Assembly: GCA_047601445.1 (NCBI GenBank)
Contig: JASGJH010000001.1
Location: 2,784,001-2,848,000, forward strand
Source: Myxococcales bacterium
Lineage (GTDB): Bacteria; Myxococcota_A; Polyangia; Polyangiales; DASUME01
Direction: 5' to 3'
Length of the DNA stretch: 64,000 bases
The translations under genes were made by a program, and so were the position numbers. Every line of letters begins with the position of its first letter. Within the stretch, counting starts at the first letter, position 1. The notes beneath the pieces were generated by a model, which was not told the DNA's origin, made no database searches, and saw only the letters and a program-made list of their open reading frames with translations. Shown in pieces: positions 1 through 64,000 of the stretch.

Positions 1-1
1 G

Positions 2-1288
2 AATCCGTGGCCGCTCGGCGTGGCGCTGGTCGTGAACACCGAGAGTGCGGCGCCCGAGGACCTCGACAAGAAGCTCCAGACGTTGGCCAAGGAAGCGCAG
101 GCGGCAATCACCGCGGGTGAACGCAACAGCCTGGGTGAGACGCGCGGGACGCTGGGTGCCCTCGCGGCCGATGTCACGGGCGAGCAGGGCGCCGAGATCC
201 ACGTGCGACGACGACAGGGCGATGCCTGGATGTCCGCGGTGGTGCGTTTCGCGGGCGGCAGCGAGCTCGATTCGGCGACACGGCATGGGCGCAGCGCGCT
301 GCTGGCGACGTTGATGAGTGATAGCTGCCGCTTCACGGCCGACGCCAGCCTGGACGCTCGTCTGATTGAGCTCGGCGTCAGCCTGACCCCGCTGGTCTCG
401 CCCACCCACGTCGGGCTGCTGGTGACGGCCCCGAGCGAGCGCTGGAGCGAAGCACTCGACGCCGTGCTCCGCTGCGCACTGGGCCCCAGCTTGACGTCGC
501 GCGCGCTGGACGACGCGCGCCTGAAGCTGCTCCGCACCCTGTGGGCCGAACCCGAGCCGAGATTGGCGAGCGCGCTAGGCCATCTGCTGACCCCGACCGC
601 CCCGGGCAGCCTGGCGCCCTGGGGTTCGCCCCAGACCATCGCCAGCGTGCACATCAACGAGATTCGGAGGCTGCACGCGGAGCTCGCCGTGGCGCGAAGG
701 CTGTCGATCCTCGCGGTGAGCGACGCCGAGGTCACGGAGGTCGCACGCTTCATCGCACGCCGGGTCGCGGCGCTCGCGCCGGGGGAAGCTGCTCCCAAGC
801 TCGCGGCGCCTTCGGTCCCCGAGGGCGTACGCGGTGAACTCACGGAGGAAGGGGCACTGCGGGCCATCGTGGGGGTGCGCGTGACCGAGCGTGGCGCCGA
901 CCCGATGGCAGCGCGCGTGTTCGCGGACTTGCTGGGCGAGGCGCTGGCCAAGCGCGCGCTCGTGCTGCTGCACGGTTGGGGCGAGCGAAATTCGGAGTCG
1001 CTGTCGAGCGGTGTGGCGTTGGCTCTCCAGGAGGAAGCCCTGACGACGCTCGACCGCAGCGTGCGCGACGCGCTCTCGGAACTGCAGCACCTGCCAGATG
1101 CTGCCGTGCTCGCGCGCCTGGTGAAGGCGAACCTCGAGCGCGCCGCGCGCAGTTCGACCGCGCGCGGCTACGCCCGGGCGTTCTTCTCGGATGAGCCGAG
1201 CGACGCGCGGACGGACCAGCAGCTCGCGTCGTTTCGGCGGCTGAGCCAGGCGACTCCGGCCTTCTTCGTACTGCGACCCGCACCTTGA
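2..1288 (+). CDS. M16 (insulinase) family peptidase-like protein, 5'-partial, probably an inactive-type domain
   Basis: Frame is open from the window start. M16-like segments are present (RFAGGS..., GRSALLATLM, PWGSPQTIASV...IRRLH). No HxxEH motif in the visible part. Confidence 0.6.
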   Translation, partial: NPWPLGVALVVNTESAAPEDLDKKLQTLAKEAQAAITAGERNSLGETRGTLGALAADVTGEQGAEIHVRRRQGDAWMSAVVRFAGGSELDSATRHGRSALLATLMSDSCRFTADASLDARLIELGVSLTPLVSPTHVGLLVTAPSERWSEALDAVLRCALGPSLTSRALDDARLKLLRTLWAEPEPRLASALGHLLTPTAPGSLAPWGSPQTIASVHINEIRRLHAELAVARRLSILAVSDAEVTEVARFIARRVAALAPGEAAPKLAAPSVPEGVRGELTEEGALRAIVGVRVTERGADPMAARVFADLLGEALAKRALVLLHGWGERNSESLSSGVALALQEEALTTLDRSVRDALSELQHLPDAAVLARLVKANLERAARSSTARGYARAFFSDEPSDARTDQQLASFRRLSQATPAFFVLRPAP

Positions 1289-1293
1289 TCTGA

Positions 1294-1669
1294 CGGGGAG
1301 GGCACGCGCCCTCCCCGCCCGTCGCGGCAAAGCCGCAACGGGACCCACCCCACCGCGAGGGTCGCTACGCTCACAGTGCACTCACCCGCCACGCAAGAGG
1401 GCACGCGCCCTCCCCGCCCGTCGCGGCAAAGCCGCAACGGGACCCACCCCACCGCGAGGGTCGCTACGCTCACAGTGCACTCACCCGCCACGCAAGAGGG
1501 CACGCGCCCTCCCCGCCCGTCGCGGCAAAGCCGCAACGGGACCCACCCCACCGCGAGGGTCGCTACGCTCACAGTGCACTCACCCGCCACGCAAGAGGGC
1601 ACGCGCCCTCCCCGCCCGTCGCGGCAAGCCGCAACGGGACCCACCCACCGCGAGGGTCGCTACGCTCAC
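1294..1669. repeat. 99-bp tandem repeat, about 3.75 copies, palindrome-rich (REP/BIME-like)
   Basis: Units start at 1298, 1397, 1496 and 1595. Copies 1-3 are identical and copy 4 has two 1-nt deletions. Each unit has GAGGGC-acgc-GCCCTC and GCGGC-AAA-GCCGC hairpins. Confidence 0.95.
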
Positions 1670-1727
1670 CGATTGCACCGCGTTTGTAGGCGTTGACGCG
1701 TGGTTTTGGCGGTGCTAGCGAGAATCG

Positions 1728-2438
1728 GTGGCGGAAACTGAACCTTCATTCAACGAGGGGACGGGCGAGCGCGGCGAGAGCGGCGACGGCGAGACGGTCC
1801 AGGCCAGCCCGCGAAAGAAGCGAAAGCCCGCGCGGCGCAAGGATGGCGCGGCCGAGGGCAAGCGTGAGCGCATCTTACGAGCCGCCATCAAGGTGTTCGC
1901 GCGCAAGGGCTTCTACTCGACCCGCGTCAGCGAGATCGCCAAGGCCGCAGGCGTGGCCGACGGCACTATCTACCTGTACTTCAAGAACAAGGACGACGTC
2001 CTCATCTCGATCTTTCAGGACCACACGACCAAGCTGATCGAGCTGATGTCCGAGGCCATCGCGGAGCAGAGCGGCTTCGAAGCGAAGTTTCGGGTGTGCC
2101 TGGACATCCAGCTCGGCTTGCTCGATGGCTCACGCGAGCTGGCCGAGGTGGTCACGGTGAACCTGCGCCAGTCATCCCGCCTGCTCAAGCAGTACGGCGC
2201 ACCACTGTTCGGTCGCTACCTCGACACACTGGCCGGGGTGTTCGAAGAGGGGCAGGCGCAGGGGCTCGTGCGTGAGGATCTGAGCCCACGCGTGCTCGCG
2301 CGCGCGCTATGGGGCTCGCTCGATGCGATCACGTTGGGCTGGGCGCTGGGCGGTGGCGACGAGCAGGCGATGAAGCGCTCGGCACAACAGGTCGCCAGCA
2401 CCTTCCTGGACGGCGTTCGTAGTGCCAGGAAGTCTTGA
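1728..2438 (+). CDS. TetR/AcrR family regulator (FadR/YsiA-like)
   Basis: N-terminal HTH ILRAAIKVFARKGF...VSEIAKAAGVADGTIYLYFKNKDD; lies directly upstream of etfBA. Confidence 0.92.
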   Translation: MAETEPSFNEGTGERGESGDGETVQASPRKKRKPARRKDGAAEGKRERILRAAIKVFARKGFYSTRVSEIAKAAGVADGTIYLYFKNKDDVLISIFQDHTTKLIELMSEAIAEQSGFEAKFRVCLDIQLGLLDGSRELAEVVTVNLRQSSRLLKQYGAPLFGRYLDTLAGVFEEGQAQGLVREDLSPRVLARALWGSLDAITLGWALGGGDEQAMKRSAQQVASTFLDGVRSARKS

Positions 2439-2463
2439 CACCTACCCCCTTCGATCCTACACC
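2435..2463 (+). promoter_or_regulatory. Putative sigma70 promoter of etfBA
   Basis: TTGACA (2435-2440), 17-nt spacer, TACACC (2458-2463). Confidence 0.5.
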
Positions 2464-2569
2464 CCCGCGTCGCGAAATTTCGTCGAGTTCCCCCTTGGAG
2501 AACCGCGTGTGATCAAGCTTTTCTCGCGGATCATCGCGGCTCGGCCCAGGGCCTGAATGGAGGCTGTGC

Positions 2570-3400
2570 GTGAAGATCCTCGTTCCCGTCAAGCGGGTCA
2601 GCGACCCGGACAATGCCAACAAAGTCAAGGTTGCCGGCGACGGCAAGTCCGTGACCACCGAAGGCCTGGAATGGAAGCCAAATCCATTCGATGAGTACGC
2701 GGTCGAGACCGCGCTGCGCCTCAACGAAAACGCCAAGGGCACCGACAAGCTCGGCGAGACCGTGGTGGTCACGCTGGGTCCGAAGGACGCTGCGCAGACG
2801 CTGCGCCAGGCCCTCGCCATGGGCGCCGACCGCGGCATCCTGGTCGAAGCCGACGACAACAAGCTCGACTCCCTCGTCGTGGCGCGCGCCCTCAAGGCGA
2901 TCGTCGAGAAGGAGAAGCCGGACCTCGTGCTGCTCGGCAAGCAGGCCGTCGACGGCGACTCCAACGCCACCGGCCAGATCCTCGCGGAGCTCCTCGGCTG
3001 GCCTCAGGCGACCTTCGCCATGTCCATCTCCACCGCTGACGGCGGCAAGAGCCTCACGGTCGGCCGCGAAGTCGACACCGGCGTGCTCACGGTCAAGGTG
3101 CAGACCCCCGCGGTCGTCACCGTCGACCTCCGCATCGTTTCGCCCAAGGCCGTGCAGAACGGCGTGACCCCCGCGACGCACGAGTACGCCGACGGCGCTC
3201 GTTACGCCTCGCTCAAGGGCATCATGCAGGCGAAGAAGAAGCCGATCGCCGAGCAGGCGCTGGCCAGCCTGGGCAGCGACGTGACGCCCGGCACCACCTA
3301 TCTCAAGGCCGAGCTGCCGCCCGCCCGCAAGGCCGGTGTGGTGGTCGACAGCGTCGACGCGCTGGTCGCCAAGCTGAAGAACGAAGCCAAGGTCATCTGA
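2570..3400 (+). CDS. etfB: Electron transfer flavoprotein beta subunit
   Basis: MKILVPVKRV, NPFDEYAVE, ALAMGADR, GKQAVDGDS and RYASLKGIMQAKKKPI motifs. Confidence 0.97.
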   Translation: MKILVPVKRVSDPDNANKVKVAGDGKSVTTEGLEWKPNPFDEYAVETALRLNENAKGTDKLGETVVVTLGPKDAAQTLRQALAMGADRGILVEADDNKLDSLVVARALKAIVEKEKPDLVLLGKQAVDGDSNATGQILAELLGWPQATFAMSISTADGGKSLTVGREVDTGVLTVKVQTPAVVTVDLRIVSPKAVQNGVTPATHEYADGARYASLKGIMQAKKKPIAEQALASLGSDVTPGTTYLKAELPPARKAGVVVDSVDALVAKLKNEAKVI

Positions 3401-3431
3401 GCCCCAGACAACGGACGAAGAGGAGAGTGTC

Positions 3432-4400
3432 ATGACAGACGTACTTGTTGTCGCGGAGCTCATTGATGGCGGCCTGCGCAAGACGACGCTGAACGCGATC
3501 AGCGCCGCGCGGACCATCGCCCAGGGAACGGGCGGCGCTTTCGACGTGCTGGCCATCGGCCAGGGCGCAGCGAAGGCAGCTGGCGAAGTGGGTGCCTTCG
3601 GCGCTCGCAAGGTATTCGCCACGGAAATCGCCGGCGGCTACACCGCTGAAGGCTACGCGGCCACGGTCGCGCAGCTCGGCAAGGGCTACGGCGTGGTGCT
3701 CGCCACCGCCAGCACCTACGGCAAGGACCTCTTGCCGCGCGTCGCCGCCAAGCTCAATGCGGGCCTGGCGAGCGATATCTCGAAGGTGAACGTGGAGGGC
3801 GGCAAGCTCTCCTACAAGCGTCCCACCTACGCCGGCAACGTGTACGCCACGATGGAAGTCACCACGCCCATCCAGGTCGTCAGCGTGCGTCAGTCGGAGT
3901 TCGAGCAGGCCGCCCCGAGCGGTGGTTCGAGCCCGGTGGAGAGCTACGCCGTCGTCGCGGATCCCGCGGCGAGCAAGGTGCAGTTCGTGAGCATCGAGTC
4001 CGTCAAGAGCGCGCGTCCTGACCTCGCCGAGGCAGCGATCGTCGTTTCTGGCGGTCGCGCTCTCAAGAGCTCGGAGAACTTCAAGACGGTGCTCGAGCCC
4101 CTCGTCGACGCCTTCGGCGCCGCCATGGGCGCCTCGCGCGCGGCTTGCGACGCGGGCTACGTGCCCAACGATCTGCAGGTCGGTCAGACCGGCAAGGTCG
4201 TGGCCCCCAAGCTCTACGTGGCAGTGGGCATCAGCGGCGCCATCCAGCACCTTGCGGGCATGAAGGGCTCGAAGGTCATCGTGGCCGTCAACAAGGACAA
4301 GGAAGCCCCTATCGCGCAGGTGGCGGACTACTTCCTGGTGGCCGACCTCTTCAAGGCGGTCCCCGAGCTGACCGAGGCCGTGAAGAAGGCGCGCGGCTGA
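3432..4400 (+). CDS. etfA: Electron transfer flavoprotein alpha subunit
   Basis: VSGGRAL, GASRAA and [32 protein letters not shown]-binding motifs. Confidence 0.97.
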
Positions 4401-4427
4401 TTCCAGCACCTGCTGGATGCGAGTGAG

Positions 4428-4463
4428 AGGGGTGAGGACGAAAGTCCCGCCCCTTTTGCTTTT
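4428..4463 (+). terminator. Intrinsic terminator after etfA
   Basis: AGGGGTGAGGAC-GAAA-GTCCCGCCCCT stem followed by TTTGCTTTT. Confidence 0.8.
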
Positions 4464-4586
4464 GTGGCGGAGCTCGAGCCGGCCTCGGCGAGTTCGGCTT
4501 TTGCCCCCCGAGACGCGCACTGTTACCCTGCCCTTTCAACCACGAGGCGTTGGGCGGTGGGAGTGGCGACAACGTTGAAGACGCGC

Positions 4587-5975
4587 ATGACGGCCGGATG
4601 GCTGGCACTCGTCGGCGCGCTGCTATGCGGTCACGCAAGCGCGGAGGCGCCAGCGTACGCAGGCAAGTATCGGGCGGGCCCGACCACGGTGATCGCCGAG
4701 GTGTCGGCTTGGGGCGAGGATTGCGGGGTCAGGCCTCAGAGCCAGACCTTGAACGAGCAGCCGATCGTCGAGGTCAAAGAGGTCGGCAACCAGCTCGAGC
4801 TCAAGTTTCCCGACCACATCCTGCGCAGCAACGGATGCTGGAGCCAGAACCCAGCCGTGAAGCTGACCGCGAGCTCGGTGGCCAACGGTCAGTGGAAGGC
4901 CGATTGTGCGACCGCCCAGGGAGACTCCAAGCGGGAGCTCGGTCACTACATCATCAGCGCGATCTCCGCGACCACGCTCGAGCTGCGCGAGGAGAGCGAG
5001 TACCTCTGGCAGCTGAAGACCTCGCACTGCACCGCCAAGGTACGCACGCTGCAGCGCCTCGAGCGCACGCACGGCGACGAGGCCAATACGCCGCCACCGG
5101 CCCCAGTCGCGACCCCCGAGCCCGCCTGCGTCCCCGGTCCCCTGGCGCGCATCAAGTTGCGCCCGCAGGAAGCTCGGATCCAGCCCGGTGAGCGCGTGTG
5201 CTTCAGCGCGCGTGGCTTCGACGCCCAGGGATGCGCCAGCGAGCTCGAGACGCGCGATCTGGAGTGGACGCTGGAGAAGGCGCCGGGCCTGCGCGGGACG
5301 CTCAACGCGGGGTGCTTTCGCGCCAGCGAGAGCACGGCGGAAGCCGAGGGCACGTTTCAGATCACCGCCCTGCGCGAGGGCAAGCGCGATCAGGTCACGG
5401 TGAGCGTTTCCATCGCAGACCTATCGGACATCACGGCCCGGCGTGATCAGGGAGGACCGAACGGGCTCTCGAACGAGGACTCCGCCTCGGGGGGCCTGGC
5501 GGGCGCGGGCGTGAAGGCTGTGGAGGTGCGCTCAGGCCCAGGGCTGGAATGGTTGCTGGCGGGTGCGGCGGCCGTGCTCGTGCTGGGGTCGCTCGCCGGT
5601 TGGCTGTGGTCTCGTCAGCGGGCTGCGGCTTCGGCGCCAGCGCCCAGGGCCGCCTCGCCCGTGGGTCCCCCCGCGAGCGCCAAGGGACCGTCGACGCCAG
5701 CTCAAGCTCAAGCCGCTGAACGGGTGACTCCGCCCGCAGCCACACCGGCAGCCCCGATCCCCGCCACTGTAGGGGGTGAGCCCATGATCTGCCCCCAGTG
5801 CCGTCGTGGCTATCCTCCGGGCTCGGAGCGCTGTCAGGGAGACGGGACGCGGTTGGTCCCCTACGCGACTTTCGTGCGAGATTCCAAGGTAAACGAGGGC
5901 CGTTCCTGCAGTGGGTGCGGCGCCGCGCTGGATGCCGATGCGCTGTTCTGCGGCAACTGCGGACGCCGCGTATGA
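4587..5975 (+). CDS. Exported/membrane protein with Cys-containing ectodomain, single TM helix and C-terminal double zinc ribbon
   Basis: Signal peptide (…LLCGHASAE), TM segment WLLAGAAAVLVLGSLAGWLW, Pro/Ala linker, and CPQC..C / CSGC..CGNC at the C-terminus. Start codon uncertain. Confidence 0.7.
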   Translation: MTAGWLALVGALLCGHASAEAPAYAGKYRAGPTTVIAEVSAWGEDCGVRPQSQTLNEQPIVEVKEVGNQLELKFPDHILRSNGCWSQNPAVKLTASSVANGQWKADCATAQGDSKRELGHYIISAISATTLELREESEYLWQLKTSHCTAKVRTLQRLERTHGDEANTPPPAPVATPEPACVPGPLARIKLRPQEARIQPGERVCFSARGFDAQGCASELETRDLEWTLEKAPGLRGTLNAGCFRASESTAEAEGTFQITALREGKRDQVTVSVSIADLSDITARRDQGGPNGLSNEDSASGGLAGAGVKAVEVRSGPGLEWLLAGAAAVLVLGSLAGWLWSRQRAAASAPAPRAASPVGPPASAKGPSTPAQAQAAERVTPPAATPAAPIPATVGGEPMICPQCRRGYPPGSERCQGDGTRLVPYATFVRDSKVNEGRSCSGCGAALDADALFCGNCGRRV

Positions 5976-6132
5976 GGCGCATTTTTTTTCCTAAGGTGCT
6001 CTAGGCAGCGGTGTCGAAGTTCTGTTAGCGTCCGCCCGCCACGGCCTACACGAGCACATGCTGCTCCATTGTGGGTAGAGGTTTCAGGGTGCCTTCGCTA
6101 CTCCAAGCACCCACTGCTGAGGACCATCGTCC

Positions 6133-7800
6133 ATGAAAATCGTCTGCGATAGTTGCGGAGCCAAATACTCGATTGCCGATGAAAAAGTCGCCGGCAAGGT
6201 GTTCAAGATTCGCTGCAAGAAGTGCAGTGCGGTGATCGTCGTCAAGGGCGACAACCAAGAAGAGGGCGACGAAGCCACGCGCGTGTACGACTACGGCGCC
6301 GAGGCGGTGTGGCACGTGGTTGTCGGCGGCGACCAGCAAGGTCCGTTGGCTCCGCGCCAGCTGGGCGAGATGCTCGCCGAGGGCAAGATCGACTGGGAAG
6401 CCTACGTGTGGCGCGAAGGCATGGACGGTTGGCAGCCTGCGAAGGACGTGGAGACGCTCGTCAGCGCCATCATGCAGGACGCCGAGGGCGCTCCGAGTCC
6501 CCAGGCGGCGCAGCCGGCCCAGAGCCAGCTGTTCGGCGGCTCGAGCGACATGGGAGCCGATCCCTTCGCCAGCAATGACGATGGTGGTCTCTCTGGCGTG
6601 ATGGGCCAGTCTGCGGCGGCTTCGTCGAGCGGCGGCGGCGGTGGCGGTGACCTTTTCGCACGTTCGGCGCGCAGCCCGTTCGCAGGATCGGTTGACGACG
6701 ATGAGCCGATGTCGAATGGACACCGTGGGAGTCCGCACGTGAGCGAAGCAGAGTCGATGACGGGTCAGCGCAACGAGAACTCGGTGTTGTTCTCGCTTTC
6801 CAACTTGCAGGCACTGGCGACCGGCTCGGGTAGCACGGCGGCCGCTCCGAAGGCCAAGGCAGGAATGGCGCAGGGCGAAGGGTCGGGTCTGATCGACATC
6901 CGCGCCCTCGCGAGCGCCACGCAGGCCGTCTCGAGCACCGCCAGCAATGGCTCGTCTCGCGAGAAGGTCGAAGACCTGATGTCCGTGGGCGCGGCCGGCA
7001 CCGGCTTCTCCGCGGCGGCGTTTGCGGCCCCGGTGGCGGTCGACAAGGGAGACAACAGCAAGCTCCTGCTCGGTGGCATGGCTGGCGCCATCCTGCTGTT
7101 GGGCGCAGCGGTCGGCTACCTCGTCCTGCGTAGCCCCGCACCCGCGGATCCCATGGCGCAGGCCCCCGTGGCGGCCCAACCCGCTCTTGGCGCGGCGCTC
7201 CCCGCTGCTTCGGCAGCGGCCACGGCGCCCACGCCGTCGGCTCCCGTAGCGGAGGCCGCCGCGGCCCCGACTGCCGAAGCCCCCAGCAAGGCCAGCGCGG
7301 ACGAAGAGTCCGACCGCGAAGAAAAGAGCGGCGGAAGCCATCGTTCGAAGCGTGGCAGCAGCGGCAGCAGCGGTGAGAGCACCGCCAGCGCTTCCAAGCC
7401 CGAGAAGGCTTCGGATCCGGCCCCGGCACCTGCCGAGAAGGCGCCTGCGAAGCAGAGCTCGGCCGACTCCTCCATCGACGACCTGCTCAGCGGCGCGCTC
7501 GGCGGCAAGGCCAAGCCCAAGCCGGCCGCTCCCGCCGCCAGTGAGAGCTTGGCGCCCACGCCGAGTCGCGACGAAGTCATGGCCGCGATGAAGTCCGTGA
7601 CGCCCAAGGTCACGGCCTGTGGCGATGGCTCGGGCGGCGTGGCCAAGGCCAAGGTGACGGTCGCTGGCGCTACTGGGCGCGTCACGAGCGTCGAGGTGGA
7701 CGGTCCCGCTCAGTCCTGCGTCACCAAGGAAGTGAGCAAGGCCAAGTTCCCGAAGTTCGCGAACAGCTCGTTCAACTTCACCTATCCCTTCAAGCTCTGA
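6133..7800 (+). CDS. Zinc-ribbon + GYF_2 + TM + TonB-C-like protein (GltJ/AgmX-like family)
   Basis: MKIVCDSCGAKYSIADEK…CKKC zinc ribbon; WHVVVGGDQQGPL…YVWREGMDGW GYF domain; RNENSVLFSL motif; TM helix; C-terminal KAKFPKF…FTYPFKL. Confidence 0.8.
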   Translation: MKIVCDSCGAKYSIADEKVAGKVFKIRCKKCSAVIVVKGDNQEEGDEATRVYDYGAEAVWHVVVGGDQQGPLAPRQLGEMLAEGKIDWEAYVWREGMDGWQPAKDVETLVSAIMQDAEGAPSPQAAQPAQSQLFGGSSDMGADPFASNDDGGLSGVMGQSAAASSSGGGGGGDLFARSARSPFAGSVDDDEPMSNGHRGSPHVSEAESMTGQRNENSVLFSLSNLQALATGSGSTAAAPKAKAGMAQGEGSGLIDIRALASATQAVSSTASNGSSREKVEDLMSVGAAGTGFSAAAFAAPVAVDKGDNSKLLLGGMAGAILLLGAAVGYLVLRSPAPADPMAQAPVAAQPALGAALPAASAAATAPTPSAPVAEAAAAPTAEAPSKASADEESDREEKSGGSHRSKRGSSGSSGESTASASKPEKASDPAPAPAEKAPAKQSSADSSIDDLLSGALGGKAKPKPAAPAASESLAPTPSRDEVMAAMKSVTPKVTACGDGSGGVAKAKVTVAGATGRVTSVEVDGPAQSCVTKEVSKAKFPKFANSSFNFTYPFKL

Positions 7801-7831
7801 TCGAGGCCCCGCACCAGCGGGCACAAGAACG

Positions 7832-7868
7832 AAGGCCGGGCGCAGCGAGCGCTCGGCCTTTTTCTTTT
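7832..7868 (+). terminator. Intrinsic terminator
   Basis: AAGGCCGGGCGC…GCGCTCGGCCTT stem followed by TTTCTTTT. Confidence 0.8.
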
Positions 7869-7939
7869 GAGTCGAAGCGGGCTCATCAGCCCGCGCGCAA
7901 GAACGGATGCGGGGCGCTTCAGTTCACCCCGGTGCGACT

Positions 7940-9409
7940 TCAGGCGTAGCCCTTGATGAACTCGAGCGCGGTGCGCACGCCGAAGCCCGTGCCGCCCTTG
8001 GGCGAGACGTCGTGCGGAGCCGCCAGGAACGCCGGGCCCGCGATATCCAGGTGGATCCACTTGGCGTCGCCCACGAACTCACGCAGGAACAGCGCAGCCG
8101 AGATGGATCCGCCGTAGCCGTCGCCCGTGTTCTTGATGTCGGCGATGGGGCTCTTGATGGTCTCCTTCAGGTCCTCGTCCAGGGGGAGCGGCCAGAAGGC
8201 CTCCCCAGAGCGCTTGGCAGCCGCCATGTAGCGATCGCGCAGGCTGTCGTCGGTGGCGTAGAGCCCGGCACGCCACTGCCCCAATGCGACCATGCAGGCG
8301 CCGGTCAGCGTCGCATGGTCGATCAATACGCTCGGCTGAAGCTTGCGTGCGTAGGTGAGCGCGTCCGCCAGGATCAGGCGGCCCTCGGCGTCGGTGTTCA
8401 ACACCTCCACGGTCTTGCCATCCATGGAGCGGTAAACGTCGCCCGGCTTGAAGGCCTTGCCCCCCAACATGTTGTCCGTGGAAGGCACCACCGCGTGGAC
8501 CTCTACCGGCAACTTGAGGCGTGCGGCCGCGACGACGATGGCGATGGTCGCCGCGCCACCTGCCATGTCGCACTTCATGGTCTCCATGGACTTGGCCGGC
8601 TTGATACTGAGCCCGCCAGCGTCGAACGTGAGGCCCTTGCCCACGAACACGAGCCTCGGCACCTTGCGCTTCAGCTTGGGGATGTAGGCCATGTGAATGA
8701 AGCGCGGCTCCTCATCACTGCCGGCGTTCACGGCCATCAATAGGTTCATGCCTTGCTTCGCGATCTCCTGCTTGCCCCACACGGTGCAGCGGATGCCGTG
8801 CTCGCGCGAGAGCTTGCGGGCTTCGTTCGCGAGGGCAGTAGAGGTCATCTCGTTCGGCGGCCGATTGACCAGATCGCGCGTGAGGTTGACGGCTTCGCCC
8901 AAGGTTTGCGCCTCGTCGACGGCCTGCTTGTCGGCGGTCGTGGGCTTGTGCGCCAACACCAGCGTGGTGCGCGGGCTGGGCTTGGGCTTGCGGGAACCCG
9001 TAAGGAACTCGGCGTAGCGATAGTCCCCCAGGAGAAGTCCTTCGGCGAGACACCGAAGCTGGGCAGGCTCCGAGGAGGGCACGAACACCGCCAAGGTCTT
9101 GAGGTCCTTGGCAACACGCGCCACCTGGACGCCCGCGAGCCTGAGCTCGTCGGCCAACCCTTCTTTGCCGGCCAGGGCCGTGATGCGCAGCTTCTTGGCG
9201 GCGATGCGCCCGAAGGTGTGCACGGTGAACGCCTGGCCCTTCTTGGCGCTGAAGTCTTCCTGTTTGGCGATCTTGAGCAGCTCTCCGCCGAGCGCGGCGT
9301 CGAGCTCGCGAAAGCTGGGCTGCTTGGAGAACTCGGCACCAGAGACGAACACGACCAGGAGATCCGCGTCGACGGCCGAGAGTGAAACCTGTGAAAGAGC
9401 GAGCTTCAT
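7940..9409 (-). CDS. pepA: Leucyl aminopeptidase (M17)
   Basis: VGKGLTFDAGG, MKCDMAG, NTDAEGRL, ATLTGA and HLDIAGP motifs; ATG at 9409. Confidence 0.96.
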   Translation of the reverse strand: MKLALSQVSLSAVDADLLVVFVSGAEFSKQPSFRELDAALGGELLKIAKQEDFSAKKGQAFTVHTFGRIAAKKLRITALAGKEGLADELRLAGVQVARVAKDLKTLAVFVPSSEPAQLRCLAEGLLLGDYRYAEFLTGSRKPKPSPRTTLVLAHKPTTADKQAVDEAQTLGEAVNLTRDLVNRPPNEMTSTALANEARKLSREHGIRCTVWGKQEIAKQGMNLLMAVNAGSDEEPRFIHMAYIPKLKRKVPRLVFVGKGLTFDAGGLSIKPAKSMETMKCDMAGGAATIAIVVAAARLKLPVEVHAVVPSTDNMLGGKAFKPGDVYRSMDGKTVEVLNTDAEGRLILADALTYARKLQPSVLIDHATLTGACMVALGQWRAGLYATDDSLRDRYMAAAKRSGEAFWPLPLDEDLKETIKSPIADIKNTGDGYGGSISAALFLREFVGDAKWIHLDIAGPAFLAAPHDVSPKGGTGFGVRTALEFIKGYA

Positions 9410-9525
9410 GAGCGCATGGTGACACGGGCGACGAGCGCGACTCAAGACGACGGCGTGGCGCCGAGCGAGCACGCCAACTCCGCCGCTCGCGCCGCCGAAG
9501 CGACCGGACTTGGTGGAATCGGTTC

Positions 9526-9541
9526 GGGCATCGCGCGTGCT
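9526..9541 (+). promoter_or_regulatory. Putative sigma54 (-24/-12) promoter
   Basis: GGGCATCGCGCGTGCT fits GG-N10-GC, about 45 nt upstream of ATG 9587. Confidence 0.55.
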
Positions 9542-9586
9542 CTTCCTCCGTTCGCCGGCTTTTGGACCGGTGAGGAGAAGAGAAGA

Positions 9587-9829
9587 ATGGAAACAACGAC
9601 CAAGCGCATTCAGGCCGTGTACGCGGTGGTATCCAAGTCGAACGGCAAGGACTTGTTCCTGCGTGTGGGCAATGCCTTTCCCAATCGGGACGGGAGCACC
9701 ACGTTGCTACTCGATGCGGTCCCCATCGGAGGCAAACTCCATGTGCGCGACTACCAACCCAAGGAGCACCCCGCGCATTCGGAGTCCGTGGCGTCGGCGC
9801 CCGCCCACGGCGAGCTCGAGCTCGTATGA
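9587..9829 (+). CDS. Small conserved beta-rich hypothetical protein
   Basis: RBS GAGGAG; motif LRVGNAFPNRDGSTTLLLDAVP..GKLHVRD; stop overlaps the comEA start (ATGA). Confidence 0.75.
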   Translation: METTTKRIQAVYAVVSKSNGKDLFLRVGNAFPNRDGSTTLLLDAVPIGGKLHVRDYQPKEHPAHSESVASAPAHGELELV

Positions 9830-10155
9830 GCCGCGCCCTGGCCCGCGTTTTGGTGGCCCTTTTTCTGGCGCTTCCAGCGGGCAGCGCCGCAGCCGAGCCA
9901 GCATCGCCAGCGGTTGGTGCCGCCCTCGAGGGCGGCGCAGAACCGCGGCGACCCATCGATCTCAACAGAGCGACTGAAGCGGAGCTGCTCGAGTTGCCAG
10001 GTGTGGGTCCCTCACGCGCGAAGGCAATCCTGGCCTTTCGCGAGAGCCACGGAGGCTTTCAAAGCGTCTCGCAGCTGCTCCGCATCAAGGGCTTCGGACG
10101 CGCGATGTTCAAGCGCCTGCGCCCCCTCTTGGTGGTCACCGTTCCAGGCCCCTAG
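9826..10155 (+). CDS. comEA: ComEA-family helix-hairpin-helix DNA-binding protein
   Basis: Signal peptide plus IDLNRATEAELLELPGVGPSRAKAILAFRESHGGF…LLRIKGFG. Confidence 0.9.
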   Translation: MSRALARVLVALFLALPAGSAAAEPASPAVGAALEGGAEPRRPIDLNRATEAELLELPGVGPSRAKAILAFRESHGGFQSVSQLLRIKGFGRAMFKRLRPLLVVTVPGP

Positions 10156-10304
10156 CGTGCGCGCCGGGCGCGGCCCTTCGCCGCCCCGTGCGCGCACCTG
10201 ATGGCGCAGGGTTGTCGTCTGCCATTGTCCCAAGACCCCGCTGGAGCAGTCCCAGGGCGAGAACCAAGTGGGCCGACCAGGCTGGCTCGCGGTAGGCTAC
10301 GGGC

Positions 10305-10793
10305 GTGAAAGCAGCAGTCTCGATTCGACAGGCCACGCGGGCAGATCGGGCAACCGTGATGCGCTTCCATCGTGAGCTTTACGTGCGCTACCGGGACGAG
10401 ATCACCCGGCCCGAGGTGCTGCCCCTGTTTGCCTACAAGGACCTCGACGGCACCCTCAGTGACGACGTCGATGGGCTGCTGCGCACCCAGGACGCCACCG
10501 TGCTCCTCGCCGAGCGGGACACGACTCCAGTGGGCTACGTGACGGGTCACGTGGAGAGCGATCCGAGGCGCGTCCTGCCACGCAAGGGCGTGATCGAGGA
10601 CTGGTACGTGCTGCCCGCGGAGCGCGGTCAGGGCACCGGCAAGCTGCTGCTCGAGAGCTTGATCGAGCGCTTCCGCGGCGCAGGCTGCCACGTGGTGGAG
10701 TCCGGCACCTGGGCCTTCAACGAGGGCGCGCGCAAGGCGCACCTGGCGCTCGGCTTCAACGAGATCGAAGTGAAGTTCAGGAAACGTCTTTGA
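10305..10793 (+). CDS. GNAT family N-acetyltransferase
   Basis: Motif A YVLPAERGQGTGKLLL; N..A...H..LGF at the C-terminus. Confidence 0.88.
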   Translation: MKAAVSIRQATRADRATVMRFHRELYVRYRDEITRPEVLPLFAYKDLDGTLSDDVDGLLRTQDATVLLAERDTTPVGYVTGHVESDPRRVLPRKGVIEDWYVLPAERGQGTGKLLLESLIERFRGAGCHVVESGTWAFNEGARKAHLALGFNEIEVKFRKRL

Positions 10794-11421
10794 GCGCGTC
10801 GAGCAGGCGCCGGATCGGCTCGCGCTGCAGCTTGAAGGCCGCCACGTTGGCGATGACCACGGAGGAGATGTCCACCACGTTCTCGAACACCTCGAGCCCG
10901 TTCTGGCGCAACGTCTCCCCGGTCTCCACCAGGTCCACGATGACATCGGACAGGCCGGTGATGGGTGCCAGCTCGACCGAGCCCTGGAGATAGATGATCT
11001 CCACCTGCCGGCGCTGTTCGCGGTAGTAGCGCGTGGCGATGTTCACGAACTTGGTCCCCACCCGCAGCGGGCGTGGGGTATCGGCGGAAGGCGCCCGGCC
11101 GCTGAGCCCGCAGACGGCCATCTTGCAGCGCCCGATGCCCAGATCGAGTGGCACGTAGAGGTCGTACTCACGCTCGAGCAACACGTCGCGCCCCACCACG
11201 CCCAGGTCGGCGGCTCCGTACTCCACGTAGGTCGGGACGTCGTCGGGCTTGAGCAGCAAGAAGCGCACGGCACCATCGGGCGTGCTGCGCACCAGCCGAC
11301 GGTCCTCCGAGAGCAGCACTTGCGGGTCTACCCCCGCCCTTGCAAAGCGCGCGGCCAGGGACTTGAGCACGCGCCCCTTGGGGACGGCGATGGTGACGGT
11401 GGCTGGCGACGCGGTGCTCAT
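10777..11421 (-). CDS. hisG: ATP phosphoribosyltransferase, short form
   Basis: IAVPKGR, DVPTYVEYGAADLGVVG, GSVELAP and DLVETGETLRQNGL motifs; 214 aa with no C-terminal regulatory domain. Confidence 0.95.
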   Translation of the reverse strand: MSTASPATVTIAVPKGRVLKSLAARFARAGVDPQVLLSEDRRLVRSTPDGAVRFLLLKPDDVPTYVEYGAADLGVVGRDVLLEREYDLYVPLDLGIGRCKMAVCGLSGRAPSADTPRPLRVGTKFVNIATRYYREQRRQVEIIYLQGSVELAPITGLSDVIVDLVETGETLRQNGLEVFENVVDISSVVIANVAAFKLQREPIRRLLDALKDVS

Positions 11422-11493
11422 GGTCTCCTCGGGACTCGGCCGGGCGGGTTACCAGAGCCTTCGGGGGGCAGCAAGCCGCTAGCACTGCCCGCA

Positions 11494-12150
11494 CTAGGCC
11501 AGGCGCAGGCCGAGCGCGAAGGCGATCCAGCCGAGCAGCAACATGAGCCCGCTACGCCGTGCGATGCGCCGCATCACGCGGCCCCGCTCGTCGACCCCAC
11601 GCAGTAGGAACACGGCCGCCGCTACCACCCAGGTGACGCACCCGGCGAAGGCGAACACCACCCAAAACGAGTTGGGCGAGCGCCCCTTGAGCAGGCTCAA
11701 GTAGAGGGCCCGCCGCTCGGCTTCGGGCCGGCCCGCGTCGATCTCGGCGGGTGGCTCACGCACCATGAGGGCGGCAATGCGCTCGTCGGCGCGCCGCAGC
11801 CTCTCGGGTTCGAGGGTGACGAAGCCCTGACTGGCGTGGATGGCGGCATGAATGGCTCGCTGCGCGGAGAGCGCGTCGGGGAGGTCACCGCGCGCCTCCA
11901 GGGCCTCGCCCAGCTGCTCGAGCGAGCCCAGGGAGTCGCGGGCGAACACGTTGCCCGGGGCGTTCCAGCGGGCCGAGCGCCGAAACCCTGCGACGGCGGC
12001 CGGATAGTCCCCGCGCGCGAGCGCCCGTCGTGCGGCGAGCCCCTCACTGCGCGCCTCGAGCATGGCACGCGCGGCCATCACCAGGCACAGCACGCAGGCG
12101 CATAGCAAGGCGATGGCCAGGGTCCGCGCGTAGGGCGAGAACAATCTCAT
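11494..12150 (-). CDS. Hypothetical membrane protein (N-terminal TM, helical domain, two C-terminal TMs)
   Basis: ATG overlaps the stop of the upstream permease; hydrophobic segments at both ends. Confidence 0.65.
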   Translation of the reverse strand: MRLFSPYARTLAIALLCACVLCLVMAARAMLEARSEGLAARRALARGDYPAAVAGFRRSARWNAPGNVFARDSLGSLEQLGEALEARGDLPDALSAQRAIHAAIHASQGFVTLEPERLRRADERIAALMVREPPAEIDAGRPEAERRALYLSLLKGRSPNSFWVVFAFAGCVTWVVAAAVFLLRGVDERGRVMRRIARRSGLMLLLGWIAFALGLRLA

Positions 12151-13070
12151 AGGAAGTCGCGGCGCTCGAAGACGAAGGCCGCTGCCGCCAGCAACAAGAG
12201 CGCGTAGAGCACCCCATAGACGCTGCTCTTCGCGACGTACTGCCACAGCACCGCGGAGCTCTCGTCGTACAGCAGCGAGCGGCCGGGCACGTAAAGCTGC
12301 AGGTTCGGGAGCACCTCGGCGGCCCCGTGCAGCAAGCCCCGCACGGTGTCGTTGAGCTGCTTGCTCTGCATGGTGGCCATGTCGTCGGCGGAGCGCCCCG
12401 CAAGCCAGACCCCGATGGTGAACACGCCCGTGAGAAAGGGCGTGGAGAACGCCGAGAACAAGAGCGCCACTGCAGCCAAAACCAGGACCTCCACGATGGT
12501 CAATGCGAGCTGCGCGAGGACGGGCTGGAGCGCGCGATCGGTGCGGCTGAGGAGGAACGAGCACGCCCCCAGGGCCACCAGCGAGAAGGGGATCAGCACC
12601 GCAGTGCGATCACGCGCCTTCCAGACCCACAGCCCCAACAAGAGCGGCAGCCCCAGCAGTACACCCAGCGCGAGGCCCATGTCGACGCCAGCCTGAACGC
12701 TCGTGATCCACAACTGAAGCGCGCCCATCAACGCCACGAAGACAGCCGCCGTGAACAAGATGCCGGCGTACTTCCCGAGCAGGAACTCGGCGCGTCGGAT
12801 GGGCTTGGGCAAGATCACGTAGAGGGTCTTGCGCTCGATCTCCTTGTACAGCAGGGACGACCCCAGGAAGACCGCGACGACCACCGAGAACAGCGAGATG
12901 GAGGCGAGCCCGATGTCCGCGACGACGCGCTCCTGCTCGTGCAGCGAGAGCTGCGCCAGGGCCAAGGTGAAGAACAGCACCGCGCACGCGAAGCCGAGCA
13001 CGCCGTACAGCACGCGATCGCGGACGGCTTCTCGAAAGGTGTTGAGCGCTATGGCGTAGATGCGGGACAC
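12147..13070 (-). CDS. ABC-2 type transporter permease (PilI/NosY-like)
   Basis: IALNTFREAVRDRVLY, KEIERKTLYVILPKPIRRAEFLLGKY and C-terminal FERRDF. Confidence 0.85.
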   Translation of the reverse strand: MSRIYAIALNTFREAVRDRVLYGVLGFACAVLFFTLALAQLSLHEQERVVADIGLASISLFSVVVAVFLGSSLLYKEIERKTLYVILPKPIRRAEFLLGKYAGILFTAAVFVALMGALQLWITSVQAGVDMGLALGVLLGLPLLLGLWVWKARDRTAVLIPFSLVALGACSFLLSRTDRALQPVLAQLALTIVEVLVLAAVALLFSAFSTPFLTGVFTIGVWLAGRSADDMATMQSKQLNDTVRGLLHGAAEVLPNLQLYVPGRSLLYDESSAVLWQYVAKSSVYGVLYALLLLAAAAFVFERRDFL

Positions 13071-13079
13071 GGCGCCATC

Positions 13080-13721
13080 TTACATGAGGGCGGCGCCGGT
13101 GGCGTAGACCGCGAGTTCGTCCAGAAACGCCAGCCACAGCGCTCCTCCGACGAGTCCGCCCACCGTGCGCGAGAGCCGCGGCGAACAGCCCGGCCAAAGG
13201 CGCAGCAGGAAGACCGACAGGCCCTGCCCCAAGTGGACGCAGGTAGCCGAGATCCCCACCACATAGCCTGCCGCGCCGAGCGGTGTTCCGGTCTGGTCGA
13301 GCATGGCCCCGAACACCGCGAAGGCCCGCCCCGCGGGGAGGAAAGGGTGCCAGACGCCGAGCACGTGAACGCACAGGAAGGCGCCCGTGAGCAGGCCGGT
13401 GATGGCCTGAAAGCGACGGAAGGCGGGCGAGGCGTAGCCGGCTTGGGCAGCGGGTCGCAGGCCTCCCCGGGCGAGCAGCCAGAGGGCACACCCCGCATGG
13501 AGCAGAAGCGGCAACACCACCAGCAGGAGCTCCACGACCCCGTGCCCCGTGGCGTCGAGACGGGCCAACATCGCGTCTCGCCCTGCGCGCACGGCACTCT
13601 GCTGCCAGGCATGGAACAGCGCGAACCCCACCAGGGGCAGCCCGCCGCTGAGCGAATGGAGCCTGCGCACCCGGTCGAGTCCATCGCGCGCAGGTCTCGT
13701 GAAGGGTGCCGGCTCTGCCAT
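13080..13721 (-). CDS. SdhC-like cytochrome b558 membrane subunit (orphan)
   Basis: RRLHSLSG, LFHAW, LLLHAG, FQAITG…CVHV and CVHLGQGL pattern of 5-TM diheme SdhC. Confidence 0.75.
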   Translation of the reverse strand: MAEPAPFTRPARDGLDRVRRLHSLSGGLPLVGFALFHAWQQSAVRAGRDAMLARLDATGHGVVELLLVVLPLLLHAGCALWLLARGGLRPAAQAGYASPAFRRFQAITGLLTGAFLCVHVLGVWHPFLPAGRAFAVFGAMLDQTGTPLGAAGYVVGISATCVHLGQGLSVFLLRLWPGCSPRLSRTVGGLVGGALWLAFLDELAVYATGAALM

Positions 13722-13867
13722 CTCTGAAGCTGAATCTTGCGGAGCGCGGTCGCGCCTGGTCAAGGGATGGACCGTCCGAGGGGCGGTCGGAGCGCGAGCG
13801 AGCGACACGCGGGGGTGGGCGAAACCCCGGCTTGGGAGGGGGTCGTGCTATCCATCCGGCCGTGCCG

Positions 13868-15430
13868 ATGTCGCCAGCGGGTCTTCGAGAGAGCGTGCAC
13901 CCCGCACTGTTGGCCGGCGTGGGGGGCGGCTTGCTCGCCCTCAGCGGCGAACCCTGGTCGTGGAACCTGCTGGGCTTTCTGAGCCTGGGGCTGTTGCTCG
14001 AGGCCCTGGAGCGCAGCGGACGTCGCGCGCGTCCCGTGCTGACGAGCGGGCTCGTGGGCCTGGCCTTCGGTGCCGTGGTGAACGGCATTGCGCTCTATTC
14101 CATAGGCTCGCTGTTGCAGGCGTTCGGCGGGTTCTCTCCGCTCGTAGCCTGGCCCATCGCCTGCCTGGCGTTTGCGGCCCAGGGCTTGCCCTACGCTGCT
14201 TGCGGCGTCCTCACGACCTACTGCGCGCGGGCCGGCCTCCCCCGCTGGCTTAGCTTTCCTGCTTGCTTGGTGCTCGCGCTGTGGCTGACGCCGCAATTGT
14301 TTCCATGGCGCCCCTCGGCACCGCAGGTGGACTTCCTGTGGTTCGTGCAGATCGCCGACCTCGGAGGTCAGGCGCTGCTCGACCTGTGTATGGCCGCGGT
14401 CGCGAGCGGCACCTGGCAGGCCCTGCGCTCGCTCAAGCCGCAGCGCGAGGCCGCGTGGGCGCCCGCCATCGTGGCCGGGCTGTCCCTGGCCCTCCCGTGC
14501 GGCTACGGCTACCTCCGCCTCGGCCAGGTGCGAAGCGCGCGCAACGACGCGCAGGCCGTGCGCGTGGGCGTGGTGCAGAGCAACGTGGGCATTCAGCTCA
14601 AGCATGATCCCGCGCGCTCGCTGGAGATCCTGGCGGACCTGAAGCGCCTCACGGGCAAGCTCGAGCGTCAGGGCAGCCAGCTCACGGTGTGGGCGGAGAC
14701 GGCCTACCCTTACGCGCTCCTGCGCTCGCGTGGCGCGCAGCCGGACGACGAGCGCACCATCGTGGACGCGAGCGTACGTGGGCCCGTGTTGATCGGCGCC
14801 GTGACCTACAGCGAGCGGGGCGGGGTGCAGAGCAAATACAACACCGCCTGGCTCTTGCGCGAAAACGGGCGCTTCGGCGATCGCGTCGACAAGTCACGCC
14901 TGTTGGCGTTCGGCGAGTACGTGCCGTTCTGGAGCTACCTGCCGCCGTTGCAGGAGAAGTATCCGTCGCCCGGCTTCGAGGCGGGCGAGAACGACGTGAT
15001 TCGCGTGCATCCGGCGGGCAGCGCGGGCAGCCTCCGCTTCGGAATTTTGATCTGCTACGAGGACCTGTTCGCCGACCTGGCCCGCAAGGTCGTCGAGCGG
15101 CGCGCCGACGTGCTGTTGAACATGACCAACGACGCGTGGTTCGGCGATAGCAACGAGCCCGCGCTGCACGACATGGTGGCGCGGTTGCGGGCCGTGGAGA
15201 CCCGACGCGACCTGGTGCGCGTGGTCAACACCGGGGTTTCGAGCGTCTCGAGCGCGACCGGAGAGCTGCTACTGCGCACCCGAACGTTCACCCAGGCGAG
15301 CTTCGTGGCCGACGTGCGGATCATGTCCGAGATCACGCCGTACACGTGCTGGGGCGACTGGCTACCGCCGCTGCTGGCGTGTGTTTTGGCGGCGGCGCTC
15401 GTGCGCCGCAGGCTCAGGAGAGCACCCTGA
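13868..15430 (+). CDS. lnt: Apolipoprotein N-acyltransferase
   Basis: WAETAYP, K.RLLAFGEYVP, ICYED, NMTNDAWFG and RAVETRR..VRVVNTGVS motifs. Confidence 0.95.
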   Translation: MSPAGLRESVHPALLAGVGGGLLALSGEPWSWNLLGFLSLGLLLEALERSGRRARPVLTSGLVGLAFGAVVNGIALYSIGSLLQAFGGFSPLVAWPIACLAFAAQGLPYAACGVLTTYCARAGLPRWLSFPACLVLALWLTPQLFPWRPSAPQVDFLWFVQIADLGGQALLDLCMAAVASGTWQALRSLKPQREAAWAPAIVAGLSLALPCGYGYLRLGQVRSARNDAQAVRVGVVQSNVGIQLKHDPARSLEILADLKRLTGKLERQGSQLTVWAETAYPYALLRSRGAQPDDERTIVDASVRGPVLIGAVTYSERGGVQSKYNTAWLLRENGRFGDRVDKSRLLAFGEYVPFWSYLPPLQEKYPSPGFEAGENDVIRVHPAGSAGSLRFGILICYEDLFADLARKVVERRADVLLNMTNDAWFGDSNEPALHDMVARLRAVETRRDLVRVVNTGVSSVSSATGELLLRTRTFTQASFVADVRIMSEITPYTCWGDWLPPLLACVLAAALVRRRLRRAP

Positions 15431-16709
15431 GCGAACGCTTGTGAGCGTCGGGGCTCCACTCGTAGTGGAAGCGTGGGTCGTTCAAGAGATCTTGGTAGCT
15501 GCCGAAGACGGCGCGCGAATCGTGCACCGTGTCGAGCGGTTCGCGCTCGTCGATCGCACCGGGATTGGCGTCGAAGGTTCGGAGCACCTGGTAGCGTGTG
15601 CTGCGCTCCCCGGGCACGCGCCCGCTGTCGCGGATCAAGCGACGTAGGGTCCGCGGCGCGACCAACTGGCCGTGTTGAGCCCCCGCAGCGGTGGAAATGC
15701 TCTCGTTCATCAGGGTGCCGCCGAGGTCGTTGACCCCCGACGACAACAAGCTCTGAGCCGTGCGCAGCCCTTCCTTGACCCACGAAGCCTGGATGTTCTT
15801 GAAGGTCGCCCCGAGCATCAAGCGCGCCGTGGCGTACAGGCGCACGATGGCGTCGCCCGTGGGGCCCGCCGAGACCGCTCCATCCTGGTCTTCCAGGAAC
15901 AACGGGGCCTCCGCGTGCACGAAGGACAGCGGCACGAACTCCGTGAACCCGCCGCTGCGCTTCTGCAGGTCGCGCAGCAACGCCAGGTGAGCCACGCGAT
16001 CGCGCGCGGTCTCCACGTGCCCGAACATCATGGTGGACGTGGTCGGGATCCCGAGCTCGTGGGCGGTGGTGATCACGTCGATCCACTGCTGCGTGGAGAT
16101 CCGCCCGGGCGCGATGCGCGCGCGGATGCCGTCGTCCAGGATCTCGGCGGACGTGCCAGGCAAAGACCCGAGACCGGCCTCCTTGAGCTCGAGCAAGAAC
16201 TCCCGCACCGGCACCCGCGAGAGAGCGGCGCCGTACTTGATCTCCTCTGGCGAGAACGCATGGATATGGAGCTCGGGCAGGGCTCGCTTCACAGCGCGAA
16301 CGATCTCGACGTAGAGACGTCCCTGAGCCTCCGGCAACAAGCCGGCCTGGAGACAGACCTCCGTCGCCCCGAAGTCCCGCGCCTGTTGCGCGCGCCGCAC
16401 CACTTCCTCGGTGCTCAAGAGGTAGCCCTGTTCGCTGCGCAGATCGCGCGAGAACGCGCAGAACTTGCAGGCCTTCACGCAGACGTTGGTGAAGTTGATG
16501 TTGCGATTGACGACGTAGGTCACCACGTCCCCGACTTGCCGCGTGCGCAGCTCGTCGGCCACGGCGCCGAGCGCCAGGAGATCGCGCCCGCGGGCCGCAT
16601 CGAGCTCGAGCGCCGATTCCACGTCGAGCTCGCGCCCTTCCAGGCACGCCTCGAGCACCGCGCGCACGCGCGCAGATACCGGGCGGAGCAATCCTTCCAG
16701 CGCCGTCAT
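15414..16709 (-). CDS. cofH: FO synthase subunit CofH (radical SAM)
   Basis: YVVNRNINFTNVCVKACKFCAF, PGTSAEIL, NIQASWVK and NDLGGTLMNESISTAAGA motifs; coupled to cofG. Confidence 0.93.
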   Translation of the reverse strand: MTALEGLLRPVSARVRAVLEACLEGRELDVESALELDAARGRDLLALGAVADELRTRQVGDVVTYVVNRNINFTNVCVKACKFCAFSRDLRSEQGYLLSTEEVVRRAQQARDFGATEVCLQAGLLPEAQGRLYVEIVRAVKRALPELHIHAFSPEEIKYGAALSRVPVREFLLELKEAGLGSLPGTSAEILDDGIRARIAPGRISTQQWIDVITTAHELGIPTTSTMMFGHVETARDRVAHLALLRDLQKRSGGFTEFVPLSFVHAEAPLFLEDQDGAVSAGPTGDAIVRLYATARLMLGATFKNIQASWVKEGLRTAQSLLSSGVNDLGGTLMNESISTAAGAQHGQLVAPRTLRRLIRDSGRVPGERSTRYQVLRTFDANPGAIDEREPLDTVHDSRAVFGSYQDLLNDPRFHYEWSPDAHKRSLRVLS

Positions 16710-17995
16710 GGGGAAGCTCTCCCTGCTGGCTCGACCTCCGAGTTGGTGAGCCCCGGGCCCGCATCGCTCGCGAGGATCGGCAGCAGCCGCTCTCCTTGCT
16801 CCGGGGCCAGACGGTCCGCCCGCGTCACGCGCGCTAGGCGCTGACGCTCCCGCTCCAGGGTGTCGCGCAGGCGAGCGTCCACGAAGGCCTCGTCGGCGGC
16901 GAAGCGCGGGTAGATGGGCAAGCGCGGCGCAAGCGAGAATCCAAGCGCACCGCACTGCTCCGCAAGGCGCGCGAGGTGCGGCCAGGGATGGCCCGGGTTG
17001 ATGTAGTCCGGCGTGACGGGAGAGATGCCCCCGAAGTCGTTGATGCCCGCCTGGATCAGGAGCTCTGTGGCGTGGGGATTGAGGTTCGGCGGGGCTTGCA
17101 CGCTGACCTCGTCGGGCAGGATCAAGCGCGCCAAGGCCACCGCGTGGGCGATTTCGAGATCTTCGGGCTCGGGTGCGCTCGCCATCGGGGTCTCGGGCTT
17201 GGTGCGGAAGTTCTGCACGATGACTTCCTGGATGTGACCGTGCTCCGCGTGCAGCGCCCGGATGGCGAGCAGGCTCTGCACACGCTCGAGGCGCGTCTCC
17301 CCGATGCCGAGCAGGATGCCGCTGGTGAACGGAATCTTGAGCTCACCAGCCTCGCGCGTCATGCGCACGCGCAGCTCGGGTCGCTTGTCGCGAGCGCGGT
17401 GGTGGGGCATTCCCTTCTCGCAGAGGCGTGGGCTGATGTTCTCGAGCATCAAGCCGAAGCTCACGTTCAGCGGACGCAGACGCGACAGCTCGTCGCGGGT
17501 CAAGAGTCCCGCGTTCGTGTGCGGCAAGAGGTCGAGCGCGAGCGCCTGCTCCGCGGCCCAGGCCAGATAGTCCACCGTCGAGACGCAACCGAACTCGGCC
17601 AGCTCGCTGCGATAGCTCGGGAACACGCTCTCGGGTCGATCGCCGAGGCAGAACAGGGCCTCGCAAGCGCCGGCCTGTCGACCTCGATCGAGCCACTCAC
17701 GGACCTCGTGTGGGCGCATGGTCCAGGCTCCGGGATCGCCGGGTGAGCGTCGAAAGGAGCAGTAGTCGCAGACGTCGCGACAGAGGTTCGTGAGGGGCAG
17801 GAAGACCTTGGGCGAGAAGGTCAGCTGCGTACCGTAGGCGCGATTGCGGCGCGTCGCGGCGGCTTCGCACAGCGCCGGCAAGTCGGCGTGCGTGAGCTCG
17901 GCCAGCGCGAGCGCGTCTTGCTCGAGCAACAAGCCATCGAGAGCTCGCGTCAGCACCGCGGAGAGACTGCTCGGCATCGACGACGACGTTGCCAT
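16706..17995 (-). CDS. cofG: FO synthase subunit CofG (radical SAM)
   Basis: TFSPKVFLPLTNLCRDVCDYC, GACEALF, LLPHTNAG, QAPPNL and GGISPVTPDYINP..PWP motifs. Confidence 0.93.
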   Translation of the reverse strand: MATSSSMPSSLSAVLTRALDGLLLEQDALALAELTHADLPALCEAAATRRNRAYGTQLTFSPKVFLPLTNLCRDVCDYCSFRRSPGDPGAWTMRPHEVREWLDRGRQAGACEALFCLGDRPESVFPSYRSELAEFGCVSTVDYLAWAAEQALALDLLPHTNAGLLTRDELSRLRPLNVSFGLMLENISPRLCEKGMPHHRARDKRPELRVRMTREAGELKIPFTSGILLGIGETRLERVQSLLAIRALHAEHGHIQEVIVQNFRTKPETPMASAPEPEDLEIAHAVALARLILPDEVSVQAPPNLNPHATELLIQAGINDFGGISPVTPDYINPGHPWPHLARLAEQCGALGFSLAPRLPIYPRFAADEAFVDARLRDTLERERQRLARVTRADRLAPEQGERLLPILASDAGPGLTNSEVEPAGRASP

Positions 17996-18133
17996 GGGCC
18001 CCAGGCCCCGTCCAGCCAGGCTCGGGCGGGCGCGCCACAGGTGCGGTGAGCCATGTTTTGGGGCTCGCCCCCCGAGCCGGACGAGACCCGGTGCGCGGCC
18101 TCTGGAAGCCTGCGGGGCGACCGCCGTTCGGAT

Positions 18134-19390
18134 ATGCTCGCGGCGATGTTCGCGCGACGCGTATGGCTGCTCTCGGCAGGTGTATTGCTCCTGGTCTCGA
18201 GCCTGTTCCTCGCGGCCTCCCAGGTGAATCAGCTCGAACGCCGTGAGCTCGAGCACGAGAGCCCGTGGCGCTCTTTGGCCGCGCTTGAGGGGCAGCCCGG
18301 CTCCACCCGCATCAGCGCGCGCCTCACCGAAGTCACGCTAGACGCGGGAGAGGAGGCCGTCTTCGAGCTGTGCTCACGCGATCAGCTCGCGAAAGAAGCT
18401 TGGGCCGATCGCCTGGACGTGATGGTTTGGCAACCCGATACGCAGCGGCTCGAGCTGAAGATTGCGCTCGACGCGCCCCACCTCGCACTCGGCAAGCGCG
18501 CGCCCGACCGCAGCTGCCTCACCTTGGGCGGCGGGCTCGTGCAGCGCGGCGGCAAGTACGCGGTGGACCTGGTCTGGGCGGGCAAACCTGTGCTCGCGGA
18601 GTCACAGCGAAACGTCCCCCTGAAGGCTCGCGTGCTGGCCAAACGCCCCCTGAACGCCCGCGACGCCTTGCTCGTGCTCGGCGCCGCGCTCGGGGCCCTG
18701 CTCAGCGTACTGGCCGGTTTTGCCAACCCGGAGCCGCGACACGAGAGCGCGCGGCGCGGCCCCATCTGGGCGCTTGCGGCGAGCATTTTGGCGAGCGTGC
18801 TCACCGTGCTGGCCACACGTCTCCCGCTGTCCGGTGCGGTCGGCGGCCTGGTCCGCGGACTCTTGCTGGCAGCCATCCAAGTCGGCATCGCGTGGGCCTT
18901 CGCGCGCCTCATCTACAAGCTCCCACGCGCGGGCCTTTCCCTCTATGCGCCCGAGCGTCACGTGGGCGCCTGGCTGTTCGGTGCCATGGCGGCGGCCCTT
19001 TGTCTGCGCCCCATGGCGCGCCTGGCCCTCGCGCTGATTCCGGCCACCGGCGAAGCGCCCATCGAGGCCTTCATTTCCTGGCCGAGCGGTGCTCTCGCCT
19101 TCGCCGCCCTGGGCATGGTTGTTCCCCTGGCGGAGGAGCTGTTCTTCCGCGGCCTGGTCTACGGTGCACTGGTCCCGCTCGGGCGTACCGCGGCCATCGT
19201 GGTGACGACACTGCTGTTTGCAGCGGTGCACGCACCGCAGACCTGGGGCAACTGGGGCGCCCTGTTGGCCGTCACGGTCACCGGCGCTGTCCTGACCTGC
19301 CTGCGGGCGGTCTCTGGCTCGGCCTTGGTGCCGGCCGTCGCCCACCTCCTGTACAACCTCACACTCTGGAGCGACTCCTTTCGTGGTTGA
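18134..19390 (+). CDS. CPBP (type II CAAX/Abi) intramembrane glutamic protease with N-terminal periplasmic domain
   Basis: PLAEELFFRG, LFAAVH and AVAHLLYN motifs. Confidence 0.88.
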   Translation: MLAAMFARRVWLLSAGVLLLVSSLFLAASQVNQLERRELEHESPWRSLAALEGQPGSTRISARLTEVTLDAGEEAVFELCSRDQLAKEAWADRLDVMVWQPDTQRLELKIALDAPHLALGKRAPDRSCLTLGGGLVQRGGKYAVDLVWAGKPVLAESQRNVPLKARVLAKRPLNARDALLVLGAALGALLSVLAGFANPEPRHESARRGPIWALAASILASVLTVLATRLPLSGAVGGLVRGLLLAAIQVGIAWAFARLIYKLPRAGLSLYAPERHVGAWLFGAMAAALCLRPMARLALALIPATGEAPIEAFISWPSGALAFAALGMVVPLAEELFFRGLVYGALVPLGRTAAIVVTTLLFAAVHAPQTWGNWGALLAVTVTGAVLTCLRAVSGSALVPAVAHLLYNLTLWSDSFRG

Positions 19391-19466
19391 GCTCGCAAGC
19401 GCGGGCCCCGGGCGGTGCGCCTGCGAGGTGCGCGCTTCGGCGGCTCGCACTATGGTGGTCGCGGCC

Positions 19467-20159
19467 ATGTCGCAACGCGGCGTTCTCTCGCATCCCCCCG
19501 TCATCGAGGTCGATCTGCTGGCGGACCACGCGCCTGCGCGGACCGAGGCGAGTTTCCTGTGGGTACGCCATGTCACGCTGCAGAACCGCTACGCGGATGG
19601 GCACCGCAGCAAGGCCTACGAGTACTTCATGGTGGAGCGCACCCTGCTCGACGCGGTCGCCATCGTGCTCTTTCGACGCGACGATGCGGGCGGCGTCGAG
19701 GTCGTGCTGCGCTCGCAGCTGCGGCCACCGCTCGCCTTTCGGCACACCTACGATGTCCCGTTGCTGGCTCCGGGCACGGGCGCAGTGCAGTGGGAAATCC
19801 CGGCAGGCCTGATCGAGCTCGGCGAGCGCGGTGAGGCGGGCCTGTTTCGACGCGCCAGCGCGGAGGTGCTCGAAGAGGTCGGATTCGTATTGCCACCCGA
19901 GCGTTTCTCGATGCTGGGACCCGCCTCCAGCTTGAGTCCTGGACTGTTGGCCGAGAAGCTGCATTTCGTGTGCGCCGAGCTGCGAGCCGGGGACCAACGC
20001 GTCAGCGCAGCTGGCGACGGACATGCCGTGGAGGAGGGATCCGTCAGCGTGTTCGTTCCGCTCGCCGAAGCCGTGGCCGCCGTGGATGCGGGCTTGGTGC
20101 ACGACGTGAAGACCGAAGTAGGCCTCGCGCGCCTGGCGCGTTTGGTCGGAGCTCCGTGA
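19467..20159 (+). CDS. NUDIX hydrolase (ADP-ribose pyrophosphatase-like)
   Basis: WEIPAGLIE…ASAEVLEEVG Nudix box, SPG motif and DVKT. Confidence 0.85.
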   Translation: MSQRGVLSHPPVIEVDLLADHAPARTEASFLWVRHVTLQNRYADGHRSKAYEYFMVERTLLDAVAIVLFRRDDAGGVEVVLRSQLRPPLAFRHTYDVPLLAPGTGAVQWEIPAGLIELGERGEAGLFRRASAEVLEEVGFVLPPERFSMLGPASSLSPGLLAEKLHFVCAELRAGDQRVSAAGDGHAVEEGSVSVFVPLAEAVAAVDAGLVHDVKTEVGLARLARLVGAP

Positions 20160-21133
20160 TGGCGCGCGCCAAGAAAATCGTCCGCCCGAGCCGCCCTCGG
20201 GCCAAGATCGAGAAGTCCCCTCGCGCGCGTCGCAGCGTAAAGAGCGCGCCGCGGGTGTTGGTGATCTACAAGAAGTCGACCTATCAGCTCTGGGTCTCCG
20301 AGCGCAAGAACCCCCACGCGCGGGCGCTGCTCAAGCGCAAGGACCGCTCCGTGGAGCGCATGTTGGCCGCCCACGAAGACCACGTGCACACCATCCAAGC
20401 TGCGCGCGGCATCCTCGACGACCTCGGGGTCGATGCCGTCTTCCGCTACCGGGCCGACGCCGACCGCGCCGAGAATTTCGATCTGGTGATCACGCTCGGC
20501 GGCGATGGCACGCTGCTCTGGGCGTCTCACCTGGTGGGCAAGCAGCCGATGCTTGCCATCAACACGGCTCCCCAGGACAGCATCGGCTACTTCTGCGGCG
20601 GCACCAAGGACACGCTCGAAGAGTCGCTGCGCGCCGCCGTCGAAGGCACCCTGCCCGCCCACCAGCTCACGCGCATGCAAATCGCGCTCGATGGCGACGT
20701 CCTCTCGCGTCGCGTCCTCAACGACGTGCTGTTCTGCCACGAGTGTCCCGCGGCCACGACGCGCTACCTGATCCGCCACGGCCAGCGTGAAGAGGACCAG
20801 CGTTCGAGCGGCGTCTGGGTAGGTCCGGCGGCGGGCTCCACGGCGGCCCAGCGCTCGGCGGGCGGCAAAGTCTTGCCCCTCGACTCCAGCCAAATGCAGT
20901 TCGTGGTGCGCGAACCCTACATGCCCAACGGCACCCGCTACGGCTTGGTGAGGGGTCTCTTGGGGCCCGACGAAGAGCTCCAGATCACCAGCAAGATCCA
21001 CGGGGGTAGGCTGTACGTGGATGGCCCACATCTTCGACGCAAGGTGGACCTCGGCAGCATCATCATGCTGAAGCGCTCTCCCGAACCGCTCACCCTGCTT
21101 GGCTTTCGGGCTCGACGACGCCCTTCGGGGTGA
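20159..21133 (+). CDS. NAD(+)/NADH kinase
   Basis: GGDGTLL, LND and GPAAGSTA..RSAGG motifs; TGATG coupling to the NUDIX gene. Confidence 0.9.
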   Translation: MARAKKIVRPSRPRAKIEKSPRARRSVKSAPRVLVIYKKSTYQLWVSERKNPHARALLKRKDRSVERMLAAHEDHVHTIQAARGILDDLGVDAVFRYRADADRAENFDLVITLGGDGTLLWASHLVGKQPMLAINTAPQDSIGYFCGGTKDTLEESLRAAVEGTLPAHQLTRMQIALDGDVLSRRVLNDVLFCHECPAATTRYLIRHGQREEDQRSSGVWVGPAAGSTAAQRSAGGKVLPLDSSQMQFVVREPYMPNGTRYGLVRGLLGPDEELQITSKIHGGRLYVDGPHLRRKVDLGSIIMLKRSPEPLTLLGFRARRRPSG

Positions 21134-21193
21134 ATCGCGCAGAGCCTGCGCAAGTCGGTAAAGTCTGCTCGGGGGGCGTGCAGTCTTGACCAC

Positions 21194-21327
21194 ACCGTGA
21201 AATGAATTTCGCGGTCGGACGTGACGCAGCGTAAGACCTTACTCAGCGCCAACGGGCCATTTCTCCAGAAACAAGCGGTTTTCGAGCTCTAGCGGTGCCT
21301 CACCCCGACTCGGGCATGGAACCTGCT
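21194..21327 (+). promoter_or_regulatory. Putative sigma54 promoter with upstream palindromic activator site
   Basis: GGGCATGGAACCTGCT (GG-N10-GC, 21312-21327); inverted repeat ACCGTGAAAT-GA-ATTTCGCGGT at 21194-21215. Confidence 0.55.
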
Positions 21328-21340
21328 TTGCCGCTGACCC

Positions 21341-22354
21341 ATGCGAATCACGCGCACTCGTCTCCTCATTCTCCTTTCGACGCTCCTGACCATCCTCCCC
21401 ACGACTGCCTGGGCGGCCGACGTCGCCATCTTCCCGGCCGAGACCAGCAACCTCGCCCCCGCAGACAACCTGGCGGTGGGTGAATTGCTTGCCCAGGCCT
21501 ACGCCGGCGTGTCCCGGCAGGCCGTGCTGTCCCCGGTCCGCACCGAGTATGCGGTCGCGCATGCCACTACCTACGAGGGCGCGGCCCAGAGCCTCGGGGT
21601 CACGGAGTACGTTCGGACGAGCACGCTGGCGGTGGGTCGCCTGATCGTCATCACGGCCACTCGCTACACCTCGGACGGCACCTTCGTCTACCAGTCCAAG
21701 ATGACGGCGCACTCCATGGAAGACTTGCCCGCCATCAGCGACCGCATGGCCAAGGCGCTCTGGCATCGCGTGGACGACTCCGAGGTCCGCACCCGCGACA
21801 ACGTGGTGCAGGACGAAGCGCGCGTGAAGCCGCGCGTCGCCAGCGAGAAGGTGTTCGGCTTCAAGACGGGTGTCTACTTCCCCATGGCGCGGGGCGCCAA
21901 GTTCGACACCTCGATCGGTCTGCAGTTCGATATCCGCTTCGAGATGGACCGCTTCTTCCTCGAGTTCGCCGCGGGCTTCATCTTTCCGACCAGCTTCGCC
22001 GATAACACCTGCAGCAGCTACGACGAGAGCGCCGGCTACTGCACCGGCAGCGACCGCAAGCACGGTACCGTGGGCGGCTTCACGGGTGAAATCGGCGCCA
22101 GCTACTTCCTCACCAACGGCAACGCCGCGCCTTACATCGGTATTGGCTTGATTCCGCGCCTCACGGTGGACATCAACAACGACGTCGCGAACATGCTCGC
22201 CTACGCGCAGCTCGGCATCATGTTGCCACGCGATTCTTCGATCCGGTTCTACGGTGACTTCCGCGCGTCGCAGGGCTTGCTCGAGACTCATCTCGAGAAC
22301 GGCGCCGGGGTGCACACCACCGAGCTGACCCTCCACGTGGGCTTCGGCTGGTGA
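21341..22354 (+). CDS. Secreted protein with N-terminal alpha/beta domain and C-terminal outer-membrane beta-barrel
   Basis: Signal peptide ending AWA; alternating beta strands; terminal LHVGFGW beta-signal. Confidence 0.7.
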   Translation: MRITRTRLLILLSTLLTILPTTAWAADVAIFPAETSNLAPADNLAVGELLAQAYAGVSRQAVLSPVRTEYAVAHATTYEGAAQSLGVTEYVRTSTLAVGRLIVITATRYTSDGTFVYQSKMTAHSMEDLPAISDRMAKALWHRVDDSEVRTRDNVVQDEARVKPRVASEKVFGFKTGVYFPMARGAKFDTSIGLQFDIRFEMDRFFLEFAAGFIFPTSFADNTCSSYDESAGYCTGSDRKHGTVGGFTGEIGASYFLTNGNAAPYIGIGLIPRLTVDINNDVANMLAYAQLGIMLPRDSSIRFYGDFRASQGLLETHLENGAGVHTTELTLHVGFGW

Positions 22355-22391
22355 TCGCGCGGGCCTCGGAGCGGACGGCTACCGGGCGCCC

Positions 22392-22979
22392 CTAGAGTCC
22401 CTCGAGGTCCTGCGGTCCATCGACGTCGAAGCACAAGCCTGGCGCGCGCAGCACGCGGACCTCGCAGCCATGGGCCTCGGCCCGCGCGAGGTGCTGCTGA
22501 AAGCTATCGCCGCGACCGAAGCAGCTGGCGAACAAGGTGGGCGGCTTGAGTGCGAGGACGTTGGTGCCGGCCTCGCCGCCGTCCGGTGACACCGCCACCG
22601 GCGCGCTTTTCAGGGCCTCGACGACGGTGCGGATTTCATCCGCCGCCAGGTGCGGCAAATCCGCCATGCAAACCAGGGCAGCCTCGGCACCGAGCGCAGC
22701 CGCGCGCGCGAGACCCGCGTCGATGATTTGCGCGAGTGTGAAGCCGGGAGCATCGCGCAAGACCTGGGCCCCGCGTGCGAGGGCCAGCGCTTCGACTTCG
22801 GGGTCGTCGGTAAGCACGAGCACGTTGGCGAGGGTCGGCACCTGCTGCAGCGTGCTCACGACGTGCTCGAAGAGTCCCCGCGCGAAGGCGGCTCGCACGG
22901 GGTCGCTGAGCACCTCACCCAGGCGCGATTTGGCGCGCTGGAACCCCTTGGCAGGCAGCACCGCCCAGATGGCACTCAC
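22392..22979 (-). CDS. cofC: Phospho-acid guanylyltransferase CofC/FbiD
   Basis: [18 protein letters not shown]…GTN, FG..DSFQQH and DVDGPQDL motifs. Confidence 0.93.
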
Positions 22980-23899
22980 CGGAGCCCCTCCACGAAGGCG
23001 AGTACCTCGCGCGCGAGGCGCAAGCGGTCCGCTTTGCCGCCCATCACGGTGGAGGCGGCGTAGCTCGGGATGGACAGGCCGTGCTCGTCACCATGCTCGA
23101 CCACGATGCCCGACAGCAGCCCTGCGTAGTGCTCCACGATCGCCGCGGGCGACGCCACGCGGTGCGCGAGTCTCGGGATCATCTCGGCCAGTGGGCCCTT
23201 CACTGCGCGGCCACCGACGATCGGTGACACCGTGACGACGAGCTTGTCCTGCAGCGCATCGCGCACGCCTCCGAGGGTCAAGATCGGATCCACCGACACA
23301 TAGGGATTGGAGGGGCCGATCAGCACCAGCTCCGCCTCCGCCAGGGCCGTCAACACCCGCGCGCTCGCCTGGGCCTCACCGCGGAAGCGCACGGAACGCA
23401 CGCTGGGCGCGCGATGCTCCACGAGCCAGCGCTGAAAGGGCAGCTCTCCGTGCTCGAGCGTGTCGATCCAGGTGGGTCTGGGGGCGTCGCACATCGGGAG
23501 CACACGCGGCTTCACGCCATGGAGCTCGAACAAGCGCGCGGTCACCGAGCTCAAAGACTCCCCCGCCGCCAATGCCTGCGTTCTCAGGAGGTGCGTGGCC
23601 AGGTCGCGATCGCCGAGCCCAAACCAGGCGTCGGCACCCAGCTCGCGCATGCGTTCGAGGGTACGGAAGGATTCGTCGCGCAGGCCCCAGCCGCGGGCTT
23701 CGTCGGCCACGTCGGCCAACGTGTACATCACGGTGTCGAGATCCGGGCAGATCGTGAGGCCCCAGTGGGTGAAGTCATCGCCAGTGTTGACCACGACCGT
23801 GAGCGATTCCGGGGCCAGCGCCTGGGCGACCCCGTGCAACAGGCGGGCGCCACCCACGCCTCCCGAGAGAAACACGACGCGATGAAATGGCGCGCTCAT
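22976..23899 (-). CDS. cofD: LPPG/EPPG:FO transferase CofD/FbiA
   Basis: [46 protein letters not shown] and VKGPLA motifs. Confidence 0.95.
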
Positions 23900-24708
23900 G
23901 CGTACAAATCCTGCTTGGGCGTGCGCAACAGCTCGCTGGCACGCGACTCGACCGCATGAAAGGAGAGGCCCCGCACCAGCACCACCGGCCTCGCTTCATC
24001 GGCCTGGCCGGCCACCAAGTCGGCCGCAGCAGCCACCTGGTCCGCGAGCGCGGTGAGCGTGGACTCGAGCTTGCGACCATCGAGATCGGCGCGTCCGATT
24101 TGGTTGTGAAGGGCTGGCAAGCCGGAGACGCCGAGCGCGATGCCCACCGTGCCCTGACGAAAGGGGCGACCATGCGAATCGCTGACCACCACTCCGAGCG
24201 ACACGTCGTAGCGACGCTCGAGGGCCTCGCGGGTGCGTTGTGCGCAGCGATCTGGGTCCTCGGGCAACAGCAGCGCCCAGGGGCCCTCGCCCGTATGGGA
24301 GCTCTGCGGAGGTAGCGCGTTGCTGAGGTCGATGCCCGCGTTGGCCGACACGAAGCCGAGTCGATGGCGCACGATGATCACGTTGGGCGCGGTACGCGAG
24401 ACCTCGGTGCTCTCACGCAAGATGAGCTGCACCAAACGGGCATCCTTGCCCACCTCGCGCGCGAGCTGTTCGGCCTGAATGTCCGGCTCGATGGTCGACA
24501 CGTCCACGAAGCGACCTTCGGCGCGCGAGAACAGCTTGGACGTCACCACCAGCACATCGCCCTGCTGCAGCGAGATCTCCGCGCGCTCGAGCGCCGCCAT
24601 GATCAGTCCCGGCACGTCGTCGCCCGGCGCGACGCGCGGAATACCCGAAAGCGCGGTAAGCGTCAGGCTGCTGGCGCAGCTCACGGCAGGCTGTTGGGCC
24701 TGGCTCAC
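23896..24708 (-). CDS. cofE: Coenzyme F420-0:L-glutamate ligase CofE (no C-terminal nitroreductase domain)
   Basis: [38 protein letters not shown] and [12 protein letters not shown] motifs; 270 aa. Confidence 0.95.
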
Positions 24709-25361
24709 GATTGCCCGGGCAGTCCGATGATGCGGATGCCGGCCCCGTCGCTATGGTAACGCTTGTTCAGATACAAGAGCACCGGCGTCAGGCTCTCGAG
24801 GGCCACGGCGTTACGCAGGGGACCCGCGTCATAGGCGCGCAAGCCGAGATCCGACACCAAAGCGATGGTGACGTCTTTGCTGGGTAGATCGTCTCCGCAT
24901 ACCAAAACGTCACAAGCGAACTCATGCGAGTGGTCTCCCAGGTGCGACGAGCTGACGTGATGCAGAGTGGCCACCAACCGCACCTCGCCTCCCAGGATTT
25001 CCGCGGCCTCTTGGGCCGCAGAGACACCCTTGGGCAGATGAACCTCGCGCACCTTGGGCGGAGCCAGGGGCACGGTGATGTCGATCACCAGCTTGCCCAC
25101 CAGGTCGGCCTTGAGCTCGCGGAGGGTGTCGGCGTGGGCTCCGTAGGGCACGCACAGCACCACCACATCGGCGTCCTGCACGATGGATTGGTTGTCGCCA
25201 CCTGTGATGACGACGCCGGCGGTCTGCGAGAGCTCCTTGGCCTTTTCGACGGCGCGCGCAGCATCGCGGGAACCCACGGAGACCACGTGCCCTGCCTTGG
25301 CCCAACGCACGCTCAGGCCCGTTCCTTCCCGCCCAGTTCCACCGACCAACCCGAGTTTCAT
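24705..25361 (-). CDS. npdG: NADPH-dependent F420 reductase (Fno/NpdG)
   Basis: [33 protein letters not shown] and [14 protein letters not shown] motifs; first gene of the cofEDC operon. Confidence 0.93.
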
Positions 25362-25492
25362 GGGTGCACTTTCTTCCGCAAATTTCGCCCACCTAGGTGA
25401 GCTATCCGTGTTCTGCTTACGCGACTGAATCGTGAGTGTAGCGCAGCATGTCGCCTTCCGGGTCGCACGCTGCCGAGGGCTCAGGAGAAGGC

Positions 25493-28400
25493 ATGCATAG
25501 TCCAGGTTTCTCGAGGTTTCTCACGGTTTCCCTGCTCGTTCTGGCTAGCCTGCTCGGCGGCACGGCGCGCGCACAGGACCTGCGCAAGCCCGTCCCCAAG
25601 CCCCTCGAACCGTGGGTCCCGTGGGTGCTCGATGACCTGGGCGAGCAGCAGTGTCCGCAGATCGACGACCTGCGCGTGTGCGTGTGGACGACACGGGTCA
25701 CGCTCGACGCCACGGACGCCGGAGCCAGCTTCACGCTCGCGATGACGGTGGACCGCAAGGGCTACGTGGAGCTGCCAGGCTCCCGGGAACGCTGGCCGGA
25801 GGACGTGCGCGTGGACGGCCAGCCGCGAGCCACCCTGCAGAGCAGCGACGGAACCCGACCCATCGTAGAGCTCAGCCCCGGCACCCACAGCATCAGCGGA
25901 CGCTTCGTGTGGAGCAGCCTGCCCGATTCGTTGCAGATGCCAGCCGACCTCGGGAGCCTGGCCCTGCGCGTGAAAGGCACGCCCATCGCCTTTCCCAAGC
26001 GCGAAAAGGATGGCCTCGTGTGGCTAGGCGGTGGCGGCAACGACGCCGCGGAGGAGGAGCGCCTCGAGCTCAGCGTGCACCGCATGATCGAGGACGGCGT
26101 GCCACTCGTGCTTCACACGCGCGTGCGCGTCTCGGCGGGCGGCAAGGCACGGGAGATCGTGCTGCCCAACGTGCTGGTTGCGGGCACGCGGCCCGTGGAG
26201 CTGAGCGCCAACCTGCCGGCGCAGCTGAGCCCCGAGGGCGCGCTGCGCATCCAGGCCCAGGCCGGCGACTACCAGGTGGAGATTCGTGCGGTGGTGCCGA
26301 GTCCCCTCGAGGTGCTCAGCGCTCCGAACGCCGCCGCGCCCTGGCCCGACCATGAAATCTGGGTCTTCCGCGCGGACGATCGACTGCGTCACGTGGAGTT
26401 GAGCGGAGCCCCCCAGGTGGACGCGGCCCGCACCGACCTCGCGCCAGACTGGGCCCATCTGCCCGCCTATTCCGTGGGACCCGGCGTGGGCTTGCGCATC
26501 GAGACCAAGCGACGCGGTGAACCGGAGCCCGCGCCCAACCAGATCCATCTTTCGCGCGCGCTCTGGCTCGACCTCGACGGCGAGGGCTACACGGTGCGCG
26601 ATCACATGAGCGGCGCGATGAACCGCGACTTTCGCGTGGACCTCACTCGGGGCAACCTGGGTCACGCCTTCGTGGACGGGGCCGACCAGGTGATCACCGT
26701 GCACGACAAGAAGAGCGGCGTGGAGATCCGCCAGGGGAACTTCGACCTCAAGGCCGAGTGGCGCATGGACCAGGGTCGCAACGAGCTCGCTGCCGTGGGC
26801 TACGAGCAGGACGTGCACCAGCTCAGCACGGAGCTGAACCTGCCGCCCGGCTTCAAGCTGCTCGGCAGCAGCGGCGTGGACAACCTGCCTGGCACCTGGC
26901 TCGACGAGTGGGACCTGTTCGACTTCTTCTTCGTGCTGTTGCTCTCGTTGGCGGTGGCGAAGATCGCGGGCCGCTTCTTCTTCCCGCTCGCCATCGTGAC
27001 GCTGGTGCTGACGCACAGTGAACCGGAGGCGCCCGCCTTGGCCTGGATCTTCCTGGTCGCGAGCGCAGCCTTGACGCGCGTGGTGCGCGAGGGGCGCTGG
27101 GGCAAGATCGTGCGTGGCACCTTCATCGCGTCCGCGGTGGGTATCCTGCTGGTGATGGTACCCTTCGCCGTCAGCGAGGTGCGGCAGGCCCTGTATCCGC
27201 AGCTCGAGTTCCCCTACACGGGCCCCTCGAGCTACTCGACGCCGGTGTTCTCCGAGAACGCGCCCGCCGCCCCATCAGGTGCCGAAAGCGCGCCGATGGC
27301 CGAGCCCGCGCCCATGCCCGAAGCGCCGGCCCAGATGGAAGGTGGCGGCGGGCTGCAAGACGTACAGAAAGACGAAGCCCAAGAGGAGCGCTCCGAACTC
27401 AAGACACGCGGCCGCCTGGGGAGCTCCTACGGCTCGGGCTACGGCAAGGCCGCCGGCGCGGCACGCCAACTCAAGCAAGAGATCGATCCGAATCAGGTGG
27501 TGCAGACGGGCCCAGGCGTCCCGGTCTGGCGCTTTCGTACGTACAACTTGAGCTGGTCGGGGCCCGTGGAGCACAGCCAACGGCTCTCGCTCTGGATCCT
27601 GCCCCCGGCGCTGACCCGCATCTGGTCGTTGCTCTCGGTGCTGCTGTCCGCCGCCCTGCTGTTCGTGTTGTTGCGCGCGGCACGCAGCGCGGGCGCGGGG
27701 ACGAGCGCTGGCGGGGGACTCGCGGCCAGCGTGCTCGCGTTGCTCGGCGTGCTCGCCGTACAGCCCGCCCAGGCCCAGGACTTTCCCTCGGCCGAGCTGC
27801 TCAACCAGCTGCGCGAACGCCTCACGGAACCCGCGGAATGCGAGCCGAACTGCCTGGCGGTGTCGACCCTCAAGCTCAAGGTCGAAGCCGGCCGCCTGAC
27901 CCTGCGCGTGCAGGTCAACGCAGGCGCCGCCGCCATCTATCAGGCCCCTGGTCCGCTCGAGAGTTGGTCTCCGGAGCAAGTGAAGGTCGATGGCAAGGAG
28001 GCGCTCGCCATGGTGCGCCTCGACGACGGCTTCTTACACGTGAGAGTCGCGCCCGGTCTGCACGAGGTGGAGTTCACGGGCCCGCTTCCGCGCAGTCAGG
28101 CCCTTACCCTGGCGCTCGGCACGCCGCCGCACCGCGTGGAGACCGAGGCGCGCGGCTATGTGATCGACGGCGTCAACCAGGACGGCCACGCCGAAGGGTC
28201 GATCTCGATTCGCCGCGAGCTCGCGGAGGACGCGCAAGACGAGGAGGGCTCGAGCCAGGCACTCGAACCCTGGCTGTCGGTGCGACGCGAGTTCGAGCTC
28301 GGTATCCGCTTCCGTGTGCGCACCGTGATTCAGCGTGTGAGCGCACCGGGCGCGAGCGTGCTGGTGCGCTTGCCGCTGCTCCCCGGCGAGTCGGTCACGG

Positions 28401-29872
28401 AGAGCGGCCTGGTGAGCGAACAAGGCAGCGTGTCCATCGAGCTGCCGCGCGACCAGAGCCAGGTGACCTTCAGCTCGACTCTGGCGCCAACCTCCGAGCT
28501 GAAGCTGCAGGCTGCCACGCCCAACGGCACTCCCAAGGGCGCCGTGGTGCGGCCCTGGAACGAGACCTGGGTCATCCGCCCGAGCGCGCTCTATCACGTC
28601 AGCTTCGACGGCATCGCGCCGATCACGCGCAAGGGCCCCGATGGGGTGTTCGAGCCCGAGTATCGCCCCTGGCCTGGCGAGACCTTGAGCGTGAAGGCCG
28701 AGAAGCTGGCGGCCGCCGAGGGGACCTCGGTCACCATCGACAGCACCCGCCTCGAGCTTCATCCCGGCTCTCGTATGGAGCAATCCACACTCACGCTTCA
28801 GGTGCGCTCGAGTCACGGCACCAGCGAGCGCATCCGGATCCCCGCCCAGGCCATCCTCACCGGTTGCACGGTGGACGGCGAAGCCCGCAGTACGCGCGTG
28901 AAAGACGGCGCCATCGAGCTGCAGCTGAACCCGGGACAGCACAGCGTGGTGCTTACCTTGCAGCGCCCCGTGGGCATGGACAATAGCTACAGCCCGGGCT
29001 CCGTGAGCCTCACGCGTCCGCTCACCAACATCACGACCTCGGTGAACATCCCGGGAGACCGCTGGCTCCTGTGGGCGAGCGGTCCCAGCTGGGGTCCCGC
29101 GGTGTTGTTCTGGGGCTACTTGGTCGTGGTGGTGCTGGCAGCGCTGGGACTCGGCCGGGTTCCCTTCTCGCCGCTCAAGACGCACGAGTGGGTGCTCCTG
29201 GGCCTCGGGCTCACGCAGGTCGACGTGGGGGTGGTGTTCATCGTGCTGGCTTGGCTGTTCTGCCTGGCCTTCCGAGAGCGCAACCCGCCGCGCGAGCCCC
29301 TGCTCTTCAACGCCAACCAGGTGTTCTTGGGCGTGCTCACCGTGGTCGCGCTGTGCTGCCTGGCCTTCGCAGTGCATCAGGGACTGGTCGTGCAGCCGGA
29401 CATGCAGGTGCAGGGACAGGACAGCACCAACGAGCTGCTCAACTGGTACACCGATCGGTCTGCGGGCACCCTCCCCGAGGTGCGCATCTGGAGCGTGCCG
29501 CTCTGGATCTACAAGGGCCTGATGTTGCTCTGGGCCCTGTGGCTCGCGGCCAGCGTGTTGCGCTGGCTGCGCTGGGGCTGGTCCGCGTTCCGACAGGGCG
29601 GCGGTTGGCAGGCAGGAGCCGGCGGACCGCACGTGTTCAAGCGCAACCCCGAGGCCCCCGAGCCGAGCCCTCCGCCAGCGCCGACGGCCGGCACCAGCGG
29701 CGGCACACCCGTCACGTCCCCTGCGCCCGAGGCCCCTGCAGCGCCCTTGGACGTGCAGCGCGTGCCAGGGCAAAATCCACGCGTGCCACTCGACCAGATC
29801 GAGCGTGCCCAAGCGGAGCTCGATCGCGCGCGGAAGCGCGAGCGCGACCCGGAGAGCGGAGAGGATGCCTGA
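25493..29872 (+). CDS. Large (about 1460 aa) internally duplicated multi-pass membrane protein of unknown function
   Basis: RBS AGGAG, signal peptide, and two homologous extracytoplasmic halves each followed by a TM cluster. Confidence 0.8.
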   Translation: MHSPGFSRFLTVSLLVLASLLGGTARAQDLRKPVPKPLEPWVPWVLDDLGEQQCPQIDDLRVCVWTTRVTLDATDAGASFTLAMTVDRKGYVELPGSRERWPEDVRVDGQPRATLQSSDGTRPIVELSPGTHSISGRFVWSSLPDSLQMPADLGSLALRVKGTPIAFPKREKDGLVWLGGGGNDAAEEERLELSVHRMIEDGVPLVLHTRVRVSAGGKAREIVLPNVLVAGTRPVELSANLPAQLSPEGALRIQAQAGDYQVEIRAVVPSPLEVLSAPNAAAPWPDHEIWVFRADDRLRHVELSGAPQVDAARTDLAPDWAHLPAYSVGPGVGLRIETKRRGEPEPAPNQIHLSRALWLDLDGEGYTVRDHMSGAMNRDFRVDLTRGNLGHAFVDGADQVITVHDKKSGVEIRQGNFDLKAEWRMDQGRNELAAVGYEQDVHQLSTELNLPPGFKLLGSSGVDNLPGTWLDEWDLFDFFFVLLLSLAVAKIAGRFFFPLAIVTLVLTHSEPEAPALAWIFLVASAALTRVVREGRWGKIVRGTFIASAVGILLVMVPFAVSEVRQALYPQLEFPYTGPSSYSTPVFSENAPAAPSGAESAPMAEPAPMPEAPAQMEGGGGLQDVQKDEAQEERSELKTRGRLGSSYGSGYGKAAGAARQLKQEIDPNQVVQTGPGVPVWRFRTYNLSWSGPVEHSQRLSLWILPPALTRIWSLLSVLLSAALLFVLLRAARSAGAGTSAGGGLAASVLALLGVLAVQPAQAQDFPSAELLNQLRERLTEPAECEPNCLAVSTLKLKVEAGRLTLRVQVNAGAAAIYQAPGPLESWSPEQVKVDGKEALAMVRLDDGFLHVRVAPGLHEVEFTGPLPRSQALTLALGTPPHRVETEARGYVIDGVNQDGHAEGSISIRRELAEDAQDEEGSSQALEPWLSVRREFELGIRFRVRTVIQRVSAPGASVLVRLPLLPGESVTESGLVSEQGSVSIELPRDQSQVTFSSTLAPTSELKLQAATPNGTPKGAVVRPWNETWVIRPSALYHVSFDGIAPITRKGPDGVFEPEYRPWPGETLSVKAEKLAAAEGTSVTIDSTRLELHPGSRMEQSTLTLQVRSSHGTSERIRIPAQAILTGCTVDGEARSTRVKDGAIELQLNPGQHSVVLTLQRPVGMDNSYSPGSVSLTRPLTNITTSVNIPGDRWLLWASGPSWGPAVLFWGYLVVVVLAALGLGRVPFSPLKTHEWVLLGLGLTQVDVGVVFIVLAWLFCLAFRERNPPREPLLFNANQVFLGVLTVVALCCLAFAVHQGLVVQPDMQVQGQDSTNELLNWYTDRSAGTLPEVRIWSVPLWIYKGLMLLWALWLAASVLRWLRWGWSAFRQGGGWQAGAGGPHVFKRNPEAPEPSPPPAPTAGTSGGTPVTSPAPEAPAAPLDVQRVPGQNPRVPLDQIERAQAELDRARKRERDPESGEDA

Positions 29873-30773
29873 GTATCCCGACATCGAACTCTACCGAGAG
29901 GCCATCGAGAGCCGCTTCCTGGGGGCGACGCTCGAGCGCGTGCGGGTCGCGAGCCCCTTCCTCGTGCGCACTCACCAGCCGCCGCTAAGCGAGGTCCAGG
30001 GCAAGCACCTGGTGACCACGCGCCGGCTCGGCAAGCGCATCGTGTTCTGCTTCGAGCAAGAGCTGTTCTTGGTGCTGCACTTGATGATCGCGGGGCGCCT
30101 GCGCTTGAAGGATCACGGCCAGATGATCCCGGCCAAGGTGGGTCTGGCGGCCTTCGACTTCCCGGAGGCCACGCTCATCCTCACCGAGGCCAGCCCCAAG
30201 AAGCGCGCCTCGCTGCACGTGATTCAGGGCGAAGCCGAGCTGGCCGCGCTCGACCCGGGTGGCGTCGAACCCTTTCAAATCACGCTCGCGCAGTTCGCGG
30301 AGACGTTGCGCTCGGAGCGTCACACTTTGAAGCGCGCGCTCACGGATCCCACCTTGTTCGCGGCGATCGGCAACGCCTACTCCGACGAGATCCTACACCG
30401 CGCCAAGCTCTCACCCGTTCTGCTGACCACGCGCCTCGAAGACGCGGACGTGGAGCGTCTCTTTGCCGCGACGCGGCAGGTGCTCGAGGAGTGGACGTCT
30501 CGCTTGCGCACGCAGGCGCGCGGACGCTTTCCCGACAAGGTCACCGCGTTTCACGAGGGCATGGCAGCGCATGGCCGCTACGGCAAACCGTGTCCCGTGT
30601 GTGGCTCACCGATTCAGCGCATCGTGCGCGCGGAGAACGAGTCGAACTACTGCGCGACCTGTCAGACAGAGGGCAAATTGCTGCGCGACCGCAGTCTCTC
30701 GAAGCTGCTCCACGACGACTGGCCCAACACCTTGGAAGAGCTCGAAGAACACAAGAAGACGCGGCGTGTCTAA
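29865..30773 (+). CDS. Fpg/Nei family DNA glycosylase
   Basis: N-terminal MPEYPDI, RRLGK, HLMIAG, IGNAYSDEIL and CPVC…CATC zinc finger. Confidence 0.92.
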   Translation: MPEYPDIELYREAIESRFLGATLERVRVASPFLVRTHQPPLSEVQGKHLVTTRRLGKRIVFCFEQELFLVLHLMIAGRLRLKDHGQMIPAKVGLAAFDFPEATLILTEASPKKRASLHVIQGEAELAALDPGGVEPFQITLAQFAETLRSERHTLKRALTDPTLFAAIGNAYSDEILHRAKLSPVLLTTRLEDADVERLFAATRQVLEEWTSRLRTQARGRFPDKVTAFHEGMAAHGRYGKPCPVCGSPIQRIVRAENESNYCATCQTEGKLLRDRSLSKLLHDDWPNTLEELEEHKKTRRV

Positions 30774-30970
30774 CGCAGCGTGTCGCGTCACGCGCCGGAA
30801 ACCCAAGCAATTCACCTTACATTGCGACTCGCTGTGGGCTCACGACCGTTGGCGCGATTGTCGTTGCGGAAGCCCCTACGACTGGGCACTGTCGAGTGGT
30901 GCCGAGCCCTTCACGCGTTTCCGATGACGTTGGGTTGAGCGCCCTCTGCAAGGCGGTCGCGCCGGCCCAG

Positions 30971-31339
30971 GTGCAAGTCACCTACTCCGACAACCAGCCC
31001 CTACCCTTTCGGGTAGATTGGAGCAGCGAGCTCGGGCCCATCTCGTTCGCCGGTGCCACGCCGGACGACGCGGCCGAGCGCGCCCTCGCTGCCTTGCGCA
31101 GCCGCCTGTTGCCACCCGAGTTCGGCAACTCGAGCGCTGCCAAGACCCTGGTGCGCGGCGCCCCCAGCACGAGTGCCGCCAGCATGAGCACTCCGAGCGC
31201 GAATGCTGCCAGTGCCAGCCCGCCCGTCAGCGAGCCGCTTACCCAGGTCAGCTGGGTCGAGGCGATGCGCGAGCGTATCCAGGACATCGAAGAGCGGAAG
31301 CCCGTGCGGCGCGCCAACTTGCGCTTGGTTCGCTCCTAA
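30971..31339 (+). CDS. Small hypothetical protein (start uncertain)
   Basis: Plausible codon usage in the 3' part of ORF 30491..31339; fills the gap upstream of the DUF4388 gene. Confidence 0.45.
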   Translation: MQVTYSDNQPLPFRVDWSSELGPISFAGATPDDAAERALAALRSRLLPPEFGNSSAAKTLVRGAPSTSAASMSTPSANAASASPPVSEPLTQVSWVEAMRERIQDIEERKPVRRANLRLVRS

Positions 31340-31421
31340 GCTGGGACGCGTCGAGTGCATGCGTTGTTCCGCCGCGGAAAACCGGCGGAAACGAAGCGTG
31401 CGCATGCTTCTCCCCATGGGC

Positions 31422-32144
31422 ATGGAGACGAAGCGCATAAGTCACACGGTGCTTAAGTCCTCCGAGGGATTTCGCGCGCAAATCCCGGGGCTCGATCTGG
31501 CCACCCTGATTCAGATGGCCTCCTCTCACCGCGAGCGCATGGTCGTGCGCGTGGGCTCGGAGGGCAACGAAGGCTACCTCTACTTCGACGCCGGCCAGCT
31601 CGTCCACGCGGCCGCCGACGATGCGACGGGCGAAGCCGCGGTCACGCGCATGCTGGGCTGGAAGCGCGGGGAGTTCACGGTTTGCCACCGGCCCTGGCCG
31701 CGCCAGACCTCCATCGACGCGAGCACTGACGCGCTCCTGATCCGCGCTGCCCAGCGTCGCGACGAGGCCGACGTGAAGCAACGCGACAGCAAGCCCGCGC
31801 TGCGACCCCTATCGAGCGCGCTCACGTTGGCCCCACGACCAGACCACCACGGAGGGCTGGATGCCTTGGACGAACCCGCGATGATCGCCTCGGTGCGTCT
31901 CGACATGAACGGCGAATTGATCTCGGAGCACGGACAGAACGAGCACCTCGCGCCGCTGGTCGCCTACGTCACGCGCATCGGCGCGCTGCTGGGCGCCACG
32001 CTTGGCCTCGAGTCGTTCGACGCGCTTCATGTCGAGCTCGGTGGCAAGCGCCTCTTGGTATTCGCAGACGGCGGCGAGATGGTGGGCCTGATGATGTCGG
32101 CGGGCCCGGCCGTGAACGAACTGCGTCATCAACTCGGAGTGTGA
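31422..32144 (+). CDS. DUF4388 (PATAN-like) domain + C-terminal roadblock-like domain protein
   Basis: LDLATLIQM…EGYLYFDAGQLVHAA…GEAAVTRMLGWKRGEF; C-terminal region has roadblock-like spacing. Confidence 0.75.
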   Translation: METKRISHTVLKSSEGFRAQIPGLDLATLIQMASSHRERMVVRVGSEGNEGYLYFDAGQLVHAAADDATGEAAVTRMLGWKRGEFTVCHRPWPRQTSIDASTDALLIRAAQRRDEADVKQRDSKPALRPLSSALTLAPRPDHHGGLDALDEPAMIASVRLDMNGELISEHGQNEHLAPLVAYVTRIGALLGATLGLESFDALHVELGGKRLLVFADGGEMVGLMMSAGPAVNELRHQLGV

Positions 32145-32153
32145 GCGGCGGCC

Positions 32154-32951
32154 ATGCAGACGACCCTGGCGACCCTGCGCGACATCGAAGGAGTACTCGG
32201 CAGTTTCCTGATCGACGAGGGCGGCCAGCTGATGGCCCGCGACATGCCCGGAGTGTTCGACGACGCGACCTTGAACTCCGCGAGTCTGCGCCTCTCGCGC
32301 CTGCGCGGAGCGCTCGAAAGCGAGAGCCCGAGCTTCGGTGGCTGCGTGGCGCGCTTCGGCGAGCACTTGCTGGTGGTGCGACCCGTGGCCAAGCGCCTCC
32401 TTTGCGTGCTCGTGCCCAAGGGCGCCAACCTCACGGCCTTGCAGATGGGCACCAACCTGGTCACGCGCCGCCTCGCCCAGGAAACCGCTCAGACCTTCGA
32501 TATTCCGCCCTACCAGCCGGGACAGACGCTCCCCCCGATGCCGGCGCCGAGCGCGCCGGTGCCGACCCCGACCGCCACGCTGCCCCGTGCTTCCGTGCCA
32601 GCGAGTGCCCTGCCGCTCGCGGTCTCACCTTCCTCGGCCCCTGCAGTGGCCACCTTGTCGGGTATCGCCCCGGCCCCCGCCCTGGTCCCCATGATTCCCC
32701 CCGGCTCGCCCTCCATGCGTGCGCCCATGGCCCCCATTGGCAGCGAACCCACGCCGGCCCCCATGGCGCCCATCGGCGCCAGCGCCAAGGTCGCGCCACC
32801 GCCGGTCCCCAGCAGTGCCCTGCCGACCCCGACCAAGGTCGCCTCGGCCGAAGCCCCCGAACGCCCGCGGCCGTCGACGCCCCCCCTCGTCGACCCTCAT
32901 CCCACCCGTCCACTTCCCAAGCGCTTCTTCCGCGGCCGCCCGGTCCCCTGA
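32154..32951 (+). CDS. Roadblock/LC7 (MglB/MglC-like) domain protein with Pro-rich tail
   Basis: LATLRDIEGVLGSFLIDEGGQLMARDMP N-terminal domain; low-complexity tail ending FFRGRPVP. Confidence 0.75.
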   Translation: MQTTLATLRDIEGVLGSFLIDEGGQLMARDMPGVFDDATLNSASLRLSRLRGALESESPSFGGCVARFGEHLLVVRPVAKRLLCVLVPKGANLTALQMGTNLVTRRLAQETAQTFDIPPYQPGQTLPPMPAPSAPVPTPTATLPRASVPASALPLAVSPSSAPAVATLSGIAPAPALVPMIPPGSPSMRAPMAPIGSEPTPAPMAPIGASAKVAPPPVPSSALPTPTKVASAEAPERPRPSTPPLVDPHPTRPLPKRFFRGRPVP

Positions 32952-33116
32952 GCCAGCTCCCCCACCTCCCAACCACCGTACTCGTCCTCGTGAGACGTAG
33001 TCGTGCGCGTGCGCGTCGCCGGCCCCCCGCGTGCGCATCCCCATCCCTCGCCGCTGCTCTCCAATAGAACACGGCGACAAGTGACGAACCCGCCCAACTG
33101 ACTACCATGCAGACCC

Positions 33117-33962
33117 ATGAAGCCAGGCCGTGGCAGTCGAACCGCCGTGATGGTGTGCAGCTGGCGTGCCGTCGCGCACGCAACCAGTGAGCTCAAGCGC
33201 TTCTCGGACCCCACCGCGCTCCCGCTCCTGCCGCCTCGGGCCGCGGCCCGCACCAGGCGCCTCATCGCCGACCAGGGACCGCACACGCTGCGGGAGCGCT
33301 TCAGCCGACCGTTCCTGGAGAAGCGGGTGCAGATGATGGTGGCGCGCACCGTCGCCATCGACGACGCCATCCGAGAGCTCGACTCGCCCCAGCTGGTGAT
33401 CCTCGGCGCAGGACTCGACGGCCGCGCCTACCGCATGCCCGAGCTCGCGAGCACGGTGGTGTTCGAAGTGGATCATCCGGACTCCCAGCGCGAGAAGCGA
33501 GACCGCGTCAGCGGGTTGTCCCAGCGGGCCAAGGAGGTTCGCTTCGTGGCGGTCGACTTCGCCCACGACTCGCTCGAGCAGGCTCTGCAGGCGGCGGGTC
33601 ACGATCCCGCGCGGCCGACCACGTGGATCTGGGAAGGCGTGGTGATGTACCTGACGACGGCCCAGGTCGAATCCAGCCTGCGCGTAATCGCCGCGCGCTC
33701 GGCCCCGAAGAGTCGACTGGTGGTCCTCTATCACAGCCCAGCCTGGATCCTGCACGTGGTGGGGTTCCTCGTACGCCGTTTGGGCGAGCCGCTGCGCTCT
33801 AGCTTCGAGCCCGAAGCCATGCGGGCCCTGCTGGCGAAGTACGGTTTCGTGGTGTTCCGTGATCAGGACTTGTCGGAGATCGGTGACAGCCTGTCCAGGG
33901 AAGTCGGAGAAGCGACGCGCATGATGCGGCATACCCGGATCGTCACCGGCGACCGCCCCTGA
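33117..33962 (+). CDS. SAM-dependent methyltransferase (LCM family)
   Basis: ARTVAIDD, QLVILGAGLDGRAYR, FEVDHP and WEGVVMYL motifs. Confidence 0.9.
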   Translation: MKPGRGSRTAVMVCSWRAVAHATSELKRFSDPTALPLLPPRAAARTRRLIADQGPHTLRERFSRPFLEKRVQMMVARTVAIDDAIRELDSPQLVILGAGLDGRAYRMPELASTVVFEVDHPDSQREKRDRVSGLSQRAKEVRFVAVDFAHDSLEQALQAAGHDPARPTTWIWEGVVMYLTTAQVESSLRVIAARSAPKSRLVVLYHSPAWILHVVGFLVRRLGEPLRSSFEPEAMRALLAKYGFVVFRDQDLSEIGDSLSREVGEATRMMRHTRIVTGDRP

Positions 33963-34080
33963 CGTGCGCTGACGGCGGCCTCCCACCGCGCCGCGTGGTC
34001 TCGCCCACAGCTACGCTCGTGAAAAGCGCGTGCCCCCTGTCGAATGGCCGCGTGCGCCATTTCCAGGCGGGTAACCCGAT

Positions 34081-35973
34081 GTGGTAGAATCGGGCGCTTT
34101 GCGCACCACCCCAGCGTTCATTGTCCTCGTAGCTCTCTTCCTTCTGTCCACCTCGCGTAGCGCCGAGGCCCAAGCACAGGGTTTTGCCCTCGACCGCTTC
34201 CGGCCCGCGCCCACCACCGAGGATGGTCTGGCCCTGACCATGCCTCGCACGCTCGGTCACCTGCGACCGGGCGCAATGCTGACGCTCGACTACGCACACC
34301 AGCCGCTGGTGCTCTCGAAGCTCAACGCCAACCCGGAAGGCTCCATTGTGAAGCACGAGCTGGTGGCCCACGCGATGTTGGCTTTGGGTCTCGGCGATCG
34401 CTACGAGGTCTTCGCCTACGCGCCCATCACGCTGGTGCAGACCGGCAACGACCCGAGCATCGGCGGCATCAGCTTCCCGGACCCGAGCAAGGCGGCCTTT
34501 GGCGACATCACGCTGGGCGGCACCGTGCGTCTCTGGGGCGACGACCTGGGTCCGCTTCAGCTGGGTCTGCAGGCGGGCGTGACACTGCCGAGCGGTAGCG
34601 TGAAAGCCCTGAGCGGCGACGACGGCGTGGGCGCCGACGGGCGTCTGACGTTTGCCTATCACGTGAAGGACTGGAGCTTCGCGGCCAATGCGGGCGCTCG
34701 CTATCGCCCCACGGCCAACTACGGCACGGCGCGCGTGGGCAGCGAGTTCCTGTTCGGCGCGGGCGCCTACTGGCGAGCCACCGAGAACGTCACCACGCAG
34801 GCCGAGTGGTACGGCGCATCCACCTTCCGCGACGGGCAGTTCGGCACCAGCCCGGGCACCGCCAGCGAACTTCTCTTCGGAGCGCGTTGGAGCACGCCCA
34901 TCAAGGTCGTCGTGGGTGGCGGCGTGGGCGTAGGCCTCACGCAGATCGTGGGCCAGCCCGACGCGCGTGTGCTGTTCTCGCTGGGCTATCCGCCGCCGAG
35001 ACCGCCGCTGGCCCCGCCCGATCGCGACAAGGACGGCATCCTCGACGACGTCGACGGCTGCCCCGACATCCCGGAGGACGTCGACGAATTCCAGGACCAA
35101 GACGGCTGTCCCGATCCGGACAACGATCAAGACGGCGTGGCCGACGTGAACGACGCCTGCCCGATGGTCGCCGAGGACATCGACGGCTTCGAGGACGCTG
35201 ACGGCTGCCCCGAGACCGACAACGACAAGGACGGCATCCTCGACGCGAAGGACAAGTGCCCGAACAACGCCGAGGACATGGACGGCTTTGCCGACGAGGA
35301 TGGCTGCCCCGACCTGGACAACGATCAGGACGGCCTGCGCGACACGCAGGACAAGTGCCCCATCGAGCCGGAGGATCATGACGGCTTCGAAGACGAGGAC
35401 GGCTGCCCCGATCCGGACAACGACAAGGACGGCATCCTCGACGGCGACGACAACTGCCCCACGGTGCCCGGACCCGCCCACACCAAGGGCTGCCCGAGCG
35501 CGGTCCGCATCGACCGCACCCAGATCCGCATCCTGCAGCGCATCGAGTTCGAGACGAACCGCGCGGAGATTCGACCGGAGTCGCTCGGCATCATCGACCA
35601 GGTTCGCAGCGCGCTCGAGGTGAACCCGCAGCTGCGCAAGATCCGCATCGAGGGCCACACCGACAATCGCGGCAGCAACGAGAAGAACCTCAAGCTGTCG
35701 CAGCGCCGCGCCGAGAGCGTGATGAACTACTTGATCGCCGAGGGCATCAACCCCGAACGCCTCGAGGCCAAGGGCTGGGGCGAGGAACACCCGCTCGTGC
35801 CCAACGACAGTCCCGAAAACATGCAGACCAACCGCCGCGTGGAGTTCCACATCGTGGATCCGGCCCCACCCGCAGAAGGCGAGCAAGACTCGAGCAGCGC
35901 GCCGGCTGCGCCGAGTGGTGAGAGCAAGAGCAAGCCGGCAGGAGACTCGATGGATCTGGGAGGTGACCTGTGA
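34081..35973 (+). CDS. Outer-membrane beta-barrel + thrombospondin type-3 repeats + OmpA domain (TraB-like architecture)
   Basis: Barrel region, repeated DxDxDGIxDxxDxCP…DxDGCPD units, and IEGHTD…LSQRRAESV…NRRVEF OmpA domain. Confidence 0.9.
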   Translation: MVESGALRTTPAFIVLVALFLLSTSRSAEAQAQGFALDRFRPAPTTEDGLALTMPRTLGHLRPGAMLTLDYAHQPLVLSKLNANPEGSIVKHELVAHAMLALGLGDRYEVFAYAPITLVQTGNDPSIGGISFPDPSKAAFGDITLGGTVRLWGDDLGPLQLGLQAGVTLPSGSVKALSGDDGVGADGRLTFAYHVKDWSFAANAGARYRPTANYGTARVGSEFLFGAGAYWRATENVTTQAEWYGASTFRDGQFGTSPGTASELLFGARWSTPIKVVVGGGVGVGLTQIVGQPDARVLFSLGYPPPRPPLAPPDRDKDGILDDVDGCPDIPEDVDEFQDQDGCPDPDNDQDGVADVNDACPMVAEDIDGFEDADGCPETDNDKDGILDAKDKCPNNAEDMDGFADEDGCPDLDNDQDGLRDTQDKCPIEPEDHDGFEDEDGCPDPDNDKDGILDGDDNCPTVPGPAHTKGCPSAVRIDRTQIRILQRIEFETNRAEIRPESLGIIDQVRSALEVNPQLRKIRIEGHTDNRGSNEKNLKLSQRRAESVMNYLIAEGINPERLEAKGWGEEHPLVPNDSPENMQTNRRVEFHIVDPAPPAEGEQDSSSAPAAPSGESKSKPAGDSMDLGGDL

Positions 35974-38069
35974 AGAAGCATGCCTTGTTCGTTTGGGCTC
36001 TCCTCGCGGGTCTGTGCTGGTCGGCGCAAGTCGACGCGCAGCAGGTGTTCACCAAGCGCACCATCGGCTTCGAGACGGCCGGCTGCGGGAACACCGCGCT
36101 GACCTTTCCGGAGAGCGACATCATCTTCGCCAACTATCAGGCGATGCCGAGCGACTCCTTCGTGGCCTGCGGCATCTCGTCCATCACGAGTACCTCTGAC
36201 GGCGTCACCGTCGGCAAGCAGCGCTACGTCGACCCGACCGGCAACATCGCCGGCATGACGGGCAACGTCGTGATGGCAGGCGCGCTGGACCTGAACCTGC
36301 CGCTGACCCAGACCGAGACCACCATCACCTTCTCACCGGCTGTGAACGAGCTGTCCTTCGACGTGCTCGATCTGGACAACAAGACAGGTCTCAAGGTGAC
36401 CTTGAACGGCGCCTCGGGCCCCATCGGGTCGCCACTGACGCCCATGGCCGACGCCAACGGCATCGTGCACTTCTCCACGGTATCCACCACGCCCATCACC
36501 AACGTGGTGATCTCGTACACGCCCTCGAACATCCTCGGCGACGGCTGGTTCATCGACCAGCTCACCTACAACGCATGGCACTGCGGCGACGGCGAGAAGG
36601 AGAGCACCAACGGGGCCACCGAGCAGTGCGACGATGGCAACGCGGTGGTGTGCGATCTCTGCGGCACCGACTGCAAGACCACCATCAACGGCTGCCTCGC
36701 CGGGGTGACCTGCGTGGCCAACAACGCCTTCGTGGACAGCACCATGTGCGCCCAGTGCATTCTGCCGGCGGGAGCGCGCACCACCGAGGTGCTCCCCACC
36801 AACGCCGGCATGATCCAGGCCTGCAGCACCAACACCTTCTGCAATGTCTCCGAGACCTGCAACGGCCAGGGCGCCTGCGTGGGCACGCCGCGCGATTGCT
36901 CGGATACCATCGACTGCACCGATGACTCCTGCGTGGAAGCCCAGGACACCTGCAAGCACGACATCAAGCAGGGCTCATGCCTCATCGACGGCACCTGCTT
37001 CACCAATGGCGAGACCAACATCGACGATCCCTGCGAGCGCTGCGATCGCTCCAAGGCCAACAACGGCTGGAGCCTCAAGCCGAGCGGCACCCGCTGCGGT
37101 GATCCCAGCTGCACCAGCGGCGTGCTCACGCCCTTCCCCCAGTGCTCGGCGGCGGGCTCCTGCGATGCGCAAGCCCCCGTGTCCTGCGACGGCGCCGTGT
37201 GCGCCGACAGCATCTCGTGCAACGGCGCGTGCACGGGCGACAAGGACTGCGTGGCGAACACCCATTGCGACCAGGGCGTGTGCGTCCCGGACGTGCCCAA
37301 CGGCGAGCCTTGCGACCGCGCCACCGAGTGCACCAGCAACTTCTGCGTCGACGGCGTGTGCTGCAACAGTGTCTGCAATGGCGCCTGCTTGAGCTGCGAC
37401 CTCGACGGCCACGTCGGCACGTGCAGCCCGAACGCGGCCGGCACCGATCCGGACATGGACTGCCCGGACGCCCAGTTCTGCGGCGGCAACGGCAAGTGCG
37501 TGGGCGAGAATCGGCCCAATGGCTCGGACTGCGACGGCCCCGAGGTCTGCGAGAGCGGCTTCTGCGCTGACGGCGTGTGTTGCAACGCGGCCTGTGATCG
37601 CTCCTGCGAATCCTGCGACCTGGCCGATCACATCGGTGAGTGCACGCCGTATCTGGCGGGCACGGATCCCGAGATGGAGTGCCCGAACGCGCAGCTCTGC
37701 GCGGCGCCCGGCGTGTGCGCGCCCGAGAATCGCCCGAACGGCAGCGAGTGCAGCGAGGACGCCCTGTGCGCCAGCGGTCACTGCGCCGACGGCGTGTGCT
37801 GCGAGAGTGCCTGCGATGGCGTATGCGAAGCCTGCAACATGGCCGAGCAGGCTGGCATGTGCGTGCCCTTCGCGGCGGGCACCGACCCGGCCAACGAGTG
37901 CAGCGGCGACGCAGTGTGCAGCGGCGAGCGCGCCTGCGTGAGCTACGAGACGCGCGGCAACGGCCTATGCAGCATGAACCCGGGGCGTGCCAGCTCGGGA
38001 GCGCTCCTCGCCGGGTTGTTCGGGTTGGCGGCGCTGCTGACGGCGCGCCGGCGTTCGAAGCGGGCATAA
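35970..38069 (+). CDS. Cys-rich cell-surface protein with MYXO-CTERM sorting tag (TraA-like architecture)
   Basis: Signal peptide; about 190-aa non-repetitive N-domain; CGDG…EQCDDGN repeat; three PNG..C…FCxDGVCC…GTDP repeats; C-terminal RGNGLCSM…TM…RRR; GTGA overlap with the upstream gene. Confidence 0.85.
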   Translation: MKKHALFVWALLAGLCWSAQVDAQQVFTKRTIGFETAGCGNTALTFPESDIIFANYQAMPSDSFVACGISSITSTSDGVTVGKQRYVDPTGNIAGMTGNVVMAGALDLNLPLTQTETTITFSPAVNELSFDVLDLDNKTGLKVTLNGASGPIGSPLTPMADANGIVHFSTVSTTPITNVVISYTPSNILGDGWFIDQLTYNAWHCGDGEKESTNGATEQCDDGNAVVCDLCGTDCKTTINGCLAGVTCVANNAFVDSTMCAQCILPAGARTTEVLPTNAGMIQACSTNTFCNVSETCNGQGACVGTPRDCSDTIDCTDDSCVEAQDTCKHDIKQGSCLIDGTCFTNGETNIDDPCERCDRSKANNGWSLKPSGTRCGDPSCTSGVLTPFPQCSAAGSCDAQAPVSCDGAVCADSISCNGACTGDKDCVANTHCDQGVCVPDVPNGEPCDRATECTSNFCVDGVCCNSVCNGACLSCDLDGHVGTCSPNAAGTDPDMDCPDAQFCGGNGKCVGENRPNGSDCDGPEVCESGFCADGVCCNAACDRSCESCDLADHIGECTPYLAGTDPEMECPNAQLCAAPGVCAPENRPNGSECSEDALCASGHCADGVCCESACDGVCEACNMAEQAGMCVPFAAGTDPANECSGDAVCSGERACVSYETRGNGLCSMNPGRASSGALLAGLFGLAALLTARRRSKRA

Positions 38070-38095
38070 CGGCGCGCCAGCGGCGCCCGGCGTGC

Positions 38096-39607
38096 TCAGG
38101 GCGCGAGCTTCACGAGCGCAGGTCCGTTCTCCAGACTGACGCCCGCCAAGCTCGTGGCAACGGAAACGCTCGCCACACCGAGCCAACCGTCGCTGCCGTG
38201 CTCTGCGACCACACTCGTCAAGAAGAGCCCGCTCTGCACCCAGCGGATGCTGCCGTCGGTCTTGGCATCGGCCACGCCAAAGATGAGCTCGCTGCTCGCC
38301 ACCGGCAGGCCTTCGGCGAGCGGCCCCATCGTGGCGTGCTGGCCCTGGAAGAATACGGTGTGAGCCGCGGGATGCAGGGCCACCACGTCGAGCGTGACGT
38401 CGCCGTAGCTGCGGCTCCAGAGTGGAGTGCCGTCGCCGTCGAGCCGCGTGAGGTGAGTCTGGTAGCCATCGTCGCAAGGCAAGTAGTGCTTCTTGCCGAG
38501 TTCGATCAGGCCGTTCATGGAATTCTTCTGCGGCATGTTGCCCGTGAGCAGCAGCGCGCCGTCGCTGTCGAAGCCGAGCATGTCGGGATAGGCACGCAGG
38601 AACGCGGTCTGCCACTGGAGCTCTCCCGCGGGATTGAACTTCACCACGAAGCCACCGCCCGCGCCGGCATCCACCGCGAAGGGCCCCTTGCCGAAGTTCG
38701 GGTCCATGCCGAAAGGAAAGCCCGTGATCGCGACGTTACCCTGCGCGTCCACCGACATGGCGCCCTCGTAGACCGACATCGGCGTGGAGCTCACGCAGCG
38801 CGCCTGTTGGGGACTGCCGTTGCCGTCGAACTTGCCGAAGACGAGCCCGCAATCGTAGCTCACGGCGCCGATCTGCACCTTGGTGCCCCACAGCAAGAGC
38901 AGCGGATTGCCCTGCGGATCCACCTCGAGCTGCCAACCGCGCACTTCCTCCCCCATCCCCGTGGCCACCTGTTTGCTCCACAGCACACTGCCAGCGGCGT
39001 CGATAGCCGCCAGCACGACCTGGGACTTGGTGTCGTCGAGGGTAAGCGCGGGCTGCGTGCCCACCTGAAGACTGCCGTTCACGCCCAGCAGGACGAACAC
39101 ACCGCCCGCCGCACGCGCACGGACGGACACCTGCGCACCGTAGGCCTGGCTCGAGGCTTCGCTGCGCCCGAGGGAGACGACCCAGGACGTCTGACCTCCG
39201 GCGTCCAGCTTGGCCACCCCTCCGCGCACCACGAGCGGATTGCCCGGTGCGGGCAAGCTCTTCCCGAGCAGCTCGCTCATCGGTCCCCCCATCACTGCGG
39301 CGTAGCTGCCGTCGACCGTGCTCGCCACGACCGAGGCGTAGGCCGTCTGCGGCAGGCCGCGCGCCCAGGTCACCTTGTCGAGCCCCGACTGCGGGGCGGC
39401 CGCACCGCCCTGGGCGTGGGTCATGCACACGGGCGGCGTCGTGTCCTCTCCCGATCCCCCACCATCTGCGCCGCCATCCGCACCGTTAGGCCCTGAATCC
39501 TCCCCAATTTCCCCTTGGTCCACAGGCCCGTCGTCGGAGCAGCCGACCGCGAAGAGGAGGGACGACGCGATCCACGCGTGGCGCACGATGCTTGGATTCT
39601 TGCTCAT
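38096..39607 (-). CDS. Lipoprotein with beta-propeller (SBBP-like) repeats
   Basis: Lipobox AVGC, acidic Gly linker, and repeats such as AKLDAGGQTSW and VKFNPAGELQW. Confidence 0.75.
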   Translation of the reverse strand: MSKNPSIVRHAWIASSLLFAVGCSDDGPVDQGEIGEDSGPNGADGGADGGGSGEDTTPPVCMTHAQGGAAAPQSGLDKVTWARGLPQTAYASVVASTVDGSYAAVMGGPMSELLGKSLPAPGNPLVVRGGVAKLDAGGQTSWVVSLGRSEASSQAYGAQVSVRARAAGGVFVLLGVNGSLQVGTQPALTLDDTKSQVVLAAIDAAGSVLWSKQVATGMGEEVRGWQLEVDPQGNPLLLLWGTKVQIGAVSYDCGLVFGKFDGNGSPQQARCVSSTPMSVYEGAMSVDAQGNVAITGFPFGMDPNFGKGPFAVDAGAGGGFVVKFNPAGELQWQTAFLRAYPDMLGFDSDGALLLTGNMPQKNSMNGLIELGKKHYLPCDDGYQTHLTRLDGDGTPLWSRSYGDVTLDVVALHPAAHTVFFQGQHATMGPLAEGLPVASSELIFGVADAKTDGSIRWVQSGLFLTSVVAEHGSDGWLGVASVSVATSLAGVSLENGPALVKLAP

Positions 39608-39694
39608 GGAGTGGTGCGGAATTGGACCTTACCGGTGGCATCGAAAGCAAGCTGCTCCTGGGAATTGCGCAGTTTCCGGGCTAACACCTGTCTG

Positions 39695-41173
39695 GTGTCC
39701 GCCGCTGATCTCCCTACCTCGCTGACTCCTCAACCCTCAGGGCCGGATGGGACTGCGCAACACGAGCCCGAGGGCGCCCTGGCGCGACTTTCCGCGCGCC
39801 TCACCGAGCTGGCCGAGCGCTTCATCCCGGACGCCTTCGTGTTCGCCATGCTCGCCACCTTTCTCGTGATCGTGGCTGCCATCGCGTTCACGCCCGCTGC
39901 CGCGCGCGACGTGGTGCGCATCTGGGGCGACGGCTTCTGGGAGCTCAACGCCTTCACCATGCAGATGGTGCTCATCATCATCACCGGCTACGTGGTCGCC
40001 ACCTCGCCGGTGGCCCAGCGCGTGATCGCACGCATCGCACTGCTGCCGCGCTCCCCGCGCGCCGCGGTGGCCACGGTGGCGCTGTTCAGCATGGCGGCCT
40101 CGTGGATCAACTGGGGCTTCAGCCTGATCTTCGGGGCCATGTTGGCGAAGGAGGTCGCGCGCACCAAGCCGGACGTGGACTATCGCGCGCTCGCCGCCAG
40201 CGCGTTCTTGGGGCTCGGCAGCGTTTGGGCCCAGGGTCTGTCGGGTTCGGCCGCGCTGCAGATGGCCACTGCGAGCTCGCTGCCCGCCGCCATCCGCGAC
40301 ATCGTGTCGAGTCAGGGGCGTGTCCCCGGCGGCGTAATCGGCCTCGAGCACACCATCTTCCTCTGGCAGAGCGTGCTCAGCGTGGCCGTCGAGATCCCGC
40401 TGGTGTGTGCCGTGATGTACTTCGCGACCCCCGTGGGTGCGCGCGCCAAGAGCGCCGCCCAGCTCGGCATCGAGCTGCCTCGCGCCGCGCCCCCACCGAG
40501 CGCACCCGCCAAGAAGACCACGCTCGGCGACTGGCTCGAGCACGCCCGCATCCTCAACCTGGGCTTCGTGGCGCTCGCCGCCGCGTACTTCGTGCACTAC
40601 TTCGCGGACAAGCAGCAGATCCTCGCGGCCATCAACTTCAACCTGATCAATCTGCTCTTTCTGAGTGTGGGCGTGCTCGCGCACGGAACGCCGGCGCGCC
40701 TGATGAAAGCCTTCAAGGAGGCCACACCGGGCGCCTGGGCGGTGATGCTCCAGTATCCGTTCTACGCGGGCATCGCCGCGGTCGTCTCCAAGACCCACCT
40801 CAACTCGTTGATCGCCCACTGGTTCGTGAGCATCTCGAGCGCTCGGAGCTTCCCCGCCCTGATCGCCGTGTACTCCGCCGTACTCGGGGTGCTGGTGCCG
40901 AGCGGCGGCTCCAAGTGGGTCATCGAAGCGCCCTACGTGATGCAGGCCGCCCACGAGCTCAAGGTGCATCTCGGCTGGATGGTGGCCGTGTACGACCTGG
41001 GCGAGGCGCTGGCTAACCTCGTGCAGCCCTTCTGGATGTTGCCGGTGCTGGGCCTGCTCCGCCTGCGCGCGCGCGACGTGATGGGCTACACGTTCCTGGT
41101 GTTCCTGGTGCTGACACCCACGGTGCTTACGCTGGTGACGCTGCTGGGGCCGACCCTGCCCTACCCGCTTTAG
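39695..41173 (+). CDS. atoE: Short-chain fatty acid transporter (AtoE family); start uncertain
   Basis: ERFIPDAFVFA, WGDGFW..FTMQM, NWGFSL, QYPFYAGI, VPSGGSKW and ANLVQPFWMLP motifs. Confidence 0.88.
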   Translation: MSAADLPTSLTPQPSGPDGTAQHEPEGALARLSARLTELAERFIPDAFVFAMLATFLVIVAAIAFTPAAARDVVRIWGDGFWELNAFTMQMVLIIITGYVVATSPVAQRVIARIALLPRSPRAAVATVALFSMAASWINWGFSLIFGAMLAKEVARTKPDVDYRALAASAFLGLGSVWAQGLSGSAALQMATASSLPAAIRDIVSSQGRVPGGVIGLEHTIFLWQSVLSVAVEIPLVCAVMYFATPVGARAKSAAQLGIELPRAAPPPSAPAKKTTLGDWLEHARILNLGFVALAAAYFVHYFADKQQILAAINFNLINLLFLSVGVLAHGTPARLMKAFKEATPGAWAVMLQYPFYAGIAAVVSKTHLNSLIAHWFVSISSARSFPALIAVYSAVLGVLVPSGGSKWVIEAPYVMQAAHELKVHLGWMVAVYDLGEALANLVQPFWMLPVLGLLRLRARDVMGYTFLVFLVLTPTVLTLVTLLGPTLPYPL

Positions 41174-41191
41174 TCGCTCGATCCCCTTCTC

Positions 41192-41303
41192 GCTCGCGCG
41201 CCCGAGGGCGCTTTTTCGTTCTGCTCGCGCGCCCGAGGGCGCTTTTTCGTCTTGCTCGCGCGCCCGAGGGCGCTTTTTCGTTCTGCTCGCGCGCCCGAGG
41301 GCG
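41192..41303 (+). repeat. 31-bp tandem repeat of terminator-like hairpins (3 full copies + 1 partial)
   Basis: Units at 41192, 41223, 41254 and 41285: GCTCGC-GCGCCC-GA-GGGCGC-TTTTTCG. Confidence 0.92.
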
Positions 41304-41385
41304 CGCTTCGACGAGTGCGCTTCCCTACGCAACATTCGGCCTGATACGATCGGCCGCACTGGGCGGGGTAACGGGAGGCTGGGGT

Positions 41386-42246
41386 GTGCGTCGAAGCGGG
41401 CTGATGTGGGTGTGTTTGGTGGGGGCTCTCTGGCTTGGTGTGCCGTCGCTGCTGGCTGCGCAGGACGCCGCGAAGCCCAACACGGCAGCGACTGACGAAG
41501 AGGCGCGCGTGCACTTCCGACTGGGCACCGCCTATTACGACAGCGGGCGCTTCGCCCAGGCGGCCCAGGAATTCCAGCAGGCCTACGACCTCTCCAAGCG
41601 GCCGCAGCTGCTCTACAACCTGTTCCTGGCCTACCGTGACGCTGGCGACATCCGCAACGCCGCCTCCGCGCTGCGCCAGTACCTGGCCGACAACCCGCAG
41701 GTCGAGGAGCGCAGCAAGCTCGAGGCCCGCCTGGCGGCGCTCGAGAAGATCATCGAGGGCCAACCGGCTCCCCAGGCGCAGCCTCAGACCGCGCCCACCG
41801 CGGCGACTGGCCAACCCGCTACGGGCCCGGTGGCTACCGCCGAGCCCACCGCGAGCACGCCTGCGGAGCCCGCGCCCGAGGCTCCCCCCGAAGACAAGCT
41901 CAAGTGGCTGCCCTGGACCCTGATGGGGGCTGGTGGTGCGCTGGTGGTGGCCGGCGTGATCACGGGCGCCATGGCCAAGGGCGACGAGTCCGACCTCGAG
42001 AAGACTTGCCCCAACGACGTGTGCCCCGTCGACCAGATGACGAAAGCCGACGACCTCAAGTCCAGCGGCGCCATGAAAGCGACGCTCAGCGACGCGCTCT
42101 GGATCTCTGGCGCGGTCTCAGCGGGCGTCGGCGTGGCCTTCCTGTTCTGGAAGCCCTGGCTGAAGCGCAAGGAAACCCCGACCAATCCGGTCAACGTCGC
42201 GTGCAGCAGCACCGGCTGCGCCGCCAGCTACACCGGCCGCTTCTAG
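41386..42246 (+). CDS. Exported TPR protein with C-terminal hydrophobic hairpin
   Basis: EARVHFRLGTAYYDSGRFAQAAQEFQQAY…LLYNL TPR; Pro/Ala linker; Gly-rich TM-like segments. Confidence 0.8.
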   Translation: MRRSGLMWVCLVGALWLGVPSLLAAQDAAKPNTAATDEEARVHFRLGTAYYDSGRFAQAAQEFQQAYDLSKRPQLLYNLFLAYRDAGDIRNAASALRQYLADNPQVEERSKLEARLAALEKIIEGQPAPQAQPQTAPTAATGQPATGPVATAEPTASTPAEPAPEAPPEDKLKWLPWTLMGAGGALVVAGVITGAMAKGDESDLEKTCPNDVCPVDQMTKADDLKSSGAMKATLSDALWISGAVSAGVGVAFLFWKPWLKRKETPTNPVNVACSSTGCAASYTGRF

Positions 42247-42386
42247 TTCCCCGTCGAGCGGGCGCCGCGCTGCGTCAACCTGCTTGGATTGACCGGGCGC
42301 AGCGCTGCGTCGACCTTTGGGGTGCTGCCGGGCCCGCGTGCAATCCCCGCCTGGCGAGCGCCTACGCGCGGTAACATGCTTAGAGC

Positions 42387-42797
42387 GTGAGCTTCGAAGG
42401 CAAACGGCTGGTGCTGTTCGACGGCGTGTGCAACGTGTGCAACGCGCTGATCTTGTTCATCATCGACCGCGATCCACGCGAGCAGTTCGTGTTCGCGCCG
42501 CTGAGCTCGGAGCTGGGACGTTCGGTGCTCGCCAAGCACGACCTGGGCCCGAACCTGGACTCGGTGGTGTTGGTCGAAGACGGGCGCGCCTTCAGCCATT
42601 CCACGGCCATCCTGCGTATTTTGGGCCGGCTGGGCGGGGTCTGGCGCCTGTTCTGGGCCGGTTTCGTCTTGCCGCGCTTCGCCCGGGACTGGGGCTACCG
42701 CTACTTCGCGCGCCATCGCTACGCATGGTTCGGCAAGAGCGACCAGTGCCGCGTTCCCACACCCGAGCTGCGCCGCCGCTTCCTCGCCAGCAATTGA
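42387..42797 (+). CDS. DCC1/YuxK (DUF393) thiol-disulfide oxidoreductase family protein
   Basis: LFDGVCNVC motif and YRYFARHRYAWFG. Confidence 0.92.
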   Translation: MSFEGKRLVLFDGVCNVCNALILFIIDRDPREQFVFAPLSSELGRSVLAKHDLGPNLDSVVLVEDGRAFSHSTAILRILGRLGGVWRLFWAGFVLPRFARDWGYRYFARHRYAWFGKSDQCRVPTPELRRRFLASN

Positions 42798-42806
42798 GGC
42801 ACGCCG

Positions 42807-43691
42807 ATGGGTGCGGGCGACAGCAGCGACACACGCTTCAGCAGCTTTACGAGCGTGCAGGCCGGATCCTATTCGGTGCGCGGCATTTCGGTGGGCGGCG
42901 TGTACACCACCTTGCAGGTTCCGGAGCTGTCCCTGCTGCTCGACGTGGGACTACCGCTGCGCGCGTTCTGCGCGTCGGATCACATCTTCCTGAGCCACGG
43001 TCACGTCGACCATATGGGCGGTATCCTGGGACTGCTCGGGGTACGCGGCATGATGATGAAGCCCGCCCTGCCCCGCGTGTATCTACCGGCCGAGATCGAG
43101 GCAGACCTGCTGGCCCTGCTCGCGTCGGCGAGTCGCATGCAGCGCTACGAACTCGCCGTGGAGACGGTGCCCTTGCGCAACGGCGACGAACGCCTGGTGG
43201 CCAACAACCTGTGGGTGCGCGCGTTTCGCACCCATCATCCGGTGCCCTCGCTGGGTTTTCAGTTCTTCCGTCGGGTGAACAAACTGAAGCCGGAGTTCTT
43301 GGCATTGCCCGGCCCCGAGATCGCGGCCCGCAAGGCGCGCGGCGAAGACCTCTTCGTGGAGAGCGAGCGACTCGAGCTTTGCTACGCCACCGACACCTTG
43401 CTGCGCATCCTGGACACCAATCCTTCGATGCTACAGAGCCGCGTATTGATCCTGGAGTGCACGTTCTACGACGAACGCAAGTCGTTGGCCGAGACCCACG
43501 CCGGCTGTCACGTGCACCTCGACGAGATCGTCGCGGCAGCGGAGCGCTTCGAGAACGAACACCTGGTGCTGATGCACACGAGCCAAATCTATTCGCCCCG
43601 TGAGGCCCGCGAGATTTTAGCTCGCCGGCTGCCCAAGGCGCTCCACGAGCGCGTGGTCCTGTTTGCGCCTGAACGGGGGCCCTGGCTCTAG
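42807..43691 (+). CDS. Metallo-beta-lactamase fold RNase Z-like nuclease (TM-type)
   Basis: SHGHVDHMGG, KLKPEFLALPGPEIAARK arm, TDT, ECTF, HVHL and HTS motifs. Confidence 0.8.
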   Translation: MGAGDSSDTRFSSFTSVQAGSYSVRGISVGGVYTTLQVPELSLLLDVGLPLRAFCASDHIFLSHGHVDHMGGILGLLGVRGMMMKPALPRVYLPAEIEADLLALLASASRMQRYELAVETVPLRNGDERLVANNLWVRAFRTHHPVPSLGFQFFRRVNKLKPEFLALPGPEIAARKARGEDLFVESERLELCYATDTLLRILDTNPSMLQSRVLILECTFYDERKSLAETHAGCHVHLDEIVAAAERFENEHLVLMHTSQIYSPREAREILARRLPKALHERVVLFAPERGPWL

Positions 43692-43721
43692 GGGCGAGCG
43701 ACCATGGTCAGAACGGAACGT

Positions 43722-43856
43722 CGCTCACGCACGCCGTCGCCGTTCAGGTCAAAGTCGACGTCGCCGACCAGGTCGAGGTCAACGGGCAAGCAGGCTGTTC
43801 GCGCCTGCGATGGTGGACTCTGACGGCGACTTCGACGGCGACGGTGTGCGTGAACG
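43722..43856. repeat. Dispersed inverted-repeat element, copy 1 (between convergent genes)
   Basis: Arm CGCTCACGCACGCCGTCGCCGTT… (43722-43784) and inverted arm …ACGGCGACGGTGTGCGTGAACG; homologous to 55702-55836. Confidence 0.8.
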
Positions 43857-43871
43857 CCCCGCGTCGACCAA

Positions 43872-44906
43872 CTAAGCGCGCTGCACGCGAGGGCGTTCGC
43901 CGACAGCGGGCGGCGCTGAGTCGGACCGCTCGGCAAGCTTGCCGCGCACGCTGCGCACCACGTAGACCTCCGTGCGATTGAGCGAGGTACGCACCACGAC
44001 CTCCGCCACCAGCCCCACGCACAGGATCTGCACGCCGGTGATGGTCAGCAGCACCCCCAGGGTGAGCAGCGGACGGGTGCCCACCGATTGCCCCATGAAC
44101 CAGATCACGGTGAGGTAGCTGAGCAGCATCAACCCCACCAGCATGATCATCGCGCCGGGGATGCCGAAGAAGTGCAGCGGTCGCGTGCGGTAGCGCGTGA
44201 GCAGGAGCACGGTGGGCAGGTCGAGCATGCCCTCCATCAAGCGCTTGTTGCCGAACTTGCTGTGGCCGTGCTGACGCGCGCGGTGATTGACCACGAGCTC
44301 CTCGACCTTGAAACCTCGATCCTGGGCGAACACCGGCAGGAAGCGGTGGAAACCACCGTACACGCGCAGCTCCTGGATGCACTCGGCTCGGTAAGCCTTG
44401 AAGCCGCAGTTGAAGTCGTGCAGCTGCACGCCGCTCAGCTTGCGCACCACTCCGTTGAACACACGCGACGGCATGGTCTTGTCGAGCGGATCATGGCGCT
44501 TTTGCTTCCACCCCGACACCATATCGGCGCCAGCTCGGATGCGCTCGACGAAGGCCGGGATCATGGCGGGGTCGTCTTGCAGGTCCGCGTCCATGGTGAT
44601 GACGATCTGGCCGCGCACGCGCTCGAAGCCGGCCGCCAGCGCCGGCGACTTGCCGAAGTTGCGCCGCAGATGGACCACCGAGACGCGCGGGTCGCGCTCC
44701 GCCAGATTGTCGAGGGCCTCGGCCGAGCCGTCCCGGCTGCCGTCGTCGATGAACACGATCTCGTAGTCGCTGACCACCCCACGGCAGCCCGCGGTGATCT
44801 CCTCGTGGAGCTGCGCGAGCGACTCCACCTCGTTGAACACGGGCACGAGAATGGAGAGTTCCGGGCTGCTCGGGGAGCCGTCCTGCATCGGAGGCGACGG
44901 TAGCAC
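43872..44906 (-). CDS. GT2 glycosyltransferase (ArnC-like polyprenol-phosphate sugar synthase)
   Basis: VPVFNE, DDGSRD, RNFGKS, MDADLQDDP, DFNCGFKAYR motifs; two C-terminal TMs. Confidence 0.92.
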   Translation of the reverse strand: MLPSPPMQDGSPSSPELSILVPVFNEVESLAQLHEEITAGCRGVVSDYEIVFIDDGSRDGSAEALDNLAERDPRVSVVHLRRNFGKSPALAAGFERVRGQIVITMDADLQDDPAMIPAFVERIRAGADMVSGWKQKRHDPLDKTMPSRVFNGVVRKLSGVQLHDFNCGFKAYRAECIQELRVYGGFHRFLPVFAQDRGFKVEELVVNHRARQHGHSKFGNKRLMEGMLDLPTVLLLTRYRTRPLHFFGIPGAMIMLVGLMLLSYLTVIWFMGQSVGTRPLLTLGVLLTITGVQILCVGLVAEVVVRTSLNRTEVYVVRSVRGKLAERSDSAPPAVGERPRVQRA

Positions 44907-44919
44907 GTCGCCCCCACCC

Positions 44920-45933
44920 TCAGCTCCACGCCTTGGCGTCGGTGCGGATCAGGCCCGGGATCGCTGCTCGCAGGCCGGGCTCCCGGGTGGTTATCAAGCG
45001 CTCGAGGCGCCGCGTCCGGCCGAGGTTCTCCTCCAGGAGGCGGCGGTTGGCGGCCAAGAGCACGCTGAGGGCCCAGAAAAGCCCCACGATGAAGGCCAGC
45101 ATCACCAGCCCCACACCCAACACCAGCGACTGCACGTGACCGCTGCGGGTAGGCTCCATCCAGTAGTAGACCAGGAAGCGCGCGATGCCCCCGAGCCCGA
45201 CCAGCAACAGCAGCGAGGTCACCAGGGAGAGCGCGCGCGCCGGGTTGTACATCAGGTAGGAGCGCAGGATCACCGAGCCGTTCTTGGCCAGATACTCCGG
45301 GACCGAGCGGAACAGGCGCGAGGGGCGGGTCTTCTTGTTGGTGACGATGGTCACGTTGGCCACGCTGAGTCCGGCGTGACCCGCCTGGATCAGGGTTTCG
45401 AGCGTGTACGAAAAGGGGTTGTGGACGAACAGAGTCAGCAGCGCCTTCTGGTTCATGGCCCGAAAGCCGCTCGTGGAATCTTGCACCGCGGTGCCCGAGG
45501 CAGTGCGCACCACGGAGCTGCCCCAGCGCTGCAGCAGCTTCTTCAGGGGGGAGAACTCTTCGATGGTGTCGGTTTGGCGATCGCCCACCACGATGTCCGC
45601 TTGTCCGGCCACGATGGGCGCCACCAGGCGCTCGATGTCGGTGCCCGCATACTGATTGTCGGCGTCGGTGTTCACCACGATGTCCGCGCCGAGCAAGAGA
45701 CAGGCGTCGAGCCCCGCCATGTGTGCCGCGGAAAGGCCCCGGTTTCGGGGGAAACGCACGATATGGTGGACCCCGAGCTCCCGTGCTACCTCGGCGGTGC
45801 CATCGGTGCTGCCGTCGTCGATCACCAGGACCTCGATCTCGCGAATTCCCGGGAGTGACCGCGGCAGGTCCGCGAAGGTCCTCGGGAGCTGCTCGCGCTC
45901 GTTCAGACAAGGTATCTGGATGATAAGTTTCAT
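44920..45933 (-). CDS. GT2 glycosyltransferase
   Basis: MKLIIQIPCLNE, DDGSTD, NTDADNQY, DSTSGFRA and FSYTLETLIQAG motifs; two C-terminal TMs. Confidence 0.92.
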   Translation of the reverse strand: MKLIIQIPCLNEREQLPRTFADLPRSLPGIREIEVLVIDDGSTDGTAEVARELGVHHIVRFPRNRGLSAAHMAGLDACLLLGADIVVNTDADNQYAGTDIERLVAPIVAGQADIVVGDRQTDTIEEFSPLKKLLQRWGSSVVRTASGTAVQDSTSGFRAMNQKALLTLFVHNPFSYTLETLIQAGHAGLSVANVTIVTNKKTRPSRLFRSVPEYLAKNGSVILRSYLMYNPARALSLVTSLLLLVGLGGIARFLVYYWMEPTRSGHVQSLVLGVGLVMLAFIVGLFWALSVLLAANRRLLEENLGRTRRLERLITTREPGLRAAIPGLIRTDAKAWS

Positions 45934-46029
45934 CGGCCCGCATCATGGCACGAGAGCCCTGCACGGGGAGCCATCTTCATGGTCCCGAGGGGCACGCATG
46001 CGGGCGCCTTCGGCGCGCGGGGAGCACCG

Positions 46030-48306
46030 ATGATCGGCCAGAGCTCCTGGGACGAGTGGCGCAGCCTGCCCGCGCGGTCGCGCTGGTTGGTGGTCAGCTT
46101 CGGCCTGCTCGCGATCGCGCTCTATGCCTACGGGCTCGACGCTGACTTCGTGTTCGGCCACGACGGCTGGTGCGCGGCCCGCCGCGGCATCGCGGGCAAC
46201 AACCTGGTGCGCTACGGCTTCATCGAGACCCGCTTCGCCCACATCCGCAACCCCGACTACACGCCGCCCCAGCTGCGCGGCATCTACTGGCATCACCCCC
46301 ACGGCATGCAGCTGCTGATCGGGCTCTCGTACAAGCTGTTCGGGCGTGGTGAGTGGCAGACGCGGCTGATCCCGTTTCTCTCCATGGTGGCGAGCCTGGG
46401 GATGTGGTGGGGCATCACGTGGCGGCTGATCCCGAGCGCGTTGGCGCGCGCCACTTCCATGCTGGTGTTCCTGACCATGCCGATGTTGGTGGTCTACGGC
46501 GTGTTCGTGAACATGGACCCGCTCGTGCTGTGCGCCAGCATCGGCGCCGCGTGGCTGTTCGTGCGCTACGAGGAGACGCCTTCCTGGCGGCGTGGTCTCG
46601 CCTGCTTCGCGCTCGCGTTCGTTGCGAGTTACTCCGGGTGGTCGTGGTTCCTGTTCGCGGCTCTCCTGTGCAGTCTGGAGGTCGGCCTGTGGATCACGCA
46701 CCGCCGCTTCTCGCTGCGCTGGTTGAGCTGGCACTGCTCGGGCACCCTGCTCGGTTTCGTGGCCATCGTGTCGCACCTGGTGATGCTCGAGGGGTCGCCG
46801 GACCCGCGCACCTCGTTCCGCAACCTCTTCATGCAGCGCTCGACGCAGGGCGGGCGCATCACGTTCCTCGACGCACTCAAGGCCCAGGAAGAGTCGCTGA
46901 TCAAGTTATTCACGCCGGGCCTGCTGCTGGTGGGGGCGATCGGGCTGCTGGTGATCGTGGTCTCCTTGCTGCGCGTGCGGTTCGCCTTGCGTCAGGGCCT
47001 GGCGCTGGTGTTTTTGGCCACGGGTGTCGGCTTCGTGGCGGTGTTCACCCAGGGCGCGAGCGTGCACGACTTCTGGTCCAGCATCGCAGCCCCCTACTTC
47101 CCGCTCGTGGCGGCCGACCTGGTGGCGCGCGCGGAGGGGCTTGCAGGAACGCGTTTTCAGCGTGCCCTGACGGCGGGGTGGGCGCTCGCGATCGCGCTGC
47201 AAGTGGCCTACAGCCTGGGGATGATCGTGCAGCGCCGCGAGTATCCGGACATCGGACACCCGGCCGCCAGCAACGACCACCAGCAGCGCAATATCGTGGT
47301 CTGGAAATGGCTCCACGATCATTCGCGTTCGGGCCGGCCCGTGCTGCTCGACCGCCGTAACGCCGAGGGCACCACGGGCCCGCAACGCAGCTACTACATG
47401 GATCGCGTGGAGCGCCACGTGGACATGCTGATTGCGCCGCTCGGGCAGCGCGAGGGCGCTGAGTTCGCGCTGCTCGACATGCGGCGCTTTCCGGTGGAGG
47501 CGCTCGCGAAGACCCTCACCACGCTGATCGAGCACTATCGCCTGACGGTGATCGACACCTTCGTGGTGGTGCACCTGAAGGAGCCCGTGCAAGGGGCGCG
47601 CGTGACCTACTTGCGCAGCCAGCCCGAGTACGACTCGGCGCTCTCGGCCTGGCTGCGCACCACGCAGCGCGCCGCCACCAAGCTGGTGCAAGACGACCTC
47701 TTGAAGGCCGAGTTCTTCCTGTACGCCGGCCTGCCCGAGCTGGCCAAGCAGGCCTACGCCGCGCGGTCTGCCAACGTCAAGGACGGCGCTCCCGACGACG
47801 TCCACCACCGCGTCGCGGACCACAACCTGGCGCTGCTCTCGGGCAAGGCCCCGCCCACCGTGAAGAGCTGGCTGCCCCGCGTGCTGCCCAGTTGCCCGGG
47901 TGTTCGCAAGCCGCTCGAGGCGGTGCGCACCGAGGCCCCCAGCAATCGCATCGTGCGCGCCACCGCGGTGCTCGCCGCCAGGCCCAGCGTGGACGCGTCG
48001 CCGCTGCCCTACGAGAGCATCGTGGTCACCGAGGGAGGCCGCCCGCCGCCGGGCGTCGGCCGCGAGCACCTGGCCGTGCCGCTATCGGCCGAGCAGCTGC
48101 CGGTGGGGGGGCTCATCTGGTTCGATGCCGTGGCCTTGCAGCGACGGGCCGAAGGGTTCAGCGAGCCGCGCGCGTCCGTGGTACCCAACAAGCCCGTGCG
48201 CAACGCGGGCCGTCCCCCCGTCTTCGACGTGCCCTGCGGAGACCCACCCGTGGTGCTCCCGCGCTGGCTACGCAGGCCCCTGGGCCTGGGCTGGCTCGCG
48301 CCCTAG
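46030..48306 (+). CDS. GT-C fold (ArnT/PMT-like) membrane glycosyltransferase with C-terminal periplasmic domain
   Basis: Multi-TM; YWHHPHG…LSYKLFGRGEWQTRL segment typical of ArnT/PMT-2 proteins. Confidence 0.7.
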   Translation: MIGQSSWDEWRSLPARSRWLVVSFGLLAIALYAYGLDADFVFGHDGWCAARRGIAGNNLVRYGFIETRFAHIRNPDYTPPQLRGIYWHHPHGMQLLIGLSYKLFGRGEWQTRLIPFLSMVASLGMWWGITWRLIPSALARATSMLVFLTMPMLVVYGVFVNMDPLVLCASIGAAWLFVRYEETPSWRRGLACFALAFVASYSGWSWFLFAALLCSLEVGLWITHRRFSLRWLSWHCSGTLLGFVAIVSHLVMLEGSPDPRTSFRNLFMQRSTQGGRITFLDALKAQEESLIKLFTPGLLLVGAIGLLVIVVSLLRVRFALRQGLALVFLATGVGFVAVFTQGASVHDFWSSIAAPYFPLVAADLVARAEGLAGTRFQRALTAGWALAIALQVAYSLGMIVQRREYPDIGHPAASNDHQQRNIVVWKWLHDHSRSGRPVLLDRRNAEGTTGPQRSYYMDRVERHVDMLIAPLGQREGAEFALLDMRRFPVEALAKTLTTLIEHYRLTVIDTFVVVHLKEPVQGARVTYLRSQPEYDSALSAWLRTTQRAATKLVQDDLLKAEFFLYAGLPELAKQAYAARSANVKDGAPDDVHHRVADHNLALLSGKAPPTVKSWLPRVLPSCPGVRKPLEAVRTEAPSNRIVRATAVLAARPSVDASPLPYESIVVTEGGRPPPGVGREHLAVPLSAEQLPVGGLIWFDAVALQRRAEGFSEPRASVVPNKPVRNAGRPPVFDVPCGDPPVVLPRWLRRPLGLGWLAP

Positions 48307-49220
48307 CGCGAGCGCAGCGCGAGCAACCCGCGAGCGAGCAGCCACACCGCGAGCTCGGTGGCCAGCGTGACTGCTCGCGACACCAGGCTGAAGGCCAAGG
48401 CGCGCGTGGCCCCGATCTGGGGCGATAGCAGCACCACCACGAAAGCCTCCCGCACGCCGAGTCCGCCCGGCGCCACCAGCGCGAAGAACGCCACGATGGG
48501 CCCGAGCACGCCCGCCGCGCCGGCCAACAGCGCGATGTCGACCGGCTCCGAGAGCGCGTAGGCGCACAGGCCGGAAGACACCGCAGTGGCGAGCCAGTAG
48601 GCCGTACAACCCGCGATCCAATAGAGGTGCAGCAGGGGTCCCGTTCGATCGGCCATGCGCAGGATGCGCACCACGAAGCCCGGGTAGCGACGCACGTCGA
48701 TGATCGCTAGCGCAGCCACGGCCCCGCAGATCGCGATCAGGAGCGGCAGCGTCCAGGGCCCGGACAGCACGGCGCGCAAGGCGGGCGCGGCCCACGGCCC
48801 CACCGTGATGAAAGCGGCCACGGCACCAGCCGTGGCGATGGAGGCCAGCGTCTCCATGATCACGCTGCCGGCCATGAAGGGCACGCCGACTCCGAACTCG
48901 ACAGCGGCCGACATGCGCACCGCCGGGATGCCGACCTTGCCTGGCAGATAGCGCGCCAGGATGCCGCGGAAGTAAAGCTCGCACACCGAGAGGAAGCGCT
49001 GACTACGACCGCTCTCCTGGCGCAGGATGCGCGAGAACGCGAAGGCCGACGACGTGTAGCCCATGGCCAGCGCCAGCGAGCTCACCGCCAACCATCCCCA
49101 ATGCACGTGGATGGGCTCGCGCTCCAGTCGACGCGCGAGTTCGAACGCGGCCCATCCGAAGGAGATGGCCACGATCACCAGCACCACGCGGCCCACCGTC
49201 TTGGAAGAGAGCTTGTTCAA
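48303..49220 (-). CDS. Lysylphosphatidylglycerol synthase TM-domain (flippase-like) protein
   Basis: LARYLPGKV and APGGLGVREA motifs. Confidence 0.85.
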   Translation of the reverse strand: MNKLSSKTVGRVVLVIVAISFGWAAFELARRLEREPIHVHWGWLAVSSLALAMGYTSSAFAFSRILRQESGRSQRFLSVCELYFRGILARYLPGKVGIPAVRMSAAVEFGVGVPFMAGSVIMETLASIATAGAVAAFITVGPWAAPALRAVLSGPWTLPLLIAICGAVAALAIIDVRRYPGFVVRILRMADRTGPLLHLYWIAGCTAYWLATAVSSGLCAYALSEPVDIALLAGAAGVLGPIVAFFALVAPGGLGVREAFVVVLLSPQIGATRALAFSLVSRAVTLATELAVWLLARGLLALRSR

Positions 49221-51085
49221 AGCTTCAGCACCACGAAAGAGCGGTTTTGGAAGGCCACCGTCCCGGCCAGGCCGCGCTCGCGCCCACGCCGCACGATGGC
49301 GTAGTTCAAGTGGTACTTGGCCTTGAGCCTGTCGAGGCGCCGCTGATCCATCGTGTCGTACAGGGACAAGTCGCGTGCCGTCAGCTGCTGGGGACGAACA
49401 CCGACGACGTCGGCTACTCGGTCGCGCCAGGCCACGAGATCATGGGGGATGATCGGCGTCGACTTCCAGTCCACCACGATGGCGCGCTGTCCGTGGTAGC
49501 GCACGGCTTCCATGTCAGGCGGGCTCAAGAACTGGGCATCCTTGGGCGTCTTGTCGCGCATCCAATGCAGCATCTCCATCTCGGCCGCTGGATAGCCGGG
49601 CATGTTGGAGGTGAAGCGGCGCGAGCGCTGAGCCGGATCGTTCACCATCTTGGCGAACCCGAGCAGCGCGACCAGCACCGCCAAGACTGGCGCCACGCGC
49701 TGCCACTTGCCGAGCGCGCGCTCGGCCTGCTCGTGCTTGAGCAGCAGCGTCAACCCGTACATGAGCCAACACAGCGCAAAGCCTGCCGTCAGCGCCACCA
49801 ACAGCGCCACCATGCGCGCGTCCTTGCGGTCTCCGAAGAACATCAGCAGAAAGCCCAGGCCGGCCCACGCCAACCCGAGCGCCGGGTCGCCGAAGCGCCG
49901 CCGCATGCCCGCCGGGTCGCTGAAGCCCAGCACGAGCGCGTAGCAGATCAGCATCTGCCACCAGAAATCCGCAAAGGGCGCGAAGCGCCACACGAACAGC
50001 TGCGCCACCTGGCGCACGTAGGTGGCCGTGGTCAACGCGGTGCCCGTCCACAACAAGGCCGACAACCCAGCGAGCAGCGCGGCAAAGCGCGCCGTGCGCT
50101 TGCGTCCATCGCTCAACAGCCACAGCCCCGCGCCCAAGCCCAGCACCTGGAAACCGAGCATCGGCGAGAACGCGCGCTCGTAGCTGGCGGGCTCGTAGTG
50201 GTGCGGCGAGCGCATGTGGAAGTACAGCTGGTTCGCGACCTCGCCCTCGGGGGCTCCGATCGACGCGAAAATCAGCGGCGACAGCAGCAACATCGAGACA
50301 CAGGAGGGCCCGAGCTGGCGCAACAAACGTGGGAACAGCTCCCGGCGCCCAAGGAGAATGTGCGCGAAGCCGAAGACTGGGAAACCGAGCAGCAGGTAGT
50401 TGGCGTGGAACAGACCGCCCAGCGCGAGGCAGATGCCCGACGCCAAGAAGCGCCCTTCGAGCCAATAGGGTAGAGCCGCGAGCAAGCCGAGCGAACCGAC
50501 CGAGGAGGGCTGGAAGAAGCCCGCGAAGATGTAGCTCGACCCGGTGCCCTGGGTCCGCGTCTGGTAGGCGAAGCAGCTGAGCAGCAAGTAGATCGGGAGC
50601 GCGAGCCTGCGCCCAGCGAGCACGATTGCCGCGCGGTAGGTGAACAACATCCCGGCCACCATCAGCACGACGTCTGCGATGGCCACGCTGAGGCCGCTCG
50701 CGTCGAGCCACAGGAGGAGCGCCGAGAGATAGGTGTAGGCCGGGTGATAGTGCGTCGTGTGGGCGGCGAACCAGTCCTGGTTAAGGATGCCGGGCGTCAC
50801 CATGCGCAGCGCGCTCACCAGGTACACGACCTGATTGTTGATGCCGTAGTTGAGCCCGAAGCTGAAGGCGACCACACACGCCGTCGCCAGGGCCACGATC
50901 CAGCCCAAGACGTCCCAGCGGGTGAAGCGCTGGGCTTCAGCGCCATCCGAGCGCGTGACGCGTCGAGCGTCAGCGCCCTCGGCGCCGGCCCCCTCCGCTC
51001 CGCTCTCTGGCAAGCCTGTCGCCGGTTCGGCCGCCGCCGCACCCGACTCGCTGCCCGCGCTCGGGCTGGACGAGGTTTCAATCAC
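49217..51085 (-). CDS. Multi-TM membrane protein with C-terminal DUF6798-like domain (putative GT-C)
   Basis: DWF…HYH, RSPHHY and WMRDKTPKDAQFLSPP…RAIVVDWKSTP…WRDR motifs; start uncertain. Confidence 0.7.
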   Translation of the reverse strand: MIETSSSPSAGSESGAAAAEPATGLPESGAEGAGAEGADARRVTRSDGAEAQRFTRWDVLGWIVALATACVVAFSFGLNYGINNQVVYLVSALRMVTPGILNQDWFAAHTTHYHPAYTYLSALLLWLDASGLSVAIADVVLMVAGMLFTYRAAIVLAGRRLALPIYLLLSCFAYQTRTQGTGSSYIFAGFFQPSSVGSLGLLAALPYWLEGRFLASGICLALGGLFHANYLLLGFPVFGFAHILLGRRELFPRLLRQLGPSCVSMLLLSPLIFASIGAPEGEVANQLYFHMRSPHHYEPASYERAFSPMLGFQVLGLGAGLWLLSDGRKRTARFAALLAGLSALLWTGTALTTATYVRQVAQLFVWRFAPFADFWWQMLICYALVLGFSDPAGMRRRFGDPALGLAWAGLGFLLMFFGDRKDARMVALLVALTAGFALCWLMYGLTLLLKHEQAERALGKWQRVAPVLAVLVALLGFAKMVNDPAQRSRRFTSNMPGYPAAEMEMLHWMRDKTPKDAQFLSPPDMEAVRYHGQRAIVVDWKSTPIIPHDLVAWRDRVADVVGVRPQQLTARDLSLYDTMDQRRLDRLKAKYHLNYAIVRRGRERGLAGTVAFQNRSFVVLKL

Positions 51086-51177
51086 GGGGCGAGGGTGTAC
51101 CACAGGAAGTCCACCCAGGTCATGTACGGGCCCTTTGGGACATTGCGCCGGCCGCGCCTCCATAGGACGATGCGCCC

Positions 51178-52149
51178 GTGTCGCCTGCTGTCGAGCTCTC
51201 GGTCGTCCTGCCCATGCACAACGAAGAGGCCGTGGTGGACCGTGTGCTCGCCGAGGTCACCGCGTCGCTCGCCGCGACCGGACGCAGCTTCGAGGTGGTC
51301 TGCGTCGACGATGGCTCACGCGACGCAACCCTGCGTCTCTTGCGCGACTGGCAAGCGCGAGATGGCCGCGTGGTCGCCCTCCCCTTGTCGCGCAACTTCG
51401 GTAAGGAGGCCGCCCTCGCCGCGGGCCTGGCCGCTGCCCGCGGTCGGGCCGTGATCGTGATGGACGCCGACCTGCAGCACCCGGTCGAGGTGATCGCCAA
51501 GATGATCGCGCTCTGGGACGAGGGCGCCGAGGTCGTGAGCGGCGTGAAAATCGAGCGCCAGCGCGAGAGCTTTGTGTATCGAGCCTTCGCCAAGCTCTTC
51601 AACGCGCTGATGGCGGGGGCCGCGGGCGCGAGCTTTCAGGGAGCTTCGGACTTCAAATTGCTGGACCGCGAGGTGGTGGACACCCTGGTCGCCTTGCCCG
51701 AGCGCAATCGCTTCTTCCGCGGCCTCGTGAGCTGGGTCGGCTACCGCACCGCGGAGGTGCCCTTCAGCGTCGCCGAGCGCGTGGCAGGCACCAGCAAGTG
51801 GTCCCCGATCGGGCTCGTCCGCTATTCGCTGCGCAACCTGGTGGCTTTTTCGGCCCTGCCCCTACGCCTCGTGGCCGGGCTCGGCTTCGTCACCTTGTTG
51901 TTCGCCGCAGGCCTGGCGGTGCAGACCCTGTACCGCTACGTCCGCGGCGACGCCCTCAGCGGCTTCACCACGGTGATCCTCTTGCAGCTCATCCTGGGTG
52001 GCCTGCTGCTGACCAGCGTCGGCGTGATCGCGGTCTACCTGTCGGCCATCTACGAAGAGCTGAAAGGTCGTCCGCTGTTCATCGTGCGCAAGCGCGACAC
52101 CGCCACGCAGCAAGCAGACAGCCAAAGCGGCGCGGCCGGTCGGGGCTAA
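51178..52149 (+). CDS. GT2 glycosyltransferase (GtrB-like bactoprenol glycosyltransferase)
   Basis: LSRNFGKEAAL.AGL, MDADLQHP, DFKLLDR, ERNRFFRGL and IYEELKGRP motifs. Confidence 0.93.
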   Translation: MSPAVELSVVLPMHNEEAVVDRVLAEVTASLAATGRSFEVVCVDDGSRDATLRLLRDWQARDGRVVALPLSRNFGKEAALAAGLAAARGRAVIVMDADLQHPVEVIAKMIALWDEGAEVVSGVKIERQRESFVYRAFAKLFNALMAGAAGASFQGASDFKLLDREVVDTLVALPERNRFFRGLVSWVGYRTAEVPFSVAERVAGTSKWSPIGLVRYSLRNLVAFSALPLRLVAGLGFVTLLFAAGLAVQTLYRYVRGDALSGFTTVILLQLILGGLLLTSVGVIAVYLSAIYEELKGRPLFIVRKRDTATQQADSQSGAAGRG

Positions 52150-52152
52150 AGA

Positions 52153-52455
52153 CTAGTTGGCGCTCGGCTCGTCCAGCCAGGCGCGGGTCACCTGCTCTGC
52201 CAGGTTGCTGCGCAGCTCGCGGGGGACCTGACGCAACATCTCCAGGGCCACGAGCCGTGGCTCCACGTCCTCGAACACCAGGGCCTGCGCGATGTTGTTG
52301 GCCCGTTCCAGGGCACAGGAGGCACCGAGGTGGGGTTCGAGCACGTCTCGGACGCGCTCACGACCTCGGATCAGGACAGCATAGGTGCGCTCACTGCGTT
52401 CGCGGCGGGCGCTTTCCTCGGGGGGGCTTTCCAGTCTCTGGACCTGGGAGGGCAT
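52153..52455 (-). CDS. Small hypothetical protein (100 aa)
   Basis: ATG at 52455 preceded by a GGAG RBS; loose resemblance to a degenerate receiver domain. Confidence 0.55.
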   Translation of the reverse strand: MPSQVQRLESPPEESARRERSERTYAVLIRGRERVRDVLEPHLGASCALERANNIAQALVFEDVEPRLVALEMLRQVPRELRSNLAEQVTRAWLDEPSAN

Positions 52456-52533
52456 GGCCAACTCCTTTTTTGACCCGCGGAAGCTACAGCGGTGAGGGAC
52501 GGGGACCAAGCTTTTTCAATGTAAATTCCGTCC

Positions 52534-52628
52534 TGTGGAAAGGCTGTGAAAAGCGTGTGGATGACCCTGTCTGGGGCTGTGAATTTGCGTGTGAGTAGCG
52601 TGGATAAGTGGCCTCGGACGGTGGACAA
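52534..52628. promoter_or_regulatory. Cluster of co-oriented DnaA-box-like 9-mers
   Basis: TGTGGAAAG 52534, TGTGAAAAG 52545, TGTGGATGA 52556, TGTGAATTT 52578, CGTGGATAA 52599 and GGTGGACAA 52620, against consensus TGTGGATAA. Confidence 0.6.
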
Positions 52629-52665
52629 CAATCAGCAGCCTTGACCGTGGACGGCCGTGGCGTTC

Positions 52666-52688
52666 AAATGAGAATGAGATTCTGATTT
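52666..52688. promoter_or_regulatory. Palindromic operator, probably for the adjacent TetR
   Basis: AAATGAGAAT-GAG-ATTCTGATTT (9/10 inverted repeat) 4 nt before the TetR ATG. Confidence 0.65.
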
Positions 52689-52692
52689 TCGT

Positions 52693-53373
52693 ATGACCCC
52701 GCGCCAAACCCACGTCCACCCCCTGCGCTCCGTGGCGCGCCCCAAGCAGGCGCGCAGCGAGGAGAGCCTGCGCCGTCTGCTCGACGCAGCCGAGTCGCTG
52801 CTCGAGGAGAAGCGCTTCGGGGAGATCTCGGTCTCCGACATCGCCAAGCGCGCGCGCTCCTCGGTGGGCGGCTTCTACGCGCGCTTCCGCGACAAGGACG
52901 AGCTCCTGCTGGCCCTCCACGAGCGCTTCGTGGCGCAGCTCGAGGCCCGCCTCGGCCAGCTCGAGGGCAGCCTCGCGGGGCCCCACAAGCCCGCGCCCGT
53001 CCGCGAGCTCGCGCTCCTGTTGCGGCCGGCCATCCAGCTCTTGATCGAGACCTATCGCGCCCACCACGGCGCGCTCACGGCCTTCGCCTCGCGCGCCTCC
53101 GAGAACCGACGCCTGTGGAAGGCGGGCACCACCTTCCGCAGTCAGGTCATCGCGCGCTTCACGGGCCTGATGCTGCTCTCGCGCCACGAGTTCAGCCATC
53201 CCGATCCAGAGCTGGCCGCCGAACTCTCGGTGCAGCTCGCGCTCGGCTTCATGGAGCAAACCCTGCTGAACGGCGCCGTCCACGCGGGCGGCGAGCCGGT
53301 GCCCGACGGGCGCCTGCAGGAGGAGCTCGAGCGCATCTTGGTGAGCTACCTGGGCGTCCCGCAGGGCCCCTGA
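52693..53373 (+). CDS. TetR/AcrR family regulator
   Basis: PKQARSEESLRRLLDAA…ISVSDIAKRARSSVGGFYARFRDKDELL. Confidence 0.92.
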   Translation: MTPRQTHVHPLRSVARPKQARSEESLRRLLDAAESLLEEKRFGEISVSDIAKRARSSVGGFYARFRDKDELLLALHERFVAQLEARLGQLEGSLAGPHKPAPVRELALLLRPAIQLLIETYRAHHGALTAFASRASENRRLWKAGTTFRSQVIARFTGLMLLSRHEFSHPDPELAAELSVQLALGFMEQTLLNGAVHAGGEPVPDGRLQEELERILVSYLGVPQGP

Positions 53374-53394
53374 ATCCGAGGAAGGAGCACGTAG

Positions 53395-54477
53395 ATGGAT
53401 TACGTCCAAAAGAACCCGCTTCCGATCCCGGCCTCCGGGCCACGCCAGGCCATCCCCTCGGAATCGACCACGCTGTTCGACTGGGAGTACGCGCTCAAGG
53501 ACAAGCGACTGCTGTCCCTCTACGAGAAGGGCAAGAGCCACGCCTGGAACGCCAGCGAGCTCGACTGGTCGGTGGACGTGGACCTCGATCGCATGAGCAT
53601 CGAGACCAACGTGCGCGACTTCTTCAACTACGCGATGAAGGTGCCCAAGACGCTCTCGCAGGAAGAAGCTCTACTGTTCCGGCGTCACGCAGACGCCTTC
53701 ACGCTCTCGCAGTTCTTGCACGGCGAACAGGGCGCGCTCGCCGCAGCCGCCAAGATCGTGCAGACGGTGCCCTGGAGCGAGGCCAAGTGGTACGCCGCCA
53801 ACCAGGCCGCCGACGAGGCGCGCCACGTGGAGGTCTATCACCGCTATCTCACCGAGAAGATCGGGCTCTCCTACGAGGTGCACCCGAGCTTGATGGAGCT
53901 TTTGAAGAACATCGTCGAGGACTCGCGCTGGGACGTCACCTACCTCGGCATGCAGATCATGGTGGAAGGGCTGGCGCTGGCCGCCTTCGGCATGATGAAG
54001 CTCTCGATGCCCAGCGAGCCGCTGCTGCAGAGCATCACCGCGCGCATCATGGCCGACGAGTCGCGCCACGTGGCCTTCGGCGTGCTCTCGCTCGAGCGCC
54101 TCTACACCGAGGAGCTGATGAGCCACGAGCTCAAGGAGCGCGAAGAGTTCGTCATCGAGGCCACCAGCCTGATGCACGATCGACTACTGCAGACGCCGGT
54201 GTTCGAGCGACTGGGCTTCGACGTGAAGGTCTGGAACGAGTGGGCCGCCCACAGCGAGATGCAGCAGGGCTTCCGTCAGCTCACGTTCTCCAAGATCGTG
54301 CCCAACCTGAAGCGTCTGGGCCTGCTCACACCGCGCGTGCGCGCGCACATGGAGACGCTGGGGCTGCTCAAGTTCGAACACGAGAAGGACTCGGTGGAAG
54401 ACCCCGAAGTGCGCCCCTCGCCCGAGCTCTTGAATCTGATGATGAGCGGCTTGGCCGCGCGCGCCAACGGCGGCTAG
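53395..54477 (+). CDS. Ferritin-like diiron protein (AurF-like oxygenase family)
   Basis: QFLHGEQGAL, DEARH, MVEGLAL and DESRH diiron ligand motifs. Confidence 0.88.
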   Translation: MDYVQKNPLPIPASGPRQAIPSESTTLFDWEYALKDKRLLSLYEKGKSHAWNASELDWSVDVDLDRMSIETNVRDFFNYAMKVPKTLSQEEALLFRRHADAFTLSQFLHGEQGALAAAAKIVQTVPWSEAKWYAANQAADEARHVEVYHRYLTEKIGLSYEVHPSLMELLKNIVEDSRWDVTYLGMQIMVEGLALAAFGMMKLSMPSEPLLQSITARIMADESRHVAFGVLSLERLYTEELMSHELKEREEFVIEATSLMHDRLLQTPVFERLGFDVKVWNEWAAHSEMQQGFRQLTFSKIVPNLKRLGLLTPRVRAHMETLGLLKFEHEKDSVEDPEVRPSPELLNLMMSGLAARANGG

Positions 54478-54638
54478 CGGATCTCAGCGAGCCGGTAGCG
54501 TTACGGCCATTCTGGAGAGATTTCAGCGTCGTAACCGTCCGCGTGGTGGCGGCGACCAGTGTCCCAGGAGCGCAGGCCGGTCTCGGGACCGCGAGTGCTT
54601 TGGAAAAAGCCCTCACCCAGTGCTAGCGTGAACCCCTC

Positions 54639-55676
54639 ATGAGCGGTTTTCGTGTCTTTACGCTCGCGAACGTGCCGGTGTGGGTGAGCCCCTGGCATCT
54701 CGTGGTCTTGGGGTTCTTGTCCTGGGGCCCCGATATCCGCGCGGGCATGCTCTACGCGCTGTGCATCGCGCTCAGCATCCTCGTTCACGAGTTCGGTCAC
54801 GCCCTGGTGGCCAAGCTCTTCCGGCTCAATCCCCAGATCCTGCTCACGGGGTTCGGGGGTCTGACGGGCCACGAACGCGCCCAGCGCGACCGCGACGACG
54901 CCCTGATCATTGCCGCGGGCCCGCTGGCGGGCCTGTTGTTCGGCCTGTTGGCCCTGGTCGCCCGGCGCTTTCTGCCCATGCCCGCGCCGCTGTACGAGAT
55001 CACGCAGAACCTCGTGTACATGAACTTCGTGTGGTCCTTCTTCAACCTGCTGCCGCTCTGGCCCCTCGATGGCGGCCAGCTGCTCCGGCTCGGCATGTTG
55101 AAGCTCGCCAAGCCAGCGCGTGCCGAGCGCATCGTGCACATCACGGCGCTGGTCGTGCTGGTGGGGCTCATCTACTTCTACGGCACCGGCGGCATGTGGT
55201 TCATGATGATCGCCGTCACGCTCGGCATGCAGAACATCAACGCGCTGCAGAACGGCGGCAGCGGCGCCCCCGTGCGCACCGTGAACAGGCACGCGGTGGA
55301 GCTCTTCCGCAACGCGGTCCTGGCCTACGAGCGCGGCGACGATCGCGAGGCCGCGCGCCTGTGTCACCAGCTACGCGCCGAGGGCAATGTTCCCGGCGAG
55401 ATCATGAAGCGCACCTGGGCGCTGCTCGGCATCGCCACCACCCGCAAGGGGGATTTCGAGGAAGCGCTGTCCTATCTCCGGCGTGCGCCTGACTCGCCCG
55501 AGGTGGTGGAGGCCACAGCGCAGTGTTTCTATCAGCTCGAGATGTTCGAGGCGTTGGAGGCGCTGGTGCAGACGAAGGCCTTCGAACGCCTGCCGTCCGA
55601 CACCCGTGAGGCCATCATCAAGGCCTTGGTCGACGGCACTGCGGCCTGCCGCAACTGCAGCACGACCACCGGCTGA
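54639..55676 (+). CDS. Site-2 protease (M50) with C-terminal TPR-like region
   Basis: HEFGH, AAGP and NLLPLWPLDGG motifs. Confidence 0.92.
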   Translation: MSGFRVFTLANVPVWVSPWHLVVLGFLSWGPDIRAGMLYALCIALSILVHEFGHALVAKLFRLNPQILLTGFGGLTGHERAQRDRDDALIIAAGPLAGLLFGLLALVARRFLPMPAPLYEITQNLVYMNFVWSFFNLLPLWPLDGGQLLRLGMLKLAKPARAERIVHITALVVLVGLIYFYGTGGMWFMMIAVTLGMQNINALQNGGSGAPVRTVNRHAVELFRNAVLAYERGDDREAARLCHQLRAEGNVPGEIMKRTWALLGIATTRKGDFEEALSYLRRAPDSPEVVEATAQCFYQLEMFEALEALVQTKAFERLPSDTREAIIKALVDGTAACRNCSTTTG

Positions 55677-55701
55677 AGCGCGGAGTTCGTCGGTCACGGC
55701 A

Positions 55702-55836
55702 CGTTGACCTGGACTTGGTCGGCGACGTCAACTTTGACTGCGACGGTGTGCGTGAGCGGAGAACGGCTGTCGAGCGCGGTGGCGCTCACGCACACCGTCG
55801 CCGTTCAGGACGACCAAGAGCACGATCAAGACCACG
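55702..55836. repeat. Dispersed inverted-repeat element, copy 2 (between convergent genes)
   Basis: 55702-55758 closely matches the reverse complement of 43722-43784; second arm CGCTCACGCACACCGTCGCCGTTCAGG from 55783. Confidence 0.8.
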
Positions 55837-55868
55837 CTCAGCTCTGCGGCTCCGGAGAGCCGCTCGCT

Positions 55869-56963
55869 TCAGCCCACCTTGCGAACGTCGGGCAGCGTGA
55901 ACTCGCCGCTCTCCGTGAGCGGACGTTCGGCCTGGGCGAGATCCACGCGACCGCGCAGCCACTCGCCGATCACCGGCCACACTTGCTCCGGCGCCTTGCG
56001 ACCCACCAGCAGGTCCGCGTGCCCGGCATCGACCTTCACGTAGCTCTTGTCCTTGGCGCGGCTGCGCTCGATGAGCGGCTTCACCGAGCCCGGGTTGGCG
56101 AGATTGTCCGAGCTGCCGCAGATGGCGAGCAGGGGCAGCGCGCTGTCCTCGATGAGGCGCGTGTAGCTCTGGCCGTCGAGGCGCGAACACAGCTCGCCGG
56201 TGGCGGCCAGCTTGAAGAGCTCGTCCACCGTGCCGAAGGAAGCGCCGTCGAAGGAGCGCAGGTAGTTCTTGAGCTCGTCGCCCGCGAAGCTGCCGGGCTT
56301 CCAAGCGCGCACCGGGATGGGCGCCAGCTCGGAATCCCAGGCGTGACGCACTGCGTGCACGGTGCGGCCGATGAGGTCCACCGGCAGGCGGAACTGCGAC
56401 TCCTTGAACAGGCCGGTCCAGCCCACGGCGCCGTTGGCGATCTTCAGCGCGTTGCCGAGCACGAAGTTGCCGCGCCCGAGCGCGTGGGGCGGGCCCATGG
56501 TGATGACGCCCGCGACCTTCTGGGGCTCGCGCGCTGCGGCGGCGGCCACGCAGATGCCTCCCAGGGAGTGGCCCATCAGGAAGGCCTTGGGAAAGCCGCT
56601 CACGGCCAGCACGTGATCCAGCACGGCCGGAAGATCACCGCGAATGTAGTCGTCCACACCGCGGCTGCGCTCGGAACCCATCTCGGCCGAGCGACCGTGG
56701 CCGCGCAAGTCCACGTTGAACACGTCGAAGCCCGCGTCTGCGAGGTAGTTCACCAGGCTGCGCTCGGGGAGGTGCCAGGCGTAGTGATTCTGGCCGAAGC
56801 CATGGACCAGGATGATGGGGGCGACGGTGGGGCCGTCGACGCGGCGCTTGCGCACCACGGCCACCGGCTGAGGGCCTTCGATGCGGAGGATTTCCTTGCT
56901 GAACCAACGAATGCGCCCGGGCGTAATACGCTGTGCGACGCGATCCTTAGACAACAAAGTCAT
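55869..56963 (-). CDS. Alpha/beta hydrolase (lipase/PhaC-like)
   Basis: LVHGFGQN, DLRGHGRS, GHSLGG nucleophile, D in SSDNL and H in GHADL. Confidence 0.88.
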   Translation of the reverse strand: MTLLSKDRVAQRITPGRIRWFSKEILRIEGPQPVAVVRKRRVDGPTVAPIILVHGFGQNHYAWHLPERSLVNYLADAGFDVFNVDLRGHGRSAEMGSERSRGVDDYIRGDLPAVLDHVLAVSGFPKAFLMGHSLGGICVAAAAAREPQKVAGVITMGPPHALGRGNFVLGNALKIANGAVGWTGLFKESQFRLPVDLIGRTVHAVRHAWDSELAPIPVRAWKPGSFAGDELKNYLRSFDGASFGTVDELFKLAATGELCSRLDGQSYTRLIEDSALPLLAICGSSDNLANPGSVKPLIERSRAKDKSYVKVDAGHADLLVGRKAPEQVWPVIGEWLRGRVDLAQAERPLTESGEFTLPDVRKVG

Positions 56964-57184
56964 GGGCAATACTCCACCGTCACCGCGGCGCCTTCTGGCT
57001 TGAAGGCCCGGGTGCTCGACGACTGCAGAGTCACCGGGGGGGTGCCTCTGCGGAACTGAACCTCGGATAAGAAAGTGGGGGTAAGAGGCGGGACTTATCT
57101 CGAGAAGTTCAAGGGCTAAGGAAACAAGCTACGTTGTCCCACAACGCTAACCGGGTTTTCGCACGCGTTTCAAGACCCTGTTTT

Positions 57185-57307
57185 GGTGGTCCTGGCGAGC
57201 CGCCGGTGTGGGGGCGCGAGCAGCATTTAGCGGGCGGCCAACGGTCTCCGCGCCTGTTGCGTGCCCCACGTTTCCATGCGACATGACCGACCCAACCGGG
57301 GACCACC
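57185..57307 (+). ncRNA. Candidate structured RNA / cis-regulatory leader upstream of dapA
   Basis: Nested stems with several G-U pairs that work only on the + strand; no recognised Rfam motif. Confidence 0.35.
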
Positions 57308-57361
57308 GAGGCCTCGCAAACGGGCGGGCTACGGCGGCCGGTTTTTGGCTCGGGAGAGAGC

Positions 57362-58234
57362 ATGTTCGAGGGAACCCACACAGCCTTGATCACGCCGTTC
57401 AAGAACGGCGAAGTCGACTACCCTGCACTCAGCAAGATCATCGACAAGCAGATCGAGGCCGGCGTCGACGGCCTCGTCCCCTGCGGCAGCACCGGTGAGT
57501 CGGCCACCCTGAGCCACGAAGAGCACGAACGCGTCATCGCGCACGTGATCGAGCGAGCCAAGGGACGCGTGAAGGTGATCGCGGGCACGGGTTCCAACAG
57601 CACGCGCGAGAGCATTCGCCTCACCAAGTTCGCCAAGGAGCACGGGGCCGACGGCTCCCTCTTGATCGCTCCTTACTACAACAAGCCCACGCAAGAGGGC
57701 CTCTACGCCCACTACGCCGCCATCGCCGAAGCGGTGGATCTGCCGCAGCTCGTCTACAACATCCCCGGGCGTTCGGCGGTGAACATCCTGCCGGAGACCC
57801 TGGCGCGGCTGGCGCAGGTGGCGCGCATCGTGGGCGTCAAGGAAGCCTGTGGCTCGCTCGAGCAAATCTCGCGCGTGGTCGAGGTATGCGGGCCCAAGTT
57901 CACCGTGTTGTCCGGCGACGACCCGCTCACCCTCCCCATCATGGCCGTGGGTGGACGTGGGACCATCAGCGTCATCCCCAACATCATGCCGCGCGATATG
58001 GTGCGTCTGGTCAAGGCCGCCGCCGCCAACGACTTCGAGAACGCCCGCCGCGAGCACTACAAGCTGATGCCCGTGATGCGCACGCTGTTCCTCGAGACCA
58101 ACCCCATCGGCATCAAGGCCGCCTGCGCCATGCTCGGCCTCTGCGACGACGAGCTGCGCCTCCCGCTCACCCCGTACACCGCGGGCAGCCGAGAGAAGCT
58201 CAAGCACGCGCTCGAAGCCGCCGGCGCACTCTGA
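57362..58234 (+). CDS. dapA: 4-hydroxy-tetrahydrodipicolinate synthase
   Basis: TALITPF, GSTGESATL, PYYNKP, YNIPGR, GVKEA, SGDD and ETNPIGIK motifs. Confidence 0.96.
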   Translation: MFEGTHTALITPFKNGEVDYPALSKIIDKQIEAGVDGLVPCGSTGESATLSHEEHERVIAHVIERAKGRVKVIAGTGSNSTRESIRLTKFAKEHGADGSLLIAPYYNKPTQEGLYAHYAAIAEAVDLPQLVYNIPGRSAVNILPETLARLAQVARIVGVKEACGSLEQISRVVEVCGPKFTVLSGDDPLTLPIMAVGGRGTISVIPNIMPRDMVRLVKAAAANDFENARREHYKLMPVMRTLFLETNPIGIKAACAMLGLCDDELRLPLTPYTAGSREKLKHALEAAGAL

Positions 58235-58446
58235 CTCACTCCCCAAAGGGCGAAGTGCGAGTCTGAACTACGTCGGCACCCTTGTACTTTGGAGGCACGC
58301 GCGACACGCGCGCGTGCCCTCCGCGCACTGACAGCAGGATCTCGCGATAAAACACGCGATTTCCGCTAGAATCGTGGAGCCTGCTCTCCGCCCAAGAAGA
58401 TCTCCCTCGCGCCGCTGAGCCCGCCGCCAACGCGCTCTCGCCCAGT

Positions 58447-59673
58447 GTGCGTCGCCGCGCCCTCACCATCTCGGTGATCGATGGGCTCATGCACGCCGTG
58501 ATGCTCGGATTCACCGAGAATTACCTGAGTGCATTGGCGGTGGAGCTCGGTCACGGCGCGCGTCACCAGGCGCTGCTCACGAGCTTGCCCGTGCTAGCGG
58601 GGGCGATGTCGCAGCTCCTGGCACCGGCCTTCACGCGCCTGTTCGGCAGCCGCAAGCGCTTCGTGGTGGCATGCGCGGCGCTCCAGGCGCTGACGCACCT
58701 GTGGTTCATCTCGATCGCGGAGCACGAGGAGCGCGCGCTCGCGCCGTTCTTGATCGCGAAGGTGTTGTACTTCGTGGGTGGGAACATGCTGATCCCCGCC
58801 TGGAGCGCGTGGATGGCGAGCCTCACGGCCGGCGGTGGGCGTGAGCGCTACTTCGCGCTGCGCTCGGGGGCGATCCAGGTAGCGCTGCTGCTCGCCTTCG
58901 GCGCGGGCGCCTACGGACTCGACGCCAGCTCCACCCGCGCAGGCATCCTCAGCGTGTACGCGCAGCTGTTCTGGATCGGCTTGTTCGCGCGCACGGCGAG
59001 CTCCCTGCTCCTGGCCGCGCAGCACGACCCCGAGCCTGCTCCCTGCGAGCAACGACCGCTGCGCATCGGTGAGGCTCTCCTGCGCTGCGACTTCCGCGTC
59101 GCCATCTACCTCACGCTGCTCTACTTCGGCACCTTCATCGCGTCGCCCTTCTTCGTGCCGTGGTGGCTGCACGAGCTCAAGCTCAGCTACCACCAGTACG
59201 CCGTGTTGATGGGCACCGCGATCCTGGCGCGCGTGGTCACGGTGCCCCGCCTCCACCGCATCGCGGCGCGCTGGGGCATGACTCACTTGCTCTATGCGGC
59301 TGGCTTCGGGGCCACGTTCCTACCCATGGCCTGGGCGTGCTCGAGTTCGTTCAGTACTTTCCTGCTGATCCAGGTCGCGAGCGGCACGATCTGGGGAGCC
59401 ATCGAGTACGCCAGCTTCCAGCTCCTGCTCGAGAGCAGCCACGAGGAGACCCGCCTCGAATTCCTGTCGATCGCCGGAACGTTGATGGGACTCGGACAGC
59501 TCGGAGGTTCCCTGGTGGGAGGCGCTCTGCTCGATCAGGCTGGACTCCCCTATCCCACCGTGTTCGGCATCTCCAGCGTGATCCGGGCGATCCCGCTGGT
59601 GCTCGCCTTTGCCCTCCCACACGCAGGACGGGTCGGTCGAACTCTGGTAGAAAAGGCGCGCACTCGAGCTTGA
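58447..59673 (+). CDS. MFS transporter
   Basis: About 12 hydrophobic segments; FGSRKR and RERYFALR loop motifs. Confidence 0.85.
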   Translation: MRRRALTISVIDGLMHAVMLGFTENYLSALAVELGHGARHQALLTSLPVLAGAMSQLLAPAFTRLFGSRKRFVVACAALQALTHLWFISIAEHEERALAPFLIAKVLYFVGGNMLIPAWSAWMASLTAGGGRERYFALRSGAIQVALLLAFGAGAYGLDASSTRAGILSVYAQLFWIGLFARTASSLLLAAQHDPEPAPCEQRPLRIGEALLRCDFRVAIYLTLLYFGTFIASPFFVPWWLHELKLSYHQYAVLMGTAILARVVTVPRLHRIAARWGMTHLLYAAGFGATFLPMAWACSSSFSTFLLIQVASGTIWGAIEYASFQLLLESSHEETRLEFLSIAGTLMGLGQLGGSLVGGALLDQAGLPYPTVFGISSVIRAIPLVLAFALPHAGRVGRTLVEKARTRA

Positions 59674-59708
59674 CATAGGCCGCCAGCAGGTTATTTTTGC
59701 TCGCCTTT

Positions 59709-59784
59709 TCCGAGATAGCTCAGTCGGTAGAGCGTTCGGCTGTTAACCGAATGGTCCCTGGTTCGAGTCCAGGTCTCGGAGCCA
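59709..59784 (+). tRNA. tRNA-Asn (GTT)
   Basis: 76-nt cloverleaf TCCGAGA…TCTCGGA-G-CCA, anticodon loop CTGTTAA, T loop TTCGAGT; upstream TTGACA at 59670. Confidence 0.97.
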
Positions 59785-60185
59785 CGCAAGAGGGCCCAGC
59801 TTACGCTGGGCCCTTTTTGCGTTTCTCCTCGAACTGGCCTCGTGGATGGTCGAGCTGGCAAAGCCAGCTCGACGACGCACCGCGAGGCCAGTTTCCTTTG
59901 CTCGCGAGGTCGAGGCGCGCTGAGGCGGGTGGGCTCGAGTGGGCATTACCTCGCGGGCGCAGTACTCGCCGATGCGGGCCCGGAGCAGGTCGCGGAGCTG
60001 CTGCTCGCGGACTTCGTAGAGCTCGGCTGAGACGAGCACCTTGTCGCGCTCGTGCTCAGCGAGCTGCCCCTGGACGCTCTCAAGGCCCGCCACTCCCATG
60101 CGAGCCAGGACGCCCACCAGGTTCTTGATGCCCGCCTCTGGCTCCTGAAGACGGGCTTCGAGAGCCGACTCCTTGGTACGCAAAC
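59743..60185 (-). pseudogene. C-terminal remnant of a probable large serine recombinase
   Basis: Coiled coil LEARLQE..AGIKNLVGVLARMG…SVQGQLAEHERDK; ORF runs antisense into the tRNA ending WLRDLDSNQ; no catalytic domain. Confidence 0.5.
59791..59818 (+). terminator. Intrinsic terminator after tRNA-Asn
   Basis: AGGGCCCAGC-TTAC-GCTGGGCCCT followed by TTTT. Confidence 0.9.
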
Positions 60186-60397
60186 AAGACTGAGATTCGT
60201 GACGTTGCATCGCCTGTGTTGCCCACGAGGCCGCTGATGGCGCAGGAGATCCCGGTAGCCGGCGCCCGCACCTGCACCGTTACGCTATAGGCCGTGTCGG
60301 GAAGCACGGTGGTGGGAAGCATAAACGTGCCCCTCGCACTGAGCGTGCCGGCCGTCGCGTCGCTGAGCACGACCTTGACGCCATCGGAGAGCTGGGC

Positions 60398-61480
60398 CTA
60401 GCCACCGATAGCGAGCTTCGGTAGGCAAAACTGCTTCTGTGGATCACAGTAGTAGTTCTCTCGGCAGTCGGCGGACGAGGAACAGTTCGTCAAGCACATG
60501 AACTGGCCGCTGTCGTTGTCCTGCGCGCAGACGCTGGCCGCGTCGCAGCTGTACTCGCCCTTCAATCGATCGAGATAGCAAGCAGTGGCGCAGAAGCCTC
60601 CCCAGAAACCGTCGTCCTCGGTCAGGCATGTGCCCCTCACACAGTCCTGGGGCCCCGTACACGGCAGGCCTTGCTGCGAGAAATACCCTTCAGGCGGGCC
60701 GCTACCGCAACCGACGACGACGTTGGTGACGTCTTTGTCCACAGTGCCCGTGCCGTTCAGCACCTGGCACTTGGCACCCGTGCTCGTGCTTGCGGTGACG
60801 TCATAGGTCGACCCGCTCTTGACGTGCTTGGGAAGGAAGAACGCACCTTCGGCGCTCGCTGTCGCCGAGCCGCCTTGCGAGTCCTTGATCGTGACCGTCT
60901 GTCCCGCAGGGATGCCTTGCACCGTGCCTTTGATCTCGTAGCCGGTGAAGCACACAGAATCGCTTCCGTCTGCGTAGCAAAGGTAGTCCGGTCGACCGCA
61001 GTCCGCGTTGGTGGCGCAGCGGCGGAGGCAAGCCGCGTCGTACCCCTTGTCGTCGAGAGCGGTACAGAGGGTCTGGTCGCCACAGCCTGAGTACCCGTGG
61101 CACGACTTGCCGCAATAGCCACCTCTGTACTCCGGGTGCGCGGCCTGCGTGACGCACTCGGTGGTGCAATCGCTATCCGAAGTGCAGGGACCACCGGCCT
61201 CTTGCAGGCTGAGCGTATTGTGAAAGGCAGCACCGCCATCGCCAGCGTCGTGGTCGCCAGCGTCGCCATCGCCGTGCGCGTCGCCATCGCCGTGCGCATC
61301 GCCATCGCCGTGCGCGTCGCCATCGCCGTGCGCGTCGCCATCGCCGTGCGCGTCGCCATCGCCGTGCGCGTCGCCGGGGAGCCTCCCTCCATCATGCACT
61401 GCCGCCGACGACTTAGAATCGCCGCCACAGCCCACCGAGCCGAGCACAGCGCACAACCAAACCATCCGTGCCTTCTTCAT
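60398..61480 (-). CDS. Lipoprotein with GDAHGD repeats, Cys-rich modules and Ig-like domain; apparently truncated by an in-frame TAG
   Basis: Lipobox SVGC; GGYCGKSC and GGFCATAC modules; the frame continues into a second Ig-like domain after the stop. Confidence 0.8.
   Translation of the reverse strand: MKKARMVWLCAVLGSVGCGGDSKSSAAVHDGGRLPGDAHGDGDAHGDGDAHGDGDAHGDGDAHGDGDAHGDGDAGDHDAGDGGAAFHNTLSLQEAGGPCTSDSDCTTECVTQAAHPEYRGGYCGKSCHGYSGCGDQTLCTALDDKGYDAACLRRCATNADCGRPDYLCYADGSDSVCFTGYEIKGTVQGIPAGQTVTIKDSQGGSATASAEGAFFLPKHVKSGSTYDVTASTSTGAKCQVLNGTGTVDKDVTNVVVGCGSGPPEGYFSQQGLPCTGPQDCVRGTCLTEDDGFWGGFCATACYLDRLKGEYSCDAASVCAQDNDSGQFMCLTNCSSSADCRENYYCDPQKQFCLPKLAIGG
61262..61374 (-). repeat. 18-bp coding tandem repeat (GDAHGD x5)
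   Basis: GTCGCCATCGCCGTGCGC repeated on the + strand. Confidence 0.92.
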
Positions 61481-61747
61481 CGCTACGCCGCTTACCGGGT
61501 TTGCGATCAGCTCGCTATCCACAAAGCGAAACGAAGTTGCGAAAGAGAGCGTGCGCACTTCGGTGCCCGAGGACGGGTTGGAGCCAGACGTACAATGTGC
61601 TGGCTGCCAGAAGCATCCGGTGATCTGGCTTTCCCGAATCGCCGCGGCCGCGAGCGGCACCGCCGCGACTGGCCGCTAGCCGTTGATAGGGAAGATGCGA
61701 TTCTTCCTGCACGGGTCAGCTCAGGCTCAACGGGCAAGTCCTGTGAG

Positions 61748-61890
61748 TCAGCCTGCGAGCAGCGCGTCGACCTGCTGGTAGCAAGCTTCCATGCCCTGAT
61801 CCATGCCCGATGCGATCGCGCCGTCACGCGCCTCCTTGACGGCATAGGTCTGCGTGATGCGCATCAGCGTGGTGCCGTCCTGCTCGGAAC
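61748..61890 (-). pseudogene. C-terminal fragment of an SRPBCC/AHSA1-like protein
   Basis: SEQDGTTLMRITQTY..KEARDGAIASGMDQGMEACYQQVDALL; N-terminal part not recognisable. Confidence 0.7.
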
Positions 61891-62295
61891 TTCGTGCTGT
61901 TCCACCAGCGAGCCGATGGTCTGTCCGGAGTTCAGCGAACGTGAGCTGGCGAGGGCGGAGATGCCGGCTCCAGCGCTTGTGCCGGCCACGACTAGGCGTT
62001 TTGCTGGAACCGCCTCCTGGATCATCCCGCGATGCCCCTGCTCCAACGCGGGCGCGACGGAACATGTTCAAAACGGATCACCGGTAAACAACCGCCCCCG
62101 TGGTGACTCGCTCTATCGCCCCCTTGAACGGCCTCGCGCGCCCGCTCGGACTCCCGCTTCCTCCAGGCCCAGTGCGCAGGGTGTGCAGGTCGAGCGCGTC
62201 ATGGGACCGCGCGCCAAAAGCCGGATTCGCGTTCGCCGAAGAACGGGCCTTGCTGCCGCCTCGACGGTTTCGCTTCGCAGTTTTCCGTCGTGCGA

Positions 62296-63030
62296 TCACG
62301 AGGGACGCACGAAGTAGGACTGCCGGTGCCCTCGCGCTTCGAAGGTTCTCTGCATGGACACCGCCTTGGCGCGGCAGCGCAGGGTTTCCATGAGCACCTC
62401 GTTGCCATTATCGTCGAGGCGCCAGAGTTCCCAGCGCGGCAACACCGCGAGGGAGACCGCTGCATCCAGATGCACCAAGTCGGCATCATCGATAGCGAAT
62501 GTCTCGAAGACGTCGAGCACCGTTTCCAACAAATCGTCTGAGGCCAGCTTGCACACGGCGACCGTCGGAGGGTCACCATGGCCGGCAAGCGCCGCGCGAA
62601 GAAAGAGCGGTCGACCGGTAGCAGGGCACGCCACTTGGGCCCCTTCATACCAACCCAAGCCGTTGACCCAGAATCGGGCCGCTGATTCGCGTGCGCGCGC
62701 GCTCATCCAGTCAGATAGGTGGCCGGGAAGCAACGCGAAGGGAACGTCGCCTCCGCGGAAAGCTTCGCCTTCTGTGAGCCAACGAAGGTAGGCGCGCAGA
62801 TCCTGATCGCGAACCGTCGCCTCTTGGTCCAGGTGGTAGATGCTGTCGAATACTGTCGCTGCCGTACCGTGGCGTAGGAACGGACTTCCCTGTCCTGCCT
62901 GTTCGGGCCAAGTCGTACGGGCCCAAACCGCAACCTCTTCACGGCTCGAGCACCCTTGAAGCAGCCCGTCCAAGAGCTCGATCATCCTCCGCACCAGCAG
63001 TTGCTGCTCTGCGTGTCTGTCGGGAGTCAT
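62296..63030 (-). CDS. Hypothetical protein with C-terminal WxLxRxDDNGN…RGHxQxY small domain
   Basis: 244-aa ORF; the C-terminal 45 aa resemble a small stand-alone actinobacterial SPOR-like family. Confidence 0.65.
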   Translation of the reverse strand: MTPDRHAEQQLLVRRMIELLDGLLQGCSSREEVAVWARTTWPEQAGQGSPFLRHGTAATVFDSIYHLDQEATVRDQDLRAYLRWLTEGEAFRGGDVPFALLPGHLSDWMSARARESAARFWVNGLGWYEGAQVACPATGRPLFLRAALAGHGDPPTVAVCKLASDDLLETVLDVFETFAIDDADLVHLDAAVSLAVLPRWELWRLDDNGNEVLMETLRCRAKAVSMQRTFEARGHRQSYFVRPS

Positions 63031-63120
63031 GATGAGCGGGTCACAATCCTTCGAGTTCGTGGTTTTTGAAGCGACACATGCGGGAGAGTGGAGCGACGTC
63101 TCGCCAGCCAGCCCTCCCCT

Positions 63121-63501
63121 TCACACGGCACTCATGTGGCCTTCGAGCCGTCCTGCGATCGCGGCAATCTCTGCGCGCCCCACGATGATCTGGTCGATCA
63201 AGAATCGTTCGGCGTCGTCGGCGCTGACTCGCACGCGATAGCCGTTCATGCGCAAGAACACCATGCTCGATGCCCAGGCGACCCGCTTGTTGCCGTCGAC
63301 GAAGGCGTGGTTCATGGCGAAGCTTTGCAAGAGCGCAGCCGCTTGTTCGCTGAGACTGTTGTAGTAACCAGAGCGGGCGCGGGCGAGCGCGCTCTCCACC
63401 AACCCTTTGTCGCGCACACCCGGTGCGCCACCGTGGCGTGCGATCAAGGCAGTGTGCAGAGTGAGGACTTCCTCGAGGGAGAGGTAGAGGGTTGTGTCCA
63501 T
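63121..63501 (-). CDS. doc: Death-on-curing (Doc/Fic) family toxin
   Basis: GVRDKGLVESALAR and HAFVDGNKRVA Doc motif. Confidence 0.93.
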   Translation of the reverse strand: MDTTLYLSLEEVLTLHTALIARHGGAPGVRDKGLVESALARARSGYYNSLSEQAAALLQSFAMNHAFVDGNKRVAWASSMVFLRMNGYRVRVSADDAERFLIDQIIVGRAEIAAIAGRLEGHMSAV

Positions 63502-63503
63502 AC

Positions 63504-63719
63504 TCAGCGCGCCAAGCGCTCTAACAGCTCATCGTGATCTTGGAGGACCTCGTCCATCGCGGATCGAAACGCAGGTCGCACGTGAACACGGTCAAGGTAC
63601 TCCCGAACGGCATCGTCCAGCAGCGCCGAGATCGATCGTCCGCTCGCGTCCGCATGTTCACGCAACGACCGAAGGAGCTCTCGATCCATCTGCGACGCAA
63701 ACTTCTCAGCCTTTGCCAT
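63504..63719 (-). CDS. Ribbon-helix-helix (CopG-like) antitoxin
   Basis: KFASQMDRELLRSLREHADASGRSISALLDDAVREYL; C-terminal HDELLERLA; 2 nt upstream of doc. Confidence 0.85.
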   Translation of the reverse strand: MAKAEKFASQMDRELLRSLREHADASGRSISALLDDAVREYLDRVHVRPAFRSAMDEVLQDHDELLERLAR

Positions 63720-64000
63720 CCCTCTAGCTTCCGATGCGACCAGGCCGCTTTCAAGACGTTTCATGAACTTTCTCGATTTGGACAAAATCCACATATTTAC
63801 GGCAACTTGAGATGATACTCGCCAACGATCGTGGCCCGGGGTTGGCCATCGCGCTGCCACAACCCAGGTTCGATAAACCGAGGGCTCGGGGGGCGCTGAG
63901 GCGAGTGGGCTCCCGGGGCGCAGGCCCTGGGCACCCGAGGGCACGAGTCCTGGTGGGGGCTCGTGCCGAGCTCAACTCACCGCGCGAGATCGCCGCGACT

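Follow-up and report, generated by a model that had tools for sequence, protein, structure and literature searches.

Coenzyme F420 carries out low-potential hydride chemistry in degradation and in natural-product synthesis, and little is known of what it does in Gram-negative bacteria. The chemistry of each of the biosynthetic enzymes (CofG/CofH, CofC, CofD, CofE and NpdG) is established, and the pathway itself is already known and automatically annotated. Among the described systems, the archaeal cofCDEGH genes (2-phospholactate route) combine CofG and CofH as separate proteins, the archaeal norm (PMC8498797), with a stand-alone CofE; the enzyme forming 2-phospholactate is unidentified even in archaea. 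The PEP route is represented by actinobacterial fbiABCD and by FbiE of Thermomicrobium. The Gram-negative Mycetohabitans makes 3PG-F420, for which no DF420 reductase is needed, and the use of 3-phosphoglycerate (3-PG) has been argued to arise where 2-phospholactate and the DF420 reductase were absent (PMC8764529). Six-gene clusters with split cofG/cofH, stand-alone cofE and npdG are carried by plasmids of the Alphaproteobacteria Paracoccus alcaliphilus and Leisingera caerulea, and metagenome-assembled genomes (MAGs) of Pseudomonadota (Halieaceae, Azotimanducaceae and others) contain the operon npdG-cofE-cofD-cofC-cofG-cofH. We found no published report of the F420 pathway in Myxococcota, key surveys being beyond the reach of the search.

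The window, i.e. the whole stretch of 64,000 nucleotides analyzed here, contains six pathway genes, all on the minus strand and without a single internal stop, arranged in two blocks 4396 bp apart. The first block comprises cofH (15414..16709, 431 amino acids) and cofG (16706..17995, 429 amino acids), encoding the radical SAM subunits of FO synthase, both with the CxxxCxxC motif (at residue 77 in CofH). The second consists of cofC (22392..22979, 195 amino acids, guanylyltransferase), cofD (22976..23899, 307 amino acids, FO:phospho-acid transferase), cofE (23896..24708, 270 amino acids, stand-alone gamma-glutamyl ligase) and npdG or fno (24705..25361, 218 amino acids, NADPH-dependent F420 reductase). 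The overlapping start and stop codons noticed in the original prediction proved to be 4-bp ATGA/GTGA overlaps at all four within-block junctions. The predicted gene identities were likewise borne out when judged against curated NCBIfam bit-score cut-offs (in brackets): CofH scored 470 bits with TIGR03551 (374), CofG 412 with TIGR03550 (213), CofC 146.5 with TIGR03552 (105), CofD 291 with TIGR01819 (257), CofE 239 with TIGR01916 (181) and NpdG 181 with TIGR01915 (150). CofD has the motifs NTGDD and PDLDT and matches the PDB structures 3C3D (212 bits) and 6UVX (165 bits), and CofE aligns with no more than positions 8-242 of the FbiB model (449 positions), the C-terminal reductase domain being absent in this comparison.

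The six genes are not one operon. The gap holds four plus-strand genes unrelated to the F420 pathway: a CPBP/Rce1-like intramembrane protease (PF02517; 18053..19390) and a NUDIX-like hydrolase (19383..20159; weak TIGR00052 and PF00293 matches, both below cut-off), each with an uncertain start, a divergent NAD kinase-like gene (PF01513; 20159..21133), and a gene for a 337-amino-acid protein (21341..22354) with zero Pfam or NCBIfam matches. The NAD kinase-like gene, the sole PF01513 match in the genome and related to Atlas NAD-kinase clusters at 0.96, is probably the housekeeping NAD kinase; its reading as a lactate kinase was rejected on these grounds and because just 3 of 80 loci have it as a neighbour of cof genes. 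A scan of the locus gave 0 promoter-like sites and 3 that resemble terminators, no more than in shuffled sequences.

The split FO synthase had been put forward as a departure from the usual fused FbiC, a view that did not hold, since the split is also found in Paracoccus, Leisingera and Miltoncostaea records besides the archaea. The Paracoccus and Leisingera clusters, like the one described here, have no nitroreductase in the fetched region, and an F420-dependent LLM enzyme adjoins them; they differ in forming a single operon (cofG-H-D-C-E-npdG), in a CofD that is 36-39% identical and placed on a distant branch, and in a CofC without the loop insertion described below. The order and strand of the Pseudomonadota MAG operon, present in 15 of 31 loci outside the myxobacterial clade, correspond to the two blocks of the window read together, and its CofD clade is sister to that of the window (support 97), but the operon is contiguous, CofG is ~50% identical and CofC has no insertion. 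The enzymes of the PEP-route systems are homologous to those of the window, their CofC has Gly at the diagnostic position as here, and they share F420-dependent LLM and FDOR families with this genome, which in contrast has no fused FbiC, FbiB C-terminal domain, stand-alone FbiE or Fgd over the cut-off. With the archaeal route the locus shares split CofG/CofH and stand-alone CofE, and its CofD gives a better score with CofD of M. mazei than with FbiA of M. smegmatis, yet no known source of 2-phospholactate can be named. The genome encodes NpdG and known F420 users, unlike P. rhizoxinica, which is without both (10.1101/670455).

We consider it highly probable, from the gene content and its relatives, that a Polyangiales myxobacterium has long carried this locus as a working system for making a cofactor of the F420 family. 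Tyrosine and the riboflavin precursor 5-amino-6-ribitylamino-uracil would be converted to FO by CofH and CofG, CofC would activate a C3 phospho-acid with GTP, CofD would transfer it to FO, CofE would add gamma-glutamates and NpdG would reduce the cofactor with NADPH, to be consumed by scattered LLM and FDOR enzymes. We infer cofactor production itself, as did the original prediction, from intact genes, users and co-occurrence, and likewise the identity of the linker. PEP is slightly favoured as its source, giving DF420 that either stays unreduced or is reduced by an unrecognised enzyme other than FbiE; 2-phospholactate is unlikely, 3-phosphoglycerate a little more so, and some other precursor improbable. 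Overall, classical F420 is the rather probable end product. The locus had been called complete, which stands in that all six genes are intact; FbiE was not found in the genome, and PEP as the linker precursor would require this seventh activity, a DF420 reductase.

It is possible, if rather doubtful, that the pathway works and yields a non-classical product, be it unreduced DF420-n, 3PG-F420 made by another active site or a cofactor with another linker. Such a product would modify the favoured reading without calling cofactor production into question. The best TIGR03553 (FbiE) score in the genome, 52 bits, belongs to a BluB-CobT fusion, while the control, a Thermomicrobium nitroreductase beside cofD/cofC, scores 163 bits. 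Among up to 10 candidates scored per genome, none of the 92 cof-bearing genomes of the phylum sample had a TIGR03553 match at E<=1e-20, and the single match in 301 genomes was in one without cofD (G089). This absence may leave room for a DF420 reductase non-homologous to the FbiB C-terminal domain. A nitroreductase of this genome (L131), whose close relatives (E<=1e-45) occur in 11 of 301 genomes, each of them with cof genes, is a candidate for its own DF420 reductase; as the shared enzyme it was rejected, being found in 0 of 20 same-order carriers. A conserved extra biosynthetic gene adjoining cof clusters was also rejected, the scan for nitroreductases yielding 0 matches in a further 31 loci and a single one, weak and distant, among 80. 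In 18 loci a gene that appears SDR-like by eye lies between cofH and cofC. Against a non-classical product, the FbiE survey was confined to up to 10 candidates per genome, the Paracoccus and Leisingera clusters are equally devoid of a nitroreductase in the fetched regions, and trace F420 has been reported from P. denitrificans (PMC8498797).

The active site of CofC bears on the same question. The three Mg-binding residues D107, D185 and D187 and the substrate-contact residues T139, G155 and S159 are invariant in 94 aligned sequences, with one extra residue between G155 and S159; this insertion is present in 43 of 70 aligned rows (a few genomes counted twice), all 43 in the clade of the window. 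The alignment-based model (pLDDT 97.5) has a TM score of 0.89 to 7P97, the 3-PG enzyme of Mycetohabitans, and 0.84-0.85 to 6BWG and 2I5E, and 7P97 is also the best PDB match in sequence (82.5 bits versus 40.9 and 27.1 for the other two). The likeness speaks for a non-classical product, but it may only reflect that three CofC structures are available, and the position diagnostic for 3-PG (S162) is Gly155, or Arg156 in an alternative register, not Ser/Thr, with M91, C95 and H145 replaced by Leu82, Ile86 and Ala137. The adjacent insertion makes the serine rule less certain for this CofC, and the substrate preference of CofC/CofD requires assay of the cognate pair (PMC8764529).

That only FO is made, e.g. 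as a photolyase antenna, or that the cluster is silent or decaying, is quite improbable. The division of the six genes between two blocks would fit such a reading, but cofC, cofD and cofE are all intact and keep the metal ligands, and F420-using families follow the distribution of the pathway. The genome-wide search proposed for LLM, FDOR and Fgd enzymes showed that 9 of 22 candidate proteins pass F420-dependent family cut-offs: LLM enzymes of TIGR03559, TIGR03841 and TIGR03619, five FDOR-A proteins (TIGR00026; a sixth is slightly under, 46.0 versus 46.35) and one FDOR-B (TIGR03666). None of the candidates scanned passed as Fgd, which would leave NADPH as the sole known route for reduction of the cofactor. 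ribD is present (337 bits, cut-off 156), and the genome, 98.7% complete, gave zero PF00875 photolyase matches. With nine predicted users and no photolyase match, it is very probable that the organism both makes and uses an F420-type cofactor.

In the phylum sample, cofG and cofD co-occur in the same 92 of 301 genomes, cofC is found in 88 of these 92 and in 0 outside, and the LLM family TIGR03559 in 88 of 92 versus 0 of 209 others, counts that are inflated by relatedness among the genomes. The pathway is therefore common in the phylum, and this genome does not stand out. Its distribution is uneven: 20 of 48 other genomes of the order carry it and 0 of 10 from the remaining orders of the class, which means that it has been lost or transferred within the phylum. 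In the genus, 5 of 9 other genomes have cofC over the cut-off. Of 49 myxobacterial-clade loci, mostly from one close-knit clade, 30 have a close relative of the genome's TIGR03619 LLM enzyme immediately upstream of cofG, and 16 have one of its TIGR03559 LLM enzyme immediately upstream of npdG.

The host is placed in Myxococcota, order Polyangiales, by neighbouring genes that are 46-95% identical and syntenic in records titled Myxococcales or Polyangiales, and by six MYXO-CTERM matches over the cut-off (0 of 14 control genomes), in agreement with the predicted myxobacterial origin of the contig. The phylogeny proposed as a check placed CofG in a 65-row clade (SH-aLRT 100) of mostly Myxococcota-titled or same-phylum rows, and CofD, after removal of 26 near-duplicate rows, beside genomes of the same genus (91), nested within a clade of 25 rows (97). 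CofD of the phylum forms two separate clades, which also differ in gene order and CofC loop; two independent acquisitions are thereby suggested but not claimed, a single clade not being rejected by the AU test (p = 0.056). The positions of CofG and CofD are consistent with long residence of the locus, as proposed originally. It is very improbable that the genes are a recent island, contaminant or assembly artefact, although the contamination score is 5.43% for a single-contig assembly and plasmids of other bacteria do carry F420 clusters. Synteny in independent assemblies already largely refutes this: locus L026 has 13 consecutive genes in identical order, including all six pathway and four intervening genes, and parts of this arrangement recur in L027 and in L028, the latter extending to hisG (93% identity); the 337-amino-acid protein has counterparts 78% and 69% identical in L026 and L028. 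Codon use, too, is like that of the flanking genes, as had been noted: relative to 4819 long ORFs, called crudely across the genome, the pathway genes fall at CAI percentiles 26-64 and GC3 percentiles 22-81, and GC is flat across the region. That CofH is a futalosine-pathway MqnC or MqnE and the cluster misannotated has negligible probability, for although the respective models (TIGR03699, TIGR03700) give it 347 and 327 bits and none of the genome's genes exceeds the MqnC cut-off, both values are below the cut-offs of 428 and 435 and by HMM score it is neither enzyme, its TIGR03551 score is over the cut-off, its gene overlaps cofG, a distinct MqnE is encoded elsewhere (G000:C1:640359-641402; 486.7 bits, cut-off 434.55) and there is a further MqnC-like paralog at 3031348-3032343 (287 bits, below cut-off).

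For a textbook pathway that is annotated automatically the surprise is limited. If ~30% of sampled Myxococcota genomes make F420, however, the whole phylum would join the producers, adding LLM and FDOR enzymes of its own. Short and amenable to expression, the six genes include a CofC/CofD pair that suits the question of how bacteria without FbiE complete the cofactor. We tentatively suggest, as a minority possibility, that a large and mostly uncultured part of the Myxococcota uses an undescribed deazaflavin route, with neither FbiE nor the 3-PG serine. The CofC insertion would then mark a different linker (with DF420 serving as cofactor, 3PG-F420 reached through a second solution, or a phospho-acid new to the pathway), or else dependence on a DF420 reductase or a source of 2-phospholactate yet to be recognised, and these bacteria would be candidates for the unidentified environmental producers of 3PG-F420 or, alternatively, a handle on the missing 2-phospholactate enzyme.

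The six F420 genes of the original prediction, cofH and cofG in one block and cofC, cofD, cofE and npdG in the other, were all found in place as intact minus-strand ORFs, and 4/4 junctions within the blocks are 4-bp overlaps. With the curated NCBIfam cut-off as the criterion of gene identity, all six products scored above the threshold (bits scored/required: CofH 470/374, CofG 412/213, CofC 146.5/105, CofD 291/257, CofE 239/181 and NpdG 181/150). By HMM score CofH is an FO synthase subunit and not MqnC/MqnE, being below cut-off on both Mqn models. The genome encodes a genuine MqnE at another locus, and also an MqnC-like paralog (G000:C1:3031348-3032343); the latter, the likely MqnC, reached only 287 bits vs the cut-off of 428, which no gene of the genome passed. 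The locus is real and intact, and very probably functional.

The two blocks are separated by 4396 bp occupied by four plus-strand genes for a CPBP protease, a NUDIX-like protein, an NAD kinase (window 20159-21133) and an unassigned protein of 337 aa. The kinase, the sole NAD kinase match of the genome, is highly divergent (49 bits vs cut-offs >200; about 33-35 bits on PF01513). Divergently from npdG lies a plus-strand gene (window 25448-29872) for a 1474-aa membrane protein with no match in Pfam or NCBIfam; it belongs to widespread unnamed Atlas clusters at 0.98 and has a syntenic counterpart (63%) in L026, a relative with a corresponding cof region.

The host genome is a single contig of 9.50 Mb and 66% GC, scoring 98.7% complete and 5.4% contaminated. 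Its presumed myxobacterial origin is upheld by synteny, by the titles of relatives and by MYXO-CTERM: L026 shares 13 consecutive genes in identical order with the window, synteny with a second relative, L028, runs on to hisG (93%), and six MYXO-CTERM matches exceed the cut-off as compared with 0/14 control genomes. The nearest CofG relatives among GTDB genomes, in the matches listed, show about 61-81% identity and are titled mostly Myxococcales, Polyangiales, Sandaracinaceae, Polyangiaceae or delta proteobacterium, 80/80 of these records being MAGs. Partial matches, below cut-off, to the myxobacterial GltJ and TraB models occur at window 6133-7800 and 34081-35973 (+).

In line with the original prediction, codon use is typical of the genome, the six genes falling at percentiles 26-64 of codon adaptation relative to 4819 crudely called long ORFs, and GC is flat. 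Phylogenies of CofG and CofD placed the window's copies in mostly Myxococcota or same-phylum and same-genus groups, as would fit a long residence. In a quick CofG tree of 109 rows the window belongs to a 65-row clade (SH-aLRT 100) of mostly Myxococcota-titled or same-phylum members, with a few rows under other or vague titles. The CofD tree (62 rows after removal of 26 near-duplicates) groups the window with same-genus genomes within a 25-row clade (support 97), to which Pseudomonadota CofD is sister (support 97). Within the genus, cofC was above cut-off in 5/9 other genomes, all nine fragmented.

The layout of the window is one among several rearrangements. The two blocks are convergent in 20 of the 25 myxobacterial-clade loci with all six genes, and a single operon npdG-cofE-cofD-cofC-cofG-cofH occurs in 15/31 loci outside this clade. 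These 15 loci, from Pseudomonadota MAGs, carry split cofG/cofH, as do Paracoccus and Leisingera in one operon of different gene order, in contrast to the fused FbiC described for Proteobacteria (PMC8498797).

The proposed genome-wide search for F420-dependent enzymes yielded 22 candidates from Pfam searches, nine of which exceeded the cut-off of an F420-dependent family. Three of these are LLMs, five belong to FDOR-A and one to FDOR-B. None of the 22 passed the Fgd cut-off, and most of the other LLM candidates are FMN types. An NtaA/DmoA-family monooxygenase (G000:C1:7438019-7439377) is spread over two reading frames by a frameshift or assembly error. The genome contains ribD; no match to DNA photolyase (PF00875) was found in its 98.7% complete 9.5 Mb. 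The LLM family TIGR03559 (E<=1e-95, all 88 over cut-off) is present in 88/92 cof carriers and 0/209 other phylum genomes. Among 49 relatives' loci, mostly of one close-knit clade, a TIGR03619-type LLM lies immediately upstream of cofG in 30 and a TIGR03559-type LLM immediately upstream of npdG in 16; in the host these genes are 93 kb and 1.2 Mb off the cluster. Five uniformly or largely cof-positive families (f23, f26, f30, f31 and f36) include many genomes with more than one TIGR03559 gene (as many as 6 of 7 scored; loose candidates up to 143), which suggests an Actinobacteria-like expansion of F420 enzymes.

FO would be assembled by CofH and CofG, CofC would produce a GDP-activated C3 acid for transfer by CofD, and glutamylation by CofE and reduction with NADPH by NpdG would follow (PMC8498797). 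Three linker routes are known: 2-phospholactate (2-PL), PEP followed by FbiB/FbiE reduction, and 3-phosphoglycerate (3-PG) (PMC8498797). None of them fits the host genome cleanly. In 3-PG use S162 is decisive, and M91, C95 and H145 contribute (Hasan 2022, PMC8764529); the window CofC has G155, L82, I86 and A137 at the equivalent positions, and its best structural match is a 3-PG enzyme. Its loop from G155 to S159 is one residue longer, a feature of 43/70 aligned rows, all of the window's clade, and by motif match of 53/56 closest database relatives. In five members of this clade (L058, L068, L076, L081 and L151) the invariant Gly of the longer loop is followed directly by Ser or Thr. If the register is set backwards from the Ser that binds the carboxylate, this residue falls at the S162 position, and their CofC proteins are possible candidates for 3-PG tolerance.

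As to the PEP route, the FbiE search of the host gave a top TIGR03553 score of only 52 bits, for a BluB-CobT fusion (G000:C1:8244978-8246699) with both domains over cut-off. The Thermomicrobium roseum nitroreductase adjoining cofD/cofC, from position and score inferred to be the published FbiE, scored 163 bits (E 5e-48), and as a query again found BluB as its best host match. With up to 10 candidates scored per genome, TIGR03553 at E<=1e-20 was found in 1/301 phylum genomes, one without cofD. A host nitroreductase (G000:C1:3536564-3537241) has close relatives in 11/301 phylum genomes, 11/11 cof-bearing. The reductase gap is not unique to the host: in Paracoccus and Leisingera all six genes are likewise clustered, with no nitroreductase within the regions retrieved. 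We favour a PEP linker, with the product left unreduced or else reduced by an enzyme not yet recognised, since the bacterial cognate pairs tested outside Mycetohabitans showed a preference for PEP (PMC8764529). That the product or route is new is less likely than not.

The literature searched yielded no report of the F420 pathway for Myxococcota. Among the matches listed for F420 with Myxococcota, myxobacteria, Polyangi-, Myxococcales, UBA9160 or Deltaproteobacteria, no title concerned F420 synthesis. Myxococc-, myxobact- and Deltaproteobacteria are absent from the accessible main text of PMC8498797, whose Table 4 or supplements may list the lineage, and from the supplements of PMC8764529. A lanthipeptide cluster with an F420-dependent NADP reductase gene is described in PMC11876861, according to which this reductase was previously unreported in myxobacterial secondary metabolism. 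Many close CofC relatives already carry names in public databases, so the genes, whether or not discussed in print, do have annotations.

The pathway is a known one and is common in this phylum. The counts that follow describe the sample and do not amount to a statistical test, kin not being independent. In 301 phylum genomes, cofG above cut-off and cofD at E<=1e-30 (90 over cut-off) were found in the identical 92 genomes, and cofC in 88, all among these 92. cofD occurs in 20/48 other genomes of the host's order and in 0/10 of other orders of its class, and several distant families are positive throughout (9/9, 6/6, 18/18 and 10/10). Sampled members of the latter branch as a second clade, in which the gene order is cofD-cofC-cofE and the CofC insertion is absent; the AU test did not reject monophyly for the phylum (p = 0.056). 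The breadth of the pathway in Myxococcota, together with a testable gap at the linker step, lifts this locus above the routine.
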